From an uncultured Candidatus Saccharibacteria bacterium (GTDB lineage Bacteria; Patescibacteriota; Doudnabacteria; UBA920), in contig CAZACP010000004.1 of NCBI GenBank assembly GCA_964483665.1, forward strand, positions 7,399 to 71,398: a DNA stretch of 64,000 nt. Direction: 5' to 3'. The position numbers and the translations under genes were made by a program. The notes below the pieces were generated by a model. It worked only from the letters and a program-made list of their open reading frames with translations, had not been told where the DNA came from and did not search any database. Each line of letters starts with the position of its first letter. Position 1 is the stretch's first letter. Below are positions 1-64,000 of this stretch, one piece after another.

Positions 1-974
1 CCGCTCGCGTAGGCTTTAAAGTGTTTGCGCATTATGAAAAAAGATTTTTGGCCGCCCAGCTTTTCCTGAAACAATTTAGCATGCTCAAGAGCAACCGTTA
101 GTCGTTCCTTTACTGATGGTTGATAGTTGTCTTCGCGGAACATCCAGGGAAAGCCAAAAGCGCCTCTTGCTATCATAACTCCGTCGCAGCCTGTTTCTGC
201 CATTCGCGACAAGCCTTCCGTGCGAGACTTAACATCGCCATTGCCAATAATTAAAGTTTTTGATTGTAAAGTATTTCTAACATTAACAGCTTTTTTTACC
301 TCGACCCAACTAGCAGGCACTTTGCTTTTTTCTTGCTTGGTTCTTGCGTGCAAAGTTATAGCCGCCAAATTATGTTTGAGCAAATGTCCTATCCAGATTT
401 CGGTTTCAGGTTTAGAATATCCGGTTCTTGTTTTTACAGAGACCGGCAAACTACCAGCTCCTTTTATGGTTGCTTCGATGATCTCTGATGCCAAAACTGG
501 ATTGCGAATTAAAGCCGCGCACGCTCCTATGCCAATTTCCTTGTCCTGCGGGCAGCCCATATTTATATCTATGCCGTCAAAACCTAAATTCACCATTAAC
601 TTACTCGCTTCATAAAACTTTTCCGGGTCAGTCCCCCATATTTGCGCAACTATTGGCCTTTGATTTTCCGTGTATTCCAAATCTATTTTAAGCCGCTCAA
701 AACCAGTAGGATGCAGTATGCCATCCACATTTATAAACTCAGTAAACATAACGAACGCATTGCCTTTTTTTGTCTCCTCCTCCCCTGGCGAGGGGAGGAT
801 GCCCGATAGGGCAGGAGAGGTTGCTGTGGTCGTGTTATCGTTATTGTTATGAGTAATAGTTTTTACTCCCCCGCTATACTTAGCAAACATTTCCCTAAAC
901 ACCACGTCTGTAACTTCTTCCATAGGTGCTAGACAAAAAATGGGTCTATTAAGTTGTTGCCAAAAGTTAGACAT
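1..974 (-). CDS. dus: tRNA-dihydrouridine synthase (partial; 3' end beyond window start)
   Basis: The minus-strand frame is open from the window edge to an ATG at 972-974. The N-terminus MSNFWQQLNRPIFCLAPMEEVTDVVFREMF matches the LAPMxxVTDxxFR motif of Dus enzymes. It is absent from the ORF track because it has no in-window stop. It contains a roughly 35-aa low-complexity in-frame insert. Confidence 0.8.
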   Translation of the reverse strand, partial: MSNFWQQLNRPIFCLAPMEEVTDVVFREMFAKYSGGVKTITHNNNDNTTTATSPALSGILPSPGEEETKKGNAFVMFTEFINVDGILHPTGFERLKIDLEYTENQRPIVAQIWGTDPEKFYEASKLMVNLGFDGIDINMGCPQDKEIGIGACAALIRNPVLASEIIEATIKGAGSLPVSVKTRTGYSKPETEIWIGHLLKHNLAAITLHARTKQEKSKVPASWVEVKKAVNVRNTLQSKTLIIGNGDVKSRTEGLSRMAETGCDGVMIARGAFGFPWMFREDNYQPSVKERLTVALEHAKLFQEKLGGQKSFFIMRKHFKAYAS

Positions 975-1004
975 AGATATAATAATACAATAAAAACCGC
1001 CCTT

Positions 1005-1045
1005 GTTCCAGCCCGCAGGCCGGAATCAAGGGCATAGTCTACACG
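1005..1045. repeat. Terminator-like hairpin element (AAAAACCGCCC...TCAAGGGC); related copy at 1505-1550
   Basis: Inverted repeat gcccttg...caagggc with a nested GC palindrome. It lies downstream of minus ORF 1057..1443. Confidence 0.45.
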
Positions 1046-1056
1046 TCAAGAATCCT

Positions 1057-1443
1057 TTAGTCGTCTTCGGATTCGGGTATTAACTCAAATGTCGTATACG
1101 CGCCCTGGCCGCGAATTGCGGGTCGGTTGATCATTAGATACTTTTGTTCTTTGAACCCGTACCTAACTACCAGCACCACTCTTGTAAACCGAAGCGCTCC
1201 TATGGGTGGCTTCTCCGCGTCAACCTCTATTCCTATTGGGTAGGCGTTGACGAGATCGTTTGCTATGGCATACCCACACCAGCTCGTAAGAGCAAGGTTA
1301 TACTGGTTCATCAGGTTTGAAATTCGTGAAATCGCTCCAAACAAATCACTAGTCACCCACATAGTAAAAGCGGCCAAGCCGATACCCAAGACAGTGAACA
1401 AAACCGCGAGCATAAAGGTCGAAACAGACATCATGGAATCCAT
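1057..1443 (-). CDS. Hypothetical small membrane protein (GC-rich orphan ORF)
   Basis: 128-aa ORF with an N-terminal TM helix. The local GC is clearly higher than in the flanks. I recognise no homology. Confidence 0.4.
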   Translation of the reverse strand: MDSMMSVSTFMLAVLFTVLGIGLAAFTMWVTSDLFGAISRISNLMNQYNLALTSWCGYAIANDLVNAYPIGIEVDAEKPPIGALRFTRVVLVVRYGFKEQKYLMINRPAIRGQGAYTTFELIPESEDD

Positions 1444-1504
1444 ATTGCTCCCTCTTGTATCTTTTTTCCCGACTACTCATTTAAGCAGAGAGAGAGAGAG
1501 ATTT

Positions 1505-1550
1505 GTCAATCCAAAAAACCGCCCCTCCGCCAGTTGGCGGATCAAGGGAC
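1505..1550. terminator. Bidirectional rho-independent terminator-like hairpin containing CCGCCAGTTGGCGG palindrome
   Basis: The sequence is aaaaaaccgcccctccgccagttggcggatcaagggacggttttt: a stem with an A-run before it and a T-run after it. It is downstream of the rplJ-rplL unit on the minus strand. Confidence 0.5.
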
Positions 1551-1726
1551 GGTTTTTATGTTCGGATCATTCGGATGCGTTCGCAAGTTCGGATCGCAAA
1601 ATTATTTAGTAGATCCTTCGGCTCGTAAACGAGCCTCAGGATGAACCTTAAATAACTGTTACTTGAGGGATCCTTCATCCCAATAAATTGGGACTCAGGA
1701 TCAACTTAAAATAATTAAGTCTAAAA

Positions 1727-2137
1727 TTATTTTAAGTTGACTTTTGCACCGGCTTCTTCCATTTTCTTCTTCATTTCTTCAGCCTGGGCTTTGGCAACAT
1801 TTTCCTTAACTACTTTAGGAGCGCCGTCTACAATGTCCTTGGCTTCTTTAAGGCCAAGACCGGTAATTTCGCGCACAACTTTAATCACATTAATTTTGTT
1901 CGCTCCGGCTTCGGCTAGTTCTACGTTGAATTCAGTTTTTTCTTCAGCTGCAGCCGCACCAGCGCCTGCTCCGGCGGCCGGCATTGCACCCATCATCATG
2001 GGAGCAGCGGCAGAAACGCCGAACTTACCTTCTAAAACTTTTACTAACTCGGAAAGTTCCAAAACAGAAAGCTTTTCAATTTGTTCTACCAAAGCTTTGA
2101 ATTTTTCCGGAACTTCTACTTTATTTTCTTCTGACAT
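1727..2137 (-). CDS. rplL: 50S ribosomal protein L7/L12
   Basis: 136 aa with an N-terminal dimerisation helix, an Ala/Gly-rich hinge ([13 protein letters not shown]) and a C-terminal domain ending [24 protein letters not shown]...KVNLK. Confidence 0.95.
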
Positions 2138-2259
2138 ATGTTTTCTTAAATATATTAATTAATAAATTTTGTAATTTTTTTAATTTTATTAATAATTTTC
2201 TAATGTATAATTTTTGAATTAAAACATTATTTAAAAATTATAAAATTAAAAATTGGGAA

Positions 2260-2787
2260 TTATGCTTTTTGCGTAACCGCGTTAAGCACATTTATTAAGC
2301 TTCTTATGTTGCCGGCAAGTACGTTTACAAAACCGGAAACCGGAGCGTTAATTGTGCCAACAAGCATGCCTCGGAGCTGGTCTTTGCTTGGCAAGTCGGC
2401 CAATGCCTCAACCTGAGTTTTAGCAATAACCGCTTTGTCGACCACACCTTCCAAAACTTTTATGGTCTTAATTTCTTTAGCCAGACTTTTTATAACCCTA
2501 GCCGGCGAAGTCTCGTCTTCGTTAGACATAGACAAAATTACCGGGGTTTTATAGTCCGCAATATTACCGCTAACTCCTGCTTCTGACAAAGCTTTTTTTA
2601 CTAGGCTTAATTTGTAAACCTTGGAAAAAACATTTTCCTTGCGCAAAGCGCTGCGGAATTTGGTAATATCTTTAACTGTTGTGCCTTTATAGTCGGTAAA
2701 GACTATAGACTTTGCGGTTTTAACCTTTTCTGTTAATTCCTGCAAATCAGTCTGTTTTTGAGATTTTGATTTAGACATAGTTTGCAA
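2260..2787 (-). CDS. rplJ: 50S ribosomal protein L10
   Basis: 175-aa ORF immediately upstream of rplL with an L10-like sequence (SIVFTDYKGTTVKDITKFRSALRKENV). Confidence 0.9.
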   Translation of the reverse strand: MQTMSKSKSQKQTDLQELTEKVKTAKSIVFTDYKGTTVKDITKFRSALRKENVFSKVYKLSLVKKALSEAGVSGNIADYKTPVILSMSNEDETSPARVIKSLAKEIKTIKVLEGVVDKAVIAKTQVEALADLPSKDQLRGMLVGTINAPVSGFVNVLAGNIRSLINVLNAVTQKA

Positions 2788-2877
2788 TAACTAATAATTG
2801 TTAATTGATAATTAATAACTTTAGGTACAGTTATGAGATATCAATTATTAGTTATAAATTCTTTCTTCTTTTCGACC

Positions 2878-2940
2878 TTTACCCTGTTAAATAACTCGCT
2901 AAAGGCGAGTTGCCGCTAAGCGGCATTTAACAGGGTTAAT
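2878..2940. repeat. Structured multi-hairpin element (copy 1), about 90 nt upstream of the rplJ start; possible L10 leader or repeat
   Basis: The sequence is ccctgttaaataactcgctaaaggcgagttgccgctaagcggcatttaacaggg: an outer 11-bp stem with two nested hairpins. The copy at 17005-17078 is about 80% identical and has compensatory stem changes. Confidence 0.5.
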
Positions 2941-3221
2941 CGTTAAATATCGTAGACAAATTCCGCCTTCGCCAAGGCTATGGCGGATTGTTCTCTATAA
3001 AAATAAATTTATGGGAACAAAAAACTCGGGCTTAGCCGAGTGAAATACTTATAAGCTTACCAGCTTACGCGCTGATTTGCTTTTATATATTCCTCGGTGG
3101 GCTCCTGTTTAGGAATTAACCCCACTTCTCCTAAGAGGCGGGGACCAACTGTCAATGGATATTAAACTTAATATATAATATAATAAACTAGCTAGAATGT
3201 CAAGGAATGAAAGGGGGGTCT

Positions 3222-3401
3222 ATGGACTCCGAATCTATTAGGTCACTGGGCCAATTTCTGTTTTTGGTGGGCTTCTTAGGCAGTCCCATCTGCCTAATCG
3301 AAATTGACCAGGAAGAAACCCCGTTGACATGGGGAATTATTGGTGCGGTTTTGATAGGCAAACTGCTGAGTTTTTTTGCCAACCTGGCGGGCGGATCGTG
3401 A
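3222..3401 (+). CDS. Putative small two-TM membrane protein (59 aa)
   Basis: There is a G-rich RBS (aaagggggg) 3 nt before an ATG at 3222, followed by two hydrophobic segments. A hairpin plus T-run terminator (ggcggatcgtgagatccgcc then tcttctttt) sits at 3394-3425. It lies in an otherwise unexplained 650-bp gap. Confidence 0.3.
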   Translation: MDSESIRSLGQFLFLVGFLGSPICLIEIDQEETPLTWGIIGAVLIGKLLSFFANLAGGS

Positions 3402-3434
3402 GATCCGCCTCTTCTTTTACCTAATTTAAAGTAT

Positions 3435-4013
3435 TTACTTAAACAAAAACTTCGGCACATAGCTTACCATTGCCGCCATTTCCCTTACGTAATAAAAACT
3501 AAGCTCCTTAAATTTAAAATACCCGCTGTCCGGTGCGCTATAGTAAACTTTTTTAAAACCCAAAGACTTGGCCATTATAACGCTTCTGGCCAAATGAAAT
3601 TTGTCTGAGACCACAATTACAGACTCTGCCTGGGGCAATTTTTCCCGCGCATTTTTTATATTTTCGTAAGTATTAGAAGCATTTTCGTCTAAAATTACAT
3701 TTAAAGTCTTATTGGTATTTTTTTGCAGTATTCGCTGCATATTGGTAGCTTCGGAAATATATTTTTCATTTATCCTGCCTCCGGAAAGCACCATTACCGG
3801 GGCCATTTCCTGCTCATAAAGCTTTAGGGCTTCTAAAGTCCTATTTTGCAAAGCCGGCGTGTTTATAGCAGCGCCCATAACTATTATGGCATCGGCTTTT
3901 TGCACTTGCGGCGAACTTAAGGCATAGCCAAAAACCAACCCGGCATCTAAAACAAGCGCCGCAGCAACGGCATATAGCCCTACTTTTATGGAACTAACAA
4001 CTCTTTTCCTCAT
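3435..4013 (-). CDS. DUF218 (YdcF/SanA/ElyC-like) family protein
   Basis: 192 aa with an N-terminal TM helix and the DUF218 pattern VLSGGR...ASNTYENIKNAREKL...VVSDKFHLARS. Confidence 0.7.
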   Translation of the reverse strand: MRKRVVSSIKVGLYAVAAALVLDAGLVFGYALSSPQVQKADAIIVMGAAINTPALQNRTLEALKLYEQEMAPVMVLSGGRINEKYISEATNMQRILQKNTNKTLNVILDENASNTYENIKNAREKLPQAESVIVVSDKFHLARSVIMAKSLGFKKVYYSAPDSGYFKFKELSFYYVREMAAMVSYVPKFLFK

Positions 4014-4185
4014 TCTTTAATTTTAGCATAATTGAAATAAAAATCCTTATTTACTGTATAATATTGTAACTATACCCCGTAATACAACTTTCTATATTAC
4101 CTTAGGGTATGGGTTATGTTTTAGGGCAAAATATTCTACATAAATATTGTGAGCATTAATAAAATGGAAAGATGATATACGGGGT

Positions 4186-4752
4186 ATGACCGAAACGCCA
4201 AAAACCGACGAAGAGTTAGCCAAACAAACACAAAACGGCAATACGGAAAGCTTTGGTGAGCTGGTGGCCAGATTTGAAAAAAAACTTACGCGTTACGCGA
4301 AAAAATTCCTGTTCGATTACTCCGAAGCCGAGGACTTAGTCCAGGAAGTTTTTTTAAAAGCCTACCAGAATATACAAAGCTTTGACGTAAAGCGTTCTTT
4401 TAATGCCTGGATATACCGGATTGCCCATAACTTGTTTATTAACGAAATAAAAAGAAAGGGCAAAGAACCGCTACCCTTTTTTGACCCTGACACGCTCTTT
4501 CCCCACCCCGTAGACAACCATAAAGCCGACGACGAAGTAAAAGAAAAAGAACTAAAGGAAATGATGGACAAATGCTTAAGCAAGCTAAAACCCAATTACC
4601 GTGAGGCAATGGTTTTGTACTATTACGAAGACCTAGACTACCAAAAAATTTCCGATGTCTTGCAAATTCCGGTTTCCACTGTGGGAGTAAGGCTGAACAG
4701 GGCAAAAAAAGAATTAAGAGAAATTTACCTAAAACTTTACCAGCCCGCCTAA
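4186..4752 (+). CDS. RNA polymerase sigma factor, ECF (sigma-70 family) type
   Basis: 188 aa with region 2 (LVQEVFLKAYQNIQSF...FNAWIYRIAHNLFINEIKRK) and region 4 (YREAMVLYYYEDLDYQKISDVLQIPVSTVGVRLNRAKKELRE). Confidence 0.85.
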   Translation: MTETPKTDEELAKQTQNGNTESFGELVARFEKKLTRYAKKFLFDYSEAEDLVQEVFLKAYQNIQSFDVKRSFNAWIYRIAHNLFINEIKRKGKEPLPFFDPDTLFPHPVDNHKADDEVKEKELKEMMDKCLSKLKPNYREAMVLYYYEDLDYQKISDVLQIPVSTVGVRLNRAKKELREIYLKLYQPA

Positions 4753-4776
4753 TAACTAAATGCTAATTGTTAAACC

Positions 4777-5535
4777 ATGAACGAATTACATCAAACATTA
4801 CAGGAAAAAGTTTTAAGCGCTATTAAGTCCGGAGAAGTTAAGCCGAAATCCAAATGGTACTTCTACGCTCAAAGCGCCGGTTTGTCTTTTGTCTTAATTT
4901 TCCTGGGACTCCTAGTTTTGTTTGTAGGCAGCTTAATTATATTCAGTTTAAAACAAAACGGCGCCTGGTACGCCCCGGGTTTCGGCTTTTACGGCCTTAA
5001 AATTTTTGTTTTGTCTCTCCCCTGGCTTTTAATTTTAGCGGTCGCAGGCTTATTAGTTTTGCTGGAACGACTTTTAAAGCACTACAAATTCAGCTATAAG
5101 CAGCCAATGCTGTATTCTTTTGTCGGGGTCGGGCTTTTGTTTGTTTTAGGTACAATTTTAGTTTCACAAATCCATATTCACGAAGAAATTTTTAACCAAA
5201 CCAGGCAAAACAAACTTATGTTTGGAAAAGGCGTTTATAAGTACTACGGAATGCCTGCAAAAGGCAATGTAACGCGAGGAATAATTTTAGAAAAAAATAC
5301 GGAAGGATGTAAAATAAGCACTTTGTCGGAAGAAATTTTGCAGGTTTTAGTTACGCCCAATACCCGCTTGCCTTACGCCTATGATTTTGTTTCCGGGGAC
5401 GAAATTATGGTACTAGGCCCCAGGGACGACCAAACCATTCGGGCAGTTGGCATAGTTAAGCTCGGCAGCATGCCTGAAATTTTTATAACCCCGACTTCAC
5501 CCCCTGTTATGCTAATGCCTCAATTTACGCAGTAA
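4777..5535 (+). CDS. Membrane protein, putative anti-sigma factor partner
   Basis: 252 aa with several TM helices. It follows the ECF sigma gene by 25 nt in the same orientation. Confidence 0.4.
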   Translation: MNELHQTLQEKVLSAIKSGEVKPKSKWYFYAQSAGLSFVLIFLGLLVLFVGSLIIFSLKQNGAWYAPGFGFYGLKIFVLSLPWLLILAVAGLLVLLERLLKHYKFSYKQPMLYSFVGVGLLFVLGTILVSQIHIHEEIFNQTRQNKLMFGKGVYKYYGMPAKGNVTRGIILEKNTEGCKISTLSEEILQVLVTPNTRLPYAYDFVSGDEIMVLGPRDDQTIRAVGIVKLGSMPEIFITPTSPPVMLMPQFTQ

Positions 5536-5595
5536 CCAAAACCATTCCGAGCCTTTGCGAGGAATCCCTTCTTTTTTCACTAACTTATAACAAAA

Positions 5596-5630
5596 ATCCC
5601 GAGTAAAAACGGGGTTTTTATTTTTTTTCT
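5596..5630 (+). terminator. Rho-independent terminator
   Basis: Stem tcccg...cgggg followed by tttttatttttttt after the 4777..5535 gene. Confidence 0.5.
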
Positions 5631-5719
5631 CTTATTTTAATTTTTTTGAAATATTTTTTTTGCGGTAAAGTAGTAATGTGTGAGCAGCTCAAAAAAATTA
5701 ACTTAAGAAAGGACAACCT

Positions 5720-6187
5720 ATGGAAACAAACCTCCAAAAATCTACTTGGATGAAGAAAAAATATTTAGCTTACGGCATTATTCCGGCTTTTGCTTTAGCC
5801 TTAGCCGGGGCGGGCGTAGCCTCCGCCCATGGATTTGGTTTTGGTATGAGTAATTTAACTCCGCAGCAAATTGCGCAAAACCAAACTGACCGCTTCACTA
5901 AACAGGCCGCGCTTTTAGGAGTCAGCGTGGACGAAGTAAAAACGGCTTGGGCCAAAGGCCAGACCTTGCAGGAACTGGCAAATTCCAAAGGCATAACCGC
6001 CGAGCAACTAAAAGCTAAAATGCAGGCGCAAATGCAGGAACAACAAAAAGCGCATTTGCAGGCTTTGGTTGACCAAGGCGTAATAACCCAAGACCAAATG
6101 AACCAACGCCTTGAATTTGAAAAAAACAACCAGGGCAAAGGCTTTGGCAAGCGCGGTATGCGCGGAATGGGTATGATGGGCTTTTAG
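5720..6187 (+). CDS. Secreted Gln/Ala-rich protein (signal peptide)
   Basis: RBS aaagga 8 nt upstream. The signal peptide is LAYGIIPAFALALAGAGVASA, the body is a helical Q-rich region and the C-terminus is Gly/Met-rich. It is part of the ECF sigma neighbourhood. Confidence 0.5.
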   Translation: METNLQKSTWMKKKYLAYGIIPAFALALAGAGVASAHGFGFGMSNLTPQQIAQNQTDRFTKQAALLGVSVDEVKTAWAKGQTLQELANSKGITAEQLKAKMQAQMQEQQKAHLQALVDQGVITQDQMNQRLEFEKNNQGKGFGKRGMRGMGMMGF

Positions 6188-6203
6188 ATTTAAACAATAT
6201 TAA

Positions 6204-6241
6204 CTCTCTCTCCAAGACTTGGAGAGAGCCGGAGAGAGATT
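6204..6241. repeat. Family A palindromic element (CTCTCTCCAAGACTTGGAGAGAG core)
   Basis: It shares its core with the copies at 24627, 45092, 45512 and 63043 and with the intragenic copies. Confidence 0.7.
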
Positions 6242-6353
6242 AATTCGCCTCTGTCATCCCGGCCCCCGACCGCGTCCTCCATAGCTTTATACGAAGGATG
6301 GAGCCGGAATCCAGTAACTCACTTAACAACTATCTCGAGCAACTAATTATAAA

Positions 6354-6392
6354 CAAAAACCCTTAAGATTTATGACCTTAGGGGTTTTTGTT
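6354..6392 (+). terminator. Rho-independent terminator-like hairpin
   Basis: aaaaacccttaag-atttatgac-cttaggggtttttgtttt. Confidence 0.45.
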
Positions 6393-6459
6393 TTGACTAT
6401 TAATAAGTTGATTGCTAAACTCCTTGCATGCTCGCACCTAGCGGGCTGAAGGAGGTTCA

Positions 6460-6846
6460 ATGTTTTGGTTAGTTGCCATGCTCCTAATGGAGAGTCCACC
6501 CAGCTGGAAGGAGCAACCGAAAAATCACTTCGAGCTGGAAAACTCAACCGACAAGTGCTGGGTCGAAGTGAAGGACTCCAGTTTGGTAGGACGAGTCATG
6601 CATTTGAAAGAAGGTGACGTAGAATATTGGCACTACGTCATTATCTCGGGTTCAAAGCTCAGTCACGAGAACTGGCTTATGAACCCCAAAAGCGGTTTAA
6701 CCTACCAATACGGCGCCGGTGAGCCTTTTCGCAGATGGGCGTTTCAGCAGTTATGCGGCAGGCATCTACGCATGCTGCCAAAAGAAATACAGAAAAGGTT
6801 TAAGAAAGTTGGGTACAAATCCCAACGCCCTCCGCCCCATCCCTAG
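6460..6846 (+). CDS. Hypothetical protein (GC-rich orphan ORF)
   Basis: 128 aa with a strong RBS (gaaggagg 6 nt before the ATG). There is a possible promoter TTGACT-N17-TAAACT at 6392-6420. The local GC is elevated. Confidence 0.45.
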   Translation: MFWLVAMLLMESPPSWKEQPKNHFELENSTDKCWVEVKDSSLVGRVMHLKEGDVEYWHYVIISGSKLSHENWLMNPKSGLTYQYGAGEPFRRWAFQQLCGRHLRMLPKEIQKRFKKVGYKSQRPPPHP

Positions 6847-6924
6847 TCCGTCACACGACGACAACATAAGGCATTAGCTAATTTGGACTGTACATCCAAA
6901 AAGCTAATGCCTTTGCTTTTTTGA

Positions 6925-6960
6925 TTCGCACCCTATTGCACTACTGTACTAGTACGATGA
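6925..6960. repeat. Family E element (GCACTACTGTACTAGTAC palindrome core)
   Basis: It matches the repeats at 12631-12665 and 13570-13627. Confidence 0.6.
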
Positions 6961-6970
6961 AACAAAAAAA

Positions 6971-7231
6971 TTATTTTTTTATTAAAGGCAAAGGTTTATA
7001 CAACCCCCAGGGCTTAGTCCAGCCTTTGGTTTTGTAATGAAAGAAAAAATGTACTACCAAAGAAACAATAAAAGAAATAAGTAAAGTAAAAAGAGTAAAT
7101 TCCAAATCCTTCCAAAAATATAAACCTACAAATATCGGAGTGACTATAGAATACTTAAGAATTCTAAACTTACGCGACTGTCCATGCACCACCACATATT
7201 TTTCTTTTTGTAAGATTTCTTTAAAAGACAT
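6971..7231 (-). CDS. Hypothetical small membrane protein
   Basis: 86 aa with two hydrophobic helices. Its end is 3 nt from the start of the upstream gene (stop 7231-7233, start 7234). Confidence 0.35.
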   Translation of the reverse strand: MSFKEILQKEKYVVVHGQSRKFRILKYSIVTPIFVGLYFWKDLEFTLFTLLISFIVSLVVHFFFHYKTKGWTKPWGLYKPLPLIKK

Positions 7232-7233
7232 AA

Positions 7234-7800
7234 CTACACTTTAATTTCACTTAATATTTTACTTGCTACTTCGGCAATGTCTTTGTTTGAATCAATGGGA
7301 ATAGCACCTCTCTTAATCATTCTGATTTCAAACTCCCTACGTCCACTTAAAGCAAATTCTCTTTCCTCATCGTATTTCCCAAAAGCATTTTCTCCAGGGT
7401 TCATATGGCGTGCCTCCATTCTCTGCGCTAGAATGTTGTCTGGCGATTGAAGTAAAAAGATTTTATCAAATAAATGTAAAAACTCATCTTGATTACCGGT
7501 AATACCTGTTGCGATTAACAAACCTTGATTATTTTTTAATATTTTCTGCAAACTTTCAAAATTACAAACCCAATCATGGTCTTTTAGCCAAGTCATTGTT
7601 GGGCTGTAGTCGTCGGCCTTTTCTTTTGTATTTTTATCTATCCAATAACACAAGTCCTCAATTTCTTCTATATCAAACGCAAAAACACCCCTACTTTTAA
7701 ACTCCTTAGCAATTGCCGATTTACCACTACCAGATATGCCGGTAACATAAATTTTCATATACTGCAATTTTAACACAAAATCGGCTTTGTCAGATAGCAA
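7234..7800 (-). CDS. P-loop NTPase, nucleotide/nucleoside kinase-like
   Basis: Walker A GISGSGKS lies near a probable start at MKIYVTG (about 7758). The overall layout resembles AAA_33-type kinases. Confidence 0.55.
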   Translation of the reverse strand: MLSDKADFVLKLQYMKIYVTGISGSGKSAIAKEFKSRGVFAFDIEEIEDLCYWIDKNTKEKADDYSPTMTWLKDHDWVCNFESLQKILKNNQGLLIATGITGNQDEFLHLFDKIFLLQSPDNILAQRMEARHMNPGENAFGKYDEEREFALSGRREFEIRMIKRGAIPIDSNKDIAEVASKILSEIKV

Positions 7801-7856
7801 ATACTAGATTTTTTTTGTTAAATATCATATAATGTATGAAGTTTTTACCACTCTAT

Positions 7857-7931
7857 TGGGGTGTCGCCAAGTGGTAAGGCAGCGCCCTTTGGAGGCGCCA
7901 TTCGTAGGTTCGAATCCTACCACCCCAGCCA
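7857..7931 (+). tRNA. tRNA-Gln (anticodon UUG)
   Basis: Cloverleaf with acceptor stem TGGGGTG/CACCCCA, a 3-bp D stem GCC...GGC, anticodon stem GCGCC/GGCGC with loop CTTTGGA, T arm GTAGG-TTCGAAT-CCTAC, discriminator G and encoded CCA. A TATAAT box sits at 7828-7833. Confidence 0.85.
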
Positions 7932-8025
7932 CGAAAAATGACTTTGTCATCTCGTGGCAGGCCAGCATACGCTTTTGGTATGATGATCTGCTATGAGAAA
8001 ATGATGAGGTCATTTTTCGTGAGCC
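7931..8025. repeat. 95-bp element bounded by perfect 13-bp inverted repeats CACGAAAAATGAC / GTCATTTTTCGTG, immediately 3' of tRNA-Gln
   Basis: The terminal inverted repeats are read directly from the sequence, and the internal sequence is unique. It lies at the tRNA / GIY-YIG junction. Confidence 0.5.
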
Positions 8026-8083
8026 CCGAGATTATCCACCCATGGTGGAGAATTTTTCGGGGCCACGGTATAATATAACTATG

Positions 8084-8341
8084 CATTATGTATATTTATT
8101 GGAATCCCAACAAGATAAATCATGGTATATAGGCCAAACGGATGACTTAAAAGCAAGAGTAGCCAGGCACAATGCGGGTAATGGAGCCAGAACCACCAGC
8201 CTTAAAACAAATTGGGAACTTATATACTATGAAGCCTATAAGACTAAGGCAGACGCCTTGGGTAGAGAGAAATTTTTGAAAAGTGGATCTGGCTACAAGT
8301 ATTTAAAAAAACAGTTAAAAAATTATTTAGAAATCAAATAA
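8084..8341 (+). CDS. GIY-YIG nuclease family protein (UPF0213/YhbQ-like, about 85 aa)
   Basis: MHYVYLLESQQDKSWYIGQTDDLKARVARHNAG...WELIYYEAYKTKADALGREKFLKSGSG. A TATAAT box is at 8069-8074. The start is moved to 8084 from the ORF-track start of 8042. Confidence 0.8.
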   Translation, partial: HYVYLLESQQDKSWYIGQTDDLKARVARHNAGNGARTTSLKTNWELIYYEAYKTKADALGREKFLKSGSGYKYLKKQLKNYLEIK

Positions 8342-8426
8342 TATAAGCAATAAACGGGTATGGGTCCCGCAAGGAACCAGCTGGCGTGGGGCTTTGTGTT
8401 TATAAAATTAATTTAACAAAAAAATT

Positions 8427-8678
8427 ATGGCTAATTCCTTAATACTAAACATATCTAAAAATCCTTCGTATACAACCCAGTCGTTACAAAACCCGGCAGC
8501 AAGTTATGACAAAACATTAGACTATTTGAATATTGCTTTGGCAGTAGCCGTAGCAATCGTTATATTTTTAATAATGCGTTTTATATTGCTTTGGTACTGG
8601 AAAATCAATGAAATTGTTAGTTTATTAACAGATATTAGAAATAACACCAATAAAAATGAACAAAAAACACAGTCTTAG
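8427..8678 (+). CDS. Hypothetical small membrane protein
   Basis: 83 aa with a single TM helix (LNIALAVAVAIVIFLIMRFILLWYW). Confidence 0.4.
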   Translation: MANSLILNISKNPSYTTQSLQNPAASYDKTLDYLNIALAVAVAIVIFLIMRFILLWYWKINEIVSLLTDIRNNTNKNEQKTQS

Positions 8679-8692
8679 GCTGTGTTTTTTTA
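8664..8692 (+). terminator. Rho-independent terminator
   Basis: acacag-tcttagg-ctgtgt followed by ttttttt. The stop codon lies in the loop. Confidence 0.55.
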
Positions 8693-8744
8693 AATTGACT
8701 TTATTTATGCAAAGTTTTAAACTAGTAGTGTAATTTATTTAGAT

Positions 8745-9410
8745 ATGAAACTAGAAAAAATCGTTATTGAATTAAGGTACAAAGATATAAACCCAATTTT
8801 TAATTGGAGGTCTTCTTTGTTTAAAGCATTAACAGGGACCAGGCCAACACAGGATGTTAGTTTAAATGAAGGTTTCGAATTAAAAATAGAAGATAAAAAA
8901 GCTTTACTGATTTTAGAACAAAGGAGGTGGGCTGTTGCTGTCGAAAATACAAGCAATGTTGAAGATGTTAAAAAATTTTTATACGAGCTATTTACTAAGA
9001 TTCATTCCGTAATTAACTGGGGTACAGGTTGTAGAATCGGTGTAAGAACAGTCTGGGTAAAAGAGTATGTTGGAACTCTGGAAAATCTAGTAAATAAAAT
9101 AAAAGAAGAAGTTTACAAAAACATTCCTATAGTTGATTCAGCTAAGGATATTGCTTTAAACTTGAGCCTTTCAAATCGTGAACATAAGGTAAATTATATT
9201 TTGGGACCAATGGAAAAGAAAGAGCCTACACACCAATATTTTCAAAATAAATCATTCGAAGAATTACCAAACGTATTTTTACTGCTTGACTTAGACTATT
9301 TTTTTGTTAAAAACCAAATTTATACCAAAAAATACTTTAAAGAGTTCGTCGAGGAAGCTATGAATTTTGCCTTGATTAAATCAAATGAAAGTGAGGGTTT
9401 GATTTTATGA
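8745..9410 (+). CDS. Hypothetical soluble protein (first gene of a 4-gene coupled cluster)
   Basis: 221 aa with no motif I recognise. Its stop overlaps the next start (ATGA at 9407-9410). Confidence 0.55.
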   Translation: MKLEKIVIELRYKDINPIFNWRSSLFKALTGTRPTQDVSLNEGFELKIEDKKALLILEQRRWAVAVENTSNVEDVKKFLYELFTKIHSVINWGTGCRIGVRTVWVKEYVGTLENLVNKIKEEVYKNIPIVDSAKDIALNLSLSNREHKVNYILGPMEKKEPTHQYFQNKSFEELPNVFLLLDLDYFFVKNQIYTKKYFKEFVEEAMNFALIKSNESEGLIL

Positions 9411-9730
9411 CAATGTATGGAACAACAACTTTTGAAGATTCTTTTATGGGTAGTACAGGAACCTCGCTCAAACTCCCAAAGAGAAAACAGTTCCAAGTTA
9501 AGAGTATAGATTTAGCTCTTAGATCAAGCAAAAGGGCATCCATAAGACCTTTGATAATTTTTAATTATTCAATGGTTGTTTTTTCAGTGTTCTTTGCAGT
9601 TGAATTTATTTTAGTTTTTTTTAGTAAAAGCATTATAAACGGATTTGTATCACTAAGCGCTTTAACAACAAGCTTGGGTTTATTTTGGGTTTTCAGAACT
9701 CTTCAAGCTGACTATGAAAAAAATGCGTAA
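9407..9730 (+). CDS. Hypothetical two-TM membrane protein
   Basis: 107 aa with overlapping, translationally coupled starts. Confidence 0.5.
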   Translation: MTMYGTTTFEDSFMGSTGTSLKLPKRKQFQVKSIDLALRSSKRASIRPLIIFNYSMVVFSVFFAVEFILVFFSKSIINGFVSLSALTTSLGLFWVFRTLQADYEKNA

Positions 9731-10028
9731 TTGGATTCCTAAAATTATTCGCGAATCAATTAAAGTGGAAAAAGAGACAAAGTACGGGCAGATGAATCAA
9801 AAGGCCGTATCGGCTGTAATTGTAGTTGTAATTATTTCATTAGTAGCTGGAATAACTTTCTCGTACACACCACTAAAAAACATAAATCCTCTAAATGGAT
9901 TTTCTTTTGCTTTAAATAGCGGAACACCATACGTGCTGGTAGCAATAATCCTAGTTTCAGCTTTTGTCTGTATGGGATTTCTTATGTACTGTAAAAATAA
10001 AGGTTGGATTAGCTCAAAAGATTTTTAG
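9714..10028 (+). CDS. Hypothetical two-TM membrane protein
   Basis: 104 aa overlapping the previous ORF by 17 nt. Confidence 0.5.
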   Translation: MKKMRNWIPKIIRESIKVEKETKYGQMNQKAVSAVIVVVIISLVAGITFSYTPLKNINPLNGFSFALNSGTPYVLVAIILVSAFVCMGFLMYCKNKGWISSKDF

Positions 10029-10060
10029 AATTAACAAGGATAAGAAAGTAAAGTGTTCTT

Positions 10061-10303
10061 ATGCAAAAATATTATATTGCTATTATAATAATTTTACTCC
10101 TTGGTTCTTTTTATTGGTTTGAATATAGACCAAATAAGATTAGAAAAGATTGTTTTGTCGTTGCCAAAGATTATAAAAATTCCATTACTAGGACTGAAAG
10201 TGATTTAATAATGGAAGGGTTTACAATAACTAAAAGAGCTGACTATGAGAAATTATTTGATGATAAATTTAAGGAATGTAAACTAGAACACGGGATTCAA
10301 TAA
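10061..10303 (+). CDS. Hypothetical single-TM membrane protein
   Basis: 80 aa with an N-terminal TM helix. Confidence 0.45.
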   Translation: MQKYYIAIIIILLLGSFYWFEYRPNKIRKDCFVVAKDYKNSITRTESDLIMEGFTITKRADYEKLFDDKFKECKLEHGIQ

Positions 10304-10397
10304 ATTATAAACCTTAAAAAGAACCATACTTTGACTAAAAATCATCAAAATAAAGGTGATTTTTTGTTTTATTTAAGAGGAATTTCATACATAGTAA

Positions 10398-10428
10398 TTG
10401 ACAAATAAGGCTAAATATGATATAATAT
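10398..10428 (+). promoter_or_regulatory. Consensus sigma-70 promoter TTGACA-N17-TATAAT
   Basis: ttgaca aataaggctaaatatga tataat. It drives the GC-rich ORF that starts at 10542. Confidence 0.55.
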
Positions 10429-10541
10429 TATGGTTATATAGACATTTTGTGGCACTTCTACCGGAGAGGGTTAATAAATCTTTTGCGGTGGGAGCGATAC
10501 AAAGTCCCAAAAATCAAAAACCATTCTATAGGAGAGATCCA

Positions 10542-10838
10542 ATGATCTATACGCCCCGTAGTGAAAGCACGAATCAGACTTGCACGATCATCAGATTCCG
10601 TGGCTTTATAATTTCTATTGCCATGGACGACCGTTCTCGTGGGGGCACAACTCCACTTACCCGATCTTCTCTGGCAGTCATCGAAGGCAAGGAGATCGTC
10701 ACGCACAGATTTGCAGGTCGTCATAACACCAATGACGGCTACATCGAAGAAGTGGAAGGCGAAACGCTGTTTGAAATTATGGCAGCGATTGCCGCAGTGA
10801 CGCAGCCCGAATCGGAGTTGGTCGCCAAGACTTCGTAA
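10542..10838 (+). CDS. Hypothetical protein (GC-rich orphan ORF, about 55% GC)
   Basis: RBS aggaga 7 nt before an ATG at 10542. The ORF-track start at 10398 coincides with the promoter -35 box, so I trimmed it. A hairpin gggcaag...cttgccc at 10886-10908 follows the gene. Confidence 0.4.
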   Translation: MIYTPRSESTNQTCTIIRFRGFIISIAMDDRSRGGTTPLTRSSLAVIEGKEIVTHRFAGRHNTNDGYIEEVEGETLFEIMAAIAAVTQPESELVAKTS

Positions 10839-11100
10839 AGAAATACAATCAGGCGTATCGCACATAAATCCAGTGACGAACTGGTGGGCAAGATGAACTT
10901 CTTGCCCCTTTACCTTAATTCATTAATAATTGTGGTTTGAGGTAAAGTTTTAAGCAAAACTGTTCCAACTTCGTCAAACAAGGCCAGCCAAAGAAAAGAC
11001 AGTAATCAATGATTGCAGTCTTTTCTTTGTTTATGACCGACTTGTACTTAAGCCTTGCTTTTAGAGCAATATTTTTTTGCCATATGTTATAATTAACACT

Positions 11101-12198
11101 ATGAAAAAACATCAAATAGCCATTTTTTTATTTATTGTCCAAGGAATTTTGTTTCTTGGGCACTATTTTGTTTATAAAATTTTTACTTTGGTTTTTGGCA
11201 TAACTTCCCCACAAAGCCTGTTTTGGACACGGCTAATATTTTTTATTATGTCCGTAAGCTTTCTTTTTGCAACGCTTTTTAATTACAAATTCTACGGCTT
11301 CTTTGGCCGCTTTATATATAGAACTGCGGCTATTTCACTTGGAACCTTTTATTGGCTATTTTTTGCCGCTTTATTAAGCGGAGCCCTTTATATATTAAAC
11401 CTAAGCTTAGCGCCTGTTTTAAGCCAAATTTTAATGTTTAGCGCGGTTTTAGTAAGCCTATACGGCATTATAAATAGCCACAATACCAAAATCACCCAAA
11501 TAAAGGTAACTTTGCCAAACTTGCCTAAAACCTGGTTAAATAAAAAAGCTGTATTGGTGGCAGACACGCACTTTGGCAGTTACTGGAATATAAATTTTGC
11601 CAAAAAAATAGTTAGGCTGATACAAAAACAAAATCCGGATATAGTATTTTTTTCCGGCGACTTTTTCGACGGTCCGCCGGCTTACTTTGACCGTTTAGCC
11701 AAACCCTTTGCGGAATTAAAAATAAAAAACGGCATCTGGTTTGCCCCGGGAAACCACGAGGAATTTTCCGACCCCAAACCTTTTTTTGACGCACTAAATA
11801 AAGCCGGAATAAAAGTTTTAAACAACGAACTTGTAGAAATAGAAGGCGTGCAAATAATTGGCGTGGGTTTTGGCGCGGCTCATAGAGCTGAGCAGGAAAT
11901 GGGCGTGCTGGAAAATTTAAAGATTGATAAAATAAAGCCAAGCATTCTAATTAAGCACGAACCCTCGCATATTAATGTAGCCGAAAAATTCAATATTTCC
12001 CTACAGCTTTCAGGCCATACGCACTCAGGCCAAGTCTGGCCGCTTAACTACATTACCAAAAAAGTTTACGGCAAATTCCACACGGGGCTTAACAATTTAG
12101 GCCAAACTCAAGTATATACAACCACCGGCGCAGGCTCCTGGGGCCCGCCCCAAAGAATTGGCAACCGCCCGGAAATTGTGATAATTAATTTTAAATAA
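11101..12198 (+). CDS. Membrane-anchored metallophosphoesterase (calcineurin-like)
   Basis: N-terminal TM helices, then the motifs LVADTHFG, FFSGDFFDG and GNHE. The start is moved to 11101 because a TATAAT box at 11085-11090 overlaps the ORF-track start. Confidence 0.75.
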   Translation: MKKHQIAIFLFIVQGILFLGHYFVYKIFTLVFGITSPQSLFWTRLIFFIMSVSFLFATLFNYKFYGFFGRFIYRTAAISLGTFYWLFFAALLSGALYILNLSLAPVLSQILMFSAVLVSLYGIINSHNTKITQIKVTLPNLPKTWLNKKAVLVADTHFGSYWNINFAKKIVRLIQKQNPDIVFFSGDFFDGPPAYFDRLAKPFAELKIKNGIWFAPGNHEEFSDPKPFFDALNKAGIKVLNNELVEIEGVQIIGVGFGAAHRAEQEMGVLENLKIDKIKPSILIKHEPSHINVAEKFNISLQLSGHTHSGQVWPLNYITKKVYGKFHTGLNNLGQTQVYTTTGAGSWGPPQRIGNRPEIVIINFK

Positions 12199-12199
12199 C

Positions 12200-12628
12200 A
12201 TGGAAAGATTTAAAATTATCCCAACTGTGCATTTATTTTTAATAAAGGATGAAAAAATCCTCTTACTTAAACGAGCCAATACGGGTTACGAAGATGGTAG
12301 TTATAGCGTTCCGGCCGGGCATTTAGACGGAAATGAAACCGCTAGCTCCGGCATGCTGCGTGAAGCCAAAGAAGAAATTTGCGTTATTATTCAAGAAAAA
12401 AATATAAAATTAGTTCATTTAATGCACAGAAAAAACGAAAGAGAACAATTAGATTTATTCTTTTTATGTAAAAATTGGTTTGGGGAACCAAAAATTGGGG
12501 AACCTGATAAATGCAGCGAACTAAAATGGTTCGAGTTAAATAAATTACCTTCAAATACTATTCCTTACATACAAAAAGCTATTTACAATTATCAAAAGAG
12601 TGTTATTTATTCCGAATTCGGCTGGTAG
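12200..12628 (+). CDS. NUDIX hydrolase
   Basis: Nudix box GHLDGNETASSGMLREAKEEICV. Confidence 0.8.
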   Translation: MERFKIIPTVHLFLIKDEKILLLKRANTGYEDGSYSVPAGHLDGNETASSGMLREAKEEICVIIQEKNIKLVHLMHRKNEREQLDLFFLCKNWFGEPKIGEPDKCSELKWFELNKLPSNTIPYIQKAIYNYQKSVIYSEFGW

Positions 12629-12630
12629 CT

Positions 12631-12665
12631 TTCGCCTGGCCATTTGCATTAGCGTACTAGTACGC
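12631..12665. repeat. Family E element (TTCGCCTGGCC...GCGTACTAGTACGC)
   Basis: A direct-repeat partner is at 13570-13627. Confidence 0.6.
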
Positions 12666-12675
12666 TTATAAAGTT

Positions 12676-13548
12676 ATGACTGAAACAAAAAAAGGCGAGA
12701 TTTATATTTTTTTAGAAACCCTGCTTTGGGCGCTTTTCCCAGTTATTACTCTGCTAAGCTTTTCGAGCTTAAAACCTTTAGCTTCATTAGCTTTAAGCAC
12801 GCTAAGCGCCTCTGTATTCTTTGGGTTTGTTATAACCAAAAAGAAACTCTGGAAAGAAGTTTTCAGCAAAACCGCCAGAAAAGAAATACTGCTCGGCACT
12901 TTGTTTGTCGGGGTAATTTTTTATTTGTTGCAATTTTTCGGCATAAGCCATACCACAGCCGGCAACGCGGCATTAATTTCGCAAATGGAAATATTTTTCA
13001 GTTTTTTAGTTTTTAATGTATATAAAAAAGAATATTTCGATACAAGCCACATTTTTGGAGCTCTGTTAATGCTTTTAGGAGCCTTAATTATACTATTGCC
13101 TAAAAGTTCGCAAATAAACCCGGGCGATATTTTTATTTTGCTTTCAACTGTTGCGGCCCCATTAGGCAATGTCTTTCAACAAAAAGCCATGAAAAAGGTC
13201 AGTAGCTTTAACATTATGTTTTGGCGAAACACCCTAAGCTTTCCTATATTTTTTTTGTTGATGTTTATTTATGGCCAAAACTTTTCTGGTGCGGATTTGC
13301 AAAAAAGTTTGTGGCTTGTAATATTTAGCGGCGTATTTTTGTTCGGTATTTCCAAAATTCTTTGGCTGGAAGCTATACATAGAATACCGGTTGTAAAAGC
13401 CAACGCGCTTAACTGCATAGGGCCTTTATTCACCATAATTTTCGCTTATTTTTTACTCAAACAATCCCCTACCATTTGGCAGCTTTTAGCGGTTTTGCCT
13501 TTAAGTCTAGGGATACTAATTCTCACCAAGCCTTCAAAAAAACATTAA
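12676..13548 (+). CDS. EamA/DMT-family membrane transporter
   Basis: 290 aa with about 10 TM helices in two similar halves. Confidence 0.6.
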   Translation: MTETKKGEIYIFLETLLWALFPVITLLSFSSLKPLASLALSTLSASVFFGFVITKKKLWKEVFSKTARKEILLGTLFVGVIFYLLQFFGISHTTAGNAALISQMEIFFSFLVFNVYKKEYFDTSHIFGALLMLLGALIILLPKSSQINPGDIFILLSTVAAPLGNVFQQKAMKKVSSFNIMFWRNTLSFPIFFLLMFIYGQNFSGADLQKSLWLVIFSGVFLFGISKILWLEAIHRIPVVKANALNCIGPLFTIIFAYFLLKQSPTIWQLLAVLPLSLGILILTKPSKKH

Positions 13549-13569
13549 AAAAACAAAAGCTACTAGCTT

Positions 13570-13627
13570 TTGCCTTAAAATTTTCGCCTGGCCCTTTTGC
13601 ACTACTGTACTAGTACAGTAGTGCAAA
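13570..13627. repeat. Family E element with perfect 38-bp palindrome CCTTTTGCACTACTGTACTAGTACAGTAGTGCAAAAGG
   Basis: Read directly from the sequence. It shares the TTTTCGCCTGGCCC leader with 12631. Confidence 0.65.
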
Positions 13628-13631
13628 AGGT

Positions 13632-14675
13632 TTATCGTATAAAACTCGCTTCAAATGCCCATTTGGTGCACTGGTCTAACTGGCTTTGTGTTAGAATTCC
13701 ATTTTTCCTTAAAAATTCTTCTTCGTGCACAATATTACTTTTGTACATTTCCGGCCCGTCGGTATTTATGGTAAATTTTACACCGTGCTTTATAAGCGTA
13801 TGAATAATATTTTTTAAATCTGAAACATTTTTAACCACGCTATTGCGTAAATTCGACGTCGGACAAATTTCCAAAGTAATATTATTTTTTACCATAGCTT
13901 CCATAATTTTTTTGTCTTTTACGCACAAAATTCCGTGTCCTATTCTGTTTGGCTTAATTTCATTAACTACATATTTTAACTCTTCTAAACTCCCCGCTTC
14001 TCCGGTATGAATGGTTATGCCCAAGCCGGCTTCCCTTGCTCTTTTAAAAAGCGGCGCATGCTTTTTCATTGAAAAAGTTTTTCTTTCAGGGTCGGCAATA
14101 TCAAGGCCAATAACGCCCTCATTTTTATACTTAATGGCTTTGTTGGCAATTATTTCATTTTGCGTAAAACTTAAAGACCTGCCCATCATTAAAATAATTC
14201 CGGCTCTAACTTGAGGGTATTCAAGCATGGCACGCTCAGTGCCCCAAAGCGCGGAATATATAGTGTGGTCCAAATCCCGCTCGCCGCTTCTGTTGCGCTT
14301 CATGGGGTTAAACCTCAATTCATGCAGCACAATATTGCTTTTCCTAAATCCTCCGGCAATAGTTCCCTTTACCGACTCTTCTATCGCTTCGGGCGAAGAC
14401 TGTATTAGTTCGGTCCAATGGAAAAAATTCTTGTCCATTTGGTCAAGGTTTTTGTTTTTTTCCTCACCCGTCATAGTTATCATGTCTTCAAACTCCCAGT
14501 AACTTTTGGTGGGAAGCTTTATGCCTTGCCTGTGCGAAATCGCCCATAAAATGGAAGGGTGTACAGCCGAGCCCAAATGCGAATGAAGCTCTACGTGTTG
14601 TTTAAAAATTTTTTGAGGCACTTTAAATACGTTTAATATAAAACTAATAATAACAAATTTCAGGGATTCTGACAA
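13632..14675 (-). CDS. add: Adenosine deaminase family protein
   Basis: The motifs HSHLGSAV, TIHTGEAG, RIGHG and FTINTDGP are typical of the adenosine/AMP deaminase fold. Confidence 0.75.
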   Translation of the reverse strand: MSESLKFVIISFILNVFKVPQKIFKQHVELHSHLGSAVHPSILWAISHRQGIKLPTKSYWEFEDMITMTGEEKNKNLDQMDKNFFHWTELIQSSPEAIEESVKGTIAGGFRKSNIVLHELRFNPMKRNRSGERDLDHTIYSALWGTERAMLEYPQVRAGIILMMGRSLSFTQNEIIANKAIKYKNEGVIGLDIADPERKTFSMKKHAPLFKRAREAGLGITIHTGEAGSLEELKYVVNEIKPNRIGHGILCVKDKKIMEAMVKNNITLEICPTSNLRNSVVKNVSDLKNIIHTLIKHGVKFTINTDGPEMYKSNIVHEEEFLRKNGILTQSQLDQCTKWAFEASFIR

Positions 14676-14789
14676 CGTCCTGGTATTTTTAAAAAATACG
14701 AAATACGAAACAAACTAAAAATTCTAATTTATGAATTTTAAAAACTAAAATTTTTCGAATTTCGGATTTAGTGCTTCGAATTTTTAGCT

Positions 14790-16523
14790 TTATCTTGTTT
14801 CTCTTGTCGGAGGGATTTGGAAATAATTAACCAAATACTGCGCCAGCTGGCCAAAAGCCGGTGCCGCGGTGCTTTCCGCAAACTTTACTGTTTTTGGCTT
14901 GTCTATACGAACAAGCATTAAAAATTTTGGGTCTTCCACGGGACCAAAGCCAATAAAGGTGCCTATGTTTACATTTTCTTCATATCCAAGGCCGTTAATT
15001 TTAGGAACCTGGGCTGTGCCGGTCTTCCCCGCAATATAGTAGCCAGGAACACCAGCTCTTTTTCCGTGTCCGTTTTCCACGACATTTACCATCATGGCGG
15101 TTACGGTATTGGCGGTTTGAGCAGAAATTATTTGCCTTACTTCCTTAACTTTGGTGTCAGTTCTTTGGCCTTCCGGAGAAATTCTACTGGCAACAATATA
15201 TGGCTTAAGCATCTTGCCTGAATTTGGAAATGCGGTAAAGGCTTGTATGAGCTGTATGGGCGTTACTGTTAAACCCTGGCCAAAACTGGCTGTTGCGAAG
15301 TTTACATTAATATTTGCCTTTAGGTTGTCTAAATTACCTTTTCTCTCCATTAACTCAATCCCGGTTTTTTCACCAAAACCAAATTTTTTTACGTATTCTA
15401 AAAATTTTTGATTCCCGATTTGGTCTTTAACAAAAATCAAGCCCGTATTTAAAGATTCTTCCAGTACTTGTGTCATTGTCTGCAGGCCCCTTGGTTTTGG
15501 GTCAGAATTTTTTATAGTTTTGTCATCTATTTTTACAAACCCCTCGTCCACAAAAGTCGTATCCGGAGTTATTTTGCCTTCGTTTAAAGCCGCGGCCATG
15601 GTTAAAGGTTTAAATACGCTTCCTGGTTCATAAGAACCTATGGTGGCTTCGTTGTTAAAAGCGGCCGGGTCAGTTACTTCGCTGTATTTATTTGGGTCAA
15701 AATCTGGGAAACCGGCCATAGCCAAAATTTTTCCGGTTTTTGGGTCAGCGATTATTACCGTCCCGCTAGTCGCCTCATTTTTTTCCACCGTTTCTTTTAA
15801 AACTTTTTGAGCCTCGTACTGGATATTTTTGTCTATGGTTAAAATTAGAGAGTCACCGTCTTTTGCGGCATCCAGCTGCCTATTGCCGCCAAAAATCCAG
15901 GCTCCGCTTATATCGCCCTCCTGTTTTAAAACTCCTTCTTTTCCGGCTAATTCACTTTCAAAAAAACTTTCAAGCCCGTAAACCCCTTGCTTTGTATCGC
16001 CCTTATAGCCAACAAATCCCAGCACCTGGGAAAGTAAGGATCCTTGCGGATAGTACCTAAAACCTTCGTGGTCAAAATATATACCGCTTAACTTTATTTC
16101 CTTAATTTTATTTACTTCTTCATCGCTGAGCTGTTTTTTTAAAACCACATATTTTTTTTGCTTGTTTGCCAGCTTGTTTAAAAGCTCGTTATGTTCTAAA
16201 GACAAGACCGAAGAAAGACTGGCTGCTGCTAAAACCGGATTTTGAATCTCGCCCGGTACGGCATAAACCAGCGGTTTTTGAATATTGGTAGCCACAGGCA
16301 AAAGCTGGTCGGTCGAGTTTTCAATTAAATTTATTTCCCCCCTTGTGGGCAAAAGTTTTAAAACCATATTCCTTTGCGCTTCCGCCCTGGCTTTACTCTC
16401 CTTGCCGCGAACTATTTGCAAATATCCAAGCCGTAAAACAATTATAAAAAAACATACTATAAAAAAAGCAGCCAATAAACTGCTTCTTAGGTCTAATGGA
16501 TTTTTAACCTTTCTCTGCACCAT
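14790..16523 (-). CDS. ftsI: Penicillin-binding protein (FtsI/PBP2-type transpeptidase)
   Basis: N-terminal TM helix. The motifs are SVFKP (SxxK) and KTGTAQ (KTG). It is positioned after ftsL in the dcw cluster. Confidence 0.85.
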   Translation of the reverse strand: MVQRKVKNPLDLRSSLLAAFFIVCFFIIVLRLGYLQIVRGKESKARAEAQRNMVLKLLPTRGEINLIENSTDQLLPVATNIQKPLVYAVPGEIQNPVLAAASLSSVLSLEHNELLNKLANKQKKYVVLKKQLSDEEVNKIKEIKLSGIYFDHEGFRYYPQGSLLSQVLGFVGYKGDTKQGVYGLESFFESELAGKEGVLKQEGDISGAWIFGGNRQLDAAKDGDSLILTIDKNIQYEAQKVLKETVEKNEATSGTVIIADPKTGKILAMAGFPDFDPNKYSEVTDPAAFNNEATIGSYEPGSVFKPLTMAAALNEGKITPDTTFVDEGFVKIDDKTIKNSDPKPRGLQTMTQVLEESLNTGLIFVKDQIGNQKFLEYVKKFGFGEKTGIELMERKGNLDNLKANINVNFATASFGQGLTVTPIQLIQAFTAFPNSGKMLKPYIVASRISPEGQRTDTKVKEVRQIISAQTANTVTAMMVNVVENGHGKRAGVPGYYIAGKTGTAQVPKINGLGYEENVNIGTFIGFGPVEDPKFLMLVRIDKPKTVKFAESTAAPAFGQLAQYLVNYFQIPPTRETR

Positions 16524-16632
16524 AGTTTAGTAAAATTGACGTTGCTAGATTCTGTAGTTTTCCCCGCCTACAACGCATATGTCGTAGCATTTCGGGCAGG
16601 TGTAGTGTATTTCTATTTGTTATTCTGTAGCT

Positions 16633-16998
16633 TTACTTTAATGCCGTAGCCGGCGCTTGTAAAGTTACAAAAGTCGGCGCCCCTGCCTGGACAAAACCGC
16701 TTTTGGAAAAATCGTCCGTTAAAACTGAAATAGCTGTTGCTTCAGACATTTTTAAATTTAAAGCTTTTTGGGTTTCATTCAATTTTTGGGCTTGTTTCTG
16801 CAACTCCTTTATTTCATAGCCGGTAGAGGCTCTGGCGTTTACTCCGAGCAAATAGCTTAAAAGCAAGGCCGCGTTAACCGCAATTATGGCATAAAGCAGC
16901 CATGGCCTTTGTTGCTCTACTCCAAAATTTCGCCTGGCAGCGGAAATTTGCGGGCGAGCGCTGAAAAATAAATTTTGTAATATGTCGGTTTTTATCAT
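16633..16998 (-). CDS. ftsL: Cell division protein FtsL-like
   Basis: Single TM helix plus coiled coil, sitting between rsmH and ftsI. The start is trimmed to MIKTD at 16998. Confidence 0.5.
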   Translation of the reverse strand: MIKTDILQNLFFSARPQISAARRNFGVEQQRPWLLYAIIAVNAALLLSYLLGVNARASTGYEIKELQKQAQKLNETQKALNLKMSEATAISVLTDDFSKSGFVQAGAPTFVTLQAPATALK

Positions 16999-17004
16999 AT
17001 GTTT

Positions 17005-17078
17005 TTTTGCTTGCCCCGTTAAATAATTCGCTTGTCGAATTGCCGTCAGAGGCGGCATTTAACAGGGTGAATTTTTTG
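17005..17078. repeat. Structured multi-hairpin element (copy 2)
   Basis: ccccgttaaataattcgcttgtcgaattgccgtcagaggcggcatttaacaggg. The stems are conserved relative to 2878-2940 with compensatory substitutions. Confidence 0.5.
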
Positions 17079-17175
17079 TTTTAATTTTTGCTTGTCCGTC
17101 TAAATGTCCCGCCCAGGCGGGACTTTTGACGAGCTTTTGTTTTTTAGTTAATTGTTAATCGTCAATTGTTAATTG

Positions 17176-18153
17176 TTACAGCTTCACTATTGCCCTTAAT
17201 TTAGCGGGCTTTGAGCGAGGATTATTTTTTAATTCGTTTTCAGAAGCAGTTACTATTTTTTTGGTTAATATTTTTCCTTGAGGATTTTTGCCACACACAC
17301 ATTGAGGGAAATCTATTGGGCATACGCAGCCTTTACTTAAGCTATTAAAGTATTGTTTTACTATTCTGTCTTCAAGCGAATGGAAGCTTACTATTACTAG
17401 CCTGCCGCCCGGGTTTAAAAGGTCAAAACTTTTTGGCAAAAACTCTTCTAAGGCTTCCAGCTCATGGTTAACCGCTATTCTTAAGGCTTGAAATATTCTT
17501 CTGGCTGAATCATCGGCGCGATGTTTTACAGGCTTAGGAAGTGAATCATGGATTATTTGATAGAGTTCTGTTGTATAGCGGATTTGGCTCTTAGATCTTG
17601 ATTCTTGGATCTTCCTTGCTATCTGGCGGCTAAACTTTTCCTCACCGTAATCGCTAAATATTTTACTAAGCTCCTGTTCGCTTCTGTTATTTAGTAAAAA
17701 ACTTGCGTCTTCGGGTTTAGTTTGATCAAACCGCATGTCTAGCGGCTCTTTTTTCTGAAAGCTAAATCCCCGCCCAGACTGGTCAAGTTCATATGACGAA
17801 AGTCCCAAATCTGCAACAATGCCTGAAATATTATTAAACTCATGTTCTTTTGTTATTTTGTTTATGTTTTGAAAATTGCCGTGCACCGCTATCACTCCCT
17901 CTCCCTCTGGGAGAGGGCCGGGGTGAGGGTGTTTGATATTTGTCCGCCAGTTTGCGGATTGAAATTTGAAATTCTCAATCGCATCCTTGTCCAAATCTAT
18001 AACCAACAACTTGCCGCCCGGAGATATTTTTTGCAAGATCGTCTTACTATACCCTCCTCCGCCTAGCGTCGCGTCGACAAAATTCTCACCGGGCTTAGGG
18101 TTAAGAAAGTAAATAACTTCCTCAAGTAATACTGGAATATGTTCATAATTCAT
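17176..18153 (-). CDS. rsmH: 16S rRNA (cytosine1402-N4)-methyltransferase RsmH/MraW
   Basis: MNYEHIPVLLEEV...DATLGGGGYS and a C-terminal FHSLEDRIVK. It contains an in-frame repeat-derived insert. Confidence 0.85.
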   Translation of the reverse strand: MNYEHIPVLLEEVIYFLNPKPGENFVDATLGGGGYSKTILQKISPGGKLLVIDLDKDAIENFKFQSANWRTNIKHPHPGPLPEGEGVIAVHGNFQNINKITKEHEFNNISGIVADLGLSSYELDQSGRGFSFQKKEPLDMRFDQTKPEDASFLLNNRSEQELSKIFSDYGEEKFSRQIARKIQESRSKSQIRYTTELYQIIHDSLPKPVKHRADDSARRIFQALRIAVNHELEALEEFLPKSFDLLNPGGRLVIVSFHSLEDRIVKQYFNSLSKGCVCPIDFPQCVCGKNPQGKILTKKIVTASENELKNNPRSKPAKLRAIVKL

Positions 18154-18585
18154 TTAAACTCCTAGGCTCCCTAATTGTTCTGCTATTTGATTACTCGCGG
18201 CTTCGGTTTGCTGTTTGTACGCTTTCCACAGTTCTTCGCTCCAAATTTCTATGCGGTTATACAGTCCGGCAATTACTGCTTTTTTCCCAATTTTTGCAAA
18301 TTCCTTTAAATAGGTCGGTAAAATTATTCTGCCTTGCTTGTCTATTTCACAGTCCATAGCCCCGGCTAACATTAAACGGCTAAAGGCTCTGGTATTTGCC
18401 GTGGCAATTGGCAAGCTGGAAAGTTTTTCCGCCAATTTCTTCCATTCTTCCATTGAGTAAAGAAACAACGAATTGTCTAAACCCCTGGTAACAACGACTT
18501 TTCTTTTAAGTTCTGCTCTAAATTTGGCCGGAACTGAAATTCTGCCCTTTTCATCTATACTTGCTTGATATTCACCTATGAACAT
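18154..18585 (-). CDS. mraZ: Transcriptional regulator MraZ
   Basis: 143 aa, two-domain MraZ with DEKGRISVP and DKQGRIILP motifs. Confidence 0.85.
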   Translation of the reverse strand: MFIGEYQASIDEKGRISVPAKFRAELKRKVVVTRGLDNSLFLYSMEEWKKLAEKLSSLPIATANTRAFSRLMLAGAMDCEIDKQGRIILPTYLKEFAKIGKKAVIAGLYNRIEIWSEELWKAYKQQTEAASNQIAEQLGSLGV

Positions 18586-18769
18586 ATGAGCCGCTGTTTT
18601 CTCGCTGATCGGAACGCTGAGAGATCGCCGATGCTGTTTTTTCAGTGTCAGTTCAGCGTTTCTTTCTTCTGCGACAAATCCGCGTTTTAAGGAGAGACCA
18701 GCCCCGGTTTTCTTAAAAAGCCAGAGCTGGAAGCCGTAAATGACTTACAATTTAAGATGTTTTAGTTTT

Positions 18770-18806
18770 TCCACTTTACTTCCCACTTTTTCCCACCAAA
18801 ACCCAC
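18770..18806 (-). promoter_or_regulatory. MraZ operator: GTGGG direct repeats at exact 10-bp spacing
   Basis: Plus-strand CCCAC at 18782, 18792 and 18802, with a degenerate copy at 18771. On the mraZ strand this reads GTGGG-N5-GTGGG-N5-GTGGG, immediately 3' of the -10 box. Confidence 0.6.
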
Positions 18807-18824
18807 TTTTTAACATCTAAAGCA

Positions 18825-18853
18825 ATTATACCCCACCTTTTAACACCAGTCAA
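18825..18853 (-). promoter_or_regulatory. Consensus sigma-70 promoter for the dcw cluster (TTGACT-N17-TATAAT)
   Basis: On the minus strand: ttgact ggtgttaaaaggtgggg tataat. Confidence 0.55.
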
Positions 18854-19039
18854 AACTATTTGAGCATAAAAAAACAGCCGTTTCATTGGCTATTTCTAAT
18901 ATCTACCTTCCAATATTTAATATCTTCTTAATCTATCCACAGAACAAATAAAAAAACCTAAGAGAATCTCTGGGGTTAAATAACAAACATTTGATTACAA
19001 CATATTTGTTTGTTTTTAGGAAATTTTAAAAATTTTCAA

Positions 19040-19078
19040 ATAAAAACGGCGTGCTATTCCTCCATATAGCACGCGCGT
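19040..19078 (-). terminator. Rho-independent terminator
   Basis: On the minus strand: gcgtgctat-atggaggaat-agcacgc followed by a U-run. Confidence 0.55.
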
Positions 19079-19091
19079 TTCGCTGGTTAGT

Positions 19092-19871
19092 TCAGTCTTT
19101 TGGATTGAACGGGGCCAAAAACGCGGCAAGCTGTTCAAGCTTCCTAGCCAGTACAATATTCTCACCTTGAAGCCTGACGATGGCAGCCTGGTTTTCTTCT
19201 CTCTCACGCCGAAGAGCATCTAGAAACCCAGGTAAGGTCTCTGAAAGCTGGGTCAACAACCTAAGAAAGGCATTGACCTGAGGCGCTTCAAAACATTCGA
19301 CAGAGCCTGAATTCGCACGTTTTTTCCCCCGAAGAGACTGTTTGACAACACCCCTGTTTTTACAGAATTGGTAATAGTAGGTCGAAACCCCACTGTACGT
19401 TGCCCCAGTAAACCCATTTGAGATGGCAAGCATAACAAGCCTGTTAATCTCTGGGGGTGATTCCGCGTCTGGATTGCCGTTTTGGTACACAAACGCTTTC
19501 AGCGTTAGTCTGACTCCATTTCCCACACCGGGTGGCTGAACCGGCTTTACTGCAAGGGGCTCGGGTTCGGCCAAACCCAAGACCCTATGTAGCTTCGTCT
19601 CAAAATCGTTCTGCGCTTCAACCTTCACATACACGCAGCCTTCAATCTCGCCCGCACCTTTTATGACCAAAGCGGTCGCGTTCTCTCTAATTGCAGATTC
19701 GCAGCACAGAACGTGGGTTGTGTTCGAAGGAAACCGGAAAGGGTTTCTTATATCTGCTGTCAAAACTACACCAATTCTCGTGTCATCTGTGACCAGTAGA
19801 GCCAACTCGTTGCTAGCCGTAGTGATGTTAAAACCCACCAACCAGATGCTTGCCCCACTCCCTTTCTCCAT
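19092..19871 (-). CDS. Hypothetical protein (GC-rich orphan ORF, about 50% GC)
   Basis: 259 aa. The C-terminal 60 aa form a heptad leucine zipper ending LEQLAAFLAP. Confidence 0.4.
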   Translation of the reverse strand: MEKGSGASIWLVGFNITTASNELALLVTDDTRIGVVLTADIRNPFRFPSNTTHVLCCESAIRENATALVIKGAGEIEGCVYVKVEAQNDFETKLHRVLGLAEPEPLAVKPVQPPGVGNGVRLTLKAFVYQNGNPDAESPPEINRLVMLAISNGFTGATYSGVSTYYYQFCKNRGVVKQSLRGKKRANSGSVECFEAPQVNAFLRLLTQLSETLPGFLDALRREREENQAAIVRLQGENIVLARKLEQLAAFLAPFNPKD

Positions 19872-20087
19872 GTGTATGCCCGCCTTTCGCTCAAAATCTC
19901 CGGGAAGTTTAACTAATTTTCATTAATCTTCCTCCCTGGAATATGTTTGTAATTCTACATTAAAAAAAGCCCTATTTCAAGGCTTAAAATATACCTAGCA
20001 AGCTAAACTGAATAGTGAACAAAAACAAATAGATTCCGGATAAATTTAACAGCAAAATAAATTTTCCGGAATGACATACTAAAAAAA

Positions 20088-20561
20088 TTATTTATACTTT
20101 GAAATCTCGTATGCTGCAACTCCGAACGCCACAGACACATTCAGACTTTCTTTTTGTCCAAACATAGGGATTTCTACCACCCTATCACAAAGCTTTAATA
20201 ATGCTTTTTCCACACCCCCAACTTCTTCGCCCAATATTAAAACCAAGGGAAACTTTGGTTTAAACTTGTTCAGCTTTATAGTTTTACCTTTTATATTGTT
20301 TTCAAGCGCAACAACCTGAATTTTTGGGTGTTTAAGTTTTAGCTCCTTAACTAACCTAACCGGTGAAATTTTATGTTCCCAAGGCACAAACTCTTCCGCC
20401 CCCAGCGCAGTTTTGCTAATTTTAACTTTATGCTTAAAAAGCTCCGGCGTAGGCGTATAGCCGGTTAAATAAATTTTACTTACAGAAAAAGCATCGGCAG
20501 TTCTAAACAGCGAACCAACGTTAAAAAGTGAGCGAATATTGTGAGCAACCACATAAAACAT
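20088..20561 (-). CDS. SpoU/TrmH-family RNA 2'-O-methyltransferase
   Basis: 157 aa with the C-terminal SpoU motif IPMFGQKESLNVSVAFGVAAYE. Confidence 0.7.
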   Translation of the reverse strand: MFYVVAHNIRSLFNVGSLFRTADAFSVSKIYLTGYTPTPELFKHKVKISKTALGAEEFVPWEHKISPVRLVKELKLKHPKIQVVALENNIKGKTIKLNKFKPKFPLVLILGEEVGGVEKALLKLCDRVVEIPMFGQKESLNVSVAFGVAAYEISKYK

Positions 20562-20579
20562 AACAAAATTATGGAAGTG

Positions 20580-21136
20580 TCAAAGGTCACCTTTGACACT
20601 AAGGGTACTTTCGGCCTTCGATCTACGATTTTTTATTACCCACCAGCTATACCAAACAGCAAAAAAAGTATATTGCGGTATTAGAATTGCCCAATGCGCC
20701 CAACTAAGGCCCCAAGTTAACTTATAGTTAGAGATCGGGAACAAAAACGGGGTGTTGTAAAAATTTGGATGCGTCGGCATATCGAGCAAAATATGAAAAC
20801 CCCACGCCAGCATAGGAAAATAAACAATTTCCCATCCGCTTTTTTTGTGTTTAATTTTTCTGTACAAAGATGTAATTAAAAAACTACCGAAAAAACCACT
20901 AAGGAATGGGTAAAATTGTAAGCAAACGGCGCCCAATTTAAAGTCCAGTGGCTAAAATTCCAATTTTCAGGCCCGCCAAATCTGCCGGTTAAAAACGTAT
21001 ATATAAACAAAGGGGCAAATGGAATTAAGTCAGGCAAAACGCCAAAAGCCACCGCCACCCAGCGCATTTTGCTGTTATGCGGGTATTTTTTATAAACAAT
21101 AATATTACTCCAAAGACCGTGGGCTAAAACATCCAT
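20580..21136 (-). pseudogene. Membrane-bound metal-dependent hydrolase (YdjM/DUF457-like), frameshifted
   Basis: Two overlapping ORFs in different frames cover the N-half (LPDLI...FTHSL) and the C-half (HILLDMPTHP) of a single protein. The shift falls in an A6/T6 homopolymer near 20885-20895. Confidence 0.55.
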
Positions 21137-21148
21137 AATTAGGTTACC

Positions 21149-21568
21149 TTACTCCAAGAGCTTTAAATTAAATTCTTCGTTATTCGTTCTGCTAATTTGC
21201 CCGTCCAGTTTTATTAAAAACATCTCACAAGTTACGGAAACGGTTAATTTAAAAACATGACCGCCAACAGTGGTAAAGTCATTGCGGCCAAACATACCAT
21301 GAGCGTGAATAAAAGGCTTACCATCAACCACACTGCCGTTGCCATTTAAAGAAACCATTTCAAATTCTTCCAAAAATATTTTTTTTCTGTAGTCTTTTAC
21401 ATGAACATTAAAGAAGCCCATTTCCAAGTCTATAACAGCTCCTACCGCGCTAAAAGTACAAGCTCCTATTTGCTCGCTTTGTAAAAATTCTCCCAACTTG
21501 CTTAAAACTTCTTCGCCTTTGTCAAAACGAAGAATATAACGACGGCCGTCTTTAAGAATGGTTTTCAT
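21149..21568 (-). CDS. PPC/DUF296-domain protein (predicted DNA-binding)
   Basis: 139 aa with a PPC-domain-like beta-rich sequence. Confidence 0.45.
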   Translation of the reverse strand: MKTILKDGRRYILRFDKGEEVLSKLGEFLQSEQIGACTFSAVGAVIDLEMGFFNVHVKDYRKKIFLEEFEMVSLNGNGSVVDGKPFIHAHGMFGRNDFTTVGGHVFKLTVSVTCEMFLIKLDGQISRTNNEEFNLKLLE

Positions 21569-21666
21569 AGTAAGCGATCCTAACCTACGAATGCATCCGA
21601 ATTATCCGAATACTTAATTATTTAGACTTCGGGTCATTCGGATAAAGTTCGGATTGTTAGCGTCGG

Positions 21667-22050
21667 TTAATTAAGCTTCACGTCCCTGCTTAAAACGTCT
21701 CTAACTTTTTTCATTACTTCGTCTATAGACTGGTCGCTTTTAAGCAAATAGTCAGTAGCGCCGGCTTCCAAAATTTTGCTTATAGTCTCCATATCGCCCA
21801 TATTAGTCAAAACCACAACCGCGGTTTTTTTTGTTTCTTCGTTACTCCTAAGCTCCCACAATACCGAAATGCCGTCTAACTTAGGCATCATTATGTCTAA
21901 AAGCAAAAGGTCAGGCTTTATTTCCTTGGCTTTTGCCACAGCCTCTTCACCGTCATACGCCGGCGTGGCGTCGTAGCCGTTTTGTTTAAGCGCATCGCAC
22001 AAAGACGCGGAAATGAGTTTATCGTCTTCGGCAACCAAGATTTTGATCAT
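21667..22050 (-). CDS. Response regulator, receiver domain only (CheY-like)
   Basis: MIKILVAEDDKLI...LLLLDIMMPKLDG...TNMGD...ATDYLLK. Confidence 0.85.
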   Translation of the reverse strand: MIKILVAEDDKLISASLCDALKQNGYDATPAYDGEEAVAKAKEIKPDLLLLDIMMPKLDGISVLWELRSNEETKKTAVVVLTNMGDMETISKILEAGATDYLLKSDQSIDEVMKKVRDVLSRDVKLN

Positions 22051-22179
22051 AAATTTGTCTTTTATTTAAGGTTAATTTGTTGACATTATTATAGCAAAAA
22101 ACAAAAAAAATCAACACTATCTAGTAAAATCCCTTTAGTACTTTCGTATATTTTCGCACTTTAGTAGCCAATAGCCAAT

Positions 22180-23853
22180 TTACTCCAAAGGCAACGAAAA
22201 ATAAAAAGTGCTACCCAAATTTTCACCCGGGCTTTCCGCCCAAACTTGGCCGCCATGGGATTCCACAATGCCTTTTGTAACAACCAAACCAAGTCCGGTG
22301 CCTTTACGACTCCTGTCGCCGCTTTTAAGCTGTTTAAATTTCGAAAACAACACGGGCAAATCTTCCGGCGAAATGCCTATACCGGTGTCTTTAACCCCCA
22401 CGACAACGCGCTTTTTTTCCGGCTCGGTATTTACGTTAACGACTATTTCGCCCGTGTCCGAATATTTTATTGCGTTGCTAATTAAATTGCCTAACACCTG
22501 AGCCACCCTAACTCTGTCAAATTTGCACTTAAATTTTTCAGGCGAAGTGAACTTTATAGACAAATGTTTGGCTTCGGCCTGGGGTTTAAATGCGTCCACC
22601 TGCTGTTTTAACACTTCGACCAAATCATACTCCTGGGCATTTAACTCAAACTTCCCGGCTTCTATTTTTGCCACGTCAAGCAGGTCGTTAACCAACTCCA
22701 GCATATTGTTAGAAGCCGTTTCTATGGTTAAGAAGGTATCTTTTACCTTGGTTTGGTCGGTACCTTGAGCCGCGGCCAAAGTTTTTATCATTGATTCGCT
22801 TGACCAACGAACCGCGGTCAAAGGAGCCCTAAGCTCGTGCACCATCATGGCGGTAAATTCCTGACGCAATTTTTCCAAAGATTTTTCCGTGGTAATGTCG
22901 TGAAAAACCACGTTGGTGCCTATTTTTTCACCTGCATCGGTTTTAACCGGCGTAATGGTAATTTCTAAAGCTTTGTTTTTCAACACTACATCCGGCACAA
23001 AAACAGTTTTGTCTTCACTCAGTGCCTGGTCTATTTTAGTTCTCAAGTCCGTCTTGCCGGCAAGCGCGTCAACTATGTCGAACATCGTTAAAGCCTGACC
23101 CGGCTTAAGGCCCGTAATTTCTAAAATTTCCTTTACCGAATGATTAGCAATTAACAATTGGTGGTTTAAGTCCACGTTAATTATACCGTCGGCAATTGAG
23201 TCAATAACTGCTTCTAACTTCCCTTTTTCGCTATGCAAAACGGCCTGCAGTTTAGTAACCGCGGTTGCTGCCTGGTTGGTAATAGCATACAAAATAGATG
23301 CCTGTTCGTCGCCATAACGGCCCGCTTCCGAAGAAGCCACGTTTATAAGGCCGATTAACTTTTCTCCAATAACCACAGGTAAGTTGAAATAAGATTTTAC
23401 ATTTACGTTTATATTGTCGTCTAAAATATTTCCGGTTACGCTTTCATCAACTTTTTGAGGCTTTATATCCTCGTTTAAAATAGCCGCAAAAGCCTGGAGC
23501 ATTTTTTCTTTTACTTCCGAAATAAACTCGTGGTTAACCGTATTTTCTACATGGCATTTAAACACCACTTTATGGTCGTCGGTTAAAACCATATACGAAA
23601 CTGTGTCGTACTCCAGCAAATTACCAAGCGAATTGGTAATAATTTCCACCACTTTGTTGGTGTCTAAGCTATAGCCAATACGTTCGCTTATTTCTTTTAA
23701 CACCTGGGCTTGATAGACTTTTTGTTGCAGCTGCAGGCTCTGGCTTAAGCGTTTTCTTAAAACATTACGCTCTTTTAAAGAGCGAAAAACATACCATGTT
23801 ACAACAATGGCAAGGATAATAAAATCTACTACTAATAAAATATTGATGATCAT
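22180..23853 (-). CDS. Sensor histidine kinase (TM, GAF/PAS-like, HisKA, HATPase)
   Basis: H-box MMVHELRAPLTAV, N-box LISNAIKYS and G-boxes VKDTGIGI and GTGLGLVVTKGIV. Confidence 0.85.
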   Translation of the reverse strand: MIINILLVVDFIILAIVVTWYVFRSLKERNVLRKRLSQSLQLQQKVYQAQVLKEISERIGYSLDTNKVVEIITNSLGNLLEYDTVSYMVLTDDHKVVFKCHVENTVNHEFISEVKEKMLQAFAAILNEDIKPQKVDESVTGNILDDNINVNVKSYFNLPVVIGEKLIGLINVASSEAGRYGDEQASILYAITNQAATAVTKLQAVLHSEKGKLEAVIDSIADGIINVDLNHQLLIANHSVKEILEITGLKPGQALTMFDIVDALAGKTDLRTKIDQALSEDKTVFVPDVVLKNKALEITITPVKTDAGEKIGTNVVFHDITTEKSLEKLRQEFTAMMVHELRAPLTAVRWSSESMIKTLAAAQGTDQTKVKDTFLTIETASNNMLELVNDLLDVAKIEAGKFELNAQEYDLVEVLKQQVDAFKPQAEAKHLSIKFTSPEKFKCKFDRVRVAQVLGNLISNAIKYSDTGEIVVNVNTEPEKKRVVVGVKDTGIGISPEDLPVLFSKFKQLKSGDRSRKGTGLGLVVTKGIVESHGGQVWAESPGENLGSTFYFSLPLE

Positions 23854-23860
23854 TTTTGTT

Positions 23861-23905
23861 TTTGCTACAGAAACCTACTAAAACACACTACGTAAAACTA
23901 CAGAA
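23861..23905. repeat. Family F element (CTACAGA tandem motifs)
   Basis: gctacagaaacctactaaaacacactacgtaaaactacagaagc. The inverted partner is at 24289-24330. Confidence 0.55.
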
Positions 23906-24035
23906 GCTATTTAAAGTTATTTTGATTAAGCACCCTTTTTGGTGCTAAATATTTAGTTCGAAAGTTAACTAAAATACCAAGCTTAAAATTAGTTATATCC
24001 AAGTATCTTTTTATTTGTTCGAAATGTTCTTTTAT

Positions 24036-24314
24036 TTAAAACCGAACAGCCTTTAGCTCCAATATTAATGCATTGTCAATAATAAAATCCACAATATTTC
24101 CTGTGTCCCCGATTATTACTTCTTTCTTATACTTAATACCATTTTCTGAAAATTTTTTCTCTAGCAACTTACTATATTGTTTCTCCTTAGCATATGGACC
24201 TAATTCTTTATAAACTTCAATCAATAAACCGTTTATTTTATAGCTCAAATCCCCGTACAAAAAATCTACCTTCAGTTTCTTCGTTTCTGTAGTTTTCTGT
24301 AGGTTATTACTCAT
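24036..24314 (-). CDS. GxxExxY family protein (PD-(D/E)XK-like), C-terminally truncated paralogue
   Basis: FLYGDLSYKINGLLIEVYKELGPYAKEKQYSKLLEKKF is about 60% identical to the 39534..39923 protein, but it stops at LKAVRF and lacks the last 35 aa. Confidence 0.65.
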   Translation of the reverse strand: MSNNLQKTTETKKLKVDFLYGDLSYKINGLLIEVYKELGPYAKEKQYSKLLEKKFSENGIKYKKEVIIGDTGNIVDFIIDNALILELKAVRF

Positions 24315-24328
24315 TCGTAGTTCTGTAG

Positions 24329-24595
24329 CTACAATGCTTTTATTGAAGGGTATTTTTCGAGCAATGAATTTAATGTCATTTGCGCGATTTGTCCGGAAAG
24401 CGCCATATATTCGTTGGCCACGCCTTTTAAAACCATAGGCGGGTTGCCGTCCATGTCCAAAACCGTTCCGTCGTCGGCTATTTTTACCCCCGGCACTTTG
24501 CGGGCTTTATCGAGTGCAATATTGGGGCCTAACACAACCATTTGCTTTTGGATCAAATCCGTAAGCATTTTTTTGTATTCTGCTTGGTCTTGCAT
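24329..24595 (-). CDS. Hypothetical protein
   Basis: 88-aa ORF with no motif I recognise. Confidence 0.35.
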   Translation of the reverse strand: MQDQAEYKKMLTDLIQKQMVVLGPNIALDKARKVPGVKIADDGTVLDMDGNPPMVLKGVANEYMALSGQIAQMTLNSLLEKYPSIKAL

Positions 24596-24626
24596 ATTTT
24601 TGTTTCCTTAGCTCTTTCCTTATTTT

Positions 24627-24670
24627 TTCCCTCTCCAAGACTTGGAGAGGGTTAGGGAAAGGTTGATGAT
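24627..24670. repeat. Family A element (CCCTCTCCAAGACTTGGAGAGGG TTAGGGAAAGGTTG)
   Basis: Matches the cores at 63043 and 6204. Confidence 0.7.
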
Positions 24671-24763
24671 TTGTAAACTGAGGTAAGTTAACTTATTATA
24701 CCATAAAAAATACAAACACGCCTCTTAAGAGAAAACTCCACTGAGGCGTGCTTAGCAAAAATT

Positions 24764-25429
24764 TCAGCTTTGGAACGCGAGCCGTGCCCGCATGATCAAC
24801 TGTTTTTGAACCGCGGGAAAACCTTTCAACTCAGACAGGCGCATACTCACCGCACCACCCATAAGAATTTGGACTTTCAACTCATGGGGCTTATAAGGCA
24901 CTGAGTCGCGTGTTTGAAACTGAGCTATCTTGAGGTCAAAGGTTGGGCCGATCACATTCGAAACCTTACGCTGCGGTTCGTAGTAGACCACACCAAGGCC
25001 CAATCGACCTGAAAAAACCTTGGTACAGCCTTTGCCCCTAAGCATGTTGTTGAAACTTCGACCGTTCGTCCACGACCATGCACTGTAACAACGGACGGGG
25101 CTGTTTTCAGGCCAATCTCTAGGCTGAATTTGCCCGGGCCCTTCCACCATGAGGCAAGTGTGGAAAGCGTAGCCTGATCCGTCGATCGGTCTTAGTTGTC
25201 CCGCTTCAAGAAGAATCTCGGTTTGCTCCCACTTGGCAGCCATTTGCGACAACCAAGACAGCGAGAACATCTCGGGAGCAAACCGTGGCACGTAGGTGGT
25301 ATTTCCCGGCGAAAAATTATTCCAACCAGTTCCGGGTTTCCCAACCTGATACTTGTAACAATCATCCTCGAAGCGAAACCCGTAGCAAGGCACCAAAAAG
25401 CTGTTGTCGTTCTTTTCAACGTCTTTCAC
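24764..25429 (-). CDS. Hypothetical protein (GC-rich orphan ORF; GTG start)
   Basis: 221 aa, Trp/Gly-rich, with elevated GC and no match I recognise. Confidence 0.4.
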   Translation of the reverse strand: MKDVEKNDNSFLVPCYGFRFEDDCYKYQVGKPGTGWNNFSPGNTTYVPRFAPEMFSLSWLSQMAAKWEQTEILLEAGQLRPIDGSGYAFHTCLMVEGPGQIQPRDWPENSPVRCYSAWSWTNGRSFNNMLRGKGCTKVFSGRLGLGVVYYEPQRKVSNVIGPTFDLKIAQFQTRDSVPYKPHELKVQILMGGAVSMRLSELKGFPAVQKQLIMRARLAFQS

Positions 25430-25534
25430 TTTAACCTACTTTTCCCTTCTTTAACTTGGTTTTGTCGCCTTGGTAGAAAGGAACACCAATACAAGCGACA
25501 ATATTTTATAGCACTTTCAACAGCAATGGTCAAC

Positions 25535-26968
25535 TTACCTTTTAAAACTCTTCCCCGGCCTTATGGAAATATCACCATCGTTATCAACTTCCTTAACTCT
25601 CCCAAAACCTACGCTGTCCCTAAATACTTTCCCTGCCTTTAAAACCGGGGCGTAAGACAAAGTAAATTTGCCGTATTTGGCGTTTACAACATCTATCGCG
25701 CGAGTAAGCGAAGCTTTGGCCGTTTGTTTTTTAAACAAAGACTGCTGAAGAATAAAAGGCTTAAGGCCTGCTACGGTAACGCCTATTAATTTACAATTGG
25801 CGATGATTTTATGTATATCGGTATAATTCTTTATAATATGCCTGGCTTCCCAAAATAAATCCCTTGCGTCAAAAATATCGGTAGACAATTTTGCAGAATG
25901 CCCGTAACTGTTATAATCGCCGTCGCGCACATACGCCACCACAATATTGCCCATTAATTTTTTGCGCCTAAGCCTCTCCCCCACCATTTCGCAAAGCTTG
26001 TATAAAACCGGCTCAAAAAATTCCGGCTTTCTGTATTCCTTAGGCAGAGTATACATATGGCCGATTGATTTTATACTTTCATCAAAATTCACTTTTGCTT
26101 TCCAGCTACCGCTTAACTGTCCCATATGGTGAAGGTGATAGCCGTTAATGCCAAACACTCGCACCAGTTTGCTTAAGGGGTAATCGCGCAGCTCTTTTAA
26201 AGTTTTTATGCCAAGTTCGTTTAACCTTTTTTCCTGCCTTTTGGCTATACCCGGTATGTCGGTAAGTTTAAGACGAGTATAAAGATCTTCTTTGGTTAGA
26301 TTTAAAACCCCATTTGATATTTGAAATTTGATATTTGAAATTAGCACTATTCCATCCGGCTTTTTTAAATCACTCGCAATTTTTGCTAGGAGTTTGTTCT
26401 CCGCAATACCTATGCTGCAAGTTAAATAATCCCCCACTTCTTTTTTCATTCGTTTTTTTATTTCCACAGCTACCCTAACCGCTTCTTGCCAAGGATTGGC
26501 CAATAAATAATCTTTAATTTCTGCCATATAAAAATATGGGTGTTCTATATTTTGAAATTTGGATTTTAAAATTTGTCCGCCAGCTGGCGGATTATTTAAA
26601 AATTTAAAATTTAAAATTGGAAATTTAACATTACAGCTTGCTGTAATGTCCACATACGCTTCATCTATGCTGGCCGGCTCAACAAAATTGCTGTAGTCCC
26701 TTAAAACTTTTAAAAACCGGCGATGATACTCCCTGTAAGCATCGGCCCTTGTATGCACCAAAATAATTTTAGGATACAGCTTTTTAGCTTCCCAGACCGG
26801 CGTGCCGGTCTTTATGCCCCAGCGCTTGGCTTCTATGCTGGCGGCAATAATAATGCCGCCCAAATGTTCGCACACGCCTAAAACCTTGCCGCGGTACTCT
26901 TTATTGTCTTGCTGCTCCACCGAGGCAAAATAGCTGTTCATATCTAAATGCAAAATTACATTTTGCAT
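25535..26968 (-). CDS. dinB: DNA polymerase IV (Y-family)
   Basis: MQNVILHLDMNSYFASVE...SIDEAYVDIT...CSIGIAENKLLAKIAS. It carries two in-frame repeat-derived inserts. Confidence 0.85.
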   Translation of the reverse strand: MQNVILHLDMNSYFASVEQQDNKEYRGKVLGVCEHLGGIIIAASIEAKRWGIKTGTPVWEAKKLYPKIILVHTRADAYREYHRRFLKVLRDYSNFVEPASIDEAYVDITASCNVKFPILNFKFLNNPPAGGQILKSKFQNIEHPYFYMAEIKDYLLANPWQEAVRVAVEIKKRMKKEVGDYLTCSIGIAENKLLAKIASDLKKPDGIVLISNIKFQISNGVLNLTKEDLYTRLKLTDIPGIAKRQEKRLNELGIKTLKELRDYPLSKLVRVFGINGYHLHHMGQLSGSWKAKVNFDESIKSIGHMYTLPKEYRKPEFFEPVLYKLCEMVGERLRRKKLMGNIVVAYVRDGDYNSYGHSAKLSTDIFDARDLFWEARHIIKNYTDIHKIIANCKLIGVTVAGLKPFILQQSLFKKQTAKASLTRAIDVVNAKYGKFTLSYAPVLKAGKVFRDSVGFGRVKEVDNDGDISIRPGKSFKR

Positions 26969-26984
26969 AACTAATAATAATTAA

Positions 26985-27105
26985 TTTAGGACTTAGGCGC
27001 TCGTCATTGCGAGCCCCGAGTCCTCGAGGGGCGAAGCAATCTTTTAATATAAACAAGCCTTATTAATAACAGATTGCTTCGTCCCAAAACCTCCTCGCAA
27101 TGACG
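26985..27105. repeat. Approximately 120-bp imperfect palindrome (CGTCATTGCGAG...GAAGCAATC // GATTGCTTC...CTCGCAATGACG)
   Basis: 12-bp and 9-bp complementary arms surround a 31-bp AT-rich centre. It lies between the dinB start and the upstream gene. Confidence 0.5.
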
Positions 27106-27204
27106 AAAAACCATACTTTGCTTTGTCTCAAATATATTTTTATAGTAAACGATAGTTCACCCAAAGTCAACAAAAACAAACGCCGCGGGGGTATGGAAAA
27201 CCCC

Positions 27205-27471
27205 TCACGGCGCGTCTTTCCTAGACGGTCCAATTACCATTATTGCCCTTGCCGGTAAAAGCGGTTGAAAGTTTAATCTCGCGAGTGGATGAATAATAAA
27301 TATGTCAGGGGGGTCATCAATCAAAAAGTCTCTTACGACCCTTAATTGATTAATATGGGCAACCCAAATCACTTGATGGCATTTAATATCATTCACTGAT
27401 TGGACAAGAGCGTCTCTCCTGTCATAACCAAAAAACCCAACCTTCAATGGCTCTTTATGAGAATGCCACAT
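27205..27471 (-). CDS. Hypothetical small protein (GC-rich)
   Basis: RBS aaggagaagg before MWHSHKEP. The start is trimmed from 27537. Confidence 0.35.
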   Translation of the reverse strand: MWHSHKEPLKVGFFGYDRRDALVQSVNDIKCHQVIWVAHINQLRVVRDFLIDDPPDIFIIHPLARLNFQPLLPARAIMVIGPSRKDAP

Positions 27472-27720
27472 TTTTTCCTTCTCCTTGTTGTACGATACAA
27501 AACCCGTCCCAAAGAATAACAAAAAAGTTATTCTCAAGGACGGGTTGATGAAGTTTCATCAGTTTGCCGCGGTACCACCTTGCTTTCCTAAAACTTAGGA
27601 CTCTTTTTACCGGATTTTACGGCTCGGGCAACCGTGCGGGATATTCCCCCGCCAGCGTTTTGGTGTGCGAAACCAAATCTTTAACTGCTTTATACTATTA
27701 TTCCGCCAAAGGCGGATCCG
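27472..27720 (-). promoter_or_regulatory. Putative structured 5' leader with terminator/attenuator hairpin (riboswitch-like arrangement, class unknown)
   Basis: On the minus strand the hairpin is cccgtccttgagaataac-tttttt-gttattctttgggacggg followed by ttttg, 25 nt before the RBS. The GC-rich upstream segment has several short hairpins. Confidence 0.3.
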
Positions 27721-27788
27721 CCTTTGGCGGAATTTTAGCTTAGTTTACCACTTACAAAAATTCTGTCAATAACTTTGAATAACCAAAG

Positions 27789-27880
27789 ACAAAATTTTAG
27801 TGTTCGACTTCATGGAGAACCTAAAATTTTATCTTAAATACTCAATATTGTTCTCCACGAGGTCGAACAATATTCCGGTT
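27789..27880. repeat. Family H element (AAAATTTTAGTGTTCGACTTCATGGAGAACC + inverted partial copy)
   Basis: Same family as 42511-42552 and 42893-42964. No gene is enclosed. Confidence 0.6.
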
Positions 27881-27903
27881 TCATGATTCAAAGTCAAGAA
27901 AAA

Positions 27904-28281
27904 CTAATGGTGAGCATGCATTTTTTTCCTGGTTTCTATATAACGCTTTTTGTGCAGCAAAAAAACCACGCCGCACATAATTAAATGCCCCAACCAAAAC
28001 TCCCAGGAACGAAAAATAACCGTGCCTAAAATAGCTGAAGTAATTAACAAATCTAAAAACAAAAAAACAACAAACCAAAAAAAAGCTACAAAAGCAGCTT
28101 CTAAAAAAGTTATAGCGCCCAAGCGGCGGCTTAAAACCAAACTCACAAAACCTACCGACCCTAAATAAACATAGTAGCCGGTTTCGCCGCTGCCTAAATT
28201 CCCGTTAAAATAAAAATACCTTAGGGCAAACAGACTTAAGCCGGAAATAAAAGTTATTAAAAAAAAGCTTTTTAGGGTCAT
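27904..28281 (-). CDS. Hypothetical multi-TM membrane protein
   Basis: 125 aa with about 4 TM helices. I reject the antisense Lys-rich ORF on the plus strand. Confidence 0.4.
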   Translation of the reverse strand: MTLKSFFLITFISGLSLFALRYFYFNGNLGSGETGYYVYLGSVGFVSLVLSRRLGAITFLEAAFVAFFWFVVFLFLDLLITSAILGTVIFRSWEFWLGHLIMCGVVFLLHKKRYIETRKKMHAHH

Positions 28282-28323
28282 TGTGGTAAATCTGAAACTT
28301 ACCTTTTACAAAAGCCGATTGTC

Positions 28324-28830
28324 TTAAGCTTTAGGTTTGGAAGTTTTTTTAGTCTTAGTAGTTCGTTTAGCCGCCGGCTTTTTTGCGGAAACCGTACTTC
28401 TTTTTATAACCCGTTTGGGTTTTAAAGCAACCGGAAAATTATTTTCCAAGTTTTCCAATTTTAACAAATCTGCTTCTATTTTTTGTGTGGCTTCCTGAAG
28501 CTTATGTTTGTAAACCTCAACCTTAACAGGCTTGTCGTCCCATATCCAGGCATTTAAGTAGGAAACCAGCCCTCCGTGAGCAGCTTCATGGTATACGGAT
28601 TTGTACCAATACTTGCCTAGCCATAAACCGTAACAACCGCCAATCACTAATACAACACTTAACGTCGCATAGTCCCAAAAAACAAACCTATAGTATTCAA
28701 AGCCCACATCAGCATAAGTAGCAAAAAGCAAGTAAAAAAATACGGCTATTCTATGGAGGATAAAAAACAACAGCAGCCCCATAAGGCCCGCCATAAACAA
28801 ATACGCCGATCTCCTAAAAGCATGTATCAT
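28324..28830 (-). CDS. Hypothetical membrane protein with coiled-coil and Lys-rich tail
   Basis: 168 aa with 3 TM helices. It is downstream of mreB but does not resemble MreC. Confidence 0.4.
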   Translation of the reverse strand: MIHAFRRSAYLFMAGLMGLLLFFILHRIAVFFYLLFATYADVGFEYYRFVFWDYATLSVVLVIGGCYGLWLGKYWYKSVYHEAAHGGLVSYLNAWIWDDKPVKVEVYKHKLQEATQKIEADLLKLENLENNFPVALKPKRVIKRSTVSAKKPAAKRTTKTKKTSKPKA

Positions 28831-28924
28831 TTTGTTTTGATTTTTAGTTTAAAATCTAATTTATTATAAAATAGATTTAACCTTTAAGCAAGATACTTGC
28901 GCTGTGGAAAAGTAAAATAAAATA

Positions 28925-28985
28925 AATGAGCAAAAATGACAAAAATATAAGTACAGATGCATCTAAGTTTTTGTCATTTATTTTA
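28925..28985. repeat. Family G element (AAATGACAAAAAT ... TTTTTGTCATTT inverted repeat)
   Basis: Read directly from the sequence. Related copies occur at 29995-30130 and 53238-53285. Confidence 0.5.
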
Positions 28986-29990
28986 TCTGACGCTCAATAT
29001 ACTTCTCTTATAGCTGTCTAAATTATCTAAAGCAACGCCGGTTCCTTTTGCAACGCAAAGCAGCGCTTCTTCAGCCACATAGCACGGTACACCCACGCTT
29101 TGGCTAATATACTTATCTAAGTTTCTTAAAAGCGCGCTGCCGCCCGTCATAACCATACCTTTTTCTATAATGTCCGAAGCCAGCTCCGGCGGCGTGTCCT
29201 GCAAAACTATTTTTACAGCTTTGGCTATTTCATATAATTCCTCTCCTAACGCGTCAACAATCTCGTTGGTAGAAACATTTACAGTTTTGGGGAGTCCGGT
29301 TACCATATCGCGCCCTTTTATTTCCATAATTTCTTCTTCTTTAACCGGCAAAGCGCTGCCAATATTTATTTTTATTTCTTCGGCGGTTCGGTCGCCAATA
29401 GCTATGCCCTGTTTTTTTCTAACATATTCCACAATCGCCTGGTCGAGCTTGCTGCCCGCAACTCTGACCGAGGTAGAATTCACTATCCCGCCCAAAGACA
29501 AAACAGCCACGTCAGTAGTACCGCCGCCAATGTCTATAATTAAATTTCCTCTTGCTTCAGAAATAGGAATACCCGCGCCAATGGCCGCGGCAACTGTTTC
29601 CTTAATAACATACGCAGCCCTAGCCCCGGCCGCCTGCGCTGCTTCTATAACCGCTCTTCGTTCTGTAGAGGTAATGCCTCCGGGAACCGATATCATAACT
29701 TCGGGTCTGAAAAACCTTACCTTGCCCAAAGCCTTGTTTATAAAATAGCGCAGCATAGCCTCGGTTACCCTATAGTCGGCAATAACCCCGTCTTTCATAG
29801 GCCTGGACGCAACTATGGTTTCCGGCGTTCTGCCAAGCATGTCTTTTGCTTCCTGGCCCACTGCCAAAACCTTATTGTCAGCCAAAGAAATTGCCACAAC
29901 TGTTGGTTCGTTTATAATTATGCCTTTTTTGGGCAAATAAACGAGGGTATTTGCAGTTCCCAAGTCTATGCCGATTTTTGATTCAAACAT
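28983..29990 (-). CDS. mreB: Rod shape-determining protein MreB (actin-like ATPase)
   Basis: MFESKIGIDLGTANTLVY... and the overall actin-fold motifs. Confidence 0.9.
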   Translation of the reverse strand: MFESKIGIDLGTANTLVYLPKKGIIINEPTVVAISLADNKVLAVGQEAKDMLGRTPETIVASRPMKDGVIADYRVTEAMLRYFINKALGKVRFFRPEVMISVPGGITSTERRAVIEAAQAAGARAAYVIKETVAAAIGAGIPISEARGNLIIDIGGGTTDVAVLSLGGIVNSTSVRVAGSKLDQAIVEYVRKKQGIAIGDRTAEEIKINIGSALPVKEEEIMEIKGRDMVTGLPKTVNVSTNEIVDALGEELYEIAKAVKIVLQDTPPELASDIIEKGMVMTGGSALLRNLDKYISQSVGVPCYVAEEALLCVAKGTGVALDNLDSYKRSILSVR

Positions 29991-29994
29991 AAGT

Positions 29995-30130
29995 TAAATG
30001 ACAAAAATGACATAAATGAGCAAAACGGCATTCTCTGAAACACTTTATAGTATGCCTTCCCGAATGAAATGAGGGATCCCTCGCTGTGCTCGGGACGATA
30101 CTTAGTACCGTTTTTTTGCTCAATTTTGTC
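29995..30130. repeat. MITE-like element, about 135 bp, with imperfect terminal inverted repeats AATGACATAAATGAGCAAAACGG / CCGTTTTTTTGCTCAATTTTGTCATT
   Basis: Read directly from the sequence. The internal GGGATCCCTCGCTGTGCTCGGGAC segment is related to the 1611 and 47539 motifs. Confidence 0.5.
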
Positions 30131-30207
30131 ATTACTCTGACTATCGTACCATATAATACAAAAACTCGGCAATTGATACAACTAAGCACTTAATGTAGAA
30201 TATTCTT

Positions 30208-31497
30208 ATGACAAAACGTTCCCGATATTTGCTAATTGTCTTTTGTGTTGTTTTGTTTGCAATTTTGGCCCCATTAACTATTTTTTATAGTATGGGTCTT
30301 AGTTTTGATTGGCAAAAAAAATCTTTAACTAAAACCGGAATTTTGGCTTTTTTCACAGAGCCCAAAGAGCCAAAAGTTTTTCTTGACGGCAAGGAAGTAG
30401 AACAGCCCGTAAGCACCTTACGCTTTTTAAAACCCAAAGATTATACATTAAAATTTGAATTACCCGGGTACTGCTCTTGGCAAAAACGGCTGCCGGTTAA
30501 TCCGGAACAAGTCACCTGGGTAAGTCCGTTTGATAGCAAAATTTATTTGCTCAAATCTGCGCCCAACACAAATGTTTTAGCCACAGGTACGGAAGATTTT
30601 TTTTACAAAGAAAATTACGTTTTTGCAGCAAAAACAAATTCATTAAGCGTTATTTCAACAAAAAATTTTGCAGAAAAAAAATTCCCGCTTGAAGGAAAAT
30701 TGCGCTATATAACTCCCTTAAACACCAGCTCTGACTTTTTATTGGAACTTAAGTTAACCGCTTCAACTTCAACTTTTTCTGTATTTAACCAAACCTTGGG
30801 CACTCTAAACAAAATACCAGGTGACTTTTCTACGGAAACCAAAATTTTTACCCATAACAACGACTATTTAGTTTTTGAAAAAAATATTCTTTATAGCTTA
30901 GAACCCAAAAGCGGAGAAAAAAAAGTTTTGTTAAAAAATGTTTTAGATTTCGTAATCTTATTTTCAGACGGTTACATTTTAACTAAAGGAGATAATTCTT
31001 CAGTATTATATAATTTTCCCCTAAACAACATTGGTCAAATAAACGAACTGGCAAAACTTCAGTCTTTTTCAAAAGCGAAAATTTTTGTAACTGAAGAAAA
31101 ACAAATTTTTATTTTGGCTGACAAAAAACTTTACGAGTTAGGTTTACAAATAAAAAATATAGGCTCCGCTGAATTTGCCTATTTTGAACAAACAAGCCCA
31201 AACTTAATATATTTTGGACAAGGTGAAACTTTTTTCTTTGACTTTTCCTCAAACCAGCAAAAACTGATTTCAAGGACAAGTGAAAAAATCACCAACCTGT
31301 TACTAGCTAGCAATTTGGGTTATGCTATTTTACAAAAAGGACAAAAAATTGAAGCCTTAGAGTTAGATACCCGTGACGCGCAAAATAACTGTGTTTTGTA
31401 CCAGGGGCAAAATATAATAAAAATATTTCCCGACGAAGACAATCACCGCTTATTTGTATTGGACGGGAACGAATTAAAAATGCTGGAAATAAGATGA
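30208..31497 (+). CDS. Membrane-anchored PEGA-domain protein
   Basis: N-terminal TM helix, then a PEGA-like segment (PKVFLDGKEV...YTLKFELPGY). Confidence 0.45.
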   Translation: MTKRSRYLLIVFCVVLFAILAPLTIFYSMGLSFDWQKKSLTKTGILAFFTEPKEPKVFLDGKEVEQPVSTLRFLKPKDYTLKFELPGYCSWQKRLPVNPEQVTWVSPFDSKIYLLKSAPNTNVLATGTEDFFYKENYVFAAKTNSLSVISTKNFAEKKFPLEGKLRYITPLNTSSDFLLELKLTASTSTFSVFNQTLGTLNKIPGDFSTETKIFTHNNDYLVFEKNILYSLEPKSGEKKVLLKNVLDFVILFSDGYILTKGDNSSVLYNFPLNNIGQINELAKLQSFSKAKIFVTEEKQIFILADKKLYELGLQIKNIGSAEFAYFEQTSPNLIYFGQGETFFFDFSSNQQKLISRTSEKITNLLLASNLGYAILQKGQKIEALELDTRDAQNNCVLYQGQNIIKIFPDEDNHRLFVLDGNELKMLEIR

Positions 31498-31502
31498 GTC
31501 AG

Positions 31503-31943
31503 CTAATTTAATTTTGTCATTTCAAGGTCTATTGCTTCATTTACTAGTCTGTCGGCGTCTGAATTTTGGACTCTAGGAACGTGGATGAAATTTACGTTTG
31601 CAAAATTTTTACAAAGTTTTAATACCGTTTCAGCCAGGGGTTTAAGCCCCTGGTCTTTTATTTTATAACGGCCCTGCATTTGCCTGACTATTAACTCACT
31701 ATCCATTCGGATTTCTAGGCTCGCCTTTTCGTTTGAAATTTGAAACTTGTCATTTGAAATTTTAATTGCTTCTTCCAACGCCAAAATCAGAGCCCTATAT
31801 TCCGCCTGGTTATTGGTAGTTTCTCCGATATATTTTTTAAATTCAGCGGTTATTAACCCTTGTTCATTTTTAAAAACCACACCGATCCCCGAAGGGCCTG
31901 GATTCCCCCTAGAGCCGCCATCTGTGTTGATTATTAGTTTCAT
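31503..31943 (-). CDS. rnhA: Ribonuclease HI
   Basis: INTDGGSRGNPGPSGIGVV...TNNQAEYRALILALE...HVPRVQNSDADRLVNEA. It contains an in-frame KISNDKFQISNEK insert. Confidence 0.8.
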   Translation of the reverse strand: MKLIINTDGGSRGNPGPSGIGVVFKNEQGLITAEFKKYIGETTNNQAEYRALILALEEAIKISNDKFQISNEKASLEIRMDSELIVRQMQGRYKIKDQGLKPLAETVLKLCKNFANVNFIHVPRVQNSDADRLVNEAIDLEMTKLN

Positions 31944-32018
31944 AAAATTTATTTGTATATACTAACATTCTATCATCCTAACACAAGCAAAATACCCCGT
32001 TGTTAAAATGTTAAAAAG

Positions 32019-33746
32019 TTAAGATGATAACTGCCTAATATCTATAATTCTTAACTTTAATTGCTTATTCCCGTTCCATTCATCTTGCAATAATTCACAG
32101 GCTAAATCTAACTCTTGGCCTATTTGTAAACTGCTGTCTTTAGGCCCAAAATTAAAAGCGATGCAGGAAATTTGTCTGTTGCCTAAAGAAATTTTCATTT
32201 GCAAATGCTGTGCTTTTTGTCCCACAGCCCGCTTACTTAATATTTTAGCATTTTTCAGCAAAAATTTTGGTTTCGGGTTGCCAACCCCAAAAGGCTCTAA
32301 GGAAGCAATCAAGTTGTAAGTTGTAAGTTGTAAGTCTTCGGAGGAAAGTTCTGCGTCAATATTTAAAACAGGCCCGTCATCTTCTTCCATATTCTTTTCC
32401 GCAAAATCCAAAACGCTTTGGTAAAATATTTCAAAATTTTCCGTTTGCAAGGTAAGCCCCGCCGCCTGCTTATGCCCGCCATAGCGGATTAAATGCTGGC
32501 CGGAATATTTTAAAGCCTCAACTACATTAAATTCCCCCGCGCTTCTGGCCGACCCGGTCGCTTCAAACTCCCCCTTCTCCAGCACAATTGTGGGTTTATA
32601 AAATTCTTCGGCTAATTTGCCCGCAACTAACCCCACAACGCCTTTATGCCAACTTTCCCCCATTAACACCAAAACCTTCCTGTGAAGTATTCCTTGGGCT
32701 TTTTCTCTCGCTTCGCTCATTATCCGCGCTGTTATTTCCTGCCTTCGCAAATTTATTTCTTCAATATTTTGAGCTTGAATTTTTGCCTTTAAGGGATCGT
32801 TTTCTAACAAAAGTTCCAGGGCAACATTAGCGTGTTCAAGCCTTCCAGCCGCGTTTATCCTTGGTGCAATTACAAAACCTAAGGAATAAGTATCCAGCGG
32901 CTGCTTTGCAGGATCCAGCTTTGCTAAATCCATTAAAGCCCTAAGCCCAACCCACTTTGTTTTAGCTAAAACTTTAAGGCCATACTTAACAAAAATTCTA
33001 TTCTCGCCTATAAGCTTATGACAGTCAGCCACTGTGCCTATAGCCACAAGGTCTAATAGCCACTTTTCCCACCCTTGGGATGATTTCGGATTTCGTCCGC
33101 CAGCTGGCGGATCGGATTTCGGATTTTGCAGCAATGCCTGAGCGAGTTTAAAAGCCACGCCGACCCCAACAATTTGGTCATCCGGATAATTATCGTCTTG
33201 ATTTTTAGGGTTTATAAGCGCTAAAGCGTTTGGTAAATTTCCAATAATTTCATGGTGGTCGGTAATAATTAAGTCTATGTTATTTTCCTTGCACCATTCT
33301 GCGGCATCTACAGAATTTGTGCCGCAGTCCACGGTAATTATTACTTTTGAACCATGTTCTTTAATTTTTTTTAAGGCGTCTAAATTTACCCCGTACCCTT
33401 CCAAAAAACGGTCGGGTATATAACTTTCACAGTCCGCGCCCAAATAATTAAAGGCTTGGCGCAAAACCGCATTAGCGGTTATGGCGTCTGCGTCATAGTC
33501 GCCGTAAATAGTAATTTTTTCTTTATTCTCTATTGCCTGCCATATCCTGTTAACGGCTTTTTCCATATCGCGGAATAAAAACGGGCTATTAAGCCCTGTA
33601 GTATAGTCCGCGTTAATAAATTTTTTTATTTCTTCCGGTTCCTTAAGGCCGCGATCAAAAAGCAATTGCCTTAAAAGGACCGGGTAATCTTTATAAACTT
33701 CTTCCAGTTCTGTCGGAATATTGGGTTTTAATTTCCAAATTTTCAT
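32019..33746 (-). CDS. recJ: Single-stranded-DNA-specific exonuclease RecJ
   Basis: DHH motifs (YGDYDADAITANAVL and IITDHHE) and a DHHA1 domain. It has two in-frame repeat inserts. Confidence 0.85.
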   Translation of the reverse strand: MKIWKLKPNIPTELEEVYKDYPVLLRQLLFDRGLKEPEEIKKFINADYTTGLNSPFLFRDMEKAVNRIWQAIENKEKITIYGDYDADAITANAVLRQAFNYLGADCESYIPDRFLEGYGVNLDALKKIKEHGSKVIITVDCGTNSVDAAEWCKENNIDLIITDHHEIIGNLPNALALINPKNQDDNYPDDQIVGVGVAFKLAQALLQNPKSDPPAGGRNPKSSQGWEKWLLDLVAIGTVADCHKLIGENRIFVKYGLKVLAKTKWVGLRALMDLAKLDPAKQPLDTYSLGFVIAPRINAAGRLEHANVALELLLENDPLKAKIQAQNIEEINLRRQEITARIMSEAREKAQGILHRKVLVLMGESWHKGVVGLVAGKLAEEFYKPTIVLEKGEFEATGSARSAGEFNVVEALKYSGQHLIRYGGHKQAAGLTLQTENFEIFYQSVLDFAEKNMEEDDGPVLNIDAELSSEDLQLTTYNLIASLEPFGVGNPKPKFLLKNAKILSKRAVGQKAQHLQMKISLGNRQISCIAFNFGPKDSSLQIGQELDLACELLQDEWNGNKQLKLRIIDIRQLSS

Positions 33747-33749
33747 TGA

Positions 33750-33830
33750 GTAGTTGGTAGTTGGTAGTTGGTAGTTGGTAGCCCAAATTGCTCCGGCTAC
33801 TTACTACTTTACTACCTACTACTTACTAAA
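33750..33830. repeat. Family D element: (TAGTTGG)4 array - spacer - (CTACTTA)n array
   Basis: Read directly from the sequence. The second copy is at 62515-62590. Confidence 0.65.
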
Positions 33831-35745
33831 GTATTTCCAATAAATTTATGCCTGTCATTTCTTCCGGCTTAGGCAAGTCAAATAAAGCTAAAATAGTGGG
33901 CGCTACGTCTGAAATAACGCCATTTGGCATTTCGCCTGAGAGGCTTTCAAAATTAATCCCTAAGGGATTTTTAAACTTTAGACTATTACTTACAAAAAGG
34001 CAAGGCACCGGATTAGTGGTGTGGTCTTTGTCTATTTCCCCGGTTTGCGAAGAAATCATTTCTTCCACGTTGCCATGGTCAGCGGTTATTATTAAAGTTG
34101 CGTTACTTAAAAGCGCTGCGTCCATAACTTGCCGAAGAGATTGGTCAATAAACTCAACTGCTTTAATTGAGGCCTGTAAATTTCCGGTATGCCCTACCAT
34201 ATCGCAGTTAGCGTAATTGGCAACAAAAAAATTAGTGTTGGTTCCGGTAATTTTTTGGGTCAGTATGTCTGTTAACTCTTCCGCGGACATTTGCGGGCTG
34301 TCGGTATAGTTGCGGGCGTTGTTTGGACTGGTTACAATATGCCGCTCTTCTCCCGGGTAGGGGTCTGTTTTGCCGCAATTAAAAAAAGAAGTAACGTGGG
34401 CGTATTTTTCGCTTTCTGAAATATGAAACTGGGTATAACCGCTGTTAGACAATACTTCGGCTAAATTATTTTTTAAATCCATTGGGGGAAATGCAACATG
34501 GACCCCTTTTAAATTTTGGGAATATTCGGTCATTGTACAAAAGTACAAATTCTGCAAAACCGGGTGCCTAAATTCCGCCGGCACGTTTTGCGGCGCCACA
34601 AACATTTCGGTTAATTGGAGTGCTCTATCTTGGCGGAAATTAAAGAAAATAACCGCGTCATTTTCTTCTATTGTGGCCAACGGTTTTTGGTCAAAATTTG
34701 TTATTACCGTAGGCAGTATCATTTCATCAAAAATTTGCTTTTGGTAGCTTTGAGTAATTACATCTTCCGCTGAGGCGGCCATGGGACCCTTGCCATTGAC
34801 CAAAGCTTGATAGGTCATTTCAGTTTGGTTATAGTGCCCGCCTCTGTCCATGGTGTAAAACCTGCCGCCTAACGTGGCAACAGTTCCGACACCTATTCTG
34901 TTAATGCGCTCTTTAACTTTTTTAAGCTCATCCATCGCAACTCTTTCGGGCGTGTCGCGGCCGTCGGTAAACATATGTATAAAGACCCTATTTAAAACCA
35001 TTTCCGAACAGAGTCCCAAAATAGCGAACATATGTTCATCTAAGCTATGCACCCCGCCGTCTGAAACCAGTCCGAGCAAATGGAGTTTGGAATTATTTTT
35101 TTTGGCGTGCTCAACCGCACCCCGCAAAATGGGATTTTTAAAAAAATCGCCGTTTTGTATAGCCATGGTTATGCGGGGCAAATCTTCGCCCACAATCCTG
35201 CCGGCTCCAATATTTAAATGCCCGCTCTCGCTGTTGCCCATTTGTCCCCAAGGCAGGCCAACCAAGGGTCCGCTAGCCTGCAAGGTCAACGAAGGGAAAT
35301 TATTTACAATATGGTTTAAGGTTGGTGTTCTGGCCCTAAAAATCGCATTGCCGGTTGCGGGAGGAGCTACGCCAAAACCGTCTAAAATTACCAGAACAAC
35401 TTTTTTTAATTCTTTCTTATTCGAAGATGTTTGTTCTGGTTGCTGCTTTGTAAAAATTTCAGGTTCCTTTTGTAAGTTATGAGGGCGAGGTATCGGGGCA
35501 TTTGGCATGTTTGCAGCTAAAAAATTTTGGTCGTTATTGGCCTTTGGCCGCAATATTCTTTGTGGAATATTCGGAGCAATCACAGGTTTAAAAGGCTTGC
35601 TGCTTGGGGTTTGTAAATTTTTTTGAGGCAAAATGCCGGCCGGATTTTTCTTTTCCGCCTGTTTTTCTTCGCCATTCTTTGCAACAGAAAAAGGTAATCC
35701 CCCAATTTTATGCGGCCTTGGAATTTGTAAGCTGTCGTCAGACAT
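33826..35745 (-). CDS. gpmI: 2,3-bisphosphoglycerate-independent phosphoglycerate mutase with Pro-rich N-terminal extension
   Basis: The core VVLVILDGFGV...GNSESGHLNIGAGRIV matches iPGM. It is preceded by about 110 aa of low-complexity sequence. Confidence 0.8.
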   Translation of the reverse strand: MSDDSLQIPRPHKIGGLPFSVAKNGEEKQAEKKNPAGILPQKNLQTPSSKPFKPVIAPNIPQRILRPKANNDQNFLAANMPNAPIPRPHNLQKEPEIFTKQQPEQTSSNKKELKKVVLVILDGFGVAPPATGNAIFRARTPTLNHIVNNFPSLTLQASGPLVGLPWGQMGNSESGHLNIGAGRIVGEDLPRITMAIQNGDFFKNPILRGAVEHAKKNNSKLHLLGLVSDGGVHSLDEHMFAILGLCSEMVLNRVFIHMFTDGRDTPERVAMDELKKVKERINRIGVGTVATLGGRFYTMDRGGHYNQTEMTYQALVNGKGPMAASAEDVITQSYQKQIFDEMILPTVITNFDQKPLATIEENDAVIFFNFRQDRALQLTEMFVAPQNVPAEFRHPVLQNLYFCTMTEYSQNLKGVHVAFPPMDLKNNLAEVLSNSGYTQFHISESEKYAHVTSFFNCGKTDPYPGEERHIVTSPNNARNYTDSPQMSAEELTDILTQKITGTNTNFFVANYANCDMVGHTGNLQASIKAVEFIDQSLRQVMDAALLSNATLIITADHGNVEEMISSQTGEIDKDHTTNPVPCLFVSNSLKFKNPLGINFESLSGEMPNGVISDVAPTILALFDLPKPEEMTGINLLEIL

Positions 35746-35753
35746 TTTTTAGG

Positions 35754-37454
35754 CTATTTGCTTTTATTACTATTGCTTATAAAAAAGAGAGTTATTAACA
35801 AAATGCCGCCGTACAAGCCAATTTGGGCAATTGTCCACCCAAAAACTTTAGGCTGGCTCCCAGCCTGGTATAACAAAGCCGAAGCTAAGACAATAGCACC
35901 CAAAAGAGTACCGTAGCTATTAATTTTTGAATTCGCATTTAAAAGCCTTTCGTAATCAACAAGCTGCTGGGTATTAATTTCCATCCCAAAGCGCCCTCTT
36001 TCTATATTACTTATAATAGAAGACGAACTCGATGGCAGCCTTTTTATTAGATCTTCAATAATGATTGCCATATTTTGAGATTTGGATTGTAAATTCTTTA
36101 AAGAAAGCTTTCTTTTCACAATTCGCTGAAGAGTCGGTTTTTCCCATTCTTCCATTTTGAAATCATTACTCAGCTGTTTTACAACCACATCTAAAGTAAC
36201 AATTGCCTTACCCATCATAGTTAAATCTGTCGGTACTCTAATCCCATTCATAACTGCTATGTTCAACATTTGCGAAAAAAGTTTGGTAAAATTTCCCGAC
36301 TGACCAGACATGCCCGAAGACCACTGTAATATTAAAATATTCAGCTCTTTCCTTAAATTATTTATATTAACTAAATCTCCAACATTCTGTTCTTTTAAGC
36401 GTTCGTCATAATTTTCTTCCATTTTGATAAATAATTCCACCAGATTCTGGGTATCTTTTTGAATTAACGCCAAAAACATAGCTGACCCCAAAGCCGTTAA
36501 GCTTTCATCTAAAAATCCAACCATACCAAAATCTAAAAACAAAATCTTTTTATCGGGTAAAATAAAAATATTACCCGGATGCGGGTCTGCGTGAAAATAG
36601 CCATATTCAAAAAATTGTCTAATAAATGCGTCGGCAATATGTCTGGCAAGAAGTGTTTTTTCGTTTTGGGGATACTCACCATCTTTTATAACCTCAGACA
36701 ACTGCTTGCCCTCAACAAACTCCAAACAAAGCACGCTTGAAGAAGAATAATCCCAAAAAACTTTAGGGCCGTAAATATTTTTGTCTTTTTTAAAAAAATT
36801 GGAAAATATCTCGCAATTTGTAGCTTCTTTTCTGTAGTCAAGTTCATTTAGAGTCCAGCGCCTAAACTCCTGTACTGTTTCCATAATGTTAAAATTTTTT
36901 GCTTCCACGCTATACTTTTCCGCCAGGTGAGCCAAAGTTAATAGCACTTCGGTATCTAACATTATTTGCTCTTTAGCTTTTGGTCTTTGTACTTTTATCG
37001 CAACAATTTCTCCGGTATGTAACTGTGCCTTATATACCTGGCCCAAAGAAGCAGAGGCGAAAGGCTTTTCATCAAACTTTTTAAAAAGTTTTGTTAAAGG
37101 CTTTTCAAACTCCCTCTCAATAATTTCCACGGCTTTTTCATAAGCAAAAGGCGGAACTTTTGCCTGCAATTTTTCCAGCTGTTTAATAAAACTTTTAGGC
37201 AAAAAGTCAGAACGGGTACTTAAAATTTGCCCAAATTTAACAAATACTGGACCCAATGACTCCAATGCCAATCTAAAGTTTAAGGCCAAAACCAATTCTT
37301 CCTCTTCTTCTTTACCCCTAAACTTTTTTAAAGGATTTATGTGCTTTTTAAAACCGTAAGCGGAAATAACTCCTGCAAACCCTGCCTTAAAAAACACAAA
37401 AATTATGTGGTTTAACCTGACAATAACTCTTATTTTTTTAAAAAATTTAAACAT
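35754..37454 (-). CDS. ABC1/UbiB-family atypical kinase
   Basis: LGQVYKAQLHTGEIVAIKVQRP...HADPHPGNIFI, with C-terminal TM helices. Confidence 0.75.
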   Translation of the reverse strand: MFKFFKKIRVIVRLNHIIFVFFKAGFAGVISAYGFKKHINPLKKFRGKEEEEELVLALNFRLALESLGPVFVKFGQILSTRSDFLPKSFIKQLEKLQAKVPPFAYEKAVEIIEREFEKPLTKLFKKFDEKPFASASLGQVYKAQLHTGEIVAIKVQRPKAKEQIMLDTEVLLTLAHLAEKYSVEAKNFNIMETVQEFRRWTLNELDYRKEATNCEIFSNFFKKDKNIYGPKVFWDYSSSSVLCLEFVEGKQLSEVIKDGEYPQNEKTLLARHIADAFIRQFFEYGYFHADPHPGNIFILPDKKILFLDFGMVGFLDESLTALGSAMFLALIQKDTQNLVELFIKMEENYDERLKEQNVGDLVNINNLRKELNILILQWSSGMSGQSGNFTKLFSQMLNIAVMNGIRVPTDLTMMGKAIVTLDVVVKQLSNDFKMEEWEKPTLQRIVKRKLSLKNLQSKSQNMAIIIEDLIKRLPSSSSSIISNIERGRFGMEINTQQLVDYERLLNANSKINSYGTLLGAIVLASALLYQAGSQPKVFGWTIAQIGLYGGILLITLFFISNSNKSK

Positions 37455-37455
37455 G

Positions 37456-38235
37456 TTACTTGAACAAAAAAATTGTTATGCCGTAAATTGCCCAGAAATA
37501 AAACCCCAATATGGAAAAAGGTATTATTACCAGAGGGGTAAAATGCCCGCCGTCAAAAGAAAAGGGCTTGTATTTCCAAAATTTTGTCCCCAAATTTCGC
37601 TCCAAAATTTTACCATAAAGGTATTCAAAAAAGCTGGCACTGATTCCTATTATTAACGCAAGCAGGATTAACCCCTCGGTAAAAAGAATTCCACTTACTG
37701 TTAACGCAAACATAAAAGGGAACAAAAATAACAGCTGATTTAACGGTCTTACTGTTTTAAATTTAAAGCTTCTTGGATGTAAAAACTCCATAACAACTCT
37801 CACCATAAATTGAAACGCTAGTCCGGCAAAAAAACATAAAATAAATATGTAGTAAAATATATCTGAGTTTAGACCGTTTAAACTAATTCCATATTGCGGA
37901 AAAATTTTTGAAAAAATGCTTATTACCCATAAACAAAAAAGACCTCCGGCACCCCATGGAATATAATTAATTCTTGCGGAATACGAATGGACAATACCCT
38001 GGACAGAATATTTATAAAGCGGCTGCTCATAAAAACTCATCCACCATTCCAAAAAAATTATTTCACCAAGCATACCAAACACACCAAAAAGACAAAAATA
38101 AACCATTGGCCAAATAGTTTTAGAGTCTATTGTCCACCAAATCGGAAAAATTAAAAGCAAGCTAACCAGCTTATAATACTTATTAACTGAAAAATTTTTG
38201 TGTTTATTTTGAATTGGCATTTTTATTTGTGTCAA
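37456..38235 (-). CDS. Hypothetical multi-TM membrane protein
   Basis: 259 aa with 6-7 TM helices. Confidence 0.4.
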   Translation of the reverse strand: MTQIKMPIQNKHKNFSVNKYYKLVSLLLIFPIWWTIDSKTIWPMVYFCLFGVFGMLGEIIFLEWWMSFYEQPLYKYSVQGIVHSYSARINYIPWGAGGLFCLWVISIFSKIFPQYGISLNGLNSDIFYYIFILCFFAGLAFQFMVRVVMEFLHPRSFKFKTVRPLNQLLFLFPFMFALTVSGILFTEGLILLALIIGISASFFEYLYGKILERNLGTKFWKYKPFSFDGGHFTPLVIIPFSILGFYFWAIYGITIFLFK

Positions 38236-38260
38236 GTTGTGTCAAGGGTCACCTTTGACA

Positions 38261-39478
38261 TTATTTTAATGCTTCTATTCCCGGCAGTTTTTTGCCGGCT
38301 AAGTATTCTAGCATAGCTCCGCCGCCTGTTGAGACGTGGTCTATATTTTCAAATTGGTGCGCTTGTCTTATAGCATCTACCGTATCTCCCCCGCCAGCGA
38401 CCACAAACGCTTTGCCTTTACCCCGACCACCAATAAGCCTAGCTAAAGCAAAAGTTGCATGGTGAAAAGGCTTTTTTTCAAAAAGCCCTAAGGGCCCGCT
38501 CCAAACTATGGTTTTAGCCGCTTTTATGTGTTTAGAAAACTCCAAAATAGTTTTTGGGCCGGCATCTAAAATTTGCTCATTTTCTCTTACCTCGTATGGG
38601 GCGCAGGAACGAATATTTTTTAATTCTTTATTTGCCACCACAACATCTACGGGTAAAACCAATTTGTTTTTATAATTCTTTGCTATTTGCATAGCGGTTT
38701 TCCTTTCGCCTTCCTCTACGCGGGAAATCCCTATTTCAAAACCCTTGGTTTGAAAAATTAAATTTGCCACTCCCCCGGAAACTAAAATTTTATCTGCCTT
38801 TTTGCCTAAATTTTCGAGTGCTCCCACTTTTTCTGAAAGTTTTATACCGCCGGTCATAACCACAAAGGGGCTTTTTGGGTGCCTAATAAGAGCGTCCAAA
38901 GACTTAATTTCCTTTTCTAAAAGAAGCCCGCAATATGAATTTAAATATTTTGTCACGCCCACTATAGAAGCCGCAGACCTATGGTCAACGCCAAAAGCGT
39001 CGTTTACATATACATCCGCTAAATTTGAAAGTTTTTTAGAAAATACCGGGTCGTTCTCTTCTTCCCCTTTATAAAATCTTAAGTTTTCTAAAAATACAAT
39101 GTCTTTTTCAGAAATTGCCTTTATTTGTTTTTGATGCTTGTCTTCCGTGATTTTTCCGGTGTAAAAAATTAAATGCCGTGCATGGTAATCCGGAACCCTA
39201 TGGTCTGTTTCAATGAATTTAAGTTCCAAAAAATCCGCCATTAGCTTTGCCGCCGGTTTTAGGCTGAATTCTTCATTCCATTTGCCCTTTGGCCTGCCCA
39301 AATGCCCGCAAACTATAACTTTATTTTTATTTTTTAGCAAATGTTTTATGGTTGGCACAACCTGCTCAATTCTAAAAGCGTCGGAAACTTTGCCGTTTTC
39401 TATAGGCACGTTAACGTCTACGCGCAAAAGAACAGTTTTGTTTTTAAGTGTTGATGTTTTAAGATATTTAATAGCCAT
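38261..39478 (-). CDS. pgk: Phosphoglycerate kinase
   Basis: LLRVDVNVP...VIVCGHLGRPKG...GGGA. Confidence 0.9.
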   Translation of the reverse strand: MAIKYLKTSTLKNKTVLLRVDVNVPIENGKVSDAFRIEQVVPTIKHLLKNKNKVIVCGHLGRPKGKWNEEFSLKPAAKLMADFLELKFIETDHRVPDYHARHLIFYTGKITEDKHQKQIKAISEKDIVFLENLRFYKGEEENDPVFSKKLSNLADVYVNDAFGVDHRSAASIVGVTKYLNSYCGLLLEKEIKSLDALIRHPKSPFVVMTGGIKLSEKVGALENLGKKADKILVSGGVANLIFQTKGFEIGISRVEEGERKTAMQIAKNYKNKLVLPVDVVVANKELKNIRSCAPYEVRENEQILDAGPKTILEFSKHIKAAKTIVWSGPLGLFEKKPFHHATFALARLIGGRGKGKAFVVAGGGDTVDAIRQAHQFENIDHVSTGGGAMLEYLAGKKLPGIEALK

Positions 39479-39480
39479 AA

Positions 39481-39533
39481 AACTACAAAACTACAGACAT
39501 ATACGAATCTACAGATACCTACAGAATCGTATA
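39481..39533. repeat. Family F element (CTACAGA motifs)
   Basis: aaactacaaaactacagacatatacgaatctacagatacctacagaatcg. The inverted partner is at 39925-39960. Confidence 0.55.
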
Positions 39534-39923
39534 TTAAATATTATTTGGATTTAAAACTCTCTTTATTTGTAATCTGGGGACGCGGAAGTTTACTAATAGA
39601 CCTAATTTTAAATTCGTTTGAATTAAATAACGCTTTAACTGATCATATGTTTCTTGTATTAAAAAAGGTACTGTTTTTAATTCTAGAATAATTCTATTTT
39701 CAATAATGAAGTCAGCAATATTACCAGAATCCCCTATCCTAACCTCTCTCTTATAATTCACGGCTCTGTTTTTAAATATAATTTCTATTTTATCGGCTAC
39801 TTGTTTTTCTCTAGCATATGGCCCCAGTTCTTTATGAACCTCAATTAAAATGCCATTGATCTTGTAAGTAAGATCGCCGTACAAAAATTCTGACATCTTT
39901 TTAAACTTAGTTTCTGTAGGCAT
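39534..39923 (-). CDS. GxxExxY family protein (PD-(D/E)XK-like), full length
   Basis: FLYGDLTYKINGILIEVHKELGPYAREKQ....ELKTVPFLIQETYDQLKRYL. Confidence 0.7.
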   Translation of the reverse strand: MPTETKFKKMSEFLYGDLTYKINGILIEVHKELGPYAREKQVADKIEIIFKNRAVNYKREVRIGDSGNIADFIIENRIILELKTVPFLIQETYDQLKRYLIQTNLKLGLLVNFRVPRLQIKRVLNPNNI

Positions 39924-39956
39924 CTGTAGTACATTTAATTCTGTAGTTCTGGTAGT

Positions 39957-40976
39957 TTACTTTCCCACTAACACAACTTCCTCCACCAGCCTGTTTGAAT
40001 ACCCAAACTCGTTGTCGTACCAGGCAATAACTTTTACAAAATTACCGTCTATAACCTGGGTTAGCGACAAATCTACTATGCTTGATGCCGGGTTGCCGAC
40101 TATGTCTTGCAAAACCAATTGTTCACGCGAAGCAATGAGTATATTTTTATAATGCGGAAGCTTTGCCGCGTCTTCAAAGGCCTCGTTAACTTCTTCTTTG
40201 GTGGTTTTCTTTTTAAGCAGTAAAGTAAAATCAGAAAGGCTGCCAACAGGGGTCGGTACCCTAAAAGCAATGCCGTCAAATTTGCCTTTTAGCTCTGGTA
40301 TTGCCTGAGTTGCGGAAATGGCCGCGCCGGTTGAAGTGGGAATTATATTTACTGCCGCTGCACGGGCACGACGGAGGTCAGTTGATTTTCCGCCTGGCGG
40401 AGGCCCGTCTACCAAGTTTTGCTCGGCTGTATAACTATGAATAGTAGACATAAACGCCTTTTCCACGCCAAATTTTTTGTGCAGCACATCTAAAACCGGT
40501 GCTATGCAGTTTGTGGTACAAGAAGCATTGCTAATAATATTTTGCTTATGGTACTCTTCCTGGTTAACGCCAAGGACTATGGTGGGGGTTATGCCTTCGT
40601 CTTTAGCCGGCGCGGAAATAATAACTTTTTTTGCTCCGGCTTTTATATGCGCGCTTGCTTTTTCACTGTCTGTAAAACGACCGGTGGATTCTATAACCAC
40701 GTCCACATTCAGCCTGCCCCAAGGCAGAGCTTGCGGCTCTTTTTCCGTAAACACCGGATATTTTTTTCCGTCCGCAATAATATGATTTTGGTCAAAAGAA
40801 ACTTTATGTTTAAACTTACCGTAATTGCTATCATATTGTAATAAATGCGCTAACACTTCTGTGGAAGTTAAATCATTTATACCCACAACCTCTATTTCCG
40901 GTTTTTCTATGGCAATTTTAAAAGCCTGCCTGCCAATCCTCCCAAAACCGTTTATTGCTAATTTAATTTTTTGCAT
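39957..40976 (-). CDS. gap: Glyceraldehyde-3-phosphate dehydrogenase
   Basis: INGFGRIGR and ASCTTNC. Confidence 0.9.
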   Translation of the reverse strand: MQKIKLAINGFGRIGRQAFKIAIEKPEIEVVGINDLTSTEVLAHLLQYDSNYGKFKHKVSFDQNHIIADGKKYPVFTEKEPQALPWGRLNVDVVIESTGRFTDSEKASAHIKAGAKKVIISAPAKDEGITPTIVLGVNQEEYHKQNIISNASCTTNCIAPVLDVLHKKFGVEKAFMSTIHSYTAEQNLVDGPPPGGKSTDLRRARAAAVNIIPTSTGAAISATQAIPELKGKFDGIAFRVPTPVGSLSDFTLLLKKKTTKEEVNEAFEDAAKLPHYKNILIASREQLVLQDIVGNPASSIVDLSLTQVIDGNFVKVIAWYDNEFGYSNRLVEEVVLVGK

Positions 40977-41094
40977 TTGATTAATTTAAATTCGAAGCAT
41001 CAAATACGAAATTCGAAACAAATTCAAATAAAAAATTTTTAAATATTAAACTGTAACTATTTTTCGGATTTCGATATTCGGATTTCGAATTTTG

Positions 41095-42111
41095 CTAGTC
41101 TTTTTTCCTTCCCACTATCTCCATTACCTTTTGTTTTATTTTGTCGTTTGTAATGGCAATTGGCTTAAAACTCTTTAGTTTTTTTAATTTGGTTTCTATT
41201 TCGCGCCTTGTTAAAAGCCCGGCCTGCGGCCCTACTTTTTGCACCACGCTGCCGGCATTGACCGGCCCCCACATGAGCGCATCATGGTGCGAAAGACCAT
41301 GGCTTAAAGCCGCAATATAAGCGGTGGTAAAACTGTCGCCCGCTCCGGTGGCTTCCACACGCTCGCCCGGGTATTCGGGGCAATAGTAAAACCCTTCCGC
41401 GCTATAACTATACGCACCCCGCCTACCGTCTGTAAGCGCTATTGCCTTGGGGCCTAACTTACCAAGCCTTCTGCAAAGTTCTTCCGGATCCCTACCGCAG
41501 TCGCCCACCCACGCCTGGCTTTCCTCTATATTTAATGATAGCACACTGGTACGCTTAAGCATTATTTCATTGGTCTTAGGACCTGCCCTTAGCATAAAGG
41601 TCCCCGGATTAAAGCCTAATTTTACTTTGTATTTGTCTAAATATTTTGCCAAATCTTTATAAATTTTTTCAAAACCTTCACCCATACTGGTTAAATACAC
41701 CCAAGCAGAGGCGGGAAATTTGGGTAGTTTGTAGTTACGGTGCTGATGATAAACAAAAATTGTTCGTTCGCCCTTAAAACTTAAAACATAAGAAGCGTTA
41801 GTGCCGTGCTTGTCATCTATTACAATAAACCTGTCAGAAACGCCCTCTTTTCTCATTTTATGCACAATTTCCCTTCCGCCTGTGTCATGAGCGAGTACCG
41901 TATAAAAAGCCGCTTTAAGGCCAAGCCTTGAGCTTCCAACAGCGTTATTAGCAGCATTGCCGGCTACCGACTTATATAATTCATCTACCGGCAATTTGTC
42001 TCCCCAATTCAAAAGGGCTTTTTGTTTGCCGTCGATTTCTTTAACCTCAACGTCATGAACAAATAAAAAGGTGTCTATTGTGGCATCGCCGATGGATATT
42101 ATGTCAAACAT
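41095..42111 (-). CDS. PfkB-family carbohydrate kinase
   Basis: C-terminal GAGDSFTTAYIAAL motif within a ribokinase-like fold. Confidence 0.7.
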   Translation of the reverse strand: MFDIISIGDATIDTFLFVHDVEVKEIDGKQKALLNWGDKLPVDELYKSVAGNAANNAVGSSRLGLKAAFYTVLAHDTGGREIVHKMRKEGVSDRFIVIDDKHGTNASYVLSFKGERTIFVYHQHRNYKLPKFPASAWVYLTSMGEGFEKIYKDLAKYLDKYKVKLGFNPGTFMLRAGPKTNEIMLKRTSVLSLNIEESQAWVGDCGRDPEELCRRLGKLGPKAIALTDGRRGAYSYSAEGFYYCPEYPGERVEATGAGDSFTTAYIAALSHGLSHHDALMWGPVNAGSVVQKVGPQAGLLTRREIETKLKKLKSFKPIAITNDKIKQKVMEIVGRKKD

Positions 42112-42166
42112 ATATTCTTAGATACACAAATAAAATGCAGGTTACACAGATTTCAATCTGTTTCCT

Positions 42167-42472
42167 TTATAAAACCATAGAAACTATATAAACCACCATA
42201 AATATAAATATTAACAATGAAATCAGTTTAATTGCACTTAATAACTTTGTTTGTTTTGGAAAAAATATCTTTATAAGAAGATGTAAACATAAACATAAAA
42301 ATAAAACTCCTATAAATGGAATAGCGAGTACTGCAGCAAAAAATAGTATCCCTTCGGAATTTGAAAATTCTAATGGCCACAAAGCCAGGCCAATTTCTGG
42401 CAACAACATAAATATGAAGAGCGCAAAGAACCAAACTAACTGTTTTTTGATTTGTAAAGAAAAAATAGACAT
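42167..42472 (-). CDS. Hypothetical small membrane protein
   Basis: 101 aa with 3 TM helices. Confidence 0.35.
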   Translation of the reverse strand: MSIFSLQIKKQLVWFFALFIFMLLPEIGLALWPLEFSNSEGILFFAAVLAIPFIGVLFLCLCLHLLIKIFFPKQTKLLSAIKLISLLIFIFMVVYIVSMVL

Positions 42473-42510
42473 TGTGTTTTTGTGTCATCCAAAGCCTGTG
42501 TAAATGGGTG

Positions 42511-42552
42511 GCAAATAATAGTGTTCGACCTTGTGGAGAACCTATTATTTGC
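42511..42552. repeat. Family H element (solo unit GCAAATAATAGTGTTCGACCTTGTGGAGAACCTATTATTTGC)
   Basis: 10-bp flanking stem around the conserved core. Confidence 0.6.
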
Positions 42553-42603
42553 TTTCATCAGTCTAGCAAAATATCTTCTCCATAAAGTCGAAGAATATTT
42601 TGC

Positions 42604-42879
42604 TTACACCCATTTACCCCACTCTCCGCTAATTAATTTTCTTTTCTTTTTCTGGCCCCAACCTTTAACTTGCTTTTCTCTAAGTCTTGCTTCTTCCAAA
42701 TTTTCAAATTCTTCAATATAAACTATATTTTTAACTCCGTGCTTCTTGGTATACTCCGAACCTTCTCCAAGCAAATGCTGATTTCCGCGAATATCGTGGT
42801 TCCAAGTCATTCCGGTATAAAAAGTATCGTCCAGGCACTCCACAATATACACATACCATTTCCAGTTTTCTTTGGTCAT
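42604..42879 (-). CDS. GIY-YIG nuclease family protein (second copy)
   Basis: WYVYIVECLDDTFYTGMTWNHDIRGNQHLLGEG...IVYIEEFENLEEARLREKQVKGW. Confidence 0.75.
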   Translation of the reverse strand: MTKENWKWYVYIVECLDDTFYTGMTWNHDIRGNQHLLGEGSEYTKKHGVKNIVYIEEFENLEEARLREKQVKGWGQKKKRKLISGEWGKWV

Positions 42880-42892
42880 TGCTTAAAAATTT

Positions 42893-42964
42893 TAGTGTTC
42901 GAGCTTGTCGAGAACCCAAAATTTTACGTACTTAATAGTATCACAAGGTCGAATAATATTAAGT
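42893..42964. repeat. Family H element (direct copy plus inverted partial copy)
   Basis: ttttagtgttcgagcttgtcgagaacccaaaatttt ... tcacaaggtcgaataatatt. Confidence 0.6.
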
Positions 42965-42978
42965 GCTCCTACGTGCAT

Positions 42979-43956
42979 CTACCCAGCTTTCCTCTTTACC
43001 ACCCTCCTAACCGCTTCTATTACCGCTTTTTTCCCCATCCCGTACTTTTCAATTAATTCTTCAGGCTGGCCGCTTTCGCCAAAACTGTTAGGCATACCAA
43101 CCATTTCAACCGGCACGGGGTAGTTCATAGCTAAAACCTCACACACAGCCGAGCCGCAGCCGCCCATAATTTGGTGTTCTTCCAAAGTTACCACTGCTCC
43201 GCATTTTTTTGCGGAAGCTATTATAGTAGCCGAATCAATGGGCTTAATAGTGTGATTGTTAATAACTTCTACGCTTACGCCTTCTTTTTCTAGTTCCATT
43301 GCCGCCAAAAGCCCGTTATATAAAACAGGACCGCTGGCAATTATAGAAACATCTTTTCCTTCCTTAAATATTTCCGCTTTGCCTACTTTAAAAGGGGTCT
43401 TTTCAGTGGTTATAACCGGAGTTTTTGAACGGCCTAAACGAAAATAGGCCGGACCCTTTATAATCCCTAGCGCTATTGTACATTTACGCGCTTCTATAGA
43501 ATCGCACGGCACGACTACGGTTAAATTTGGTAATACCCTTGTCATAGCCACGTCCTCTAAAGCCTGGTGCGTTGCGCCGTCAGGACCCACGGTTACACCC
43601 GTATGTGCTCCGGCAACTTTTACATTAGCCATACTGTAACAAACACTAACGCGTAATTGGTCCCAGCTTCGCCCCGGGCTAAACGTGGCATAACTAGACA
43701 CAAACGGAGTTTTGCCGTACAAAGCAAGTCCGGCTGCCACGCCCATCATATTTTGTTCTGCCACGCCGCATTCTATAAACCTTTCAGGATATTTTTTGGC
43801 AAAATCTAAAACCATTGTGCTTTCCGCCAAATCAGCAGTAAGCACAACCACGTTTTCATTTTCCGCTCCCAAATCCAAAGCCCCTAAGCCATACCCTTTG
43901 CGTGTTGGTTCTTGTTCAATATCGGTTTGTCCGATTTTTGGATTTAATAATTTCAT
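42979..43956 (-). CDS. tkt: Transketolase, C-terminal (pyrimidine-binding) subunit
   Basis: 325 aa, transketolase C-half (GVAEQNMMGVAAGLA...). Confidence 0.85.
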   Translation of the reverse strand: MKLLNPKIGQTDIEQEPTRKGYGLGALDLGAENENVVVLTADLAESTMVLDFAKKYPERFIECGVAEQNMMGVAAGLALYGKTPFVSSYATFSPGRSWDQLRVSVCYSMANVKVAGAHTGVTVGPDGATHQALEDVAMTRVLPNLTVVVPCDSIEARKCTIALGIIKGPAYFRLGRSKTPVITTEKTPFKVGKAEIFKEGKDVSIIASGPVLYNGLLAAMELEKEGVSVEVINNHTIKPIDSATIIASAKKCGAVVTLEEHQIMGGCGSAVCEVLAMNYPVPVEMVGMPNSFGESGQPEELIEKYGMGKKAVIEAVRRVVKRKAG

Positions 43957-43959
43957 CTT

Positions 43960-44211
43960 TTATTTTTTTCTTTCTACCCAGGTTTTTTGAATCTCCAATC
44001 TTCTTCTTAAAATTCCTTTTTCTAAATCACCTTGTTTCATTGCTAAGTCTGTTGCCAGCTGCTCAAAATCATCATAAGTTTTACAGTTACCAATTTTTTT
44101 CATCCAGCGTTCAACTGAAGGACGATGATCTTTATATATCTTATGGATTCTTTCAGTCAAAACGGTTTCAGCTAAATGAATATCAAAATTTTTTTCGTTC
44201 ATAATTAACAC
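43960..44211 (-). CDS. Hypothetical 83-aa protein interposed between the two transketolase subunit genes
   Basis: AT-rich ORF fitted between them with 4-nt and 10-nt gaps. Confidence 0.4.
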   Translation of the reverse strand: MLIMNEKNFDIHLAETVLTERIHKIYKDHRPSVERWMKKIGNCKTYDDFEQLATDLAMKQGDLEKGILRRRLEIQKTWVERKK

Positions 44212-44220
44212 TTGAATATT

Positions 44221-45075
44221 TTATTGATGCTCGCTTGTTATTTGTCCTCGTAGAGTTCTTAGCTCGTCTAATGCTAATTTTGCCTGTTCTTTGTTTGGCG
44301 GGTTGCCGTGCCACTTATAGTCGTATTCCATAAAATCTACACCCTTGCCCGGTATTGTATGCGCAATTATTAAAGTCGGCTTTTCGTATATAGCTTTTGC
44401 TTCAAAACAGGCGTCTATAATTTGCTGGTGGTTGTGTCCATCTACTTCAAGCACATGCCAATTAAAGGCTTCATACTTTTGGCGTAGATTCTCCAAAGGC
44501 ATAACTTCTTCTGTATAACCGTCTATTTGAATATTGTTCCTGTCCATAATAGCGGTAATATTATGCAAGCGGTATTTGCCGGCAAACATAACCGCTTCCC
44601 AGGTTTGGCCTTCCTGCTGCTCTCCGTCAGACATAATTAAATACACTCTTTGGGATTTTTTCCTGTCCATAAGCAAACCGTAAGCCATGCCGCAGGCCTG
44701 GCTGGTGCCTTGAGCAAGCGGTCCGCTCGAAGTTTCAATGCCGGGCAAAGCTAAATTATGCGGATGTCCATGAAGCCTGGTGCCAAACTTTCGTAAAGTA
44801 AGCAGTTCTTCTTTTCTAAAATACCCCGCCTCGGCCAAAGTCGCGTACAAAACCGGATTTATATGGCCGCAGGAAAGTATGAGGCGGTCGCGAGTTTCCA
44901 TTTTAGGATCCCTCGGATCGTGTTCTAAAACATTAAAATAAAGGCAAGCAAAAACATCTGCCATACCTAAAGGACCCGCGCTATGTCCGCTTCCGGCTGC
45001 TAGCAGCATTTCTATTATGTCCTGGCGTATATCGTTTGATTTGTATTTTAGTTCGTTGACCGATAGTTTTTGCAT
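44221..45075 (-). CDS. tkt: Transketolase, N-terminal (TPP-binding) subunit
   Basis: GSGHSAGPLGMADV...GHP...DGEQQEG. Confidence 0.85.
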   Translation of the reverse strand: MQKLSVNELKYKSNDIRQDIIEMLLAAGSGHSAGPLGMADVFACLYFNVLEHDPRDPKMETRDRLILSCGHINPVLYATLAEAGYFRKEELLTLRKFGTRLHGHPHNLALPGIETSSGPLAQGTSQACGMAYGLLMDRKKSQRVYLIMSDGEQQEGQTWEAVMFAGKYRLHNITAIMDRNNIQIDGYTEEVMPLENLRQKYEAFNWHVLEVDGHNHQQIIDACFEAKAIYEKPTLIIAHTIPGKGVDFMEYDYKWHGNPPNKEQAKLALDELRTLRGQITSEHQ

Positions 45076-45091
45076 TTTGTTTTTGCGGTAT

Positions 45092-45131
45092 TTCCCTCCC
45101 CTCCTAAGGGGAGGGATTAAGGGAGAGGTTG
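45092..45131. repeat. Family A element (CCCTCCCCTCCTAAGGGGAGGG ATTAAGGGAGAGGTTG)
   Basis: Read directly from the sequence. Confidence 0.65.
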
Positions 45132-45135
45132 TATT

Positions 45136-45501
45136 TTAAAACCCGCATGCTTCTTTTATTTTACTTAAAACTCCTTGAATATTTGTGTCTATTTCATTAT
45201 TCCAAAATCTTAAAACTTTGTAGCCTATTTTTTCTGCGTACTGTTGTTTTCGCTTATCGTAAGCCGATATTTCTTGCTCGCTGTGCTGTCCTCCGTCTGC
45301 CTCCACTAAGAGCATTTTCTCTTTACAACTAAAATCATAAATATACTGTCCAATTTGCATTTGACGCTTAAATTTTAACCCATAAAACCTACCAGCTCTT
45401 AAATAATACCAAAGCTTGCTTTCCCAAGGAGTCTGATTTTTTCTTAGGCTTCGGGAATTGGTTAAATATGGCTCTGGTATAACTCTTTTGGCAGTATCCA
45501 T
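45136..45501 (-). CDS. DUF559 endonuclease-domain protein (Vsr-like fold)
   Basis: YGLKFKRQMQIGQYIYDFSCKEKMLLVEADGGQHS...YKVLRFWNNEI. Confidence 0.75.
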   Translation of the reverse strand: MDTAKRVIPEPYLTNSRSLRKNQTPWESKLWYYLRAGRFYGLKFKRQMQIGQYIYDFSCKEKMLLVEADGGQHSEQEISAYDKRKQQYAEKIGYKVLRFWNNEIDTNIQGVLSKIKEACGF

Positions 45502-45511
45502 ATGTTTTTAG

Positions 45512-45620
45512 TCTCTCCCCTTTTAAGGGGAGATGTCACGAGTGTATCCGAGTGACAAAGAGGTTGTATACTACATCTACTGCAACCTCTCCCTAACCCT
45601 CTCCTTAAAAGGAGAGGGTA
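45512..45620. repeat. Family A composite element (4 hairpins: CTCCCC/GGGGAG, GTCAC/GTGAC, GAGGTTG/CAACCTC, CCCTCTCC/GGAGAGGG)
   Basis: Same stem set as 63043-63138 in inverted orientation, but with different loops. Confidence 0.7.
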
Positions 45621-45645
45621 CCTGTAAAGATATCGTACGTTTCTT

Positions 45646-46284
45646 TCAATTTATCTCCTTCTGCAATTTTTCATACGCCACGTTTAAATTGTCCGCTTTT
45701 ACCAAAGCGCTGCCTACGCATATTAAATCCGCGCCGGCATCTTTTAGGCTTTTTATATTGCTTTCTCCTACTCCGCCGTCCACTTCTATTATAGCATGGG
45801 GCATAAGAGCGCGCAGTTGAGCTATTTTGTCTGGGGTGGATTCTATAAAAGCTTGTCCCTGTTTGCCCGGCACCACGCTCATAACTAAATATTGATCGGC
45901 AGTAATGTCTTTTAAGACATTTACTTCCGTATCCGGATTTATAGCCACACCGGTCTTAAAACCCATACTTTTTATTGAAGCAAGCGATTCTTTAAGTTCT
46001 TTTGCCGATGAAAAAGCCTCATAATGCACAATTAAAGTTTTAAACCCGCAAATTTGATAGTCTAAAAAGTCATTTGGCGCTTTTACCATTAAGTGTGCTT
46101 CCCATTCAAAGGCCGGGTTTAAAGTATCCATTTCTCCTGCTTCTAAAAGCTTATTTTCTATAAATTCCCCGTCCCCAAAATCTACCTGTATTTTACTCAG
46201 ACCGGGAATTTTACATACCAAATTCAGCCTTTCGTTAAAAGCTTCCTTAGTTTTTTCCAAAATTGCGGGAATTATAATAGCCAT
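45646..46284 (-). CDS. rpe: Ribulose-phosphate 3-epimerase
   Basis: SKIQVDFGDGEF...HLMV...IEVDGGV. Confidence 0.85.
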   Translation of the reverse strand: MAIIIPAILEKTKEAFNERLNLVCKIPGLSKIQVDFGDGEFIENKLLEAGEMDTLNPAFEWEAHLMVKAPNDFLDYQICGFKTLIVHYEAFSSAKELKESLASIKSMGFKTGVAINPDTEVNVLKDITADQYLVMSVVPGKQGQAFIESTPDKIAQLRALMPHAIIEVDGGVGESNIKSLKDAGADLICVGSALVKADNLNVAYEKLQKEIN

Positions 46285-46285
46285 A

Positions 46286-46516
46286 TTACTTTTGTCCTAA
46301 AAAATATTGACGTGCTTTTTTGTATGTGTGGGGGTACAAATTATAGCGCGGATGATTACTAAAATTTGAATCTTTTTGGATTGTGCGAACATTTTCCAAA
46401 ACAAATAGTCTTTTAACAACTTCTTCCCATATCTTATCAGCAATAACTTCTTGCTTACCAGACTCCACGTGTAGGGCATCAAAAAATTCTTTCCTAATTC
46501 TTTTAATTTCGTTCAT
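46286..46516 (-). CDS. Hypothetical 76-aa protein
   Basis: Its start overlaps the upstream nucleotidyltransferase stop (ATGA). Confidence 0.35.
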   Translation of the reverse strand: MNEIKRIRKEFFDALHVESGKQEVIADKIWEEVVKRLFVLENVRTIQKDSNFSNHPRYNLYPHTYKKARQYFLGQK

Positions 46517-47028
46517 ATCCCAATATAGGGCAAAAACAACCTAACATATCCATCCAAAATTATAGTCCTTAAATCATCATCTCTCTTATCGGTTAAATTT
46601 TTAGACAAATCAGACATATCCCTGGATAAACGCGCGCCATCATATACTGAAAACTTAACTTCGGGATAACTATAGTCTTTACCAAAAACAATATTTTTTT
46701 TATCAGAGAATTCTTCAAACGCCCTGTTGACCGGAGTAAGTGAATCACTAATATCAGAATACTGTTTTTTTCCTTCGTCAAATAATAAATTTAAATCCCA
46801 GTCACTATCAGGTTTAGCATAGCCTTTAATCTGAGAACCAAGGAACCCTACCCCAATAAATTCAGGGTATAACCTGTGCTGTTCTGTGAAGAGTTCCCTA
46901 ATTGCATCGCGAACATCTTTTCCTTCTTTTACTAAACGAAAACGGTGCCCCAACAATTTTTCTTGAGTAAAATGCCCCAGCTCTCTAGTTATTTTTTCAT
47001 TCTCAACCTTTTCAAAACCCTTATTCAT
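46513..47028 (-). CDS. Nucleotidyltransferase-fold protein
   Basis: GVGFLGSQIKGYAKPDSDWDLNLLF (GS...DxD pol-beta-like motif). Confidence 0.5.
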   Translation of the reverse strand: MNKGFEKVENEKITRELGHFTQEKLLGHRFRLVKEGKDVRDAIRELFTEQHRLYPEFIGVGFLGSQIKGYAKPDSDWDLNLLFDEGKKQYSDISDSLTPVNRAFEEFSDKKNIVFGKDYSYPEVKFSVYDGARLSRDMSDLSKNLTDKRDDDLRTIILDGYVRLFLPYIGI

Positions 47029-47467
47029 TTTCTAAATTATTAATTTTTTTTACTCTCCGCTCATGCCTTCCACCTTCAAATTCAGTATTTAAAAATAAAT
47101 CTATTGCTTTTTTTGCTTCTTCAAAACTTAAAAATTTAGCGCCCAAGGCAAGTACATTTGCGTTATTATGTTTGCGCGCAAGCAAAATAATTTCTTCGTG
47201 GCCACCATAATAATGTGCGGCCCTAACGCCCTTTGCCTTGTTAGCAACTATACCTTCCCCGTTTCCTGACATACCCAAAACTATACCCATACTTCCCGGA
47301 TTCTTGCCTACCTTTTCTGCTGCTAGATAACAAAAATCCGGATAATCATCGTCTTTATCAAAAACAAACGCTCCACAATCTTCAACTTCCAAACTTTTTG
47401 ATTTTAAATATTCAATAATTTGGTTTTTAAGTTCAAACCCTGCGTGGTCAGATGCGATAAATATCAT
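47021..47467 (-). CDS. rpiB: Ribose-5-phosphate isomerase B
   Basis: MIFIASDHAGFELK...GIVLGMSGNGEGIVANK. Confidence 0.85.
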   Translation of the reverse strand: MIFIASDHAGFELKNQIIEYLKSKSLEVEDCGAFVFDKDDDYPDFCYLAAEKVGKNPGSMGIVLGMSGNGEGIVANKAKGVRAAHYYGGHEEIILLARKHNNANVLALGAKFLSFEEAKKAIDLFLNTEFEGGRHERRVKKINNLENE

Positions 47468-47578
47468 ATGTAGCGCTGATTGGCGCGGAACTTTACGCGA
47501 GACAACGCGGAAAGAACTGCGTGTTAATTTTATATTTTCTTAAAAAGGATCCTTCGCTTCGCTCAGGACGACATGTTA

Positions 47579-48262
47579 TCACATGTCGATTATTTCGTTA
47601 AAGTAACTAGGGATCAAACTGGCACCGCCAACCAAAAGCCCGTCTACATTTCTTTGTTCCAAAAATCCTTTGGCATTTGTAGGACTTACGCTGCCACCAT
47701 ATAAAACTTTTTTTACACCATAACGATTTTTTATAAAAAGGCCAATTGTCTCTGCGTGTTCAGGGCTAGCCACTTTGCCTGTGCCAATTGCCCAAACCGG
47801 CTCATAAGCGACCACAACTTTAGAAACTTCTATTCCTTTTAAATCCGTATCTAGTTGCTGTTTTATTACATCGGTTACTTCTAAATCGTCCTGCTCAACT
47901 TTTGTTCCAAAACCAACGCATACTACCGGCGTAATCGCATTGGCCAACGCCGCCTTCGTTTTGGCATTTATCATTTCGTCAGTTTCGCCGGTCGCTCTTT
48001 TCTCGCTATGACCTATTATGCTGTATTTAATTTTCAAAGACTTTAATTGTAAAGGGGAAACTTGTCCGGTAAAAGCACCCTTCTCCTCCCAAAAACAGTC
48101 TTGGGAACCTAAGTTAGGATATTGGATATTAGATACGTAGATGGTAGGCGGGCACAAAACCACGGTATTTTTTTTTGTGCGGGATATAGCAGCCGCAAGC
48201 TTCTGCGCTTCCTTTAAAGTGGTTGGGTTTAATTTCCAGTTGGCGATAATTAGTTTTTTCAT
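47579..48262 (-). CDS. tpiA: Triosephosphate isomerase
   Basis: IIANWKLN...IGHSEKR...GGSV. Confidence 0.9.
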   Translation of the reverse strand: MKKLIIANWKLNPTTLKEAQKLAAAISRTKKNTVVLCPPTIYVSNIQYPNLGSQDCFWEEKGAFTGQVSPLQLKSLKIKYSIIGHSEKRATGETDEMINAKTKAALANAITPVVCVGFGTKVEQDDLEVTDVIKQQLDTDLKGIEVSKVVVAYEPVWAIGTGKVASPEHAETIGLFIKNRYGVKKVLYGGSVSPTNAKGFLEQRNVDGLLVGGASLIPSYFNEIIDM

Positions 48263-48269
48263 AAAAAAT

Positions 48270-49283
48270 TTATGTATTGCTTTTTAAAAACTTTGCAGTA
48301 ACTTCCGGCGGGATCGGGTTTACAGGTATGCCGGTGGCAAATTCAAACCCTGCCCACATTGTAATTCTAGGAAAAATTGTTAAGTGCCAGCGATATGCTT
48401 TTTCATTGTAAGTTTTGCTTTCACGCCTAAGCGGCATATTGTGAATATAAAAATTTAGGGGCGGGTCGGAAAGCTTAGTGTATAGCTGGCCTAAAGTAAC
48501 TTTTAACACAAAAGACAAGTGCTTTATTTCGTCTTCCGTCATTTCCTCAAAACGAGCAGACTGGCGTTTTGGAATAATCCAAGTTTCAAAAGGCTGGCGG
48601 GAGGCGTATGCGGACAAAACCACAAAATGATCGCTCTCATACAAAATTCTGTCTTTTACTTTTAACTCCTCTTTCAACATATCGCCGTAAATGTCCGTGC
48701 CATGAACGCCAAAATAATGCTGGCAACCCACAATTTCGTTATGAATGTGCGAAGGTACTATAGGAGTTGCCATTAATTGGTAATGCGGGTGGATTATGCT
48801 TGCTCCGGCATCACGCCCGTGGTTGTGGAATATTTGAATGTACGCCAGCTCCTTATGTTTGTCCAGTTCGTTTATTCTTCTGACAAAAACTTTTAAAGTG
48901 CTCTCAACTAAGCCTATGGACTGCAAAGAAACAGGCTCGTTGTGCTTTCTGGTAATAATTACTTCGTGGTCGCCGTCTCCCGAATGAGAAACATAAAATT
49001 CTTTATGGCTGTAGCTGGCTGAATGTTCTAAACTGGCAAATTTGTTTGGAATGATTCTTATATCCCAGTCAGGACTGTTCTTTTCTATCAGTTTACCATA
49101 ATAATCAAACCTCTCTATTTCCGGGTTTAAATTTTCGTTGCCCGGACAAAACACGCATTTTTCGTCATGCTCCGGCACGCCGTGCATAACGCTGTAGGTC
49201 TTGTACTCATCCGGCCGTTTGTTCCGCCCCGGAGCTACAAGTACCCAAGACTTTGTTATGGGATTTTGTCGAAACTCACTCAT
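48270..49283 (-). CDS. galT: Galactose-1-phosphate uridylyltransferase-family (HIT-like) protein
   Basis: Zinc-knuckle CVFCPGNE and HIT-like HPHYQL. Confidence 0.7.
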   Translation of the reverse strand: MSEFRQNPITKSWVLVAPGRNKRPDEYKTYSVMHGVPEHDEKCVFCPGNENLNPEIERFDYYGKLIEKNSPDWDIRIIPNKFASLEHSASYSHKEFYVSHSGDGDHEVIITRKHNEPVSLQSIGLVESTLKVFVRRINELDKHKELAYIQIFHNHGRDAGASIIHPHYQLMATPIVPSHIHNEIVGCQHYFGVHGTDIYGDMLKEELKVKDRILYESDHFVVLSAYASRQPFETWIIPKRQSARFEEMTEDEIKHLSFVLKVTLGQLYTKLSDPPLNFYIHNMPLRRESKTYNEKAYRWHLTIFPRITMWAGFEFATGIPVNPIPPEVTAKFLKSNT

Positions 49284-49371
49284 AAAACTTAACAGTGGTT
49301 GGATTAAATTTACTTATTATTGACAATCTACCGACAAAATTATTAATATAAAATCTGAAAAGAGGGCTCAA

Positions 49372-49473
49372 ATGGATCAAGGTACCGGTTTTGTGTTGTT
49401 TTTGCTGATCGTTTTTGTTGTCGGAGCTTTCTACCTCGGGGGCACTGACGACGGGAGTTGTGACAGAGATTAG
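49372..49473 (+). CDS. Putative 33-aa hydrophobic peptide (MDQGTGFVLFLLIVFVVGAFYLGGTDDGSCDRD)
   Basis: RBS agaggg 8 nt upstream, a single TM segment, and a terminator immediately after. It is too short to appear in the ORF track. Confidence 0.3.
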   Translation: MDQGTGFVLFLLIVFVVGAFYLGGTDDGSCDRD

Positions 49474-49480
49474 CTTCCTG

Positions 49481-49520
49481 GGCTCGGGCGGTTCAAAACT
49501 GCCCGAGTTCTATTGTTTTT
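49481..49520 (+). terminator. Rho-independent terminator
   Basis: ggctcgggc-ggttcaaaact-gcccgag followed by ttctattgttttt. Confidence 0.5.
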
Positions 49521-49589
49521 ACTCCACCCCCGAACTATGCATTATATTGGAATTATAAATTTAAAACCATAATTCCTAATTCCAGACCG

Positions 49590-49973
49590 CTAATTCTTTT
49601 TCTTATCTAAATAATTTTGTAAAAGTATTTGCGCGGCAAGGCTGTCTAAATCTTTTTTACTTCCGCTTATATTTTTTGCCATAACAGATGTTAATCGCTC
49701 GTCTATAGTTTCTACCGGCAAACCTGTCTTTTTTGTAATTTGCAATTTGAAACCGGAAATTTCTTCCGTCTTTTTTGTCATTTCCCCGCTCATATTTAGC
49801 GGCCAGCCCAAAACAATTTGGGTAATTTGATGTTCCTCGATAACTCCCGTAATTTTCTCCCAAAATTCCTTTGGCGACAAAATAGTTAACTCCCGCGCAA
49901 AAGTTTTTGTCTCATCAGAAATTGCCAAACCAATCCTCTTTGAGCCATAGTCGATCCCTAGGATTTTAGACAT
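49590..49973 (-). CDS. ruvX: Holliday-junction resolvase-like protein RuvX/YqgF
   Basis: ILGIDYGSKRIGLAISD... Confidence 0.85.
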   Translation of the reverse strand: MSKILGIDYGSKRIGLAISDETKTFARELTILSPKEFWEKITGVIEEHQITQIVLGWPLNMSGEMTKKTEEISGFKLQITKKTGLPVETIDERLTSVMAKNISGSKKDLDSLAAQILLQNYLDKKKN

Positions 49974-50025
49974 TAGAAATTAGAATTAGAAATTATTTAG
50001 TATAATTAGGTTAATTAGAATAATT

Positions 50026-51300
50026 TTATTTGCTATCCTCAAGCCTCACCTTAACCGTCTTCTCATCCCCTTTATGATAAATTTTTAAACTGACTTCGTC
50101 GCCGGTGTTAAAATTCTTAAGAAGCTTGGCTAAAGTATTTTCACCTTCAACCTTCTGTCCTTCTACCTCTAAAATTATGTCATTCTCACCCAAACCCGCC
50201 TTGTCAGCCGGGCTGCCGGGTAAAACAGCAAAATCCGTAACTTTTTCACCCCTTACTATTAAAGCGCCAAAATTCTTAGGTAGTTTTTGAGAGTCCGCAA
50301 GCGCCTGGTTTATCATTATATACCTGACCCCAAGCATAGGACGGCTAATTTTGCCGTTTTTTTGAAAGCTGGCTAAATCTTTTTGCGCGTCGTTAGAAGG
50401 TATGGCAAATCCGACAAGCTGACCCTGCATATCTACCGCGGTATTAATTCCAACCACTTGGCCTTCCAAATTTAATAGCGGTCCTCCGCTGTTGCCCGGG
50501 TTTATGGCTGCGTCAGTTTGAATAACCCCTTCAAGGCTTTCTGAGCCGCCCGTTCCGCCCGCTGTTATGCTACGCCCTATTCCGCTTACAATTCCGCTGG
50601 TAACGGAATTCTGGTATTCGCCCAGCGCGTTGCCTATAGCAATAACGTACTGGCCGACCTGCAATTTTGAAGAGTCTGCCAATTGTAAAAAAGGCGCGTT
50701 GCTTATTTCTATTTTTACTATGGCTAAATCATTAAGCGGGTCTCTCGCCAGTACTTTTGCATCGTATTTTTTTCCGTCATTGGTTAAAACAGTATAGCTG
50801 GCTGACGTGTCGTCGACCACATGCTTGTTGGTTAAAATAAGCCCGTCTGCTGAAACTAAAAACCCGCTACCCGCGCCGACTTGCTGAATATCCGGACCAC
50901 CGGAATTACCGGCGGATGGAAACCCAAAAAATGGGGAAAAAAAGTCATCGCCAAAAGGACTAATGCCATAACCGGGAAGTTTACTTAAGTCTTTACTGAC
51001 CACGATTGAAACCACGGCAGGACGGGATTTTTTTACAACGTCAATTATTACTGAATCTTCTGCTAGAGTAATTTTTTTACTGCTTAAAATTCCAGGCTTA
51101 TTTGAAGTGTTTAAACTGCCGTTTTTTAACAAATAAGAAGTAGCCGCGCTGCCTCCCAGTGCCCCAAAAACTAAGCTTAAAACTATTACCGCTATAAACA
51201 GCGAGCTGTGGTGCTTAGGTTCTAAATTATCTGATTGAAGAGCCGGATGAGGCGGTTCTTTTAATTCTCCTAATGGTTTATTTTCCTTTGTATTCTCCAT
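50026..51300 (-). CDS. htrA: HtrA/DegP-family serine protease with PDZ domain
   Basis: N-terminal TM helix, then GSGFLVSADGLILTNKHVV, GNSGGPL and a C-terminal PDZ domain. Confidence 0.85.
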   Translation of the reverse strand: MENTKENKPLGELKEPPHPALQSDNLEPKHHSSLFIAVIVLSLVFGALGGSAATSYLLKNGSLNTSNKPGILSSKKITLAEDSVIIDVVKKSRPAVVSIVVSKDLSKLPGYGISPFGDDFFSPFFGFPSAGNSGGPDIQQVGAGSGFLVSADGLILTNKHVVDDTSASYTVLTNDGKKYDAKVLARDPLNDLAIVKIEISNAPFLQLADSSKLQVGQYVIAIGNALGEYQNSVTSGIVSGIGRSITAGGTGGSESLEGVIQTDAAINPGNSGGPLLNLEGQVVGINTAVDMQGQLVGFAIPSNDAQKDLASFQKNGKISRPMLGVRYIMINQALADSQKLPKNFGALIVRGEKVTDFAVLPGSPADKAGLGENDIILEVEGQKVEGENTLAKLLKNFNTGDEVSLKIYHKGDEKTVKVRLEDSK

Positions 51301-51380
51301 ATTTTTTTAAATTTAATTGTTGTATTTTCTAATACAACATTCTATTCCCTGTATTTCAAAATTTCATATATTATAACACA

Positions 51381-51410
51381 AAAAACCGCCTTTTTAAAGC
51401 GGTTTTTAAG
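51381..51410. terminator. Bidirectional terminator hairpin
   Basis: aaaaaaccgcc-tttttaaa-gcggttttt. Confidence 0.5.
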
Positions 51411-51421
51411 GATTTGTATTT

Positions 51422-53086
51422 TTAGCGTGGCAAACACGACACATCGGAAGGATTTTGCTGGCAATAAACTTCGTCTACAGTCGGAGGAGGAGGTGGTTGT
51501 ATATATTGCGTCTGATCTAAAGCTAAAATTGGCTGAATTTGAGCAACCGCAACGCAAGTTGCCTGCTCTTTAAGAACCCCAACACCTCCGGCGGGCCCGC
51601 CGGTTACGCCTTTAAATACAAAGTTATTTATTAAAGTTTGGGTTAACTGCGAAACAAAGCCGCTAATCATGCCTTCCGCGTTCTGAGCGCCAAGTTGTAA
51701 AAGAGCTGAAAAACTTGCCCGCTGCGCGCTTACTATGCTGCCCACCGACTTTGCCAAACCACTCTTAGCGGTATCGCGCGCTGCCTTAAGACCCTCGCTG
51801 CTTAACTCTCTGTCTGCATTTTTCTCTGCTTCACTTTTTGCCTGGTCGGCAATATCCTGATAATAAACCTGCCAACCTGTTGGGGAAGCCATAAAATCAC
51901 CCACTTTTGCCATTTTGGAATAGTAGTCAGGGTCGTTAGGGCTAATATTTTCAGGGGTAAAACCCAAATAGTCTTTTGCTTTAGCTTCAAAAACAGGCCT
52001 TAAATCTGCGGTATTTCTTCCACAGGAAAGCTGCGGTATAAACCGCTTTATAATTTGCCTGTCGGACTGCAATTGAACATACTTATTTAAGTAGTCGTCG
52101 GTGTATTGCCCGGCAACAAGCGCATCCGAGTAGTACAAAAAATTGGCGATCATATAATTACTCTCAATTTTGGCAATGAGCTTATTTAGCATTGTTCCCA
52201 TAAAAGAAACAAATGCGCTACGCAGACCTTCTTTTATAGCGTCCATAATAATTCTTGGTATATCACCCACTGTAATAGTTACGTCGCCGATTCCTAAAAA
52301 CGCATGCGCGGTTTTTACAAAGGGAATTTTTGACCTCTGGGAAGCGGCAAAATTTTTGGGCAAGCTAATACTTGCTATTTTATATTTGCCTGTCAGCTTA
52401 GTTAACTCGCTTGAATAATTCTTTGTGGCTTCGTTTATTGCGGTGTAATTTTGGTAGACATTTGGCCAAAGCTCGTCATTTTTTGTGTAATCCGAGGCGT
52501 CGTAATTTTCCGATACGTTTAAAAGCCTGCCGTAACTTTCTACGGCTAACACTATGTCTTTATGCAGACTTTCCGCTTCCTTTGGAACCAAAACAGCTAA
52601 AAGTTGGTCTTTGTAATTACTATAAAACTCCTGCGCTTTTTTAAGGCTATCTTTGTCACCGGTAAATAAAGTCGTCTGAAACTGAGCTGATTTGTTGTTA
52701 AAATCTATTGCCTGACCCACAGTTTCACTCAAGTATTTTTCCACCGCCGGTTTACCTGAGTCCTCCGAAATTTTTATACTGCCTTCGGTTATTTGGGTAA
52801 GTTGTAACGGCTGGTTGGATTTTAAAGCATTTTCAACTTCCTGTTTTATTTCCTGGTCAGTAATAATAGTCTGAAATAAATCTTTACTCGCCGCTTTGTC
52901 TATGGGAAGGCTGTTTACGTAAGCTAAATATTTTCTTGCAAGTTCTACATCGGTATTATTTTGAGTGTATTTTTTTTCGTCGGTAAATTTAAAAGACGTG
53001 CGGTTCCAGAAAGAAACGCCGATTAAAGAAAGTATTAACACAATTACTATTCCAAAATATTGTTTTTGTTCTTTTGTTTCTAGCAC
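51422..53086 (-). CDS. Hypothetical large membrane-anchored extracytoplasmic protein
   Basis: 554 aa with an N-terminal TM helix, no motif I recognise, and a C-terminal PPPPPT...C...C. Confidence 0.45.
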   Translation of the reverse strand: MLETKEQKQYFGIVIVLILSLIGVSFWNRTSFKFTDEKKYTQNNTDVELARKYLAYVNSLPIDKAASKDLFQTIITDQEIKQEVENALKSNQPLQLTQITEGSIKISEDSGKPAVEKYLSETVGQAIDFNNKSAQFQTTLFTGDKDSLKKAQEFYSNYKDQLLAVLVPKEAESLHKDIVLAVESYGRLLNVSENYDASDYTKNDELWPNVYQNYTAINEATKNYSSELTKLTGKYKIASISLPKNFAASQRSKIPFVKTAHAFLGIGDVTITVGDIPRIIMDAIKEGLRSAFVSFMGTMLNKLIAKIESNYMIANFLYYSDALVAGQYTDDYLNKYVQLQSDRQIIKRFIPQLSCGRNTADLRPVFEAKAKDYLGFTPENISPNDPDYYSKMAKVGDFMASPTGWQVYYQDIADQAKSEAEKNADRELSSEGLKAARDTAKSGLAKSVGSIVSAQRASFSALLQLGAQNAEGMISGFVSQLTQTLINNFVFKGVTGGPAGGVGVLKEQATCVAVAQIQPILALDQTQYIQPPPPPTVDEVYCQQNPSDVSCLPR

Positions 53087-53237
53087 AGTTTAATTGACAA
53101 GATTTACCTGCCCGCCAAAATTAATGTTTAGAATAAAAACAAAACAGATATTTATCAACAAAAAGCTAGTCGTTGGCAGGCGGGAAAGATTGAACAATAT
53201 TGACAAAAATAACACCGAACTATGCCTTTAGTGTATT

Positions 53238-53285
53238 TCATTTTTGTCATTTTTGTCAATTATTTAATTTTTGTCATTGGTTTTA
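53238..53285. repeat. Family G tandem TTTTGTCATT motifs
   Basis: tcatttttgtcatttttgtcaattatttaatttttgtcatt. Confidence 0.5.
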
Positions 53286-54857
53286 TTCAATTATTTCCCC
53301 GCCAAAAATTTTCAGCGCGTCACTTAAAACCGCAACTGGGTTTTGCCCTTCCGTAATTTTGTCAGGCAATTCTCCAACAATGCCCAAATTTTTACCGCTA
53401 ACCTCTGTTATTTCCTGGGTAATAAAATTTAAGTTTTTTTCAATAGTTTTTTTATCAAACTGATATTTTACGCTTATTACAATTTTTCCGTTATTTACGC
53501 CAATTATTTGGGCTGCCTTAAGCATACTACCTAGGGGGCCGTTTTTGTCTTTAATTCTAAGAACGACTTTTGGCCAAAAATCTAAAACTTCTTTCAAACT
53601 AACATTTTGGTCAAGCCGGCTTAAAATTTCGCTTTGCGGTTCTAAATCAGGCTTTATAGACTCTTGATTTTGCACTTTGATAATCGGCTGTTCGGTTACT
53701 TCTGTTTTTTCCCTTTGTGGTGCTGGAATTATATTATTTGGCTTTTTTTTTAAAGCCCCTTCAATCGCGGCAAGCAAAAGGGGTATTTCAGGACTGGGAG
53801 CGCCTTGCAGATCTTTAAACGACTTTAAAAACAGCCGGATTATAAAAATAATCTCGCTAATGCTTAAATTCTGTAAAACCCCCTCATTCTGCCCTGTAAT
53901 TTTTTTAACCATTAAGACTCTTAAGTGTTCTAAGAAATCTTTGTTAAAAGCGTTAAAATCAACTCCGGCTTCCAGCAAACGGTCAAAATATTCCGGAATT
54001 TCATTGGCCTTTCCTTCAGAAATAAGCTCTGTAAGTTCAGCTAACAGTGCTGTGTCCGTGATTCCTAAAATTGTTCTAATGTCGCCCAACGAAGTGCTGT
54101 TCCCCAGAGTTGAAATCTTGTCTAAAATAGAAAGCGCGTCGCGCATTCCGCCGCCCGCGTTTTGGGCGACTAAATCTAAAACTTCTTCCGGGTAGCTTAA
54201 ATTCTCTTTGTTTACAATATTTTTTAAATGCTCTTTAATATCTGCCGCTGAATATGCTTTAAAATCAAACCGCTGGGTGCGGGAAATTATAGTAGCCGGA
54301 ACTTTTTGAATTTCCGTGGTAGCCAGAATAAATATAGCGTGTTTGGGAGGTTCTTCTAAAGTTTTTAAAAGCGCGTTAAAAGCGCCTTTGGAAAGCATAT
54401 GCACTTCGTCTATTATAAATACTTTATATTTGCCTAAGGTTGGAGAAAATTTAACGTGGTCAATAATATCCCTGACATTGTCTACCCCGGTATTGGAAGC
54501 CGCGTCTATTTCTATTAGGTCAATAAAGTTGTTGTTTTCAATTGCCTTGCAAACACTGCACTCCCCGCACGCATCCCCCAAAGCACCAGGCGAAGCCTGT
54601 ACATTATTTTTCTCCCCATCTGGGGGGAGATGTCCGGCCGACAGGGCGGATAGAGAGGGTTGATTATTCAGACAGTTAACGCTTTTTGCGAATATCCTAG
54701 CCACGCTGGTTTTTCCAACTCCTCTGCTGCCAATAAATAAATAAGCATGGGCAAAAGCACCCCCGGCGATTTGGTTTTTAAGGGTTTTAATTATTGCTTT
54801 TTGACCAACAACCTGAGCAAAAGTTTGAGGTCTATATTTTCGGTAAAGTACAGCCAT
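53283..54857 (-). CDS. dnaX: DNA polymerase III subunit gamma/tau
   Basis: MAVLYRKYRPQTF...GSRGVGKTS...DEVHML and a zinc module CGECSVC. A repeat-derived insert sits next to the zinc module. Confidence 0.85.
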   Translation of the reverse strand: MAVLYRKYRPQTFAQVVGQKAIIKTLKNQIAGGAFAHAYLFIGSRGVGKTSVARIFAKSVNCLNNQPSLSALSAGHLPPDGEKNNVQASPGALGDACGECSVCKAIENNNFIDLIEIDAASNTGVDNVRDIIDHVKFSPTLGKYKVFIIDEVHMLSKGAFNALLKTLEEPPKHAIFILATTEIQKVPATIISRTQRFDFKAYSAADIKEHLKNIVNKENLSYPEEVLDLVAQNAGGGMRDALSILDKISTLGNSTSLGDIRTILGITDTALLAELTELISEGKANEIPEYFDRLLEAGVDFNAFNKDFLEHLRVLMVKKITGQNEGVLQNLSISEIIFIIRLFLKSFKDLQGAPSPEIPLLLAAIEGALKKKPNNIIPAPQREKTEVTEQPIIKVQNQESIKPDLEPQSEILSRLDQNVSLKEVLDFWPKVVLRIKDKNGPLGSMLKAAQIIGVNNGKIVISVKYQFDKKTIEKNLNFITQEITEVSGKNLGIVGELPDKITEGQNPVAVLSDALKIFGGEIIE

Positions 54858-55012
54858 AAGAAAGATACTCGGATATTCATTGATATTACATATTAAGTGG
54901 GAAAGATTAATATCCCAATATCTAATATCCTTATTGGATTATACCACCGTCTTACATAAAAACAAAAAACCCATACTTCTGGGTTTATAATATCAAAATA
55001 TCCAATATATAT

Positions 55013-55681
55013 TTACTTCCGAAACACAATAACTTTATAACCCGTAAAATTCCAAAATAAAGAGACGCCGGTGGCCAGAGCCGCGGCTATATTTTTGTCC
55101 AAGTCTGAACCGGTTAGACGCAAATTTTCCGATATAAAGGATATTAGAGAAAAATTTATGCCTAGTCCAATTAAAGTGACAATAAAAAACACAACAAAAG
55201 AATGCCCTTCATGATCCCAATCCGACAAATGAAAACCAAAAACCTTCCACAAAACGCTTTCAAAAATTAAATAAACAATTAGAGCAAGAGCAAAAAAAAT
55301 AGCAGGGGCTGAAAAACGAGACCCGATTAAAACAAAAATTATTCCTATAACCCCAAGAGCTCCGACCAAAATAAGCCTGGTAACATTTTTCCAGAGCGTT
55401 ACACCCATTTCATTGCCAAAAGTCCAAGTTCTGTTCCAAAGATAACTTTGAATTACCGCGGCGCAAAAGGATATTACCGAAACACCTCCCAAAGACCAAC
55501 CTCGATCTATATTTAAAAATTTAGAAATCGAATTTAGTATTAAAAAATTAAGAGCGGTATTCAAAAAACCTATACAGACGAAACGGAAAAATTGATAAAT
55601 TACCGGCTTTTTTTCCAAAAAAGCAGTTATTTTTAATTTTAGCGTGTTCGATTGAACTTGATTATCTATTAGATTTTCCAT
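55013..55681 (-). CDS. GtrA-family membrane protein (duplicated GtrA-like fold)
   Basis: FFRFVCIGFLNTALNFLIL...SYLWNRTWTF. Confidence 0.55.
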   Translation of the reverse strand: MENLIDNQVQSNTLKLKITAFLEKKPVIYQFFRFVCIGFLNTALNFLILNSISKFLNIDRGWSLGGVSVISFCAAVIQSYLWNRTWTFGNEMGVTLWKNVTRLILVGALGVIGIIFVLIGSRFSAPAIFFALALIVYLIFESVLWKVFGFHLSDWDHEGHSFVVFFIVTLIGLGINFSLISFISENLRLTGSDLDKNIAAALATGVSLFWNFTGYKVIVFRK

Positions 55682-55891
55682 CTAGTTTTGGACCCCTTAA
55701 TACACCTTGTGGGATGGATTGCTTAGATTTGTTGTTGGTGAACTGATTATATGAGTAAAAAAGCGCTCAGCCGAATATTAATCGAATATTAATCCTGTAA
55801 TAAACAATAAAAAAAAATTAAATTGTTGAGACATTTTTTATAAATTTTGTTTATATCTGTGTAATCTGCATTTTATCAGTGCATCTGTGAT

Positions 55892-56506
55892 TTACATTTC
55901 TTCGTCTTCGTCTAACTTAACTTTCCTTCCACTTACCCCCATTTCCATATCGGTATGCGACGTCCCAGCGCCTTTCTTTATAACATTTTCCACGGCTGCC
56001 CAGTCTGAATCGTGCTCCTCGGGCACTATAATAGTTACTTCATCTCCCGGTTCTGACTTAAAGTAAGTTAAAGAAGCGAGCAAAACTTTATACGGCTTGC
56101 CCTCGGCCATAACTCTAAAATCACCTTTGTCGTCTAGCATTAAAATGCCGAGCATTTTCTTTCGTTCAACCGGACCAATTTGCTTGTATATAAAAGAGCC
56201 GTCGTCAGAGATGGTTAATTTCAGCACGTCGCCTTCCACTAATTTAGATTTGGAGGCATAGTTAGCCGGTACCGGATATTGTTTTTTGTCCGGACCTATC
56301 ATATTTTGTCCGTCAAACACGCCTTCTATAACCTTGCCGCCTTCGGACACGCTTAAAGTCCCCGCCTTGCTGGCTATATTTTCTAAGGTAGCCTTGGCGT
56401 TTGGCATACCCATTACATCACGCAACAAATTCTTGGCGGTTTGAATATTTTTTTCCGCCGACTCTATTGCCTGCACTATTAAAGCTAGGTTCGAAATTTG
56501 GTCCAT
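55892..56506 (-). CDS. Hypothetical acidic protein
   Basis: 204 aa with no motif I recognise. It is flanked by ATCTGTG repeat clusters at 55840-55890 and 56520-56630. Confidence 0.4.
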   Translation of the reverse strand: MDQISNLALIVQAIESAEKNIQTAKNLLRDVMGMPNAKATLENIASKAGTLSVSEGGKVIEGVFDGQNMIGPDKKQYPVPANYASKSKLVEGDVLKLTISDDGSFIYKQIGPVERKKMLGILMLDDKGDFRVMAEGKPYKVLLASLTYFKSEPGDEVTIIVPEEHDSDWAAVENVIKKGAGTSHTDMEMGVSGRKVKLDEDEEM

Positions 56507-56688
56507 ATTATATTCACTGACGCACGGATCACACGGATATCACTAATGCCCTAAAATTCAAACTACCTGTTTAAATAGGTGTCTGCGGCATCTGTGCAAT
56601 CTGTGTATCTGTGATTTTATTTTTTGTTTCAAATAGTTTTTCCTATTTAATACATTATAACACAAGTAAAAATTTATGCAAAAGTGGA

Positions 56689-56964
56689 TTAATGATGTTT
56701 AGGCGCTTCTCCACCTTCAGAAATATCTGCAATCCCCCCCAAGACAGCCCCACCAATTCCCTTAACAACTTTATGACCAGCTTCCAGATCAGCCCCAGCC
56801 TGCGACGCGACTTCAGCAATTCCATGATGCCCAAAAAGCAGTTCCTCTATATTTGGTACTGGGCTTACTGCTTTTGCGACATCTTTTAAAAATCCCCCGC
56901 CCTTACCTCCACCATGATCTCCTGAATGAGATGACTCATGTTCATGACCATGTCCGCCTGACAT
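56689..56964 (-). CDS. His/Gly-rich small protein (possible metal-binding)
   Basis: MSGGHGHEHESSHSGDHGGGKGGG...PKHH. I reject the antisense plus-strand ORF. Confidence 0.4.
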   Translation of the reverse strand: MSGGHGHEHESSHSGDHGGGKGGGFLKDVAKAVSPVPNIEELLFGHHGIAEVASQAGADLEAGHKVVKGIGGAVLGGIADISEGGEAPKHH

Positions 56965-57059
56965 AAAATTCCCTTTCTTAAATATAAGCTAAATATTTCG
57001 CTTATATTATACCATTTATTAATATATTCTACAAGCCTAATTAGGTTTTATTTCAAATG

Positions 57060-57110
57060 TAGCGCAGGCCCGTGGCCTGCTGTTTGCAGGGCAAGGCCCT
57101 GCGCTACGTT
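57060..57110. other. Perfect 10-bp-stem palindrome GTAGCGCAGG...CCTGCGCTAC with nested hairpin
   Basis: Read directly from the sequence. It is immediately 3' of the ATPase gene and has no flanking U-run. Confidence 0.4.
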
Positions 57111-57112
57111 AA

Positions 57113-59665
57113 TTAGAGCCCTCTTTCTACATCGGGCAAACCTTCGCTCATACTTTCCGCCACATTGCCGGCTTCCAACATTTCCGCCTCAACCTCGGAT
57201 CTGGGTCTGCCAAATTTAAGCCTCGAAAGTTGGCGGATGCTTTGCGCCAATTCCTCTGTGCCTGATTTTTGCGGCGGCATAGTTGCCATATTAAAGGGCT
57301 TGCTGGCCGTGCCGTTTACCATAAGCCTGACATAGGCGTTGTAACGGTCTATATTCACCAAATCAAACTGGTTAAAGGTAGGCGCAAACTCTTTACCCAA
57401 AACTTCGCTGTCTTCGGCGCCGGTTCTAAACACCACCATTGTCCCAACATTGCCGAACACTGCGTTTCGCAAGTCTTTACTGGCCGCGCCTTGAGCTCCG
57501 GCCTGAGTTTCCAGTTGCCCCAAATATTGGTGTGCGATGATGAGATTTAACTTATACTTTCTGGCCTCAGAAAGTATGGAAGCAAAGGCATCGGTTATAA
57601 AATTCTGGAACTCGTCTACATATAAATAAAAATCTTTTCTTTTTTCCTCCGGCACATCTGCGCGGGAAAGCGCGGCCATTTGGATTTTAGAAACTAGTAT
57701 AAGCCCGAGCAGCTTGGCGTTTATTTCACCCGTGCGGCCCTTAGACAAATTCACCAGCAAAACTTTGCCCTCGTCCATAACTTTCCTAAAATTAAAGCCG
57801 CTCTTGCTTTGGCCGACTATGTTGCGCATCATGGTATTTTCCACAAAACGCCCGACTTTGGAAATTAAATAGCCAAGCATTTCGCTTCTATGGAAGTCGG
57901 AGGTTTTTGCCATTTCCTTTTCCCAAAAAAGTTTTACCACCGGATCTTTTAGCTTTTCCACCTTATATTTCTGAAAATCTGTGTCCGTAAATATCCTCGG
58001 GATATCTGTAATAGTGCCGGGATGCTCTTCGTCCGCCATAAGCGTGAGCATTGCGTTGCGCATATTGTGTTCAAACATAGGACCAAGCATAGCAGGATCA
58101 GTAACTAATTTATAAAATATAGATATCATTTCCTGCACCGCAAAATCTTTTTGCTCTTCGCTGTCCACTTCCAGCATATTTAAGCCGAGTGGCCTGTCCA
58201 TATCAAACGGCTCAAAGACTATAATGTCCTCCGCCCGTTCTTTAGGCACATTTTGTAAAATATCCTGTATTAAATCCCCGTGAGGGTCAACCACGCACAA
58301 ACCTTCCCCATTTTTTATATCCTGAATGGCCATATTGGCAAGCAATACAGACTTGCCGCTGCCCGTGCGACCTAGCACGTAGGTGTGGCGCCTACGGTCT
58401 TCCCTGCCCATAAAAATTGGGGTCTCCACGCCTCTATAAATATTTTTACCAATTAACAAACCCTCTTTGTGAATATTTAAAGGCGGCGGGGCTTTTTTAG
58501 AAACCAGCCACTTAATGTTTGGCGTTTCAATATACGGCGTTGGCAAATGCCACAGGCTTGCCAGCTCTTCGGTATTTAAAACGGTTTTTAAGCCATAATC
58601 CCTAAAAACTCTAAAAATATAATCTTTAACTATTTCTTCCTTATTTCTTTTTTTGTGTTTAAAACCGTTAAATGGGGGCATATTATACTGCAAAAATGCG
58701 CCCATTAAATTACGCATATGGCTCTGAGCCTGGCCGGGTGTGGCAGATGAAGTTATAAGTCTGACATTAACTTTATACCCCGGACGGCTGGCTTTTTCTT
58801 CAAGTTTCTTTACTATTTCCTGCTGCATTGGGGTAAGCTGAATTGGCGAATAGTATCCGCTTAAATCTTTATGCTTATGCGACTGATTTTGTCCCCCGCC
58901 TTTTACCCCCGCGGCCATTCCGCCAAAGCCTTTAAGCAACCCCATAACCGCTCTGTAAAAATGCCCTTTTTCAACCAACTCCGGATTTTTCCCTTGCTGG
59001 ACTTCTAAAGCCATGTGCCTGGGTTTTCCCTGCCAGGCTGTGCCGGCCGGACTTAAAATAAACTGTACCGCTGCGCCCTCGTTTTCCAAAAGTTTACTCA
59101 TTGCATTGGTTATGGCATTAAGCGGGTCTGACTCCATAGTTTTGTAAGTACGGAAAGGATAAAAATATTTTTTGTTTAAAACTAATTCTTCCGCTTCCAC
59201 CTGCCCGCCTTTTTGGAATGGATTATAACCTTTTACCGCTTCTACAAAAGCATGCGGGTATTGTGCCTGCAATTGCTTTTCTACCAATTCCTGCAAATGC
59301 TTGGGGCAATTTATATAAAAGCTTATTTTTTTGTCTGTGCAAGCTATTTCAAAACTATAGTAGTCCTTACCCAAAAGCCAGCCTTTGCTGTGTCCGCTTT
59401 CAGAAAGCGTGGTAAACAGCTGTTCAGCTATGCCAATTAAATGTTTTTTTTCTTCTTCTGTCTTGGGCTTTTGCTGGTCTTTGTCTTCAGAGGATTCTTT
59501 AGGCATCTGAATTTCCAAAAACACCCACTCCATAGTCCTGGGAATAACATGGCCTAAGTGATAACGGTGGCGCTTGTAAAAATAAAAAAACACGGCCCCA
59601 AAGACAAACAAAAGGCCGACAAATACCAAAAGCACTATATTAAAAGTATTTATTTCAAAAGGCAT
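57113..59665 (-). CDS. TraD/TraG/VirD4-like (DUF87-type) membrane-anchored P-loop ATPase
   Basis: 850 aa with an N-terminal TM helix. Walker A GRTGSGKS is followed by CVVDPHGD. Walker B-like LYVDEFQNF is present. The long N-terminal domain is atypical. Confidence 0.5.
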   Translation of the reverse strand: MPFEINTFNIVLLVFVGLLFVFGAVFFYFYKRHRYHLGHVIPRTMEWVFLEIQMPKESSEDKDQQKPKTEEEKKHLIGIAEQLFTTLSESGHSKGWLLGKDYYSFEIACTDKKISFYINCPKHLQELVEKQLQAQYPHAFVEAVKGYNPFQKGGQVEAEELVLNKKYFYPFRTYKTMESDPLNAITNAMSKLLENEGAAVQFILSPAGTAWQGKPRHMALEVQQGKNPELVEKGHFYRAVMGLLKGFGGMAAGVKGGGQNQSHKHKDLSGYYSPIQLTPMQQEIVKKLEEKASRPGYKVNVRLITSSATPGQAQSHMRNLMGAFLQYNMPPFNGFKHKKRNKEEIVKDYIFRVFRDYGLKTVLNTEELASLWHLPTPYIETPNIKWLVSKKAPPPLNIHKEGLLIGKNIYRGVETPIFMGREDRRRHTYVLGRTGSGKSVLLANMAIQDIKNGEGLCVVDPHGDLIQDILQNVPKERAEDIIVFEPFDMDRPLGLNMLEVDSEEQKDFAVQEMISIFYKLVTDPAMLGPMFEHNMRNAMLTLMADEEHPGTITDIPRIFTDTDFQKYKVEKLKDPVVKLFWEKEMAKTSDFHRSEMLGYLISKVGRFVENTMMRNIVGQSKSGFNFRKVMDEGKVLLVNLSKGRTGEINAKLLGLILVSKIQMAALSRADVPEEKRKDFYLYVDEFQNFITDAFASILSEARKYKLNLIIAHQYLGQLETQAGAQGAASKDLRNAVFGNVGTMVVFRTGAEDSEVLGKEFAPTFNQFDLVNIDRYNAYVRLMVNGTASKPFNMATMPPQKSGTEELAQSIRQLSRLKFGRPRSEVEAEMLEAGNVAESMSEGLPDVERGL

Positions 59666-59697
59666 TTATTTTTGTTTTCAGAATTCTTTTAGTTTAA

Positions 59698-60048
59698 CTA
59701 CTGCTTTGTAACAAAGTTAGTCAATTCATAAGGGTCACCACCACTATTTTGAAGTTTGTGTAACAAATCATTAATTTTTTCTTTTGGGTCAGCAGCACTC
59801 ATAATAGCCGGATCAACATAACCCTCGGGCATATTAAGAATTTTCTCCCTTACTTCTACGGGCAAAACCCCGTTTGGCTGAGTTCCGCCTGTTTCCAACG
59901 ATAAATTTCCCTCTGATATCTTACTGGTTTCAGGGGAATTTTTCGCAGCCACTCTTTCCAAACTATCCTGATTGCCAACACCAAGCTTTTTTCTTACCTC
60001 CGGACTTAATCCACTTATTTCTTCCGGAGTTAAATTTAATTCAGCCAT
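59698..60048 (-). CDS. Hypothetical protein
   Basis: 116-aa hydrophilic ORF. Confidence 0.35.
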   Translation of the reverse strand: MAELNLTPEEISGLSPEVRKKLGVGNQDSLERVAAKNSPETSKISEGNLSLETGGTQPNGVLPVEVREKILNMPEGYVDPAIMSAADPKEKINDLLHKLQNSGGDPYELTNFVTKQ

Positions 60049-60137
60049 AAAATAATTTTATTATACTTATTTATTATACCACACATATAAAATGACCTAA
60101 TATTATAATATTTTTTTAGAATATTGTCAACATTAAG

Positions 60138-60527
60138 TTAAATTTTGCCTTCCTTGGCCCATTTTTCTTCTAAACGCCTTACCCCTTCTTCGTCAAAACC
60201 AAAGTGATGTCCGATTTCATGCCAAACTACCCGTCTAACTAAAGACGCGATTTGATCTTCCCCGGCCGTTAAGCCCTGAGCTTGTCGAAGGGCAAATTTC
60301 TCTATTGTGCCTTTATAAATAGTAATTTTGTCCGGTAATGTTGCGCCCATGCCATACGTTGACCCACGCTTTATTTGCGAAACACCATGGTACAAACCAA
60401 ACAAACTATTGTTTGGCGACTCCCCTTCTTCCATGGTTATAGAAACATTGTTTAACTTTTCACGAATATTCTGAGGCAAAGCTGCCACCGCCTCAGTTAT
60501 TAAATTTTCAAATTGTAGATTTTCCAT
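60138..60527 (-). CDS. Putative zinc metallopeptidase (HExxH)
   Basis: WHEIGHHFG motif. Confidence 0.5.
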   Translation of the reverse strand: MENLQFENLITEAVAALPQNIREKLNNVSITMEEGESPNNSLFGLYHGVSQIKRGSTYGMGATLPDKITIYKGTIEKFALRQAQGLTAGEDQIASLVRRVVWHEIGHHFGFDEEGVRRLEEKWAKEGKI

Positions 60528-61134
60528 TTAAAATTTCGTAACTAGTTAATTGCTGTTTAAAGTTTTCAAACGTTGTAAAGAATTCTGCTTTGAAACCAAA
60601 TTCTTTGGCTGAATCAACAAGGTGTTTCTGGTTATCAAAAACTAAAATTTCATCTTTTTTGTAGCCCTGCAATCGTTTAAACACCTCGTGCCAAAAATTT
60701 GGATCTGGTTTTAAGTAACCTGCACCGGCTGAAGAAAAAATCCCGTCTAAAATTTTTCCTAAGCCAACTGTGTTGGTTAAATATTCAACACGATATTTTT
60801 CGTTGTTTGTAGTAAGATAGCATTTAACCCCTTGTTTGCGTAAACTATTTATTTCTTCAACCATAAACTGGTCTTTTTCGGCCTCTCCTTCAAACCAGTA
60901 CTTTAAAACTTCCTCAACTGGCCAGCTTATGTTCCAAATCGGTAATTGTTTTGCGAGCTCTACTTTTAAATCAAGCTTACCGGTTTCGCAAAGTAAAAAA
61001 TCATTCCGAAAAAAATCTGTTGCTACTGCCTCATTAATATTTATACCAAATTCGTCTTTCATCCTATGACGAAAATACTTTTCTCTCTCTTTCACAATCA
61101 CCCCATCACAGTCAAACAAAATAACTTTAATCAT
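60508..61134 (-). CDS. HAD-superfamily hydrolase
   Basis: Motif I MIKVILFDCDGVIV and the overall HAD layout. Confidence 0.75.
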   Translation of the reverse strand: MIKVILFDCDGVIVKEREKYFRHRMKDEFGININEAVATDFFRNDFLLCETGKLDLKVELAKQLPIWNISWPVEEVLKYWFEGEAEKDQFMVEEINSLRKQGVKCYLTTNNEKYRVEYLTNTVGLGKILDGIFSSAGAGYLKPDPNFWHEVFKRLQGYKKDEILVFDNQKHLVDSAKEFGFKAEFFTTFENFKQQLTSYEILNGKSTI

Positions 61135-61220
61135 AAAAATAACTTAAAAACCTGCCGGTATTATAGCAGGTTTTTAGCGTCGATTCAGCGTTTCTTTTTT
61201 CAGCGATTTATTAGCGGCTT

Positions 61221-62510
61221 TTAAAAGCCCTCATAGTCATGCATTGTCAACTGTGCTTCGATTTTCTTGATTATTTCTATAACCACGGACACCACAATCA
61301 ATAACGAAGTACCGCCCAAAGTTAAGGCCTTGGTTCCGGTTAAATTTTGGGCAACTAGAGGCAGAATAGCAATAATTGCTAAAAATACTGCACCGGCTAA
61401 AGTAATGCGGTTAAGCACAGAAGACAAATAGTCAGCAGTTTGAGCTCCGGGCCTAAGTCCCGGAATGAAGCCGCCATTTTTTTGCACATTTTCGGCAATT
61501 TCCTGAGGGTTAAAGACTACGGCAGTATAAAAATAAGTAAAGCCTAGTATCATAAGGAAGTAAACAATGCCGTAAAACCAGGTGCCGGTGTCATTAAACA
61601 AGGCAATGGTTTTTTGCGCATAGTTAGCAATAAGTGCGCTTTTTGCATTTACAAAGAACTGGGCTATCATTGCGGGAAACAGCATTATGGAAATAGCAAA
61701 AATTATAGGAATAACTCCGGCTTGGTTAAGGCGCAAAGGCAAATGGGTATTAACGCCGCCAAAAAGCCTGTTGCCCCTAACGCGCTTAGCGTAAGCAACC
61801 GGGATATTGCGCTGAGCCTCTGTTACCAAAACCACTCCGGCAATAACGGCTAAGAATACCAAGACAAAGCCGACAATAGTAGGAACTGCGTCCGGATTAC
61901 CCTGATAAATTTGGTAAGCTTGGGAAATGGCGCTCGGGACTCTGGATACAATACCGGCAAAAATAACCAAAGAAATTCCATTGCCAATGTCGAATTCAGA
62001 CATAATTTCACCAATCCACATTATTAACATAGTGCCGGCAGTTACAGAAAGCAAAACCAAAAACCATTGAAAAGGAGAAAAAGTTCCTAAAATTGATCCG
62101 GCTCCCTGGCTGGAAAGAAGCCTAATGGTGCCAAAAGCCTGAAGCGGGGCAAGCGGAATGGTTAAATAGCGGGTGTACTGGTTAAGCTGAGCCCTGCCGG
62201 CTTCCCCACCTTCCTTTTGCATTTCAGCAAAAGAAGGAACTATTATGGTTAAAAGCTGCATTATAATGCTGGCAGTAATGTACGGGCCAACGCCAAGCAT
62301 GGCAATAGAAAAATTAGTCAAACCTCCGCCGGAAAAAACATCAAGCAAATTTAAAAACTGACTCTGCTGAAAAAAAGCTTTAAGCCCGGTTGGGTCTATA
62401 CCCGGAATGGGTATGTGAGTTAAAACCCGCGTAACTAACAAAAGACCAAGCACAATTAAAATTTTGTTGCGTAGGTCTTTGGTTTTCCAAATAAGTAGGA
62501 TTTTGTTCAT
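61221..62510 (-). CDS. secY: Preprotein translocase subunit SecY
   Basis: 429 aa with 10 TM helices. It follows rplO. Confidence 0.9.
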   Translation of the reverse strand: MNKILLIWKTKDLRNKILIVLGLLLVTRVLTHIPIPGIDPTGLKAFFQQSQFLNLLDVFSGGGLTNFSIAMLGVGPYITASIIMQLLTIIVPSFAEMQKEGGEAGRAQLNQYTRYLTIPLAPLQAFGTIRLLSSQGAGSILGTFSPFQWFLVLLSVTAGTMLIMWIGEIMSEFDIGNGISLVIFAGIVSRVPSAISQAYQIYQGNPDAVPTIVGFVLVFLAVIAGVVLVTEAQRNIPVAYAKRVRGNRLFGGVNTHLPLRLNQAGVIPIIFAISIMLFPAMIAQFFVNAKSALIANYAQKTIALFNDTGTWFYGIVYFLMILGFTYFYTAVVFNPQEIAENVQKNGGFIPGLRPGAQTADYLSSVLNRITLAGAVFLAIIAILPLVAQNLTGTKALTLGGTSLLIVVSVVIEIIKKIEAQLTMHDYEGF

Positions 62511-62514
62511 TATG

Positions 62515-62590
62515 TAGTTGGTAGTTGGTAGTTGATAGTTGGTAGCCGAACATTGCCTGACTACTTACTACTTACTACTTCACTAATCGC
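62515..62590. repeat. Family D element (TAGTTGG array - spacer - CTACTTA array)
   Basis: It overlaps the last 8 codons of rplO. Confidence 0.65.
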
Positions 62591-63019
62591 TATTACTGTT
62601 CCACCGGCTTTCTCTATAGCTGCTTTAGCCGATGCCGAAACAGGTAATTTTACGTTTAATTTCTTTTTTATTTCGCCGGCCAATATTTTTACCGACTGGC
62701 CTTTCATAATTATACCTTTTTCTTCCAAAGATTTTAAATCTACAGTTGCTCCGTCTGCGAAAATATCTAGTTTAGTAACCGGCAAAGCAAATGGTTTTGA
62801 GCTTAAAGATTTAAAACCGCGTAATTTAGGCAACTGCCTAACAATAGGCTGGCGTCCGCCTTCAAAACCGGCAGGCATTTTGGAGTGACCGGTTCTTGCA
62901 GTCTGACCTTTACCACCGCGGGTGGAATAAGTACCGTGGCCGCTTCCAAGACCGCGTCCCACAACTTTGCGCCTGCGGGTGGATTTCGGATGTTTTTTTA
63001 ATTGATGTAATTTTAACAT
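62561..63019 (-). CDS. rplO: 50S ribosomal protein L15
   Basis: MLKLHQLKKHPKSTRRRKVVGRGLGSGHGTYSTRGGKGQ. Confidence 0.9.
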   Translation of the reverse strand: MLKLHQLKKHPKSTRRRKVVGRGLGSGHGTYSTRGGKGQTARTGHSKMPAGFEGGRQPIVRQLPKLRGFKSLSSKPFALPVTKLDIFADGATVDLKSLEEKGIIMKGQSVKILAGEIKKKLNVKLPVSASAKAAIEKAGGTVIAISEVVSSK

Positions 63020-63042
63020 AAATAGATATATTCCTTATAGTT

Positions 63043-63138
63043 TCCCTCTCCAAGACTTGGAGAGGGTTAGGGAGAGGTTGAAAATTATTAACCTCTCTGT
63101 CACCTTTCGGGTGACATCTCCCCAAGCTTTCGGGAGAA
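63043..63138. repeat. Family A composite element in the rpsE-rplO spacer (where rpmD/L30 would normally be)
   Basis: ccctctccaagacttggagaggg ttag ggagaggttg..aacctctct gtcacctttcgggtgac atctcccc.. Confidence 0.7.
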
Positions 63139-63155
63139 TTATATTGTGCTTCGCG

Positions 63156-63662
63156 CTACTTGCGCATCTTGGCAAGGGCTTCCTTGCTCTTCATTTTGGT
63201 AAAAGCTTCGAAAACCGCCTTAATATTATTTACTTTGTTATTGCTGCCAAGCATTTTTGAAACAACATTTTTAACTCCGGCTAGTTCAAAAACCTGGCGA
63301 ACCGCGCCGCCGGCAATAACACCGGTACCTGGCCTTGCGGGCTTTAGCATTAATTTGGACGATTTATATTTAACATTAATTTCATGCGGTATGGTTTGGT
63401 TTACCAATGGCAAAGTAATCATATTCTTTTTTGCGGCGTTTACTGCTTTGTTTACGCTTTCGGAGACATCTGCGCCTTTTCTTAAGCCCATACCCACTTT
63501 GCCTTTATGGTCACCAATAACTACGAGTGCGCGAAAACGCATTCTTTTTCCGCCGGCCACAACACGAGTAACACGCTTAACCTCTACGGTCTTTTGGTCA
63601 AACTCGCGGGGTTCTCGTTCCTGCCCGTCTCTGGATGTTTTTCGTCTTTTTTCAAATGCCAT
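63156..63662 (-). CDS. rpsE: 30S ribosomal protein S5
   Basis: RVTRVVAGGKRMRFRALVVIGDHKGKVGMG. Confidence 0.9.
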   Translation of the reverse strand: MAFEKRRKTSRDGQEREPREFDQKTVEVKRVTRVVAGGKRMRFRALVVIGDHKGKVGMGLRKGADVSESVNKAVNAAKKNMITLPLVNQTIPHEINVKYKSSKLMLKPARPGTGVIAGGAVRQVFELAGVKNVVSKMLGSNNKVNNIKAVFEAFTKMKSKEALAKMRK

Positions 63663-63684
63663 AAGTGTAAATATAATTAATAAC

Positions 63685-64000
63685 TTAAAACTTTAATCCG
63701 CCTTCTCTTGCACCCTCAGCCAAGGCTTTTACCCTGCCATGATAAGCAAATCCGCCTCTGTCAAAAACACAAGTTGAAATTTTCTTTGCTAAAGCTTTCT
63801 CAGCTAAAAGTTTTCCCACTTCCTTTGAAACATCTGTCTTTTTTGCTTTAGACCCGGCCTTGCCCGTAATATCTTTTGTGGAAGCAAAAACCAAAGTTTT
63901 ACCGGAAGAGTCGTCTATTAGCTGGGCATAAATACCCGCAAGGCTTCTATATACGCTTAAGCGAGGGCGGTCTGATGTGCCTGAAATTTTAGCCCTTACT
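63685..64000 (-). CDS. rplR: 50S ribosomal protein L18 (partial; 5' end beyond window)
   Basis: The frame stays open to the window end, reading ...[31 protein letters not shown]...[27 protein letters not shown]. Confidence 0.85.

What the first reader, a model, noticed from the sequence alone, without database searches (positions are those of the whole stretch)
63043..63138. Family A elements keep identical stems but carry different loops (63043-63138 versus 45512-45620)
The reverse complement of 63043-63138 aligns stem for stem with 45512-45620: CTCCCC/GGGGAG, GTCAC/GTGAC, GAGAGGTTG/CAACCTCTC, CCCTCTCC/GGAGAGGG. Every loop differs in sequence and in length, from 3 to 18 nt. Stem identity with loop turnover implies that the hairpin arms are the functional or recognised parts. 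That fits cruciform or hairpin-recognising mobilisation of the kind seen with REP elements and RAYT. Intragenic copies are in dus, rsmH and dnaX. This copy occupies the slot where rpmD (L30) normally sits.
Basis: seen in the sequence. Interest (0 to 1): 0.7.

Follow-up and report, generated by a model that had tools for sequence, protein, structure and literature searches.

The report
Triplex-type hairpin repeats beside a nuclease gene
The four-hairpin "family A" element is a candidate-phyla (CPR) version of a known, function-less bacterial repeat (BoxC / intrastrand-triplex motif), and in many phyla this repeat sits next to a small DUF559 nuclease gene, a link I could not find reported.

Summary
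Both fold at z about -6.8.

The element is not REP/RAYT. Its core is a pyrimidine arm, a loop, a purine arm, TTA or CCG, and a purine tail that mirrors the purine arm. This is the known intrastrand-triplex motif (BoxC / PIT / TMECO; Holder 2015, PMC4666352), for which conserved stems and freer loops were already reported. Family A is two such modules in inverted orientation, and their two tails pair to form hairpin H3.

New here:
- DUF559 (Vsr-like) nuclease genes are flanked by these modules. Of 80 loci chosen by protein alone, 76 have a pyrimidine/purine hairpin within 250 nt, a 33-fold enrichment.
- In L126 the DUF559 ORF sits inside the H3 "loop", so family A has the architecture of that cassette without its ORF.
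- E. coli ycjD also has such a motif beside it.
- Partial copies lie in frame in dus, rsmH and dnaX.
- Strains swap whole spacers between family A and another hairpin family.

That the nuclease acts on the repeats is inferred, not shown. Corrections: 45512-45620 lies between rpe and DUF559, not in dus, and the L30 slot is not special.

The parts
63020..63155 (-). Complete family A element filling the whole rpsE (S5)-rplO (L15) spacer. In + coordinates: H4 63044-63066, mirror tail / H3 5' arm 63070-63079, H3 63072-63097, H2 63098-63116, H1 63117-63137. Sub-family flanks: CGCGAAGCACAATATAAT (63139-63155) and AAACTATAAGGAATATATCTATTT (63020-63043).
   Evidence: Identical in 6 strain contigs. Complete triplex motif with a perfect mirror tail at 63044-63077.
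45512..45620 (+). Second complete family A element (H1 45514-45533, H2 45535-45556, H3 45559-45590, H4 45596-45619). It lies antisense to the flanking genes and directly upstream of the DUF559 start codon.
   Evidence: Triplex motif on the minus strand at 45585-45618.
45136..45501 (-). DUF559 (Vsr-like PD-(D/E)xK) nuclease gene, 121 aa. It is the candidate partner gene of the repeats.
   Evidence: Pfam PF04480, E = 4.1e-37. PDB 3HRL 'endonuclease-like protein', E = 4e-25. Only copy in the window.
45093..45131 (+). Triplex module TCCCTCCCCT-ccta-AGGGGAGGGA-tta-AGGGAGAGGTTG. It starts 5 nt after the DUF559 stop codon, is inverted relative to H4/H3 of 45512-45620, and lies upstream of the tkt start codon.
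24616..24665 (+). Truncated family A element (H4 plus tail GGGAAAGGTTG) with the TTCCTTAT flank. It is sense to and upstream of the gene 24329-24595 (-).
   Evidence: (D7). Fixed in 10 strain contigs.
6206..6239 (+). Variant module CTCTCTCC-aagactt-GGAGAGAG-cc-GGAGAGAGA, just after the stop codon of ORF 5720-6187.
   Evidence: (D1). Fixed in strain contigs.
17897..17929 (+). In-frame module inside rsmH (17176-18153, -): CCCTCTCCC-tct-GGGAGAGGG-ccg-GGGTGAGGG. It matches the published TMECO consensus exactly (type B) and encodes HPHPGPLPEGEG.
   Evidence: The five closest orthologues scored over the full length (74-76% identity) lack the peptide, while five others carry a related one at the same loop.
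778..823 (+). In-frame half element (H1 TCCTCCCCT/AGGGGAGGA, H2 GCCC/GGGC, tail GGAGAGGTTG) inside dus (minus strand, start about 974).
   Evidence: In Pfam Dus, residues 15-323 match profile positions 2-276, about 34 extra residues.
54611..54662 (+). In-frame half element (H1 TCTCCCC/GGGGAGA, H2 GTC/GAC, tail GAGAGGGTTG) inside dnaX (53283-54857, -). It encodes QPSLSALSAGHLPPDGEK.
   Evidence: The Pfam DNA_pol3_delta2 match is split in two around this stretch.

Best explanation
Family A is a DNA-level repeat made of two intrastrand-triplex-type modules (the BoxC / PIT / TMECO kind) in inverted orientation.

Each module has a pyrimidine arm, a free loop, the complementary purine arm, a short second loop, and a purine tail that is the mirror image of the purine arm. 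The second loop is TTA or CCG, or the small hairpin H2. In family A the two tails (GAGAGGTTG and CAACCTCTC) face each other and pair, which gives H3.

Shown here:
- The same modules form the two ends of a small cassette that carries a DUF559 (Vsr-like) nuclease ORF between the tails.
- Family A has the same architecture without the ORF.
- Stems are constrained in pairing, in pyrimidine/purine asymmetry and in the mirror tail, while loops are free. Sub-lineages therefore keep their stems and drift in their loops.
- Whole spacers are exchanged between strains.
- The block of family A, DUF559 and a further module is present or absent as one unit between related species.

Inferred:
- Family A derives from the cassette by loss of the ORF. 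The direction (loss or gain) is not established.
- The DUF559 nuclease recognises or nicks these structure-prone modules. The resulting repair or recombination copies, exchanges and deletes them. This would be a two-part arrangement analogous to RAYT genes and their REP doublets, but with a different enzyme.
- Some copies in the ribosomal-protein operon may have acquired a secondary role in the mRNA.
For: Module identity:
- The detector (pyrimidine arm of at least 6, loop 3-10, purine arm, loop 2-6, mirror tail with at most 1 mismatch) finds 6 modules in the window against 0.05 in shuffles.
- The rsmH copy equals the published consensus CCCTCNCCC-N3-6-GGGNGAGGG-N3-GGGNGAGGG. Loop-2 types TTA and CCG both occur, as in E. 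coli.

Breadth:
- Nearly all are followed by a variable loop and then GGAGAGGG.

Link to DUF559:
- All 4 tiles that hold a DUF559 gene have it within about 135 nt of the module, in three phyla.
- In 80 loci picked by protein alone, pyrimidine/purine hairpins occur at 3.99 per kb within 250 nt of the gene and 0.12 per kb elsewhere. 76 of 80 loci have at least one and 49 of 80 have one on both sides.
- Full modules occur at 2.62 versus 0.08 per kb.
- An inverted repeat of at least 10 nt joins the two flanks in 19 of 60 loci, against 6% in mismatched controls.

Architecture:
- L126 reads H1-H2-GAGAGGTTG-[DUF559 ORF]-CAACCTCTCCC-taa-H4. L009 has GGGAGAGGTTA-tattt-ATG...TAA-tgc-AACCTCTCCC.
- The four-hairpin array also occurs in Bacteroidota: in L125 beside a DUF559 gene, and in L043.
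- The H2 stem changes with full compensation.

Gain or loss as a unit:
- The rpe-tkt slot is empty (10 nt) in L239 (Rpe 83% identical). It is filled with family A, DUF559 and a module in the window and in L105 (also 83%). L009 carries the same DUF559 block upstream of tkt.

E. coli:
- ycjD (DUF559) has a degenerate module at its 3' end and a type A TMECO 167 nt away.
- Strains with ycjD carry 12-30 TMECOs. B2 strains, which have eefRABCD in its place (PMC12817139), carry 0-2.

Strain turnover:
- Family A replaces another hairpin cassette across the whole L22-S3 spacer (L001) and the whole L24-L5 spacer (L002).
Against: - No activity of DUF559 on these repeats is known, and a lone PD-(D/E)xK nuclease is not a known transposase.
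- 115 of 119 module tiles have no DUF559 gene within the 8-kb tile.
- The DUF559 gene in this lineage sits in the same place in three species and is fixed in all strains seen, so there is no sign of recent movement.
- No target-site duplication was found. No filled/empty pair was found at near-identical sequence.
- Module orientation relative to the gene is only biased: 68 face the gene and 39 face away.
- The E. coli correlation is confounded by phylogeny.
- All four copies in the ribosomal-protein operon are sense and share flanks (TATAAT ... ATAAGGA). This fits selection on the mRNA as well as it fits a DNA-level role.
- Published tests of PIT elements in E. coli found no promoter, terminator or in vivo replication effect (cited in PMC4666352).
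Confidence: 0.55

Rival explanations
1. The DUF559 gene is a parasite or tenant of the repeats, not their mobiliser. The triplex/hairpin modules arise and spread by structure-driven slippage, template switching and recombination without any dedicated enzyme. A free-standing nuclease gene homes into them, or is retained only between them, for example because they provide its ribosome-binding site and insulation.
For: - Most modules are solitary.
- The G-rich tail GAGAGG lies 8-11 nt before the DUF559 ATG, like a Shine-Dalgarno site.
- Holder et al. attribute the instability at these loci to the structure itself.
- Modules persist in E. coli lineages that lack ycjD.
Against: - It does not explain near-identical arm and tail sequences across phyla without a sequence-reading factor.
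- It does not explain why 76 of 80 diverse DUF559 genes keep the modules.
Confidence: 0.25
2. Family A is primarily a functional RNA element. It would be an intercistronic multi-hairpin that stabilises or processes polycistronic mRNA, or sets translation of the downstream gene, and its stems would be kept by selection on RNA pairing.
For: - Copies in the S5-L15, L6-L18, L22-S3 and L24-L5 spacers are all sense.
- They share a 5' ACAATATAAT and a 3' ACTATAAGGA before the ATG.
- The folds are strong and H2 and H4 show compensatory changes.
Against: - 45512-45620 and all three intragenic copies lie antisense to their genes.
- The conserved features are pyrimidine/purine asymmetry and a mirror tail, which RNA pairing does not need.
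- Purine-motif triplexes do not form in RNA (PMC4666352).
- There is no Rfam match and no promoter call on that strand.
- E. coli copies show no orientation bias.
Confidence: 0.12
3. This is a REP-like element mobilised by a RAYT or IS200-type Y1 transposase encoded elsewhere in the genome.
For: - It is a dispersed hairpin repeat that occurs as inverted doublets.
- Its stems are more conserved than its loops.
Against: - No Y1_Tnp domain was found in 51 scanned window ORFs.
- No conserved GTAG-type 5' tetranucleotide is seen next to the palindromes in the copies read.
- The gene actually found flanked by the repeats in four phyla is DUF559.
Confidence: 0.04
4. The resemblance is chance, or simple decay of a tandem duplication.
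For: None beyond the low-complexity pyrimidine/purine composition of the arms.
Against: - Shuffles give 0 matches.
- Copies are dispersed over 62 kb and occur in other phyla.
- Compensatory stem changes are present.
Confidence: 0.01

Closest known systems
BoxC / PIT (potential intrastrand triplex) / TMECO repeats of E. coli and other bacteria (Hoyne and Maher 2000, 2002; Holder et al. 2015, PMC4666352)
   Same: - The module is the same: pyrimidine arm, loop of 3-7, purine arm, TTA or CCG, mirror purine tail.
- The rsmH copy matches the consensus exactly.
- Loops are less conserved than stems.
- Modules pair up in inverted orientation.
- Loci vary between strains, with whole spacers changed.
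   Different: - This one is in a CPR (Patescibacteria) genome of 39% G+C.
- Arms are 7-8 nt rather than 9.
- One module has a hairpin (H2) as its second loop, giving a fixed four-hairpin array.
- Partial copies lie in frame inside housekeeping genes, whereas the E. coli copies are all intergenic.
- The published work reports no associated gene. Here the modules flank DUF559 genes.
REP / REPIN elements with their RAYT gene (from my knowledge: Nunvar 2010; Bertels and Rainey 2011)
   Same: - Short hairpin repeats occur singly and as inverted doublets.
- A single-copy partner gene is flanked by inverted copies.
- The partner gene is inherited vertically.
- Copy numbers differ strongly between strains.
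   Different: - The partner is a PD-(D/E)xK Vsr-like nuclease, not a HUH/Y1 transposase.
- The arms are pyrimidine/purine with a mirror tail.
- The arm sequence is nearly the same across phyla, whereas REPs are species-specific.
Rickettsia palindromic elements (RPE; from my knowledge: Ogata et al. 2000)
   Same: Palindromic repeats are inserted in frame in conserved protein genes and are tolerated as extra surface peptides.
   Different: The sequences are unrelated. RPEs are 100-150 nt, while the intragenic pieces here are 33-52 nt. RPEs have no linked nuclease gene.
Free-standing homing endonuclease genes, including the Vsr-like EDxHD family (I-Bth0305I, PMC3239194)
   Same: A small nuclease ORF of the Vsr fold is present or absent as a block at a conserved intergenic site.
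   Different: There is no intron or intein. No cleavage data exist. The ORF is bracketed by dispersed repeats rather than by a unique target gene.

Membership tests
BoxC / PIT / TMECO intrastrand-triplex repeat | Three blocks on one strand: a pyrimidine arm, the complementary purine arm, and a purine third block that mirrors the second, with short loops between them. | tested here: met
   One search finds 6 window copies with at most 1 mirror mismatch (63044-63077 has none), against 0.05 in shuffles.
BoxC / PIT / TMECO intrastrand-triplex repeat | Consensus CCCTCNCCC-N3-6-GGGNGAGGG-N3-GGGNGAGGG, with TTA (type A) or CCG (type B) as the second loop. | tested here: met
   17897-17929 matches exactly (type B). 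The 63044, 45585 and 24629 copies are 8-nt-arm variants with TTA.
BoxC / PIT / TMECO intrastrand-triplex repeat | Two modules in inverted configuration on opposite strands (the BoxC palindrome). | tested here: met
   Family A is H1+tail on one strand and H4+tail on the other.
BoxC / PIT / TMECO intrastrand-triplex repeat | Strictly intergenic location (as in E. coli K-12). | tested here: not met
   Copies lie in frame in dus, rsmH and dnaX. This was a description of the E. coli set rather than a definition.
BoxC / PIT / TMECO intrastrand-triplex repeat | Actual formation of a triplex (CD, NMR, footprinting). | not testable with these tools
   Only hairpin folding could be computed.
REP / RAYT system | A Y1 (HUH) transposase-like RAYT gene flanked by the repeats. 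| tested here: not met
   No Y1_Tnp was found in 51 window ORFs. The flanked gene is DUF559. The rest of the genome was not available.
REP / RAYT system | An imperfect palindrome with a conserved 5' tetranucleotide (GTAG-like). | tested here: not met
   No such conserved tetranucleotide is seen next to the arms in the copies read by eye. The arms are pyrimidine/purine runs with a mirror tail.
MITE (non-autonomous derivative of a gene-carrying element) | The same ends as a longer element that carries a gene. | tested here: met
   L126 and L009 have the ORF between the two tails, and family A has 10-17 nt there.
MITE (non-autonomous derivative of a gene-carrying element) | Target-site duplication and a transposase. 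| tested here: inconclusive
   No filled/empty pair close enough to read the junctions was found. DUF559 is a nuclease, not a known transposase.
DUF559 (PF04480), Vsr-like PD-(D/E)xK nuclease (for the gene 45136-45501) | Match to the family profile above its curated cut-off, and similarity to a solved member. | tested here: met
   126.8 bits against a cut-off of 20.6. PDB 3HRL, E = 4e-25.

The most novel reading that the evidence does not exclude
BoxC / PIT / TMECO triplex repeats and DUF559 nucleases (E. coli YcjD and its relatives) form one two-part system present across bacterial phyla, analogous to REPIN-RAYT but built on a Vsr-fold nuclease. The nuclease would act on the pyrimidine/purine hairpin-plus-mirror-tail structure. 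That action would be the cause of the genome instability reported at these repeats, and would also spread them, including into coding regions.
Probability: 0.35. Interest if true: 0.8.

Novelty: new variant of a known kind. Interest (0 to 1): 0.6.

Why it matters
BoxC/PIT/TMECO repeats have been known since the 1990s. They are abundant in E. coli, cyanobacteria and many other bacteria, and they mark hypervariable loci, but no function and no partner gene has been assigned to them. DUF559 is a very widespread nuclease family, also without a known role.

A consistent physical link between the two gives each a testable hypothesis in a tractable organism: E. coli ycjD and its roughly 20 TMECO copies. 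It would also explain why these loci rearrange.

For CPR genomes, it shows that conserved operon spacers, and even loops of housekeeping proteins, are colonised by such repeats. This matters for gene calling (spurious PLPEGEG-type peptides) and for strain comparison.

Tried and rejected
- Rfam: the gathering-threshold scan of the window found only tRNA-Gln. The permissive scan of 62900-63300 gave only sub-threshold chance hits.
- Promoter/terminator scan of the spacer: no minus-strand promoter uses the element's TATAAT, and there is no terminator.
- RAYT/IS200: none among 51 window ORFs scanned against Pfam.
- Strain-level empty sites: look-ups with L15, Rpe and the neighbours of the 24629 and 6206 copies returned only contigs in which these copies are fixed and identical. 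No insertion junction could be read.
- E. coli: a per-genome cross-table of ycjD against TMECO count could not be built from the tool output. Only totals and a 60-genome sample were available.
- Literature: searches for DUF559, ycjD, Vsr-like, TMECO, intrastrand triplex plus endonuclease, and BoxC found no paper linking the nuclease to the repeats. The library is incomplete, so this is not proof of novelty.
- My idea that the H3 loop keeps remnants of the DUF559 stop-codon region rests on 8-9 shared bases in one copy, so I dropped it.

Full report
**1. The observation**

I read both stretches.

45512-45620 (+) contains:
- H1: TCTCCCC-ttttaa-GGGGAGA
- H2: GTCAC-gagtgtatccga-GTGAC
- H3: GAGGTTG-tatactacatctactg-CAACCTC
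- H4: CCCTCTCC-ttaaaa-GGAGAGGG

The reverse complement of 63043-63138 contains:
- H1: TCTCCC-gaaagctt-GGGAGA
- H2: GTCACC-cgaaa-GGTGAC
- H3: GAGAGGTT-aataattttc-AACCTCTC
- H4: CCCTCTCC-aagtctt-GGAGAGGG

The order and the stems are the same, and the loops are unrelated in sequence and length. Both patterns have zero expectation in shuffles. Each stretch folds as four consecutive hairpins, with z = -6.7 and -6.95.

**2. Context and corrections**

- The window has 39% G+C. The closest public records are labelled Candidatus Saccharibacteria (L009, L105). Some protein sources name relatives of 66-73% identity as Doudnabacteria. I therefore call the organism a CPR/Patescibacteria bacterium.
- 63020-63155 is the whole spacer between rpsE and rplO. 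L30 is missing there. From my own knowledge, that is usual in CPR (Brown et al. 2015).
- 45512-45620 is not in dus. It lies between rpe and a 121-aa DUF559 gene.
- The three intragenic copies are real but partial.
  - rsmH carries CCCTCTCCC-tct-GGGAGAGGG-ccg-GGGTGAGGG, which encodes HPHPGPLPEGEG.
  - dnaX and dus each carry an H1-H2-tail half.
  - In all three, the purine arm and tail are on the strand opposite the gene.
- Among RsmH orthologues, the five closest scored over the full length (74-76% identity) lack the peptide. Five others carry a related PLPxGEG-type peptide at the same loop. It is therefore an in-frame insertion, either recurrent or old and often lost.
- Pfam shows about 34 extra residues in Dus and a split match in DnaX.

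**3. What the unit is**

All copies share one core: pyrimidine arm, loop, purine arm, 2-4 nt, then GGGAGAGGTTG. The last block is the mirror image of the purine arm. For example, GGAGAGGG is followed by tta and then GGGAGAGG.

A detector for this three-block layout finds six copies in the window, against 0.05 in shuffles.

A literature search on the two arm sequences led to Holder et al. 2015 (PMC4666352). This is the BoxC / PIT / TMECO intrastrand-triplex motif, with consensus CCCTCNCCC-N3-6-GGGNGAGGG-N3-GGGNGAGGG and TTA (type A) or CCG (type B) as the second loop. That paper reports:
- loops less conserved than stems;
- five inverted A+B pairs among the 23 E. coli K-12 copies;
- strain-variable loci with changed spacers;
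- no associated mobile element.

The rsmH copy equals the consensus, and the other window copies are TTA variants with 8-nt arms.

Family A is therefore two such modules in inverted orientation. H4 and its tail are on one strand. H1 and its tail are on the other, with H2 serving as the second loop. H3 is simply the two tails pairing with each other.

**4. Breadth**

It returned 119 tiles from Acinetobacter, Cyanobacteria, Bacteroidota, CPR, Binatia, Zixibacteria, Ignavibacteria and others. Nearly all are followed by a variable loop and GGAGAGGG, which was not part of the pattern.

Complete four-hairpin arrays occur in other CPR genomes and in Bacteroidota (L125 Sphingobacterium, L043). In these the H2 stems differ with full compensation.

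**5. The partner gene**

- In the window, DUF559 is bracketed by family A upstream and by an inverted module that starts 5 nt after its stop codon.
- Only 4 of the 119 tiles hold a DUF559 gene, but in all four it is within about 135 nt of the module. These four come from three phyla.
- From the protein side, 80 metagenome loci were chosen only by DUF559 peptide patterns, at 39-72% identity.
  - Perfect pyrimidine/purine hairpins occur at 3.99 per kb within 250 nt of the gene, against 0.12 per kb elsewhere.
  - 76 of 80 loci have at least one, and 49 of 80 have one on both sides.
  - Full modules occur at 2.62 against 0.08 per kb.
  - The two flanks share an inverted repeat of at least 10 nt in 19 of 60 loci, against 6% in controls.
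- L126 reads H1-H2-GAGAGGTTG-[ORF]-CAACCTCTCCC-taa-H4. That is family A with the ORF in the H3 "loop". L009 has the same bracket.
- Family A therefore has the architecture of this cassette without its ORF. Whether the ORF was lost or gained is not established.
- E. coli K-12 ycjD (DUF559) ends in a degenerate module. A type A TMECO lies between it and fabI. Holder's own table lists it 167 nt from ycjD without comment.

**6. Dynamics**

- Between near-identical strains, the whole L22-S3 spacer (L001) and the whole L24-L5 spacer (L002) carry family A where the other strains carry an A/T-rich hairpin cassette.
- The S5-L15, DUF559, 24629 and 6206 copies are fixed in all strain contigs seen.
- Between species, the rpe-tkt slot varies.
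  - It is 10 nt and empty in L239 (Rpe 83% identical).
  - It holds unrelated small ORFs in L240 and L241.
  - It holds another hairpin in L242.
  - It holds family A, DUF559 and a module in the window and in L105. L009 carries the same DUF559 block upstream of tkt.
  - The roughly 600-nt block is therefore gained or lost as a unit.
- In E. coli, ycjD is in 3378 of 5426 complete genomes.
- TMECO-like sequences number 1-27 per genome.
- Published counts are 19-30 in phylogroups A, B1 and C and 12-13 in strain 042; K-12 and 042 were checked here to carry ycjD, and phylogroups A, B1 and C carry it according to PMC12817139.
- B2 strains, which have eefRABCD at that site (PMC12817139), have 0-2. 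This fits the hypothesis but is confounded by phylogeny.

**7. Mechanism**

Shown:
- the three-block structure;
- constraint on pairing, on pyrimidine/purine asymmetry and on the mirror tail;
- free loops that are inherited within sub-lineages (AAGACTT in three window copies, TTAAAA in the DUF559-linked copies);
- the physical link to DUF559;
- the matching ORF-containing and ORF-less architectures;
- block gain or loss, and spacer swapping.

Inferred:
- DUF559, a Vsr-fold nicking-type nuclease, recognises these modules, and repair or recombination then copies, exchanges or deletes them.

The main rivals are these:
- The nuclease is only a tenant of self-propagating structure-prone repeats. 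The tail doubles as its Shine-Dalgarno site.
- RNA-level function. This is favoured by the sense orientation and shared flanks of the four ribosomal-operon copies. It is disfavoured by the antisense and intragenic copies and by the mirror tail.
- REP/RAYT. No Y1 transposase was found.

**8. Novelty**

The repeat kind is known. Within the searchable literature, the following are not described:
- the DUF559 link;
- occurrence in CPR;
- the fixed four-hairpin array shared with Bacteroidota;
- in-frame intragenic copies, since the E. coli copies are all intergenic.

**Verdict**

This is a real feature and a new variant of a known kind. Interest is moderate to high, because it gives two long-standing orphans, BoxC/TMECO and DUF559/YcjD, one directly testable hypothesis.

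Noticed in passing
window 42512-42552 and 42886-42926 (third copy 27791-27831); gene 42604-42879 (-): A 91-aa GIY-YIG nuclease gene is bracketed by two copies of another hairpin repeat. The inner part AGTGTTCGAnCTTGTnGAGAACC is conserved, and the outer stems differ with compensation. This is a second case in the window of a small nuclease gene between its own repeats.
   Followed up: partly
window 39534-39923 (-) and 24036-24314 (-); L219, L222, L226, L227: There are two PDDEXK_3 (PF13366) nuclease genes. The one at 24036-24314 is truncated (92 aa) in the window, but is a full 129 aa in some strains of the same population.
   Followed up: partly
L001-L006, ribosomal-protein operon spacers (e.g. 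L002 1783-1860, L001 6800-6889): A second, A/T-rich hairpin cassette (GAAAAGnGAAAAGAGAA...AGGATAGAA...TATCCTTATCGCTTATCACTAAGCACTA) alternates with family A in the same spacers between strains. Its purine-rich and pyrimidine-rich halves suggest an A/T-rich relative of the triplex motif.
   Followed up: no
window 17930-17975; also 26562-26633 and 33082-33112: The rsmH insert is composite. The triplex module is followed by a TCCGCCAGnnnGCGGA hairpin and a TTTGAAATTTGAAATT repeat, and both recur elsewhere in the window. The peptide FKFQISNFK, encoded by the last repeat, is present in many RsmH orthologues.
   Followed up: partly
window 62506-62573 (secY-rplO spacer) and 33742-33809: Another repeat family (GTAGTTGGTAGTTGGTAG...CTACTTACTAC), 84% identical between the two sites, fills the next spacer of the ribosomal-protein operon.
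   Followed up: no
window 27700-27733 and 13593-13630 (related 6931-6974): There are perfect long palindromes: ATTCCGCCAAAGGCGGATCCGCCTTTGGCGGAAT (34 nt) and CCTTTTGCACTACTGTACTAGTACAGTAGTGCAAAAGG (38 nt).
   Followed up: no
L001 18091-20459, compared with window 53283-54857 and L002 15886-17460: One strain (L001) has an MmeI-type restriction-modification gene after gtrA where the window and L002 have dnaX. L003 has dCTP deaminase and a methyltransferase in place of the HAD hydrolase after secY. These are strain-level gene replacements in an otherwise near-identical region.
   Followed up: no
L206 (E. coli K-12 1351000-1351800), locus coordinates 6290-6480: About 50 nt of the 3' end of ycjD (GGAGACGGTGCTGGAGAATATTC...CTGAACCG) is duplicated just downstream of the gene, between its degenerate terminal module and the type A TMECO. 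This looks like a trace of past rearrangement at this site.
   Followed up: no
L240 2469-2759, L241 2436-2744, L242 2446-2557: In related CPR genomes, the rpe-tkt slot that holds DUF559 in the window holds an unrelated 96-102-aa membrane-like ORF, or a 112-nt spacer with a different long hairpin (GTCATTGCGAG...CTCGCAATGAC). The slot is a recurrent landing place.
   Followed up: partly
L014 (Acinetobacter MAG) 5300-6000: This DUF559 gene is flanked by a direct repeat of about 80 nt (module plus spacer) on both sides, unlike the inverted bracket seen elsewhere.
   Followed up: no
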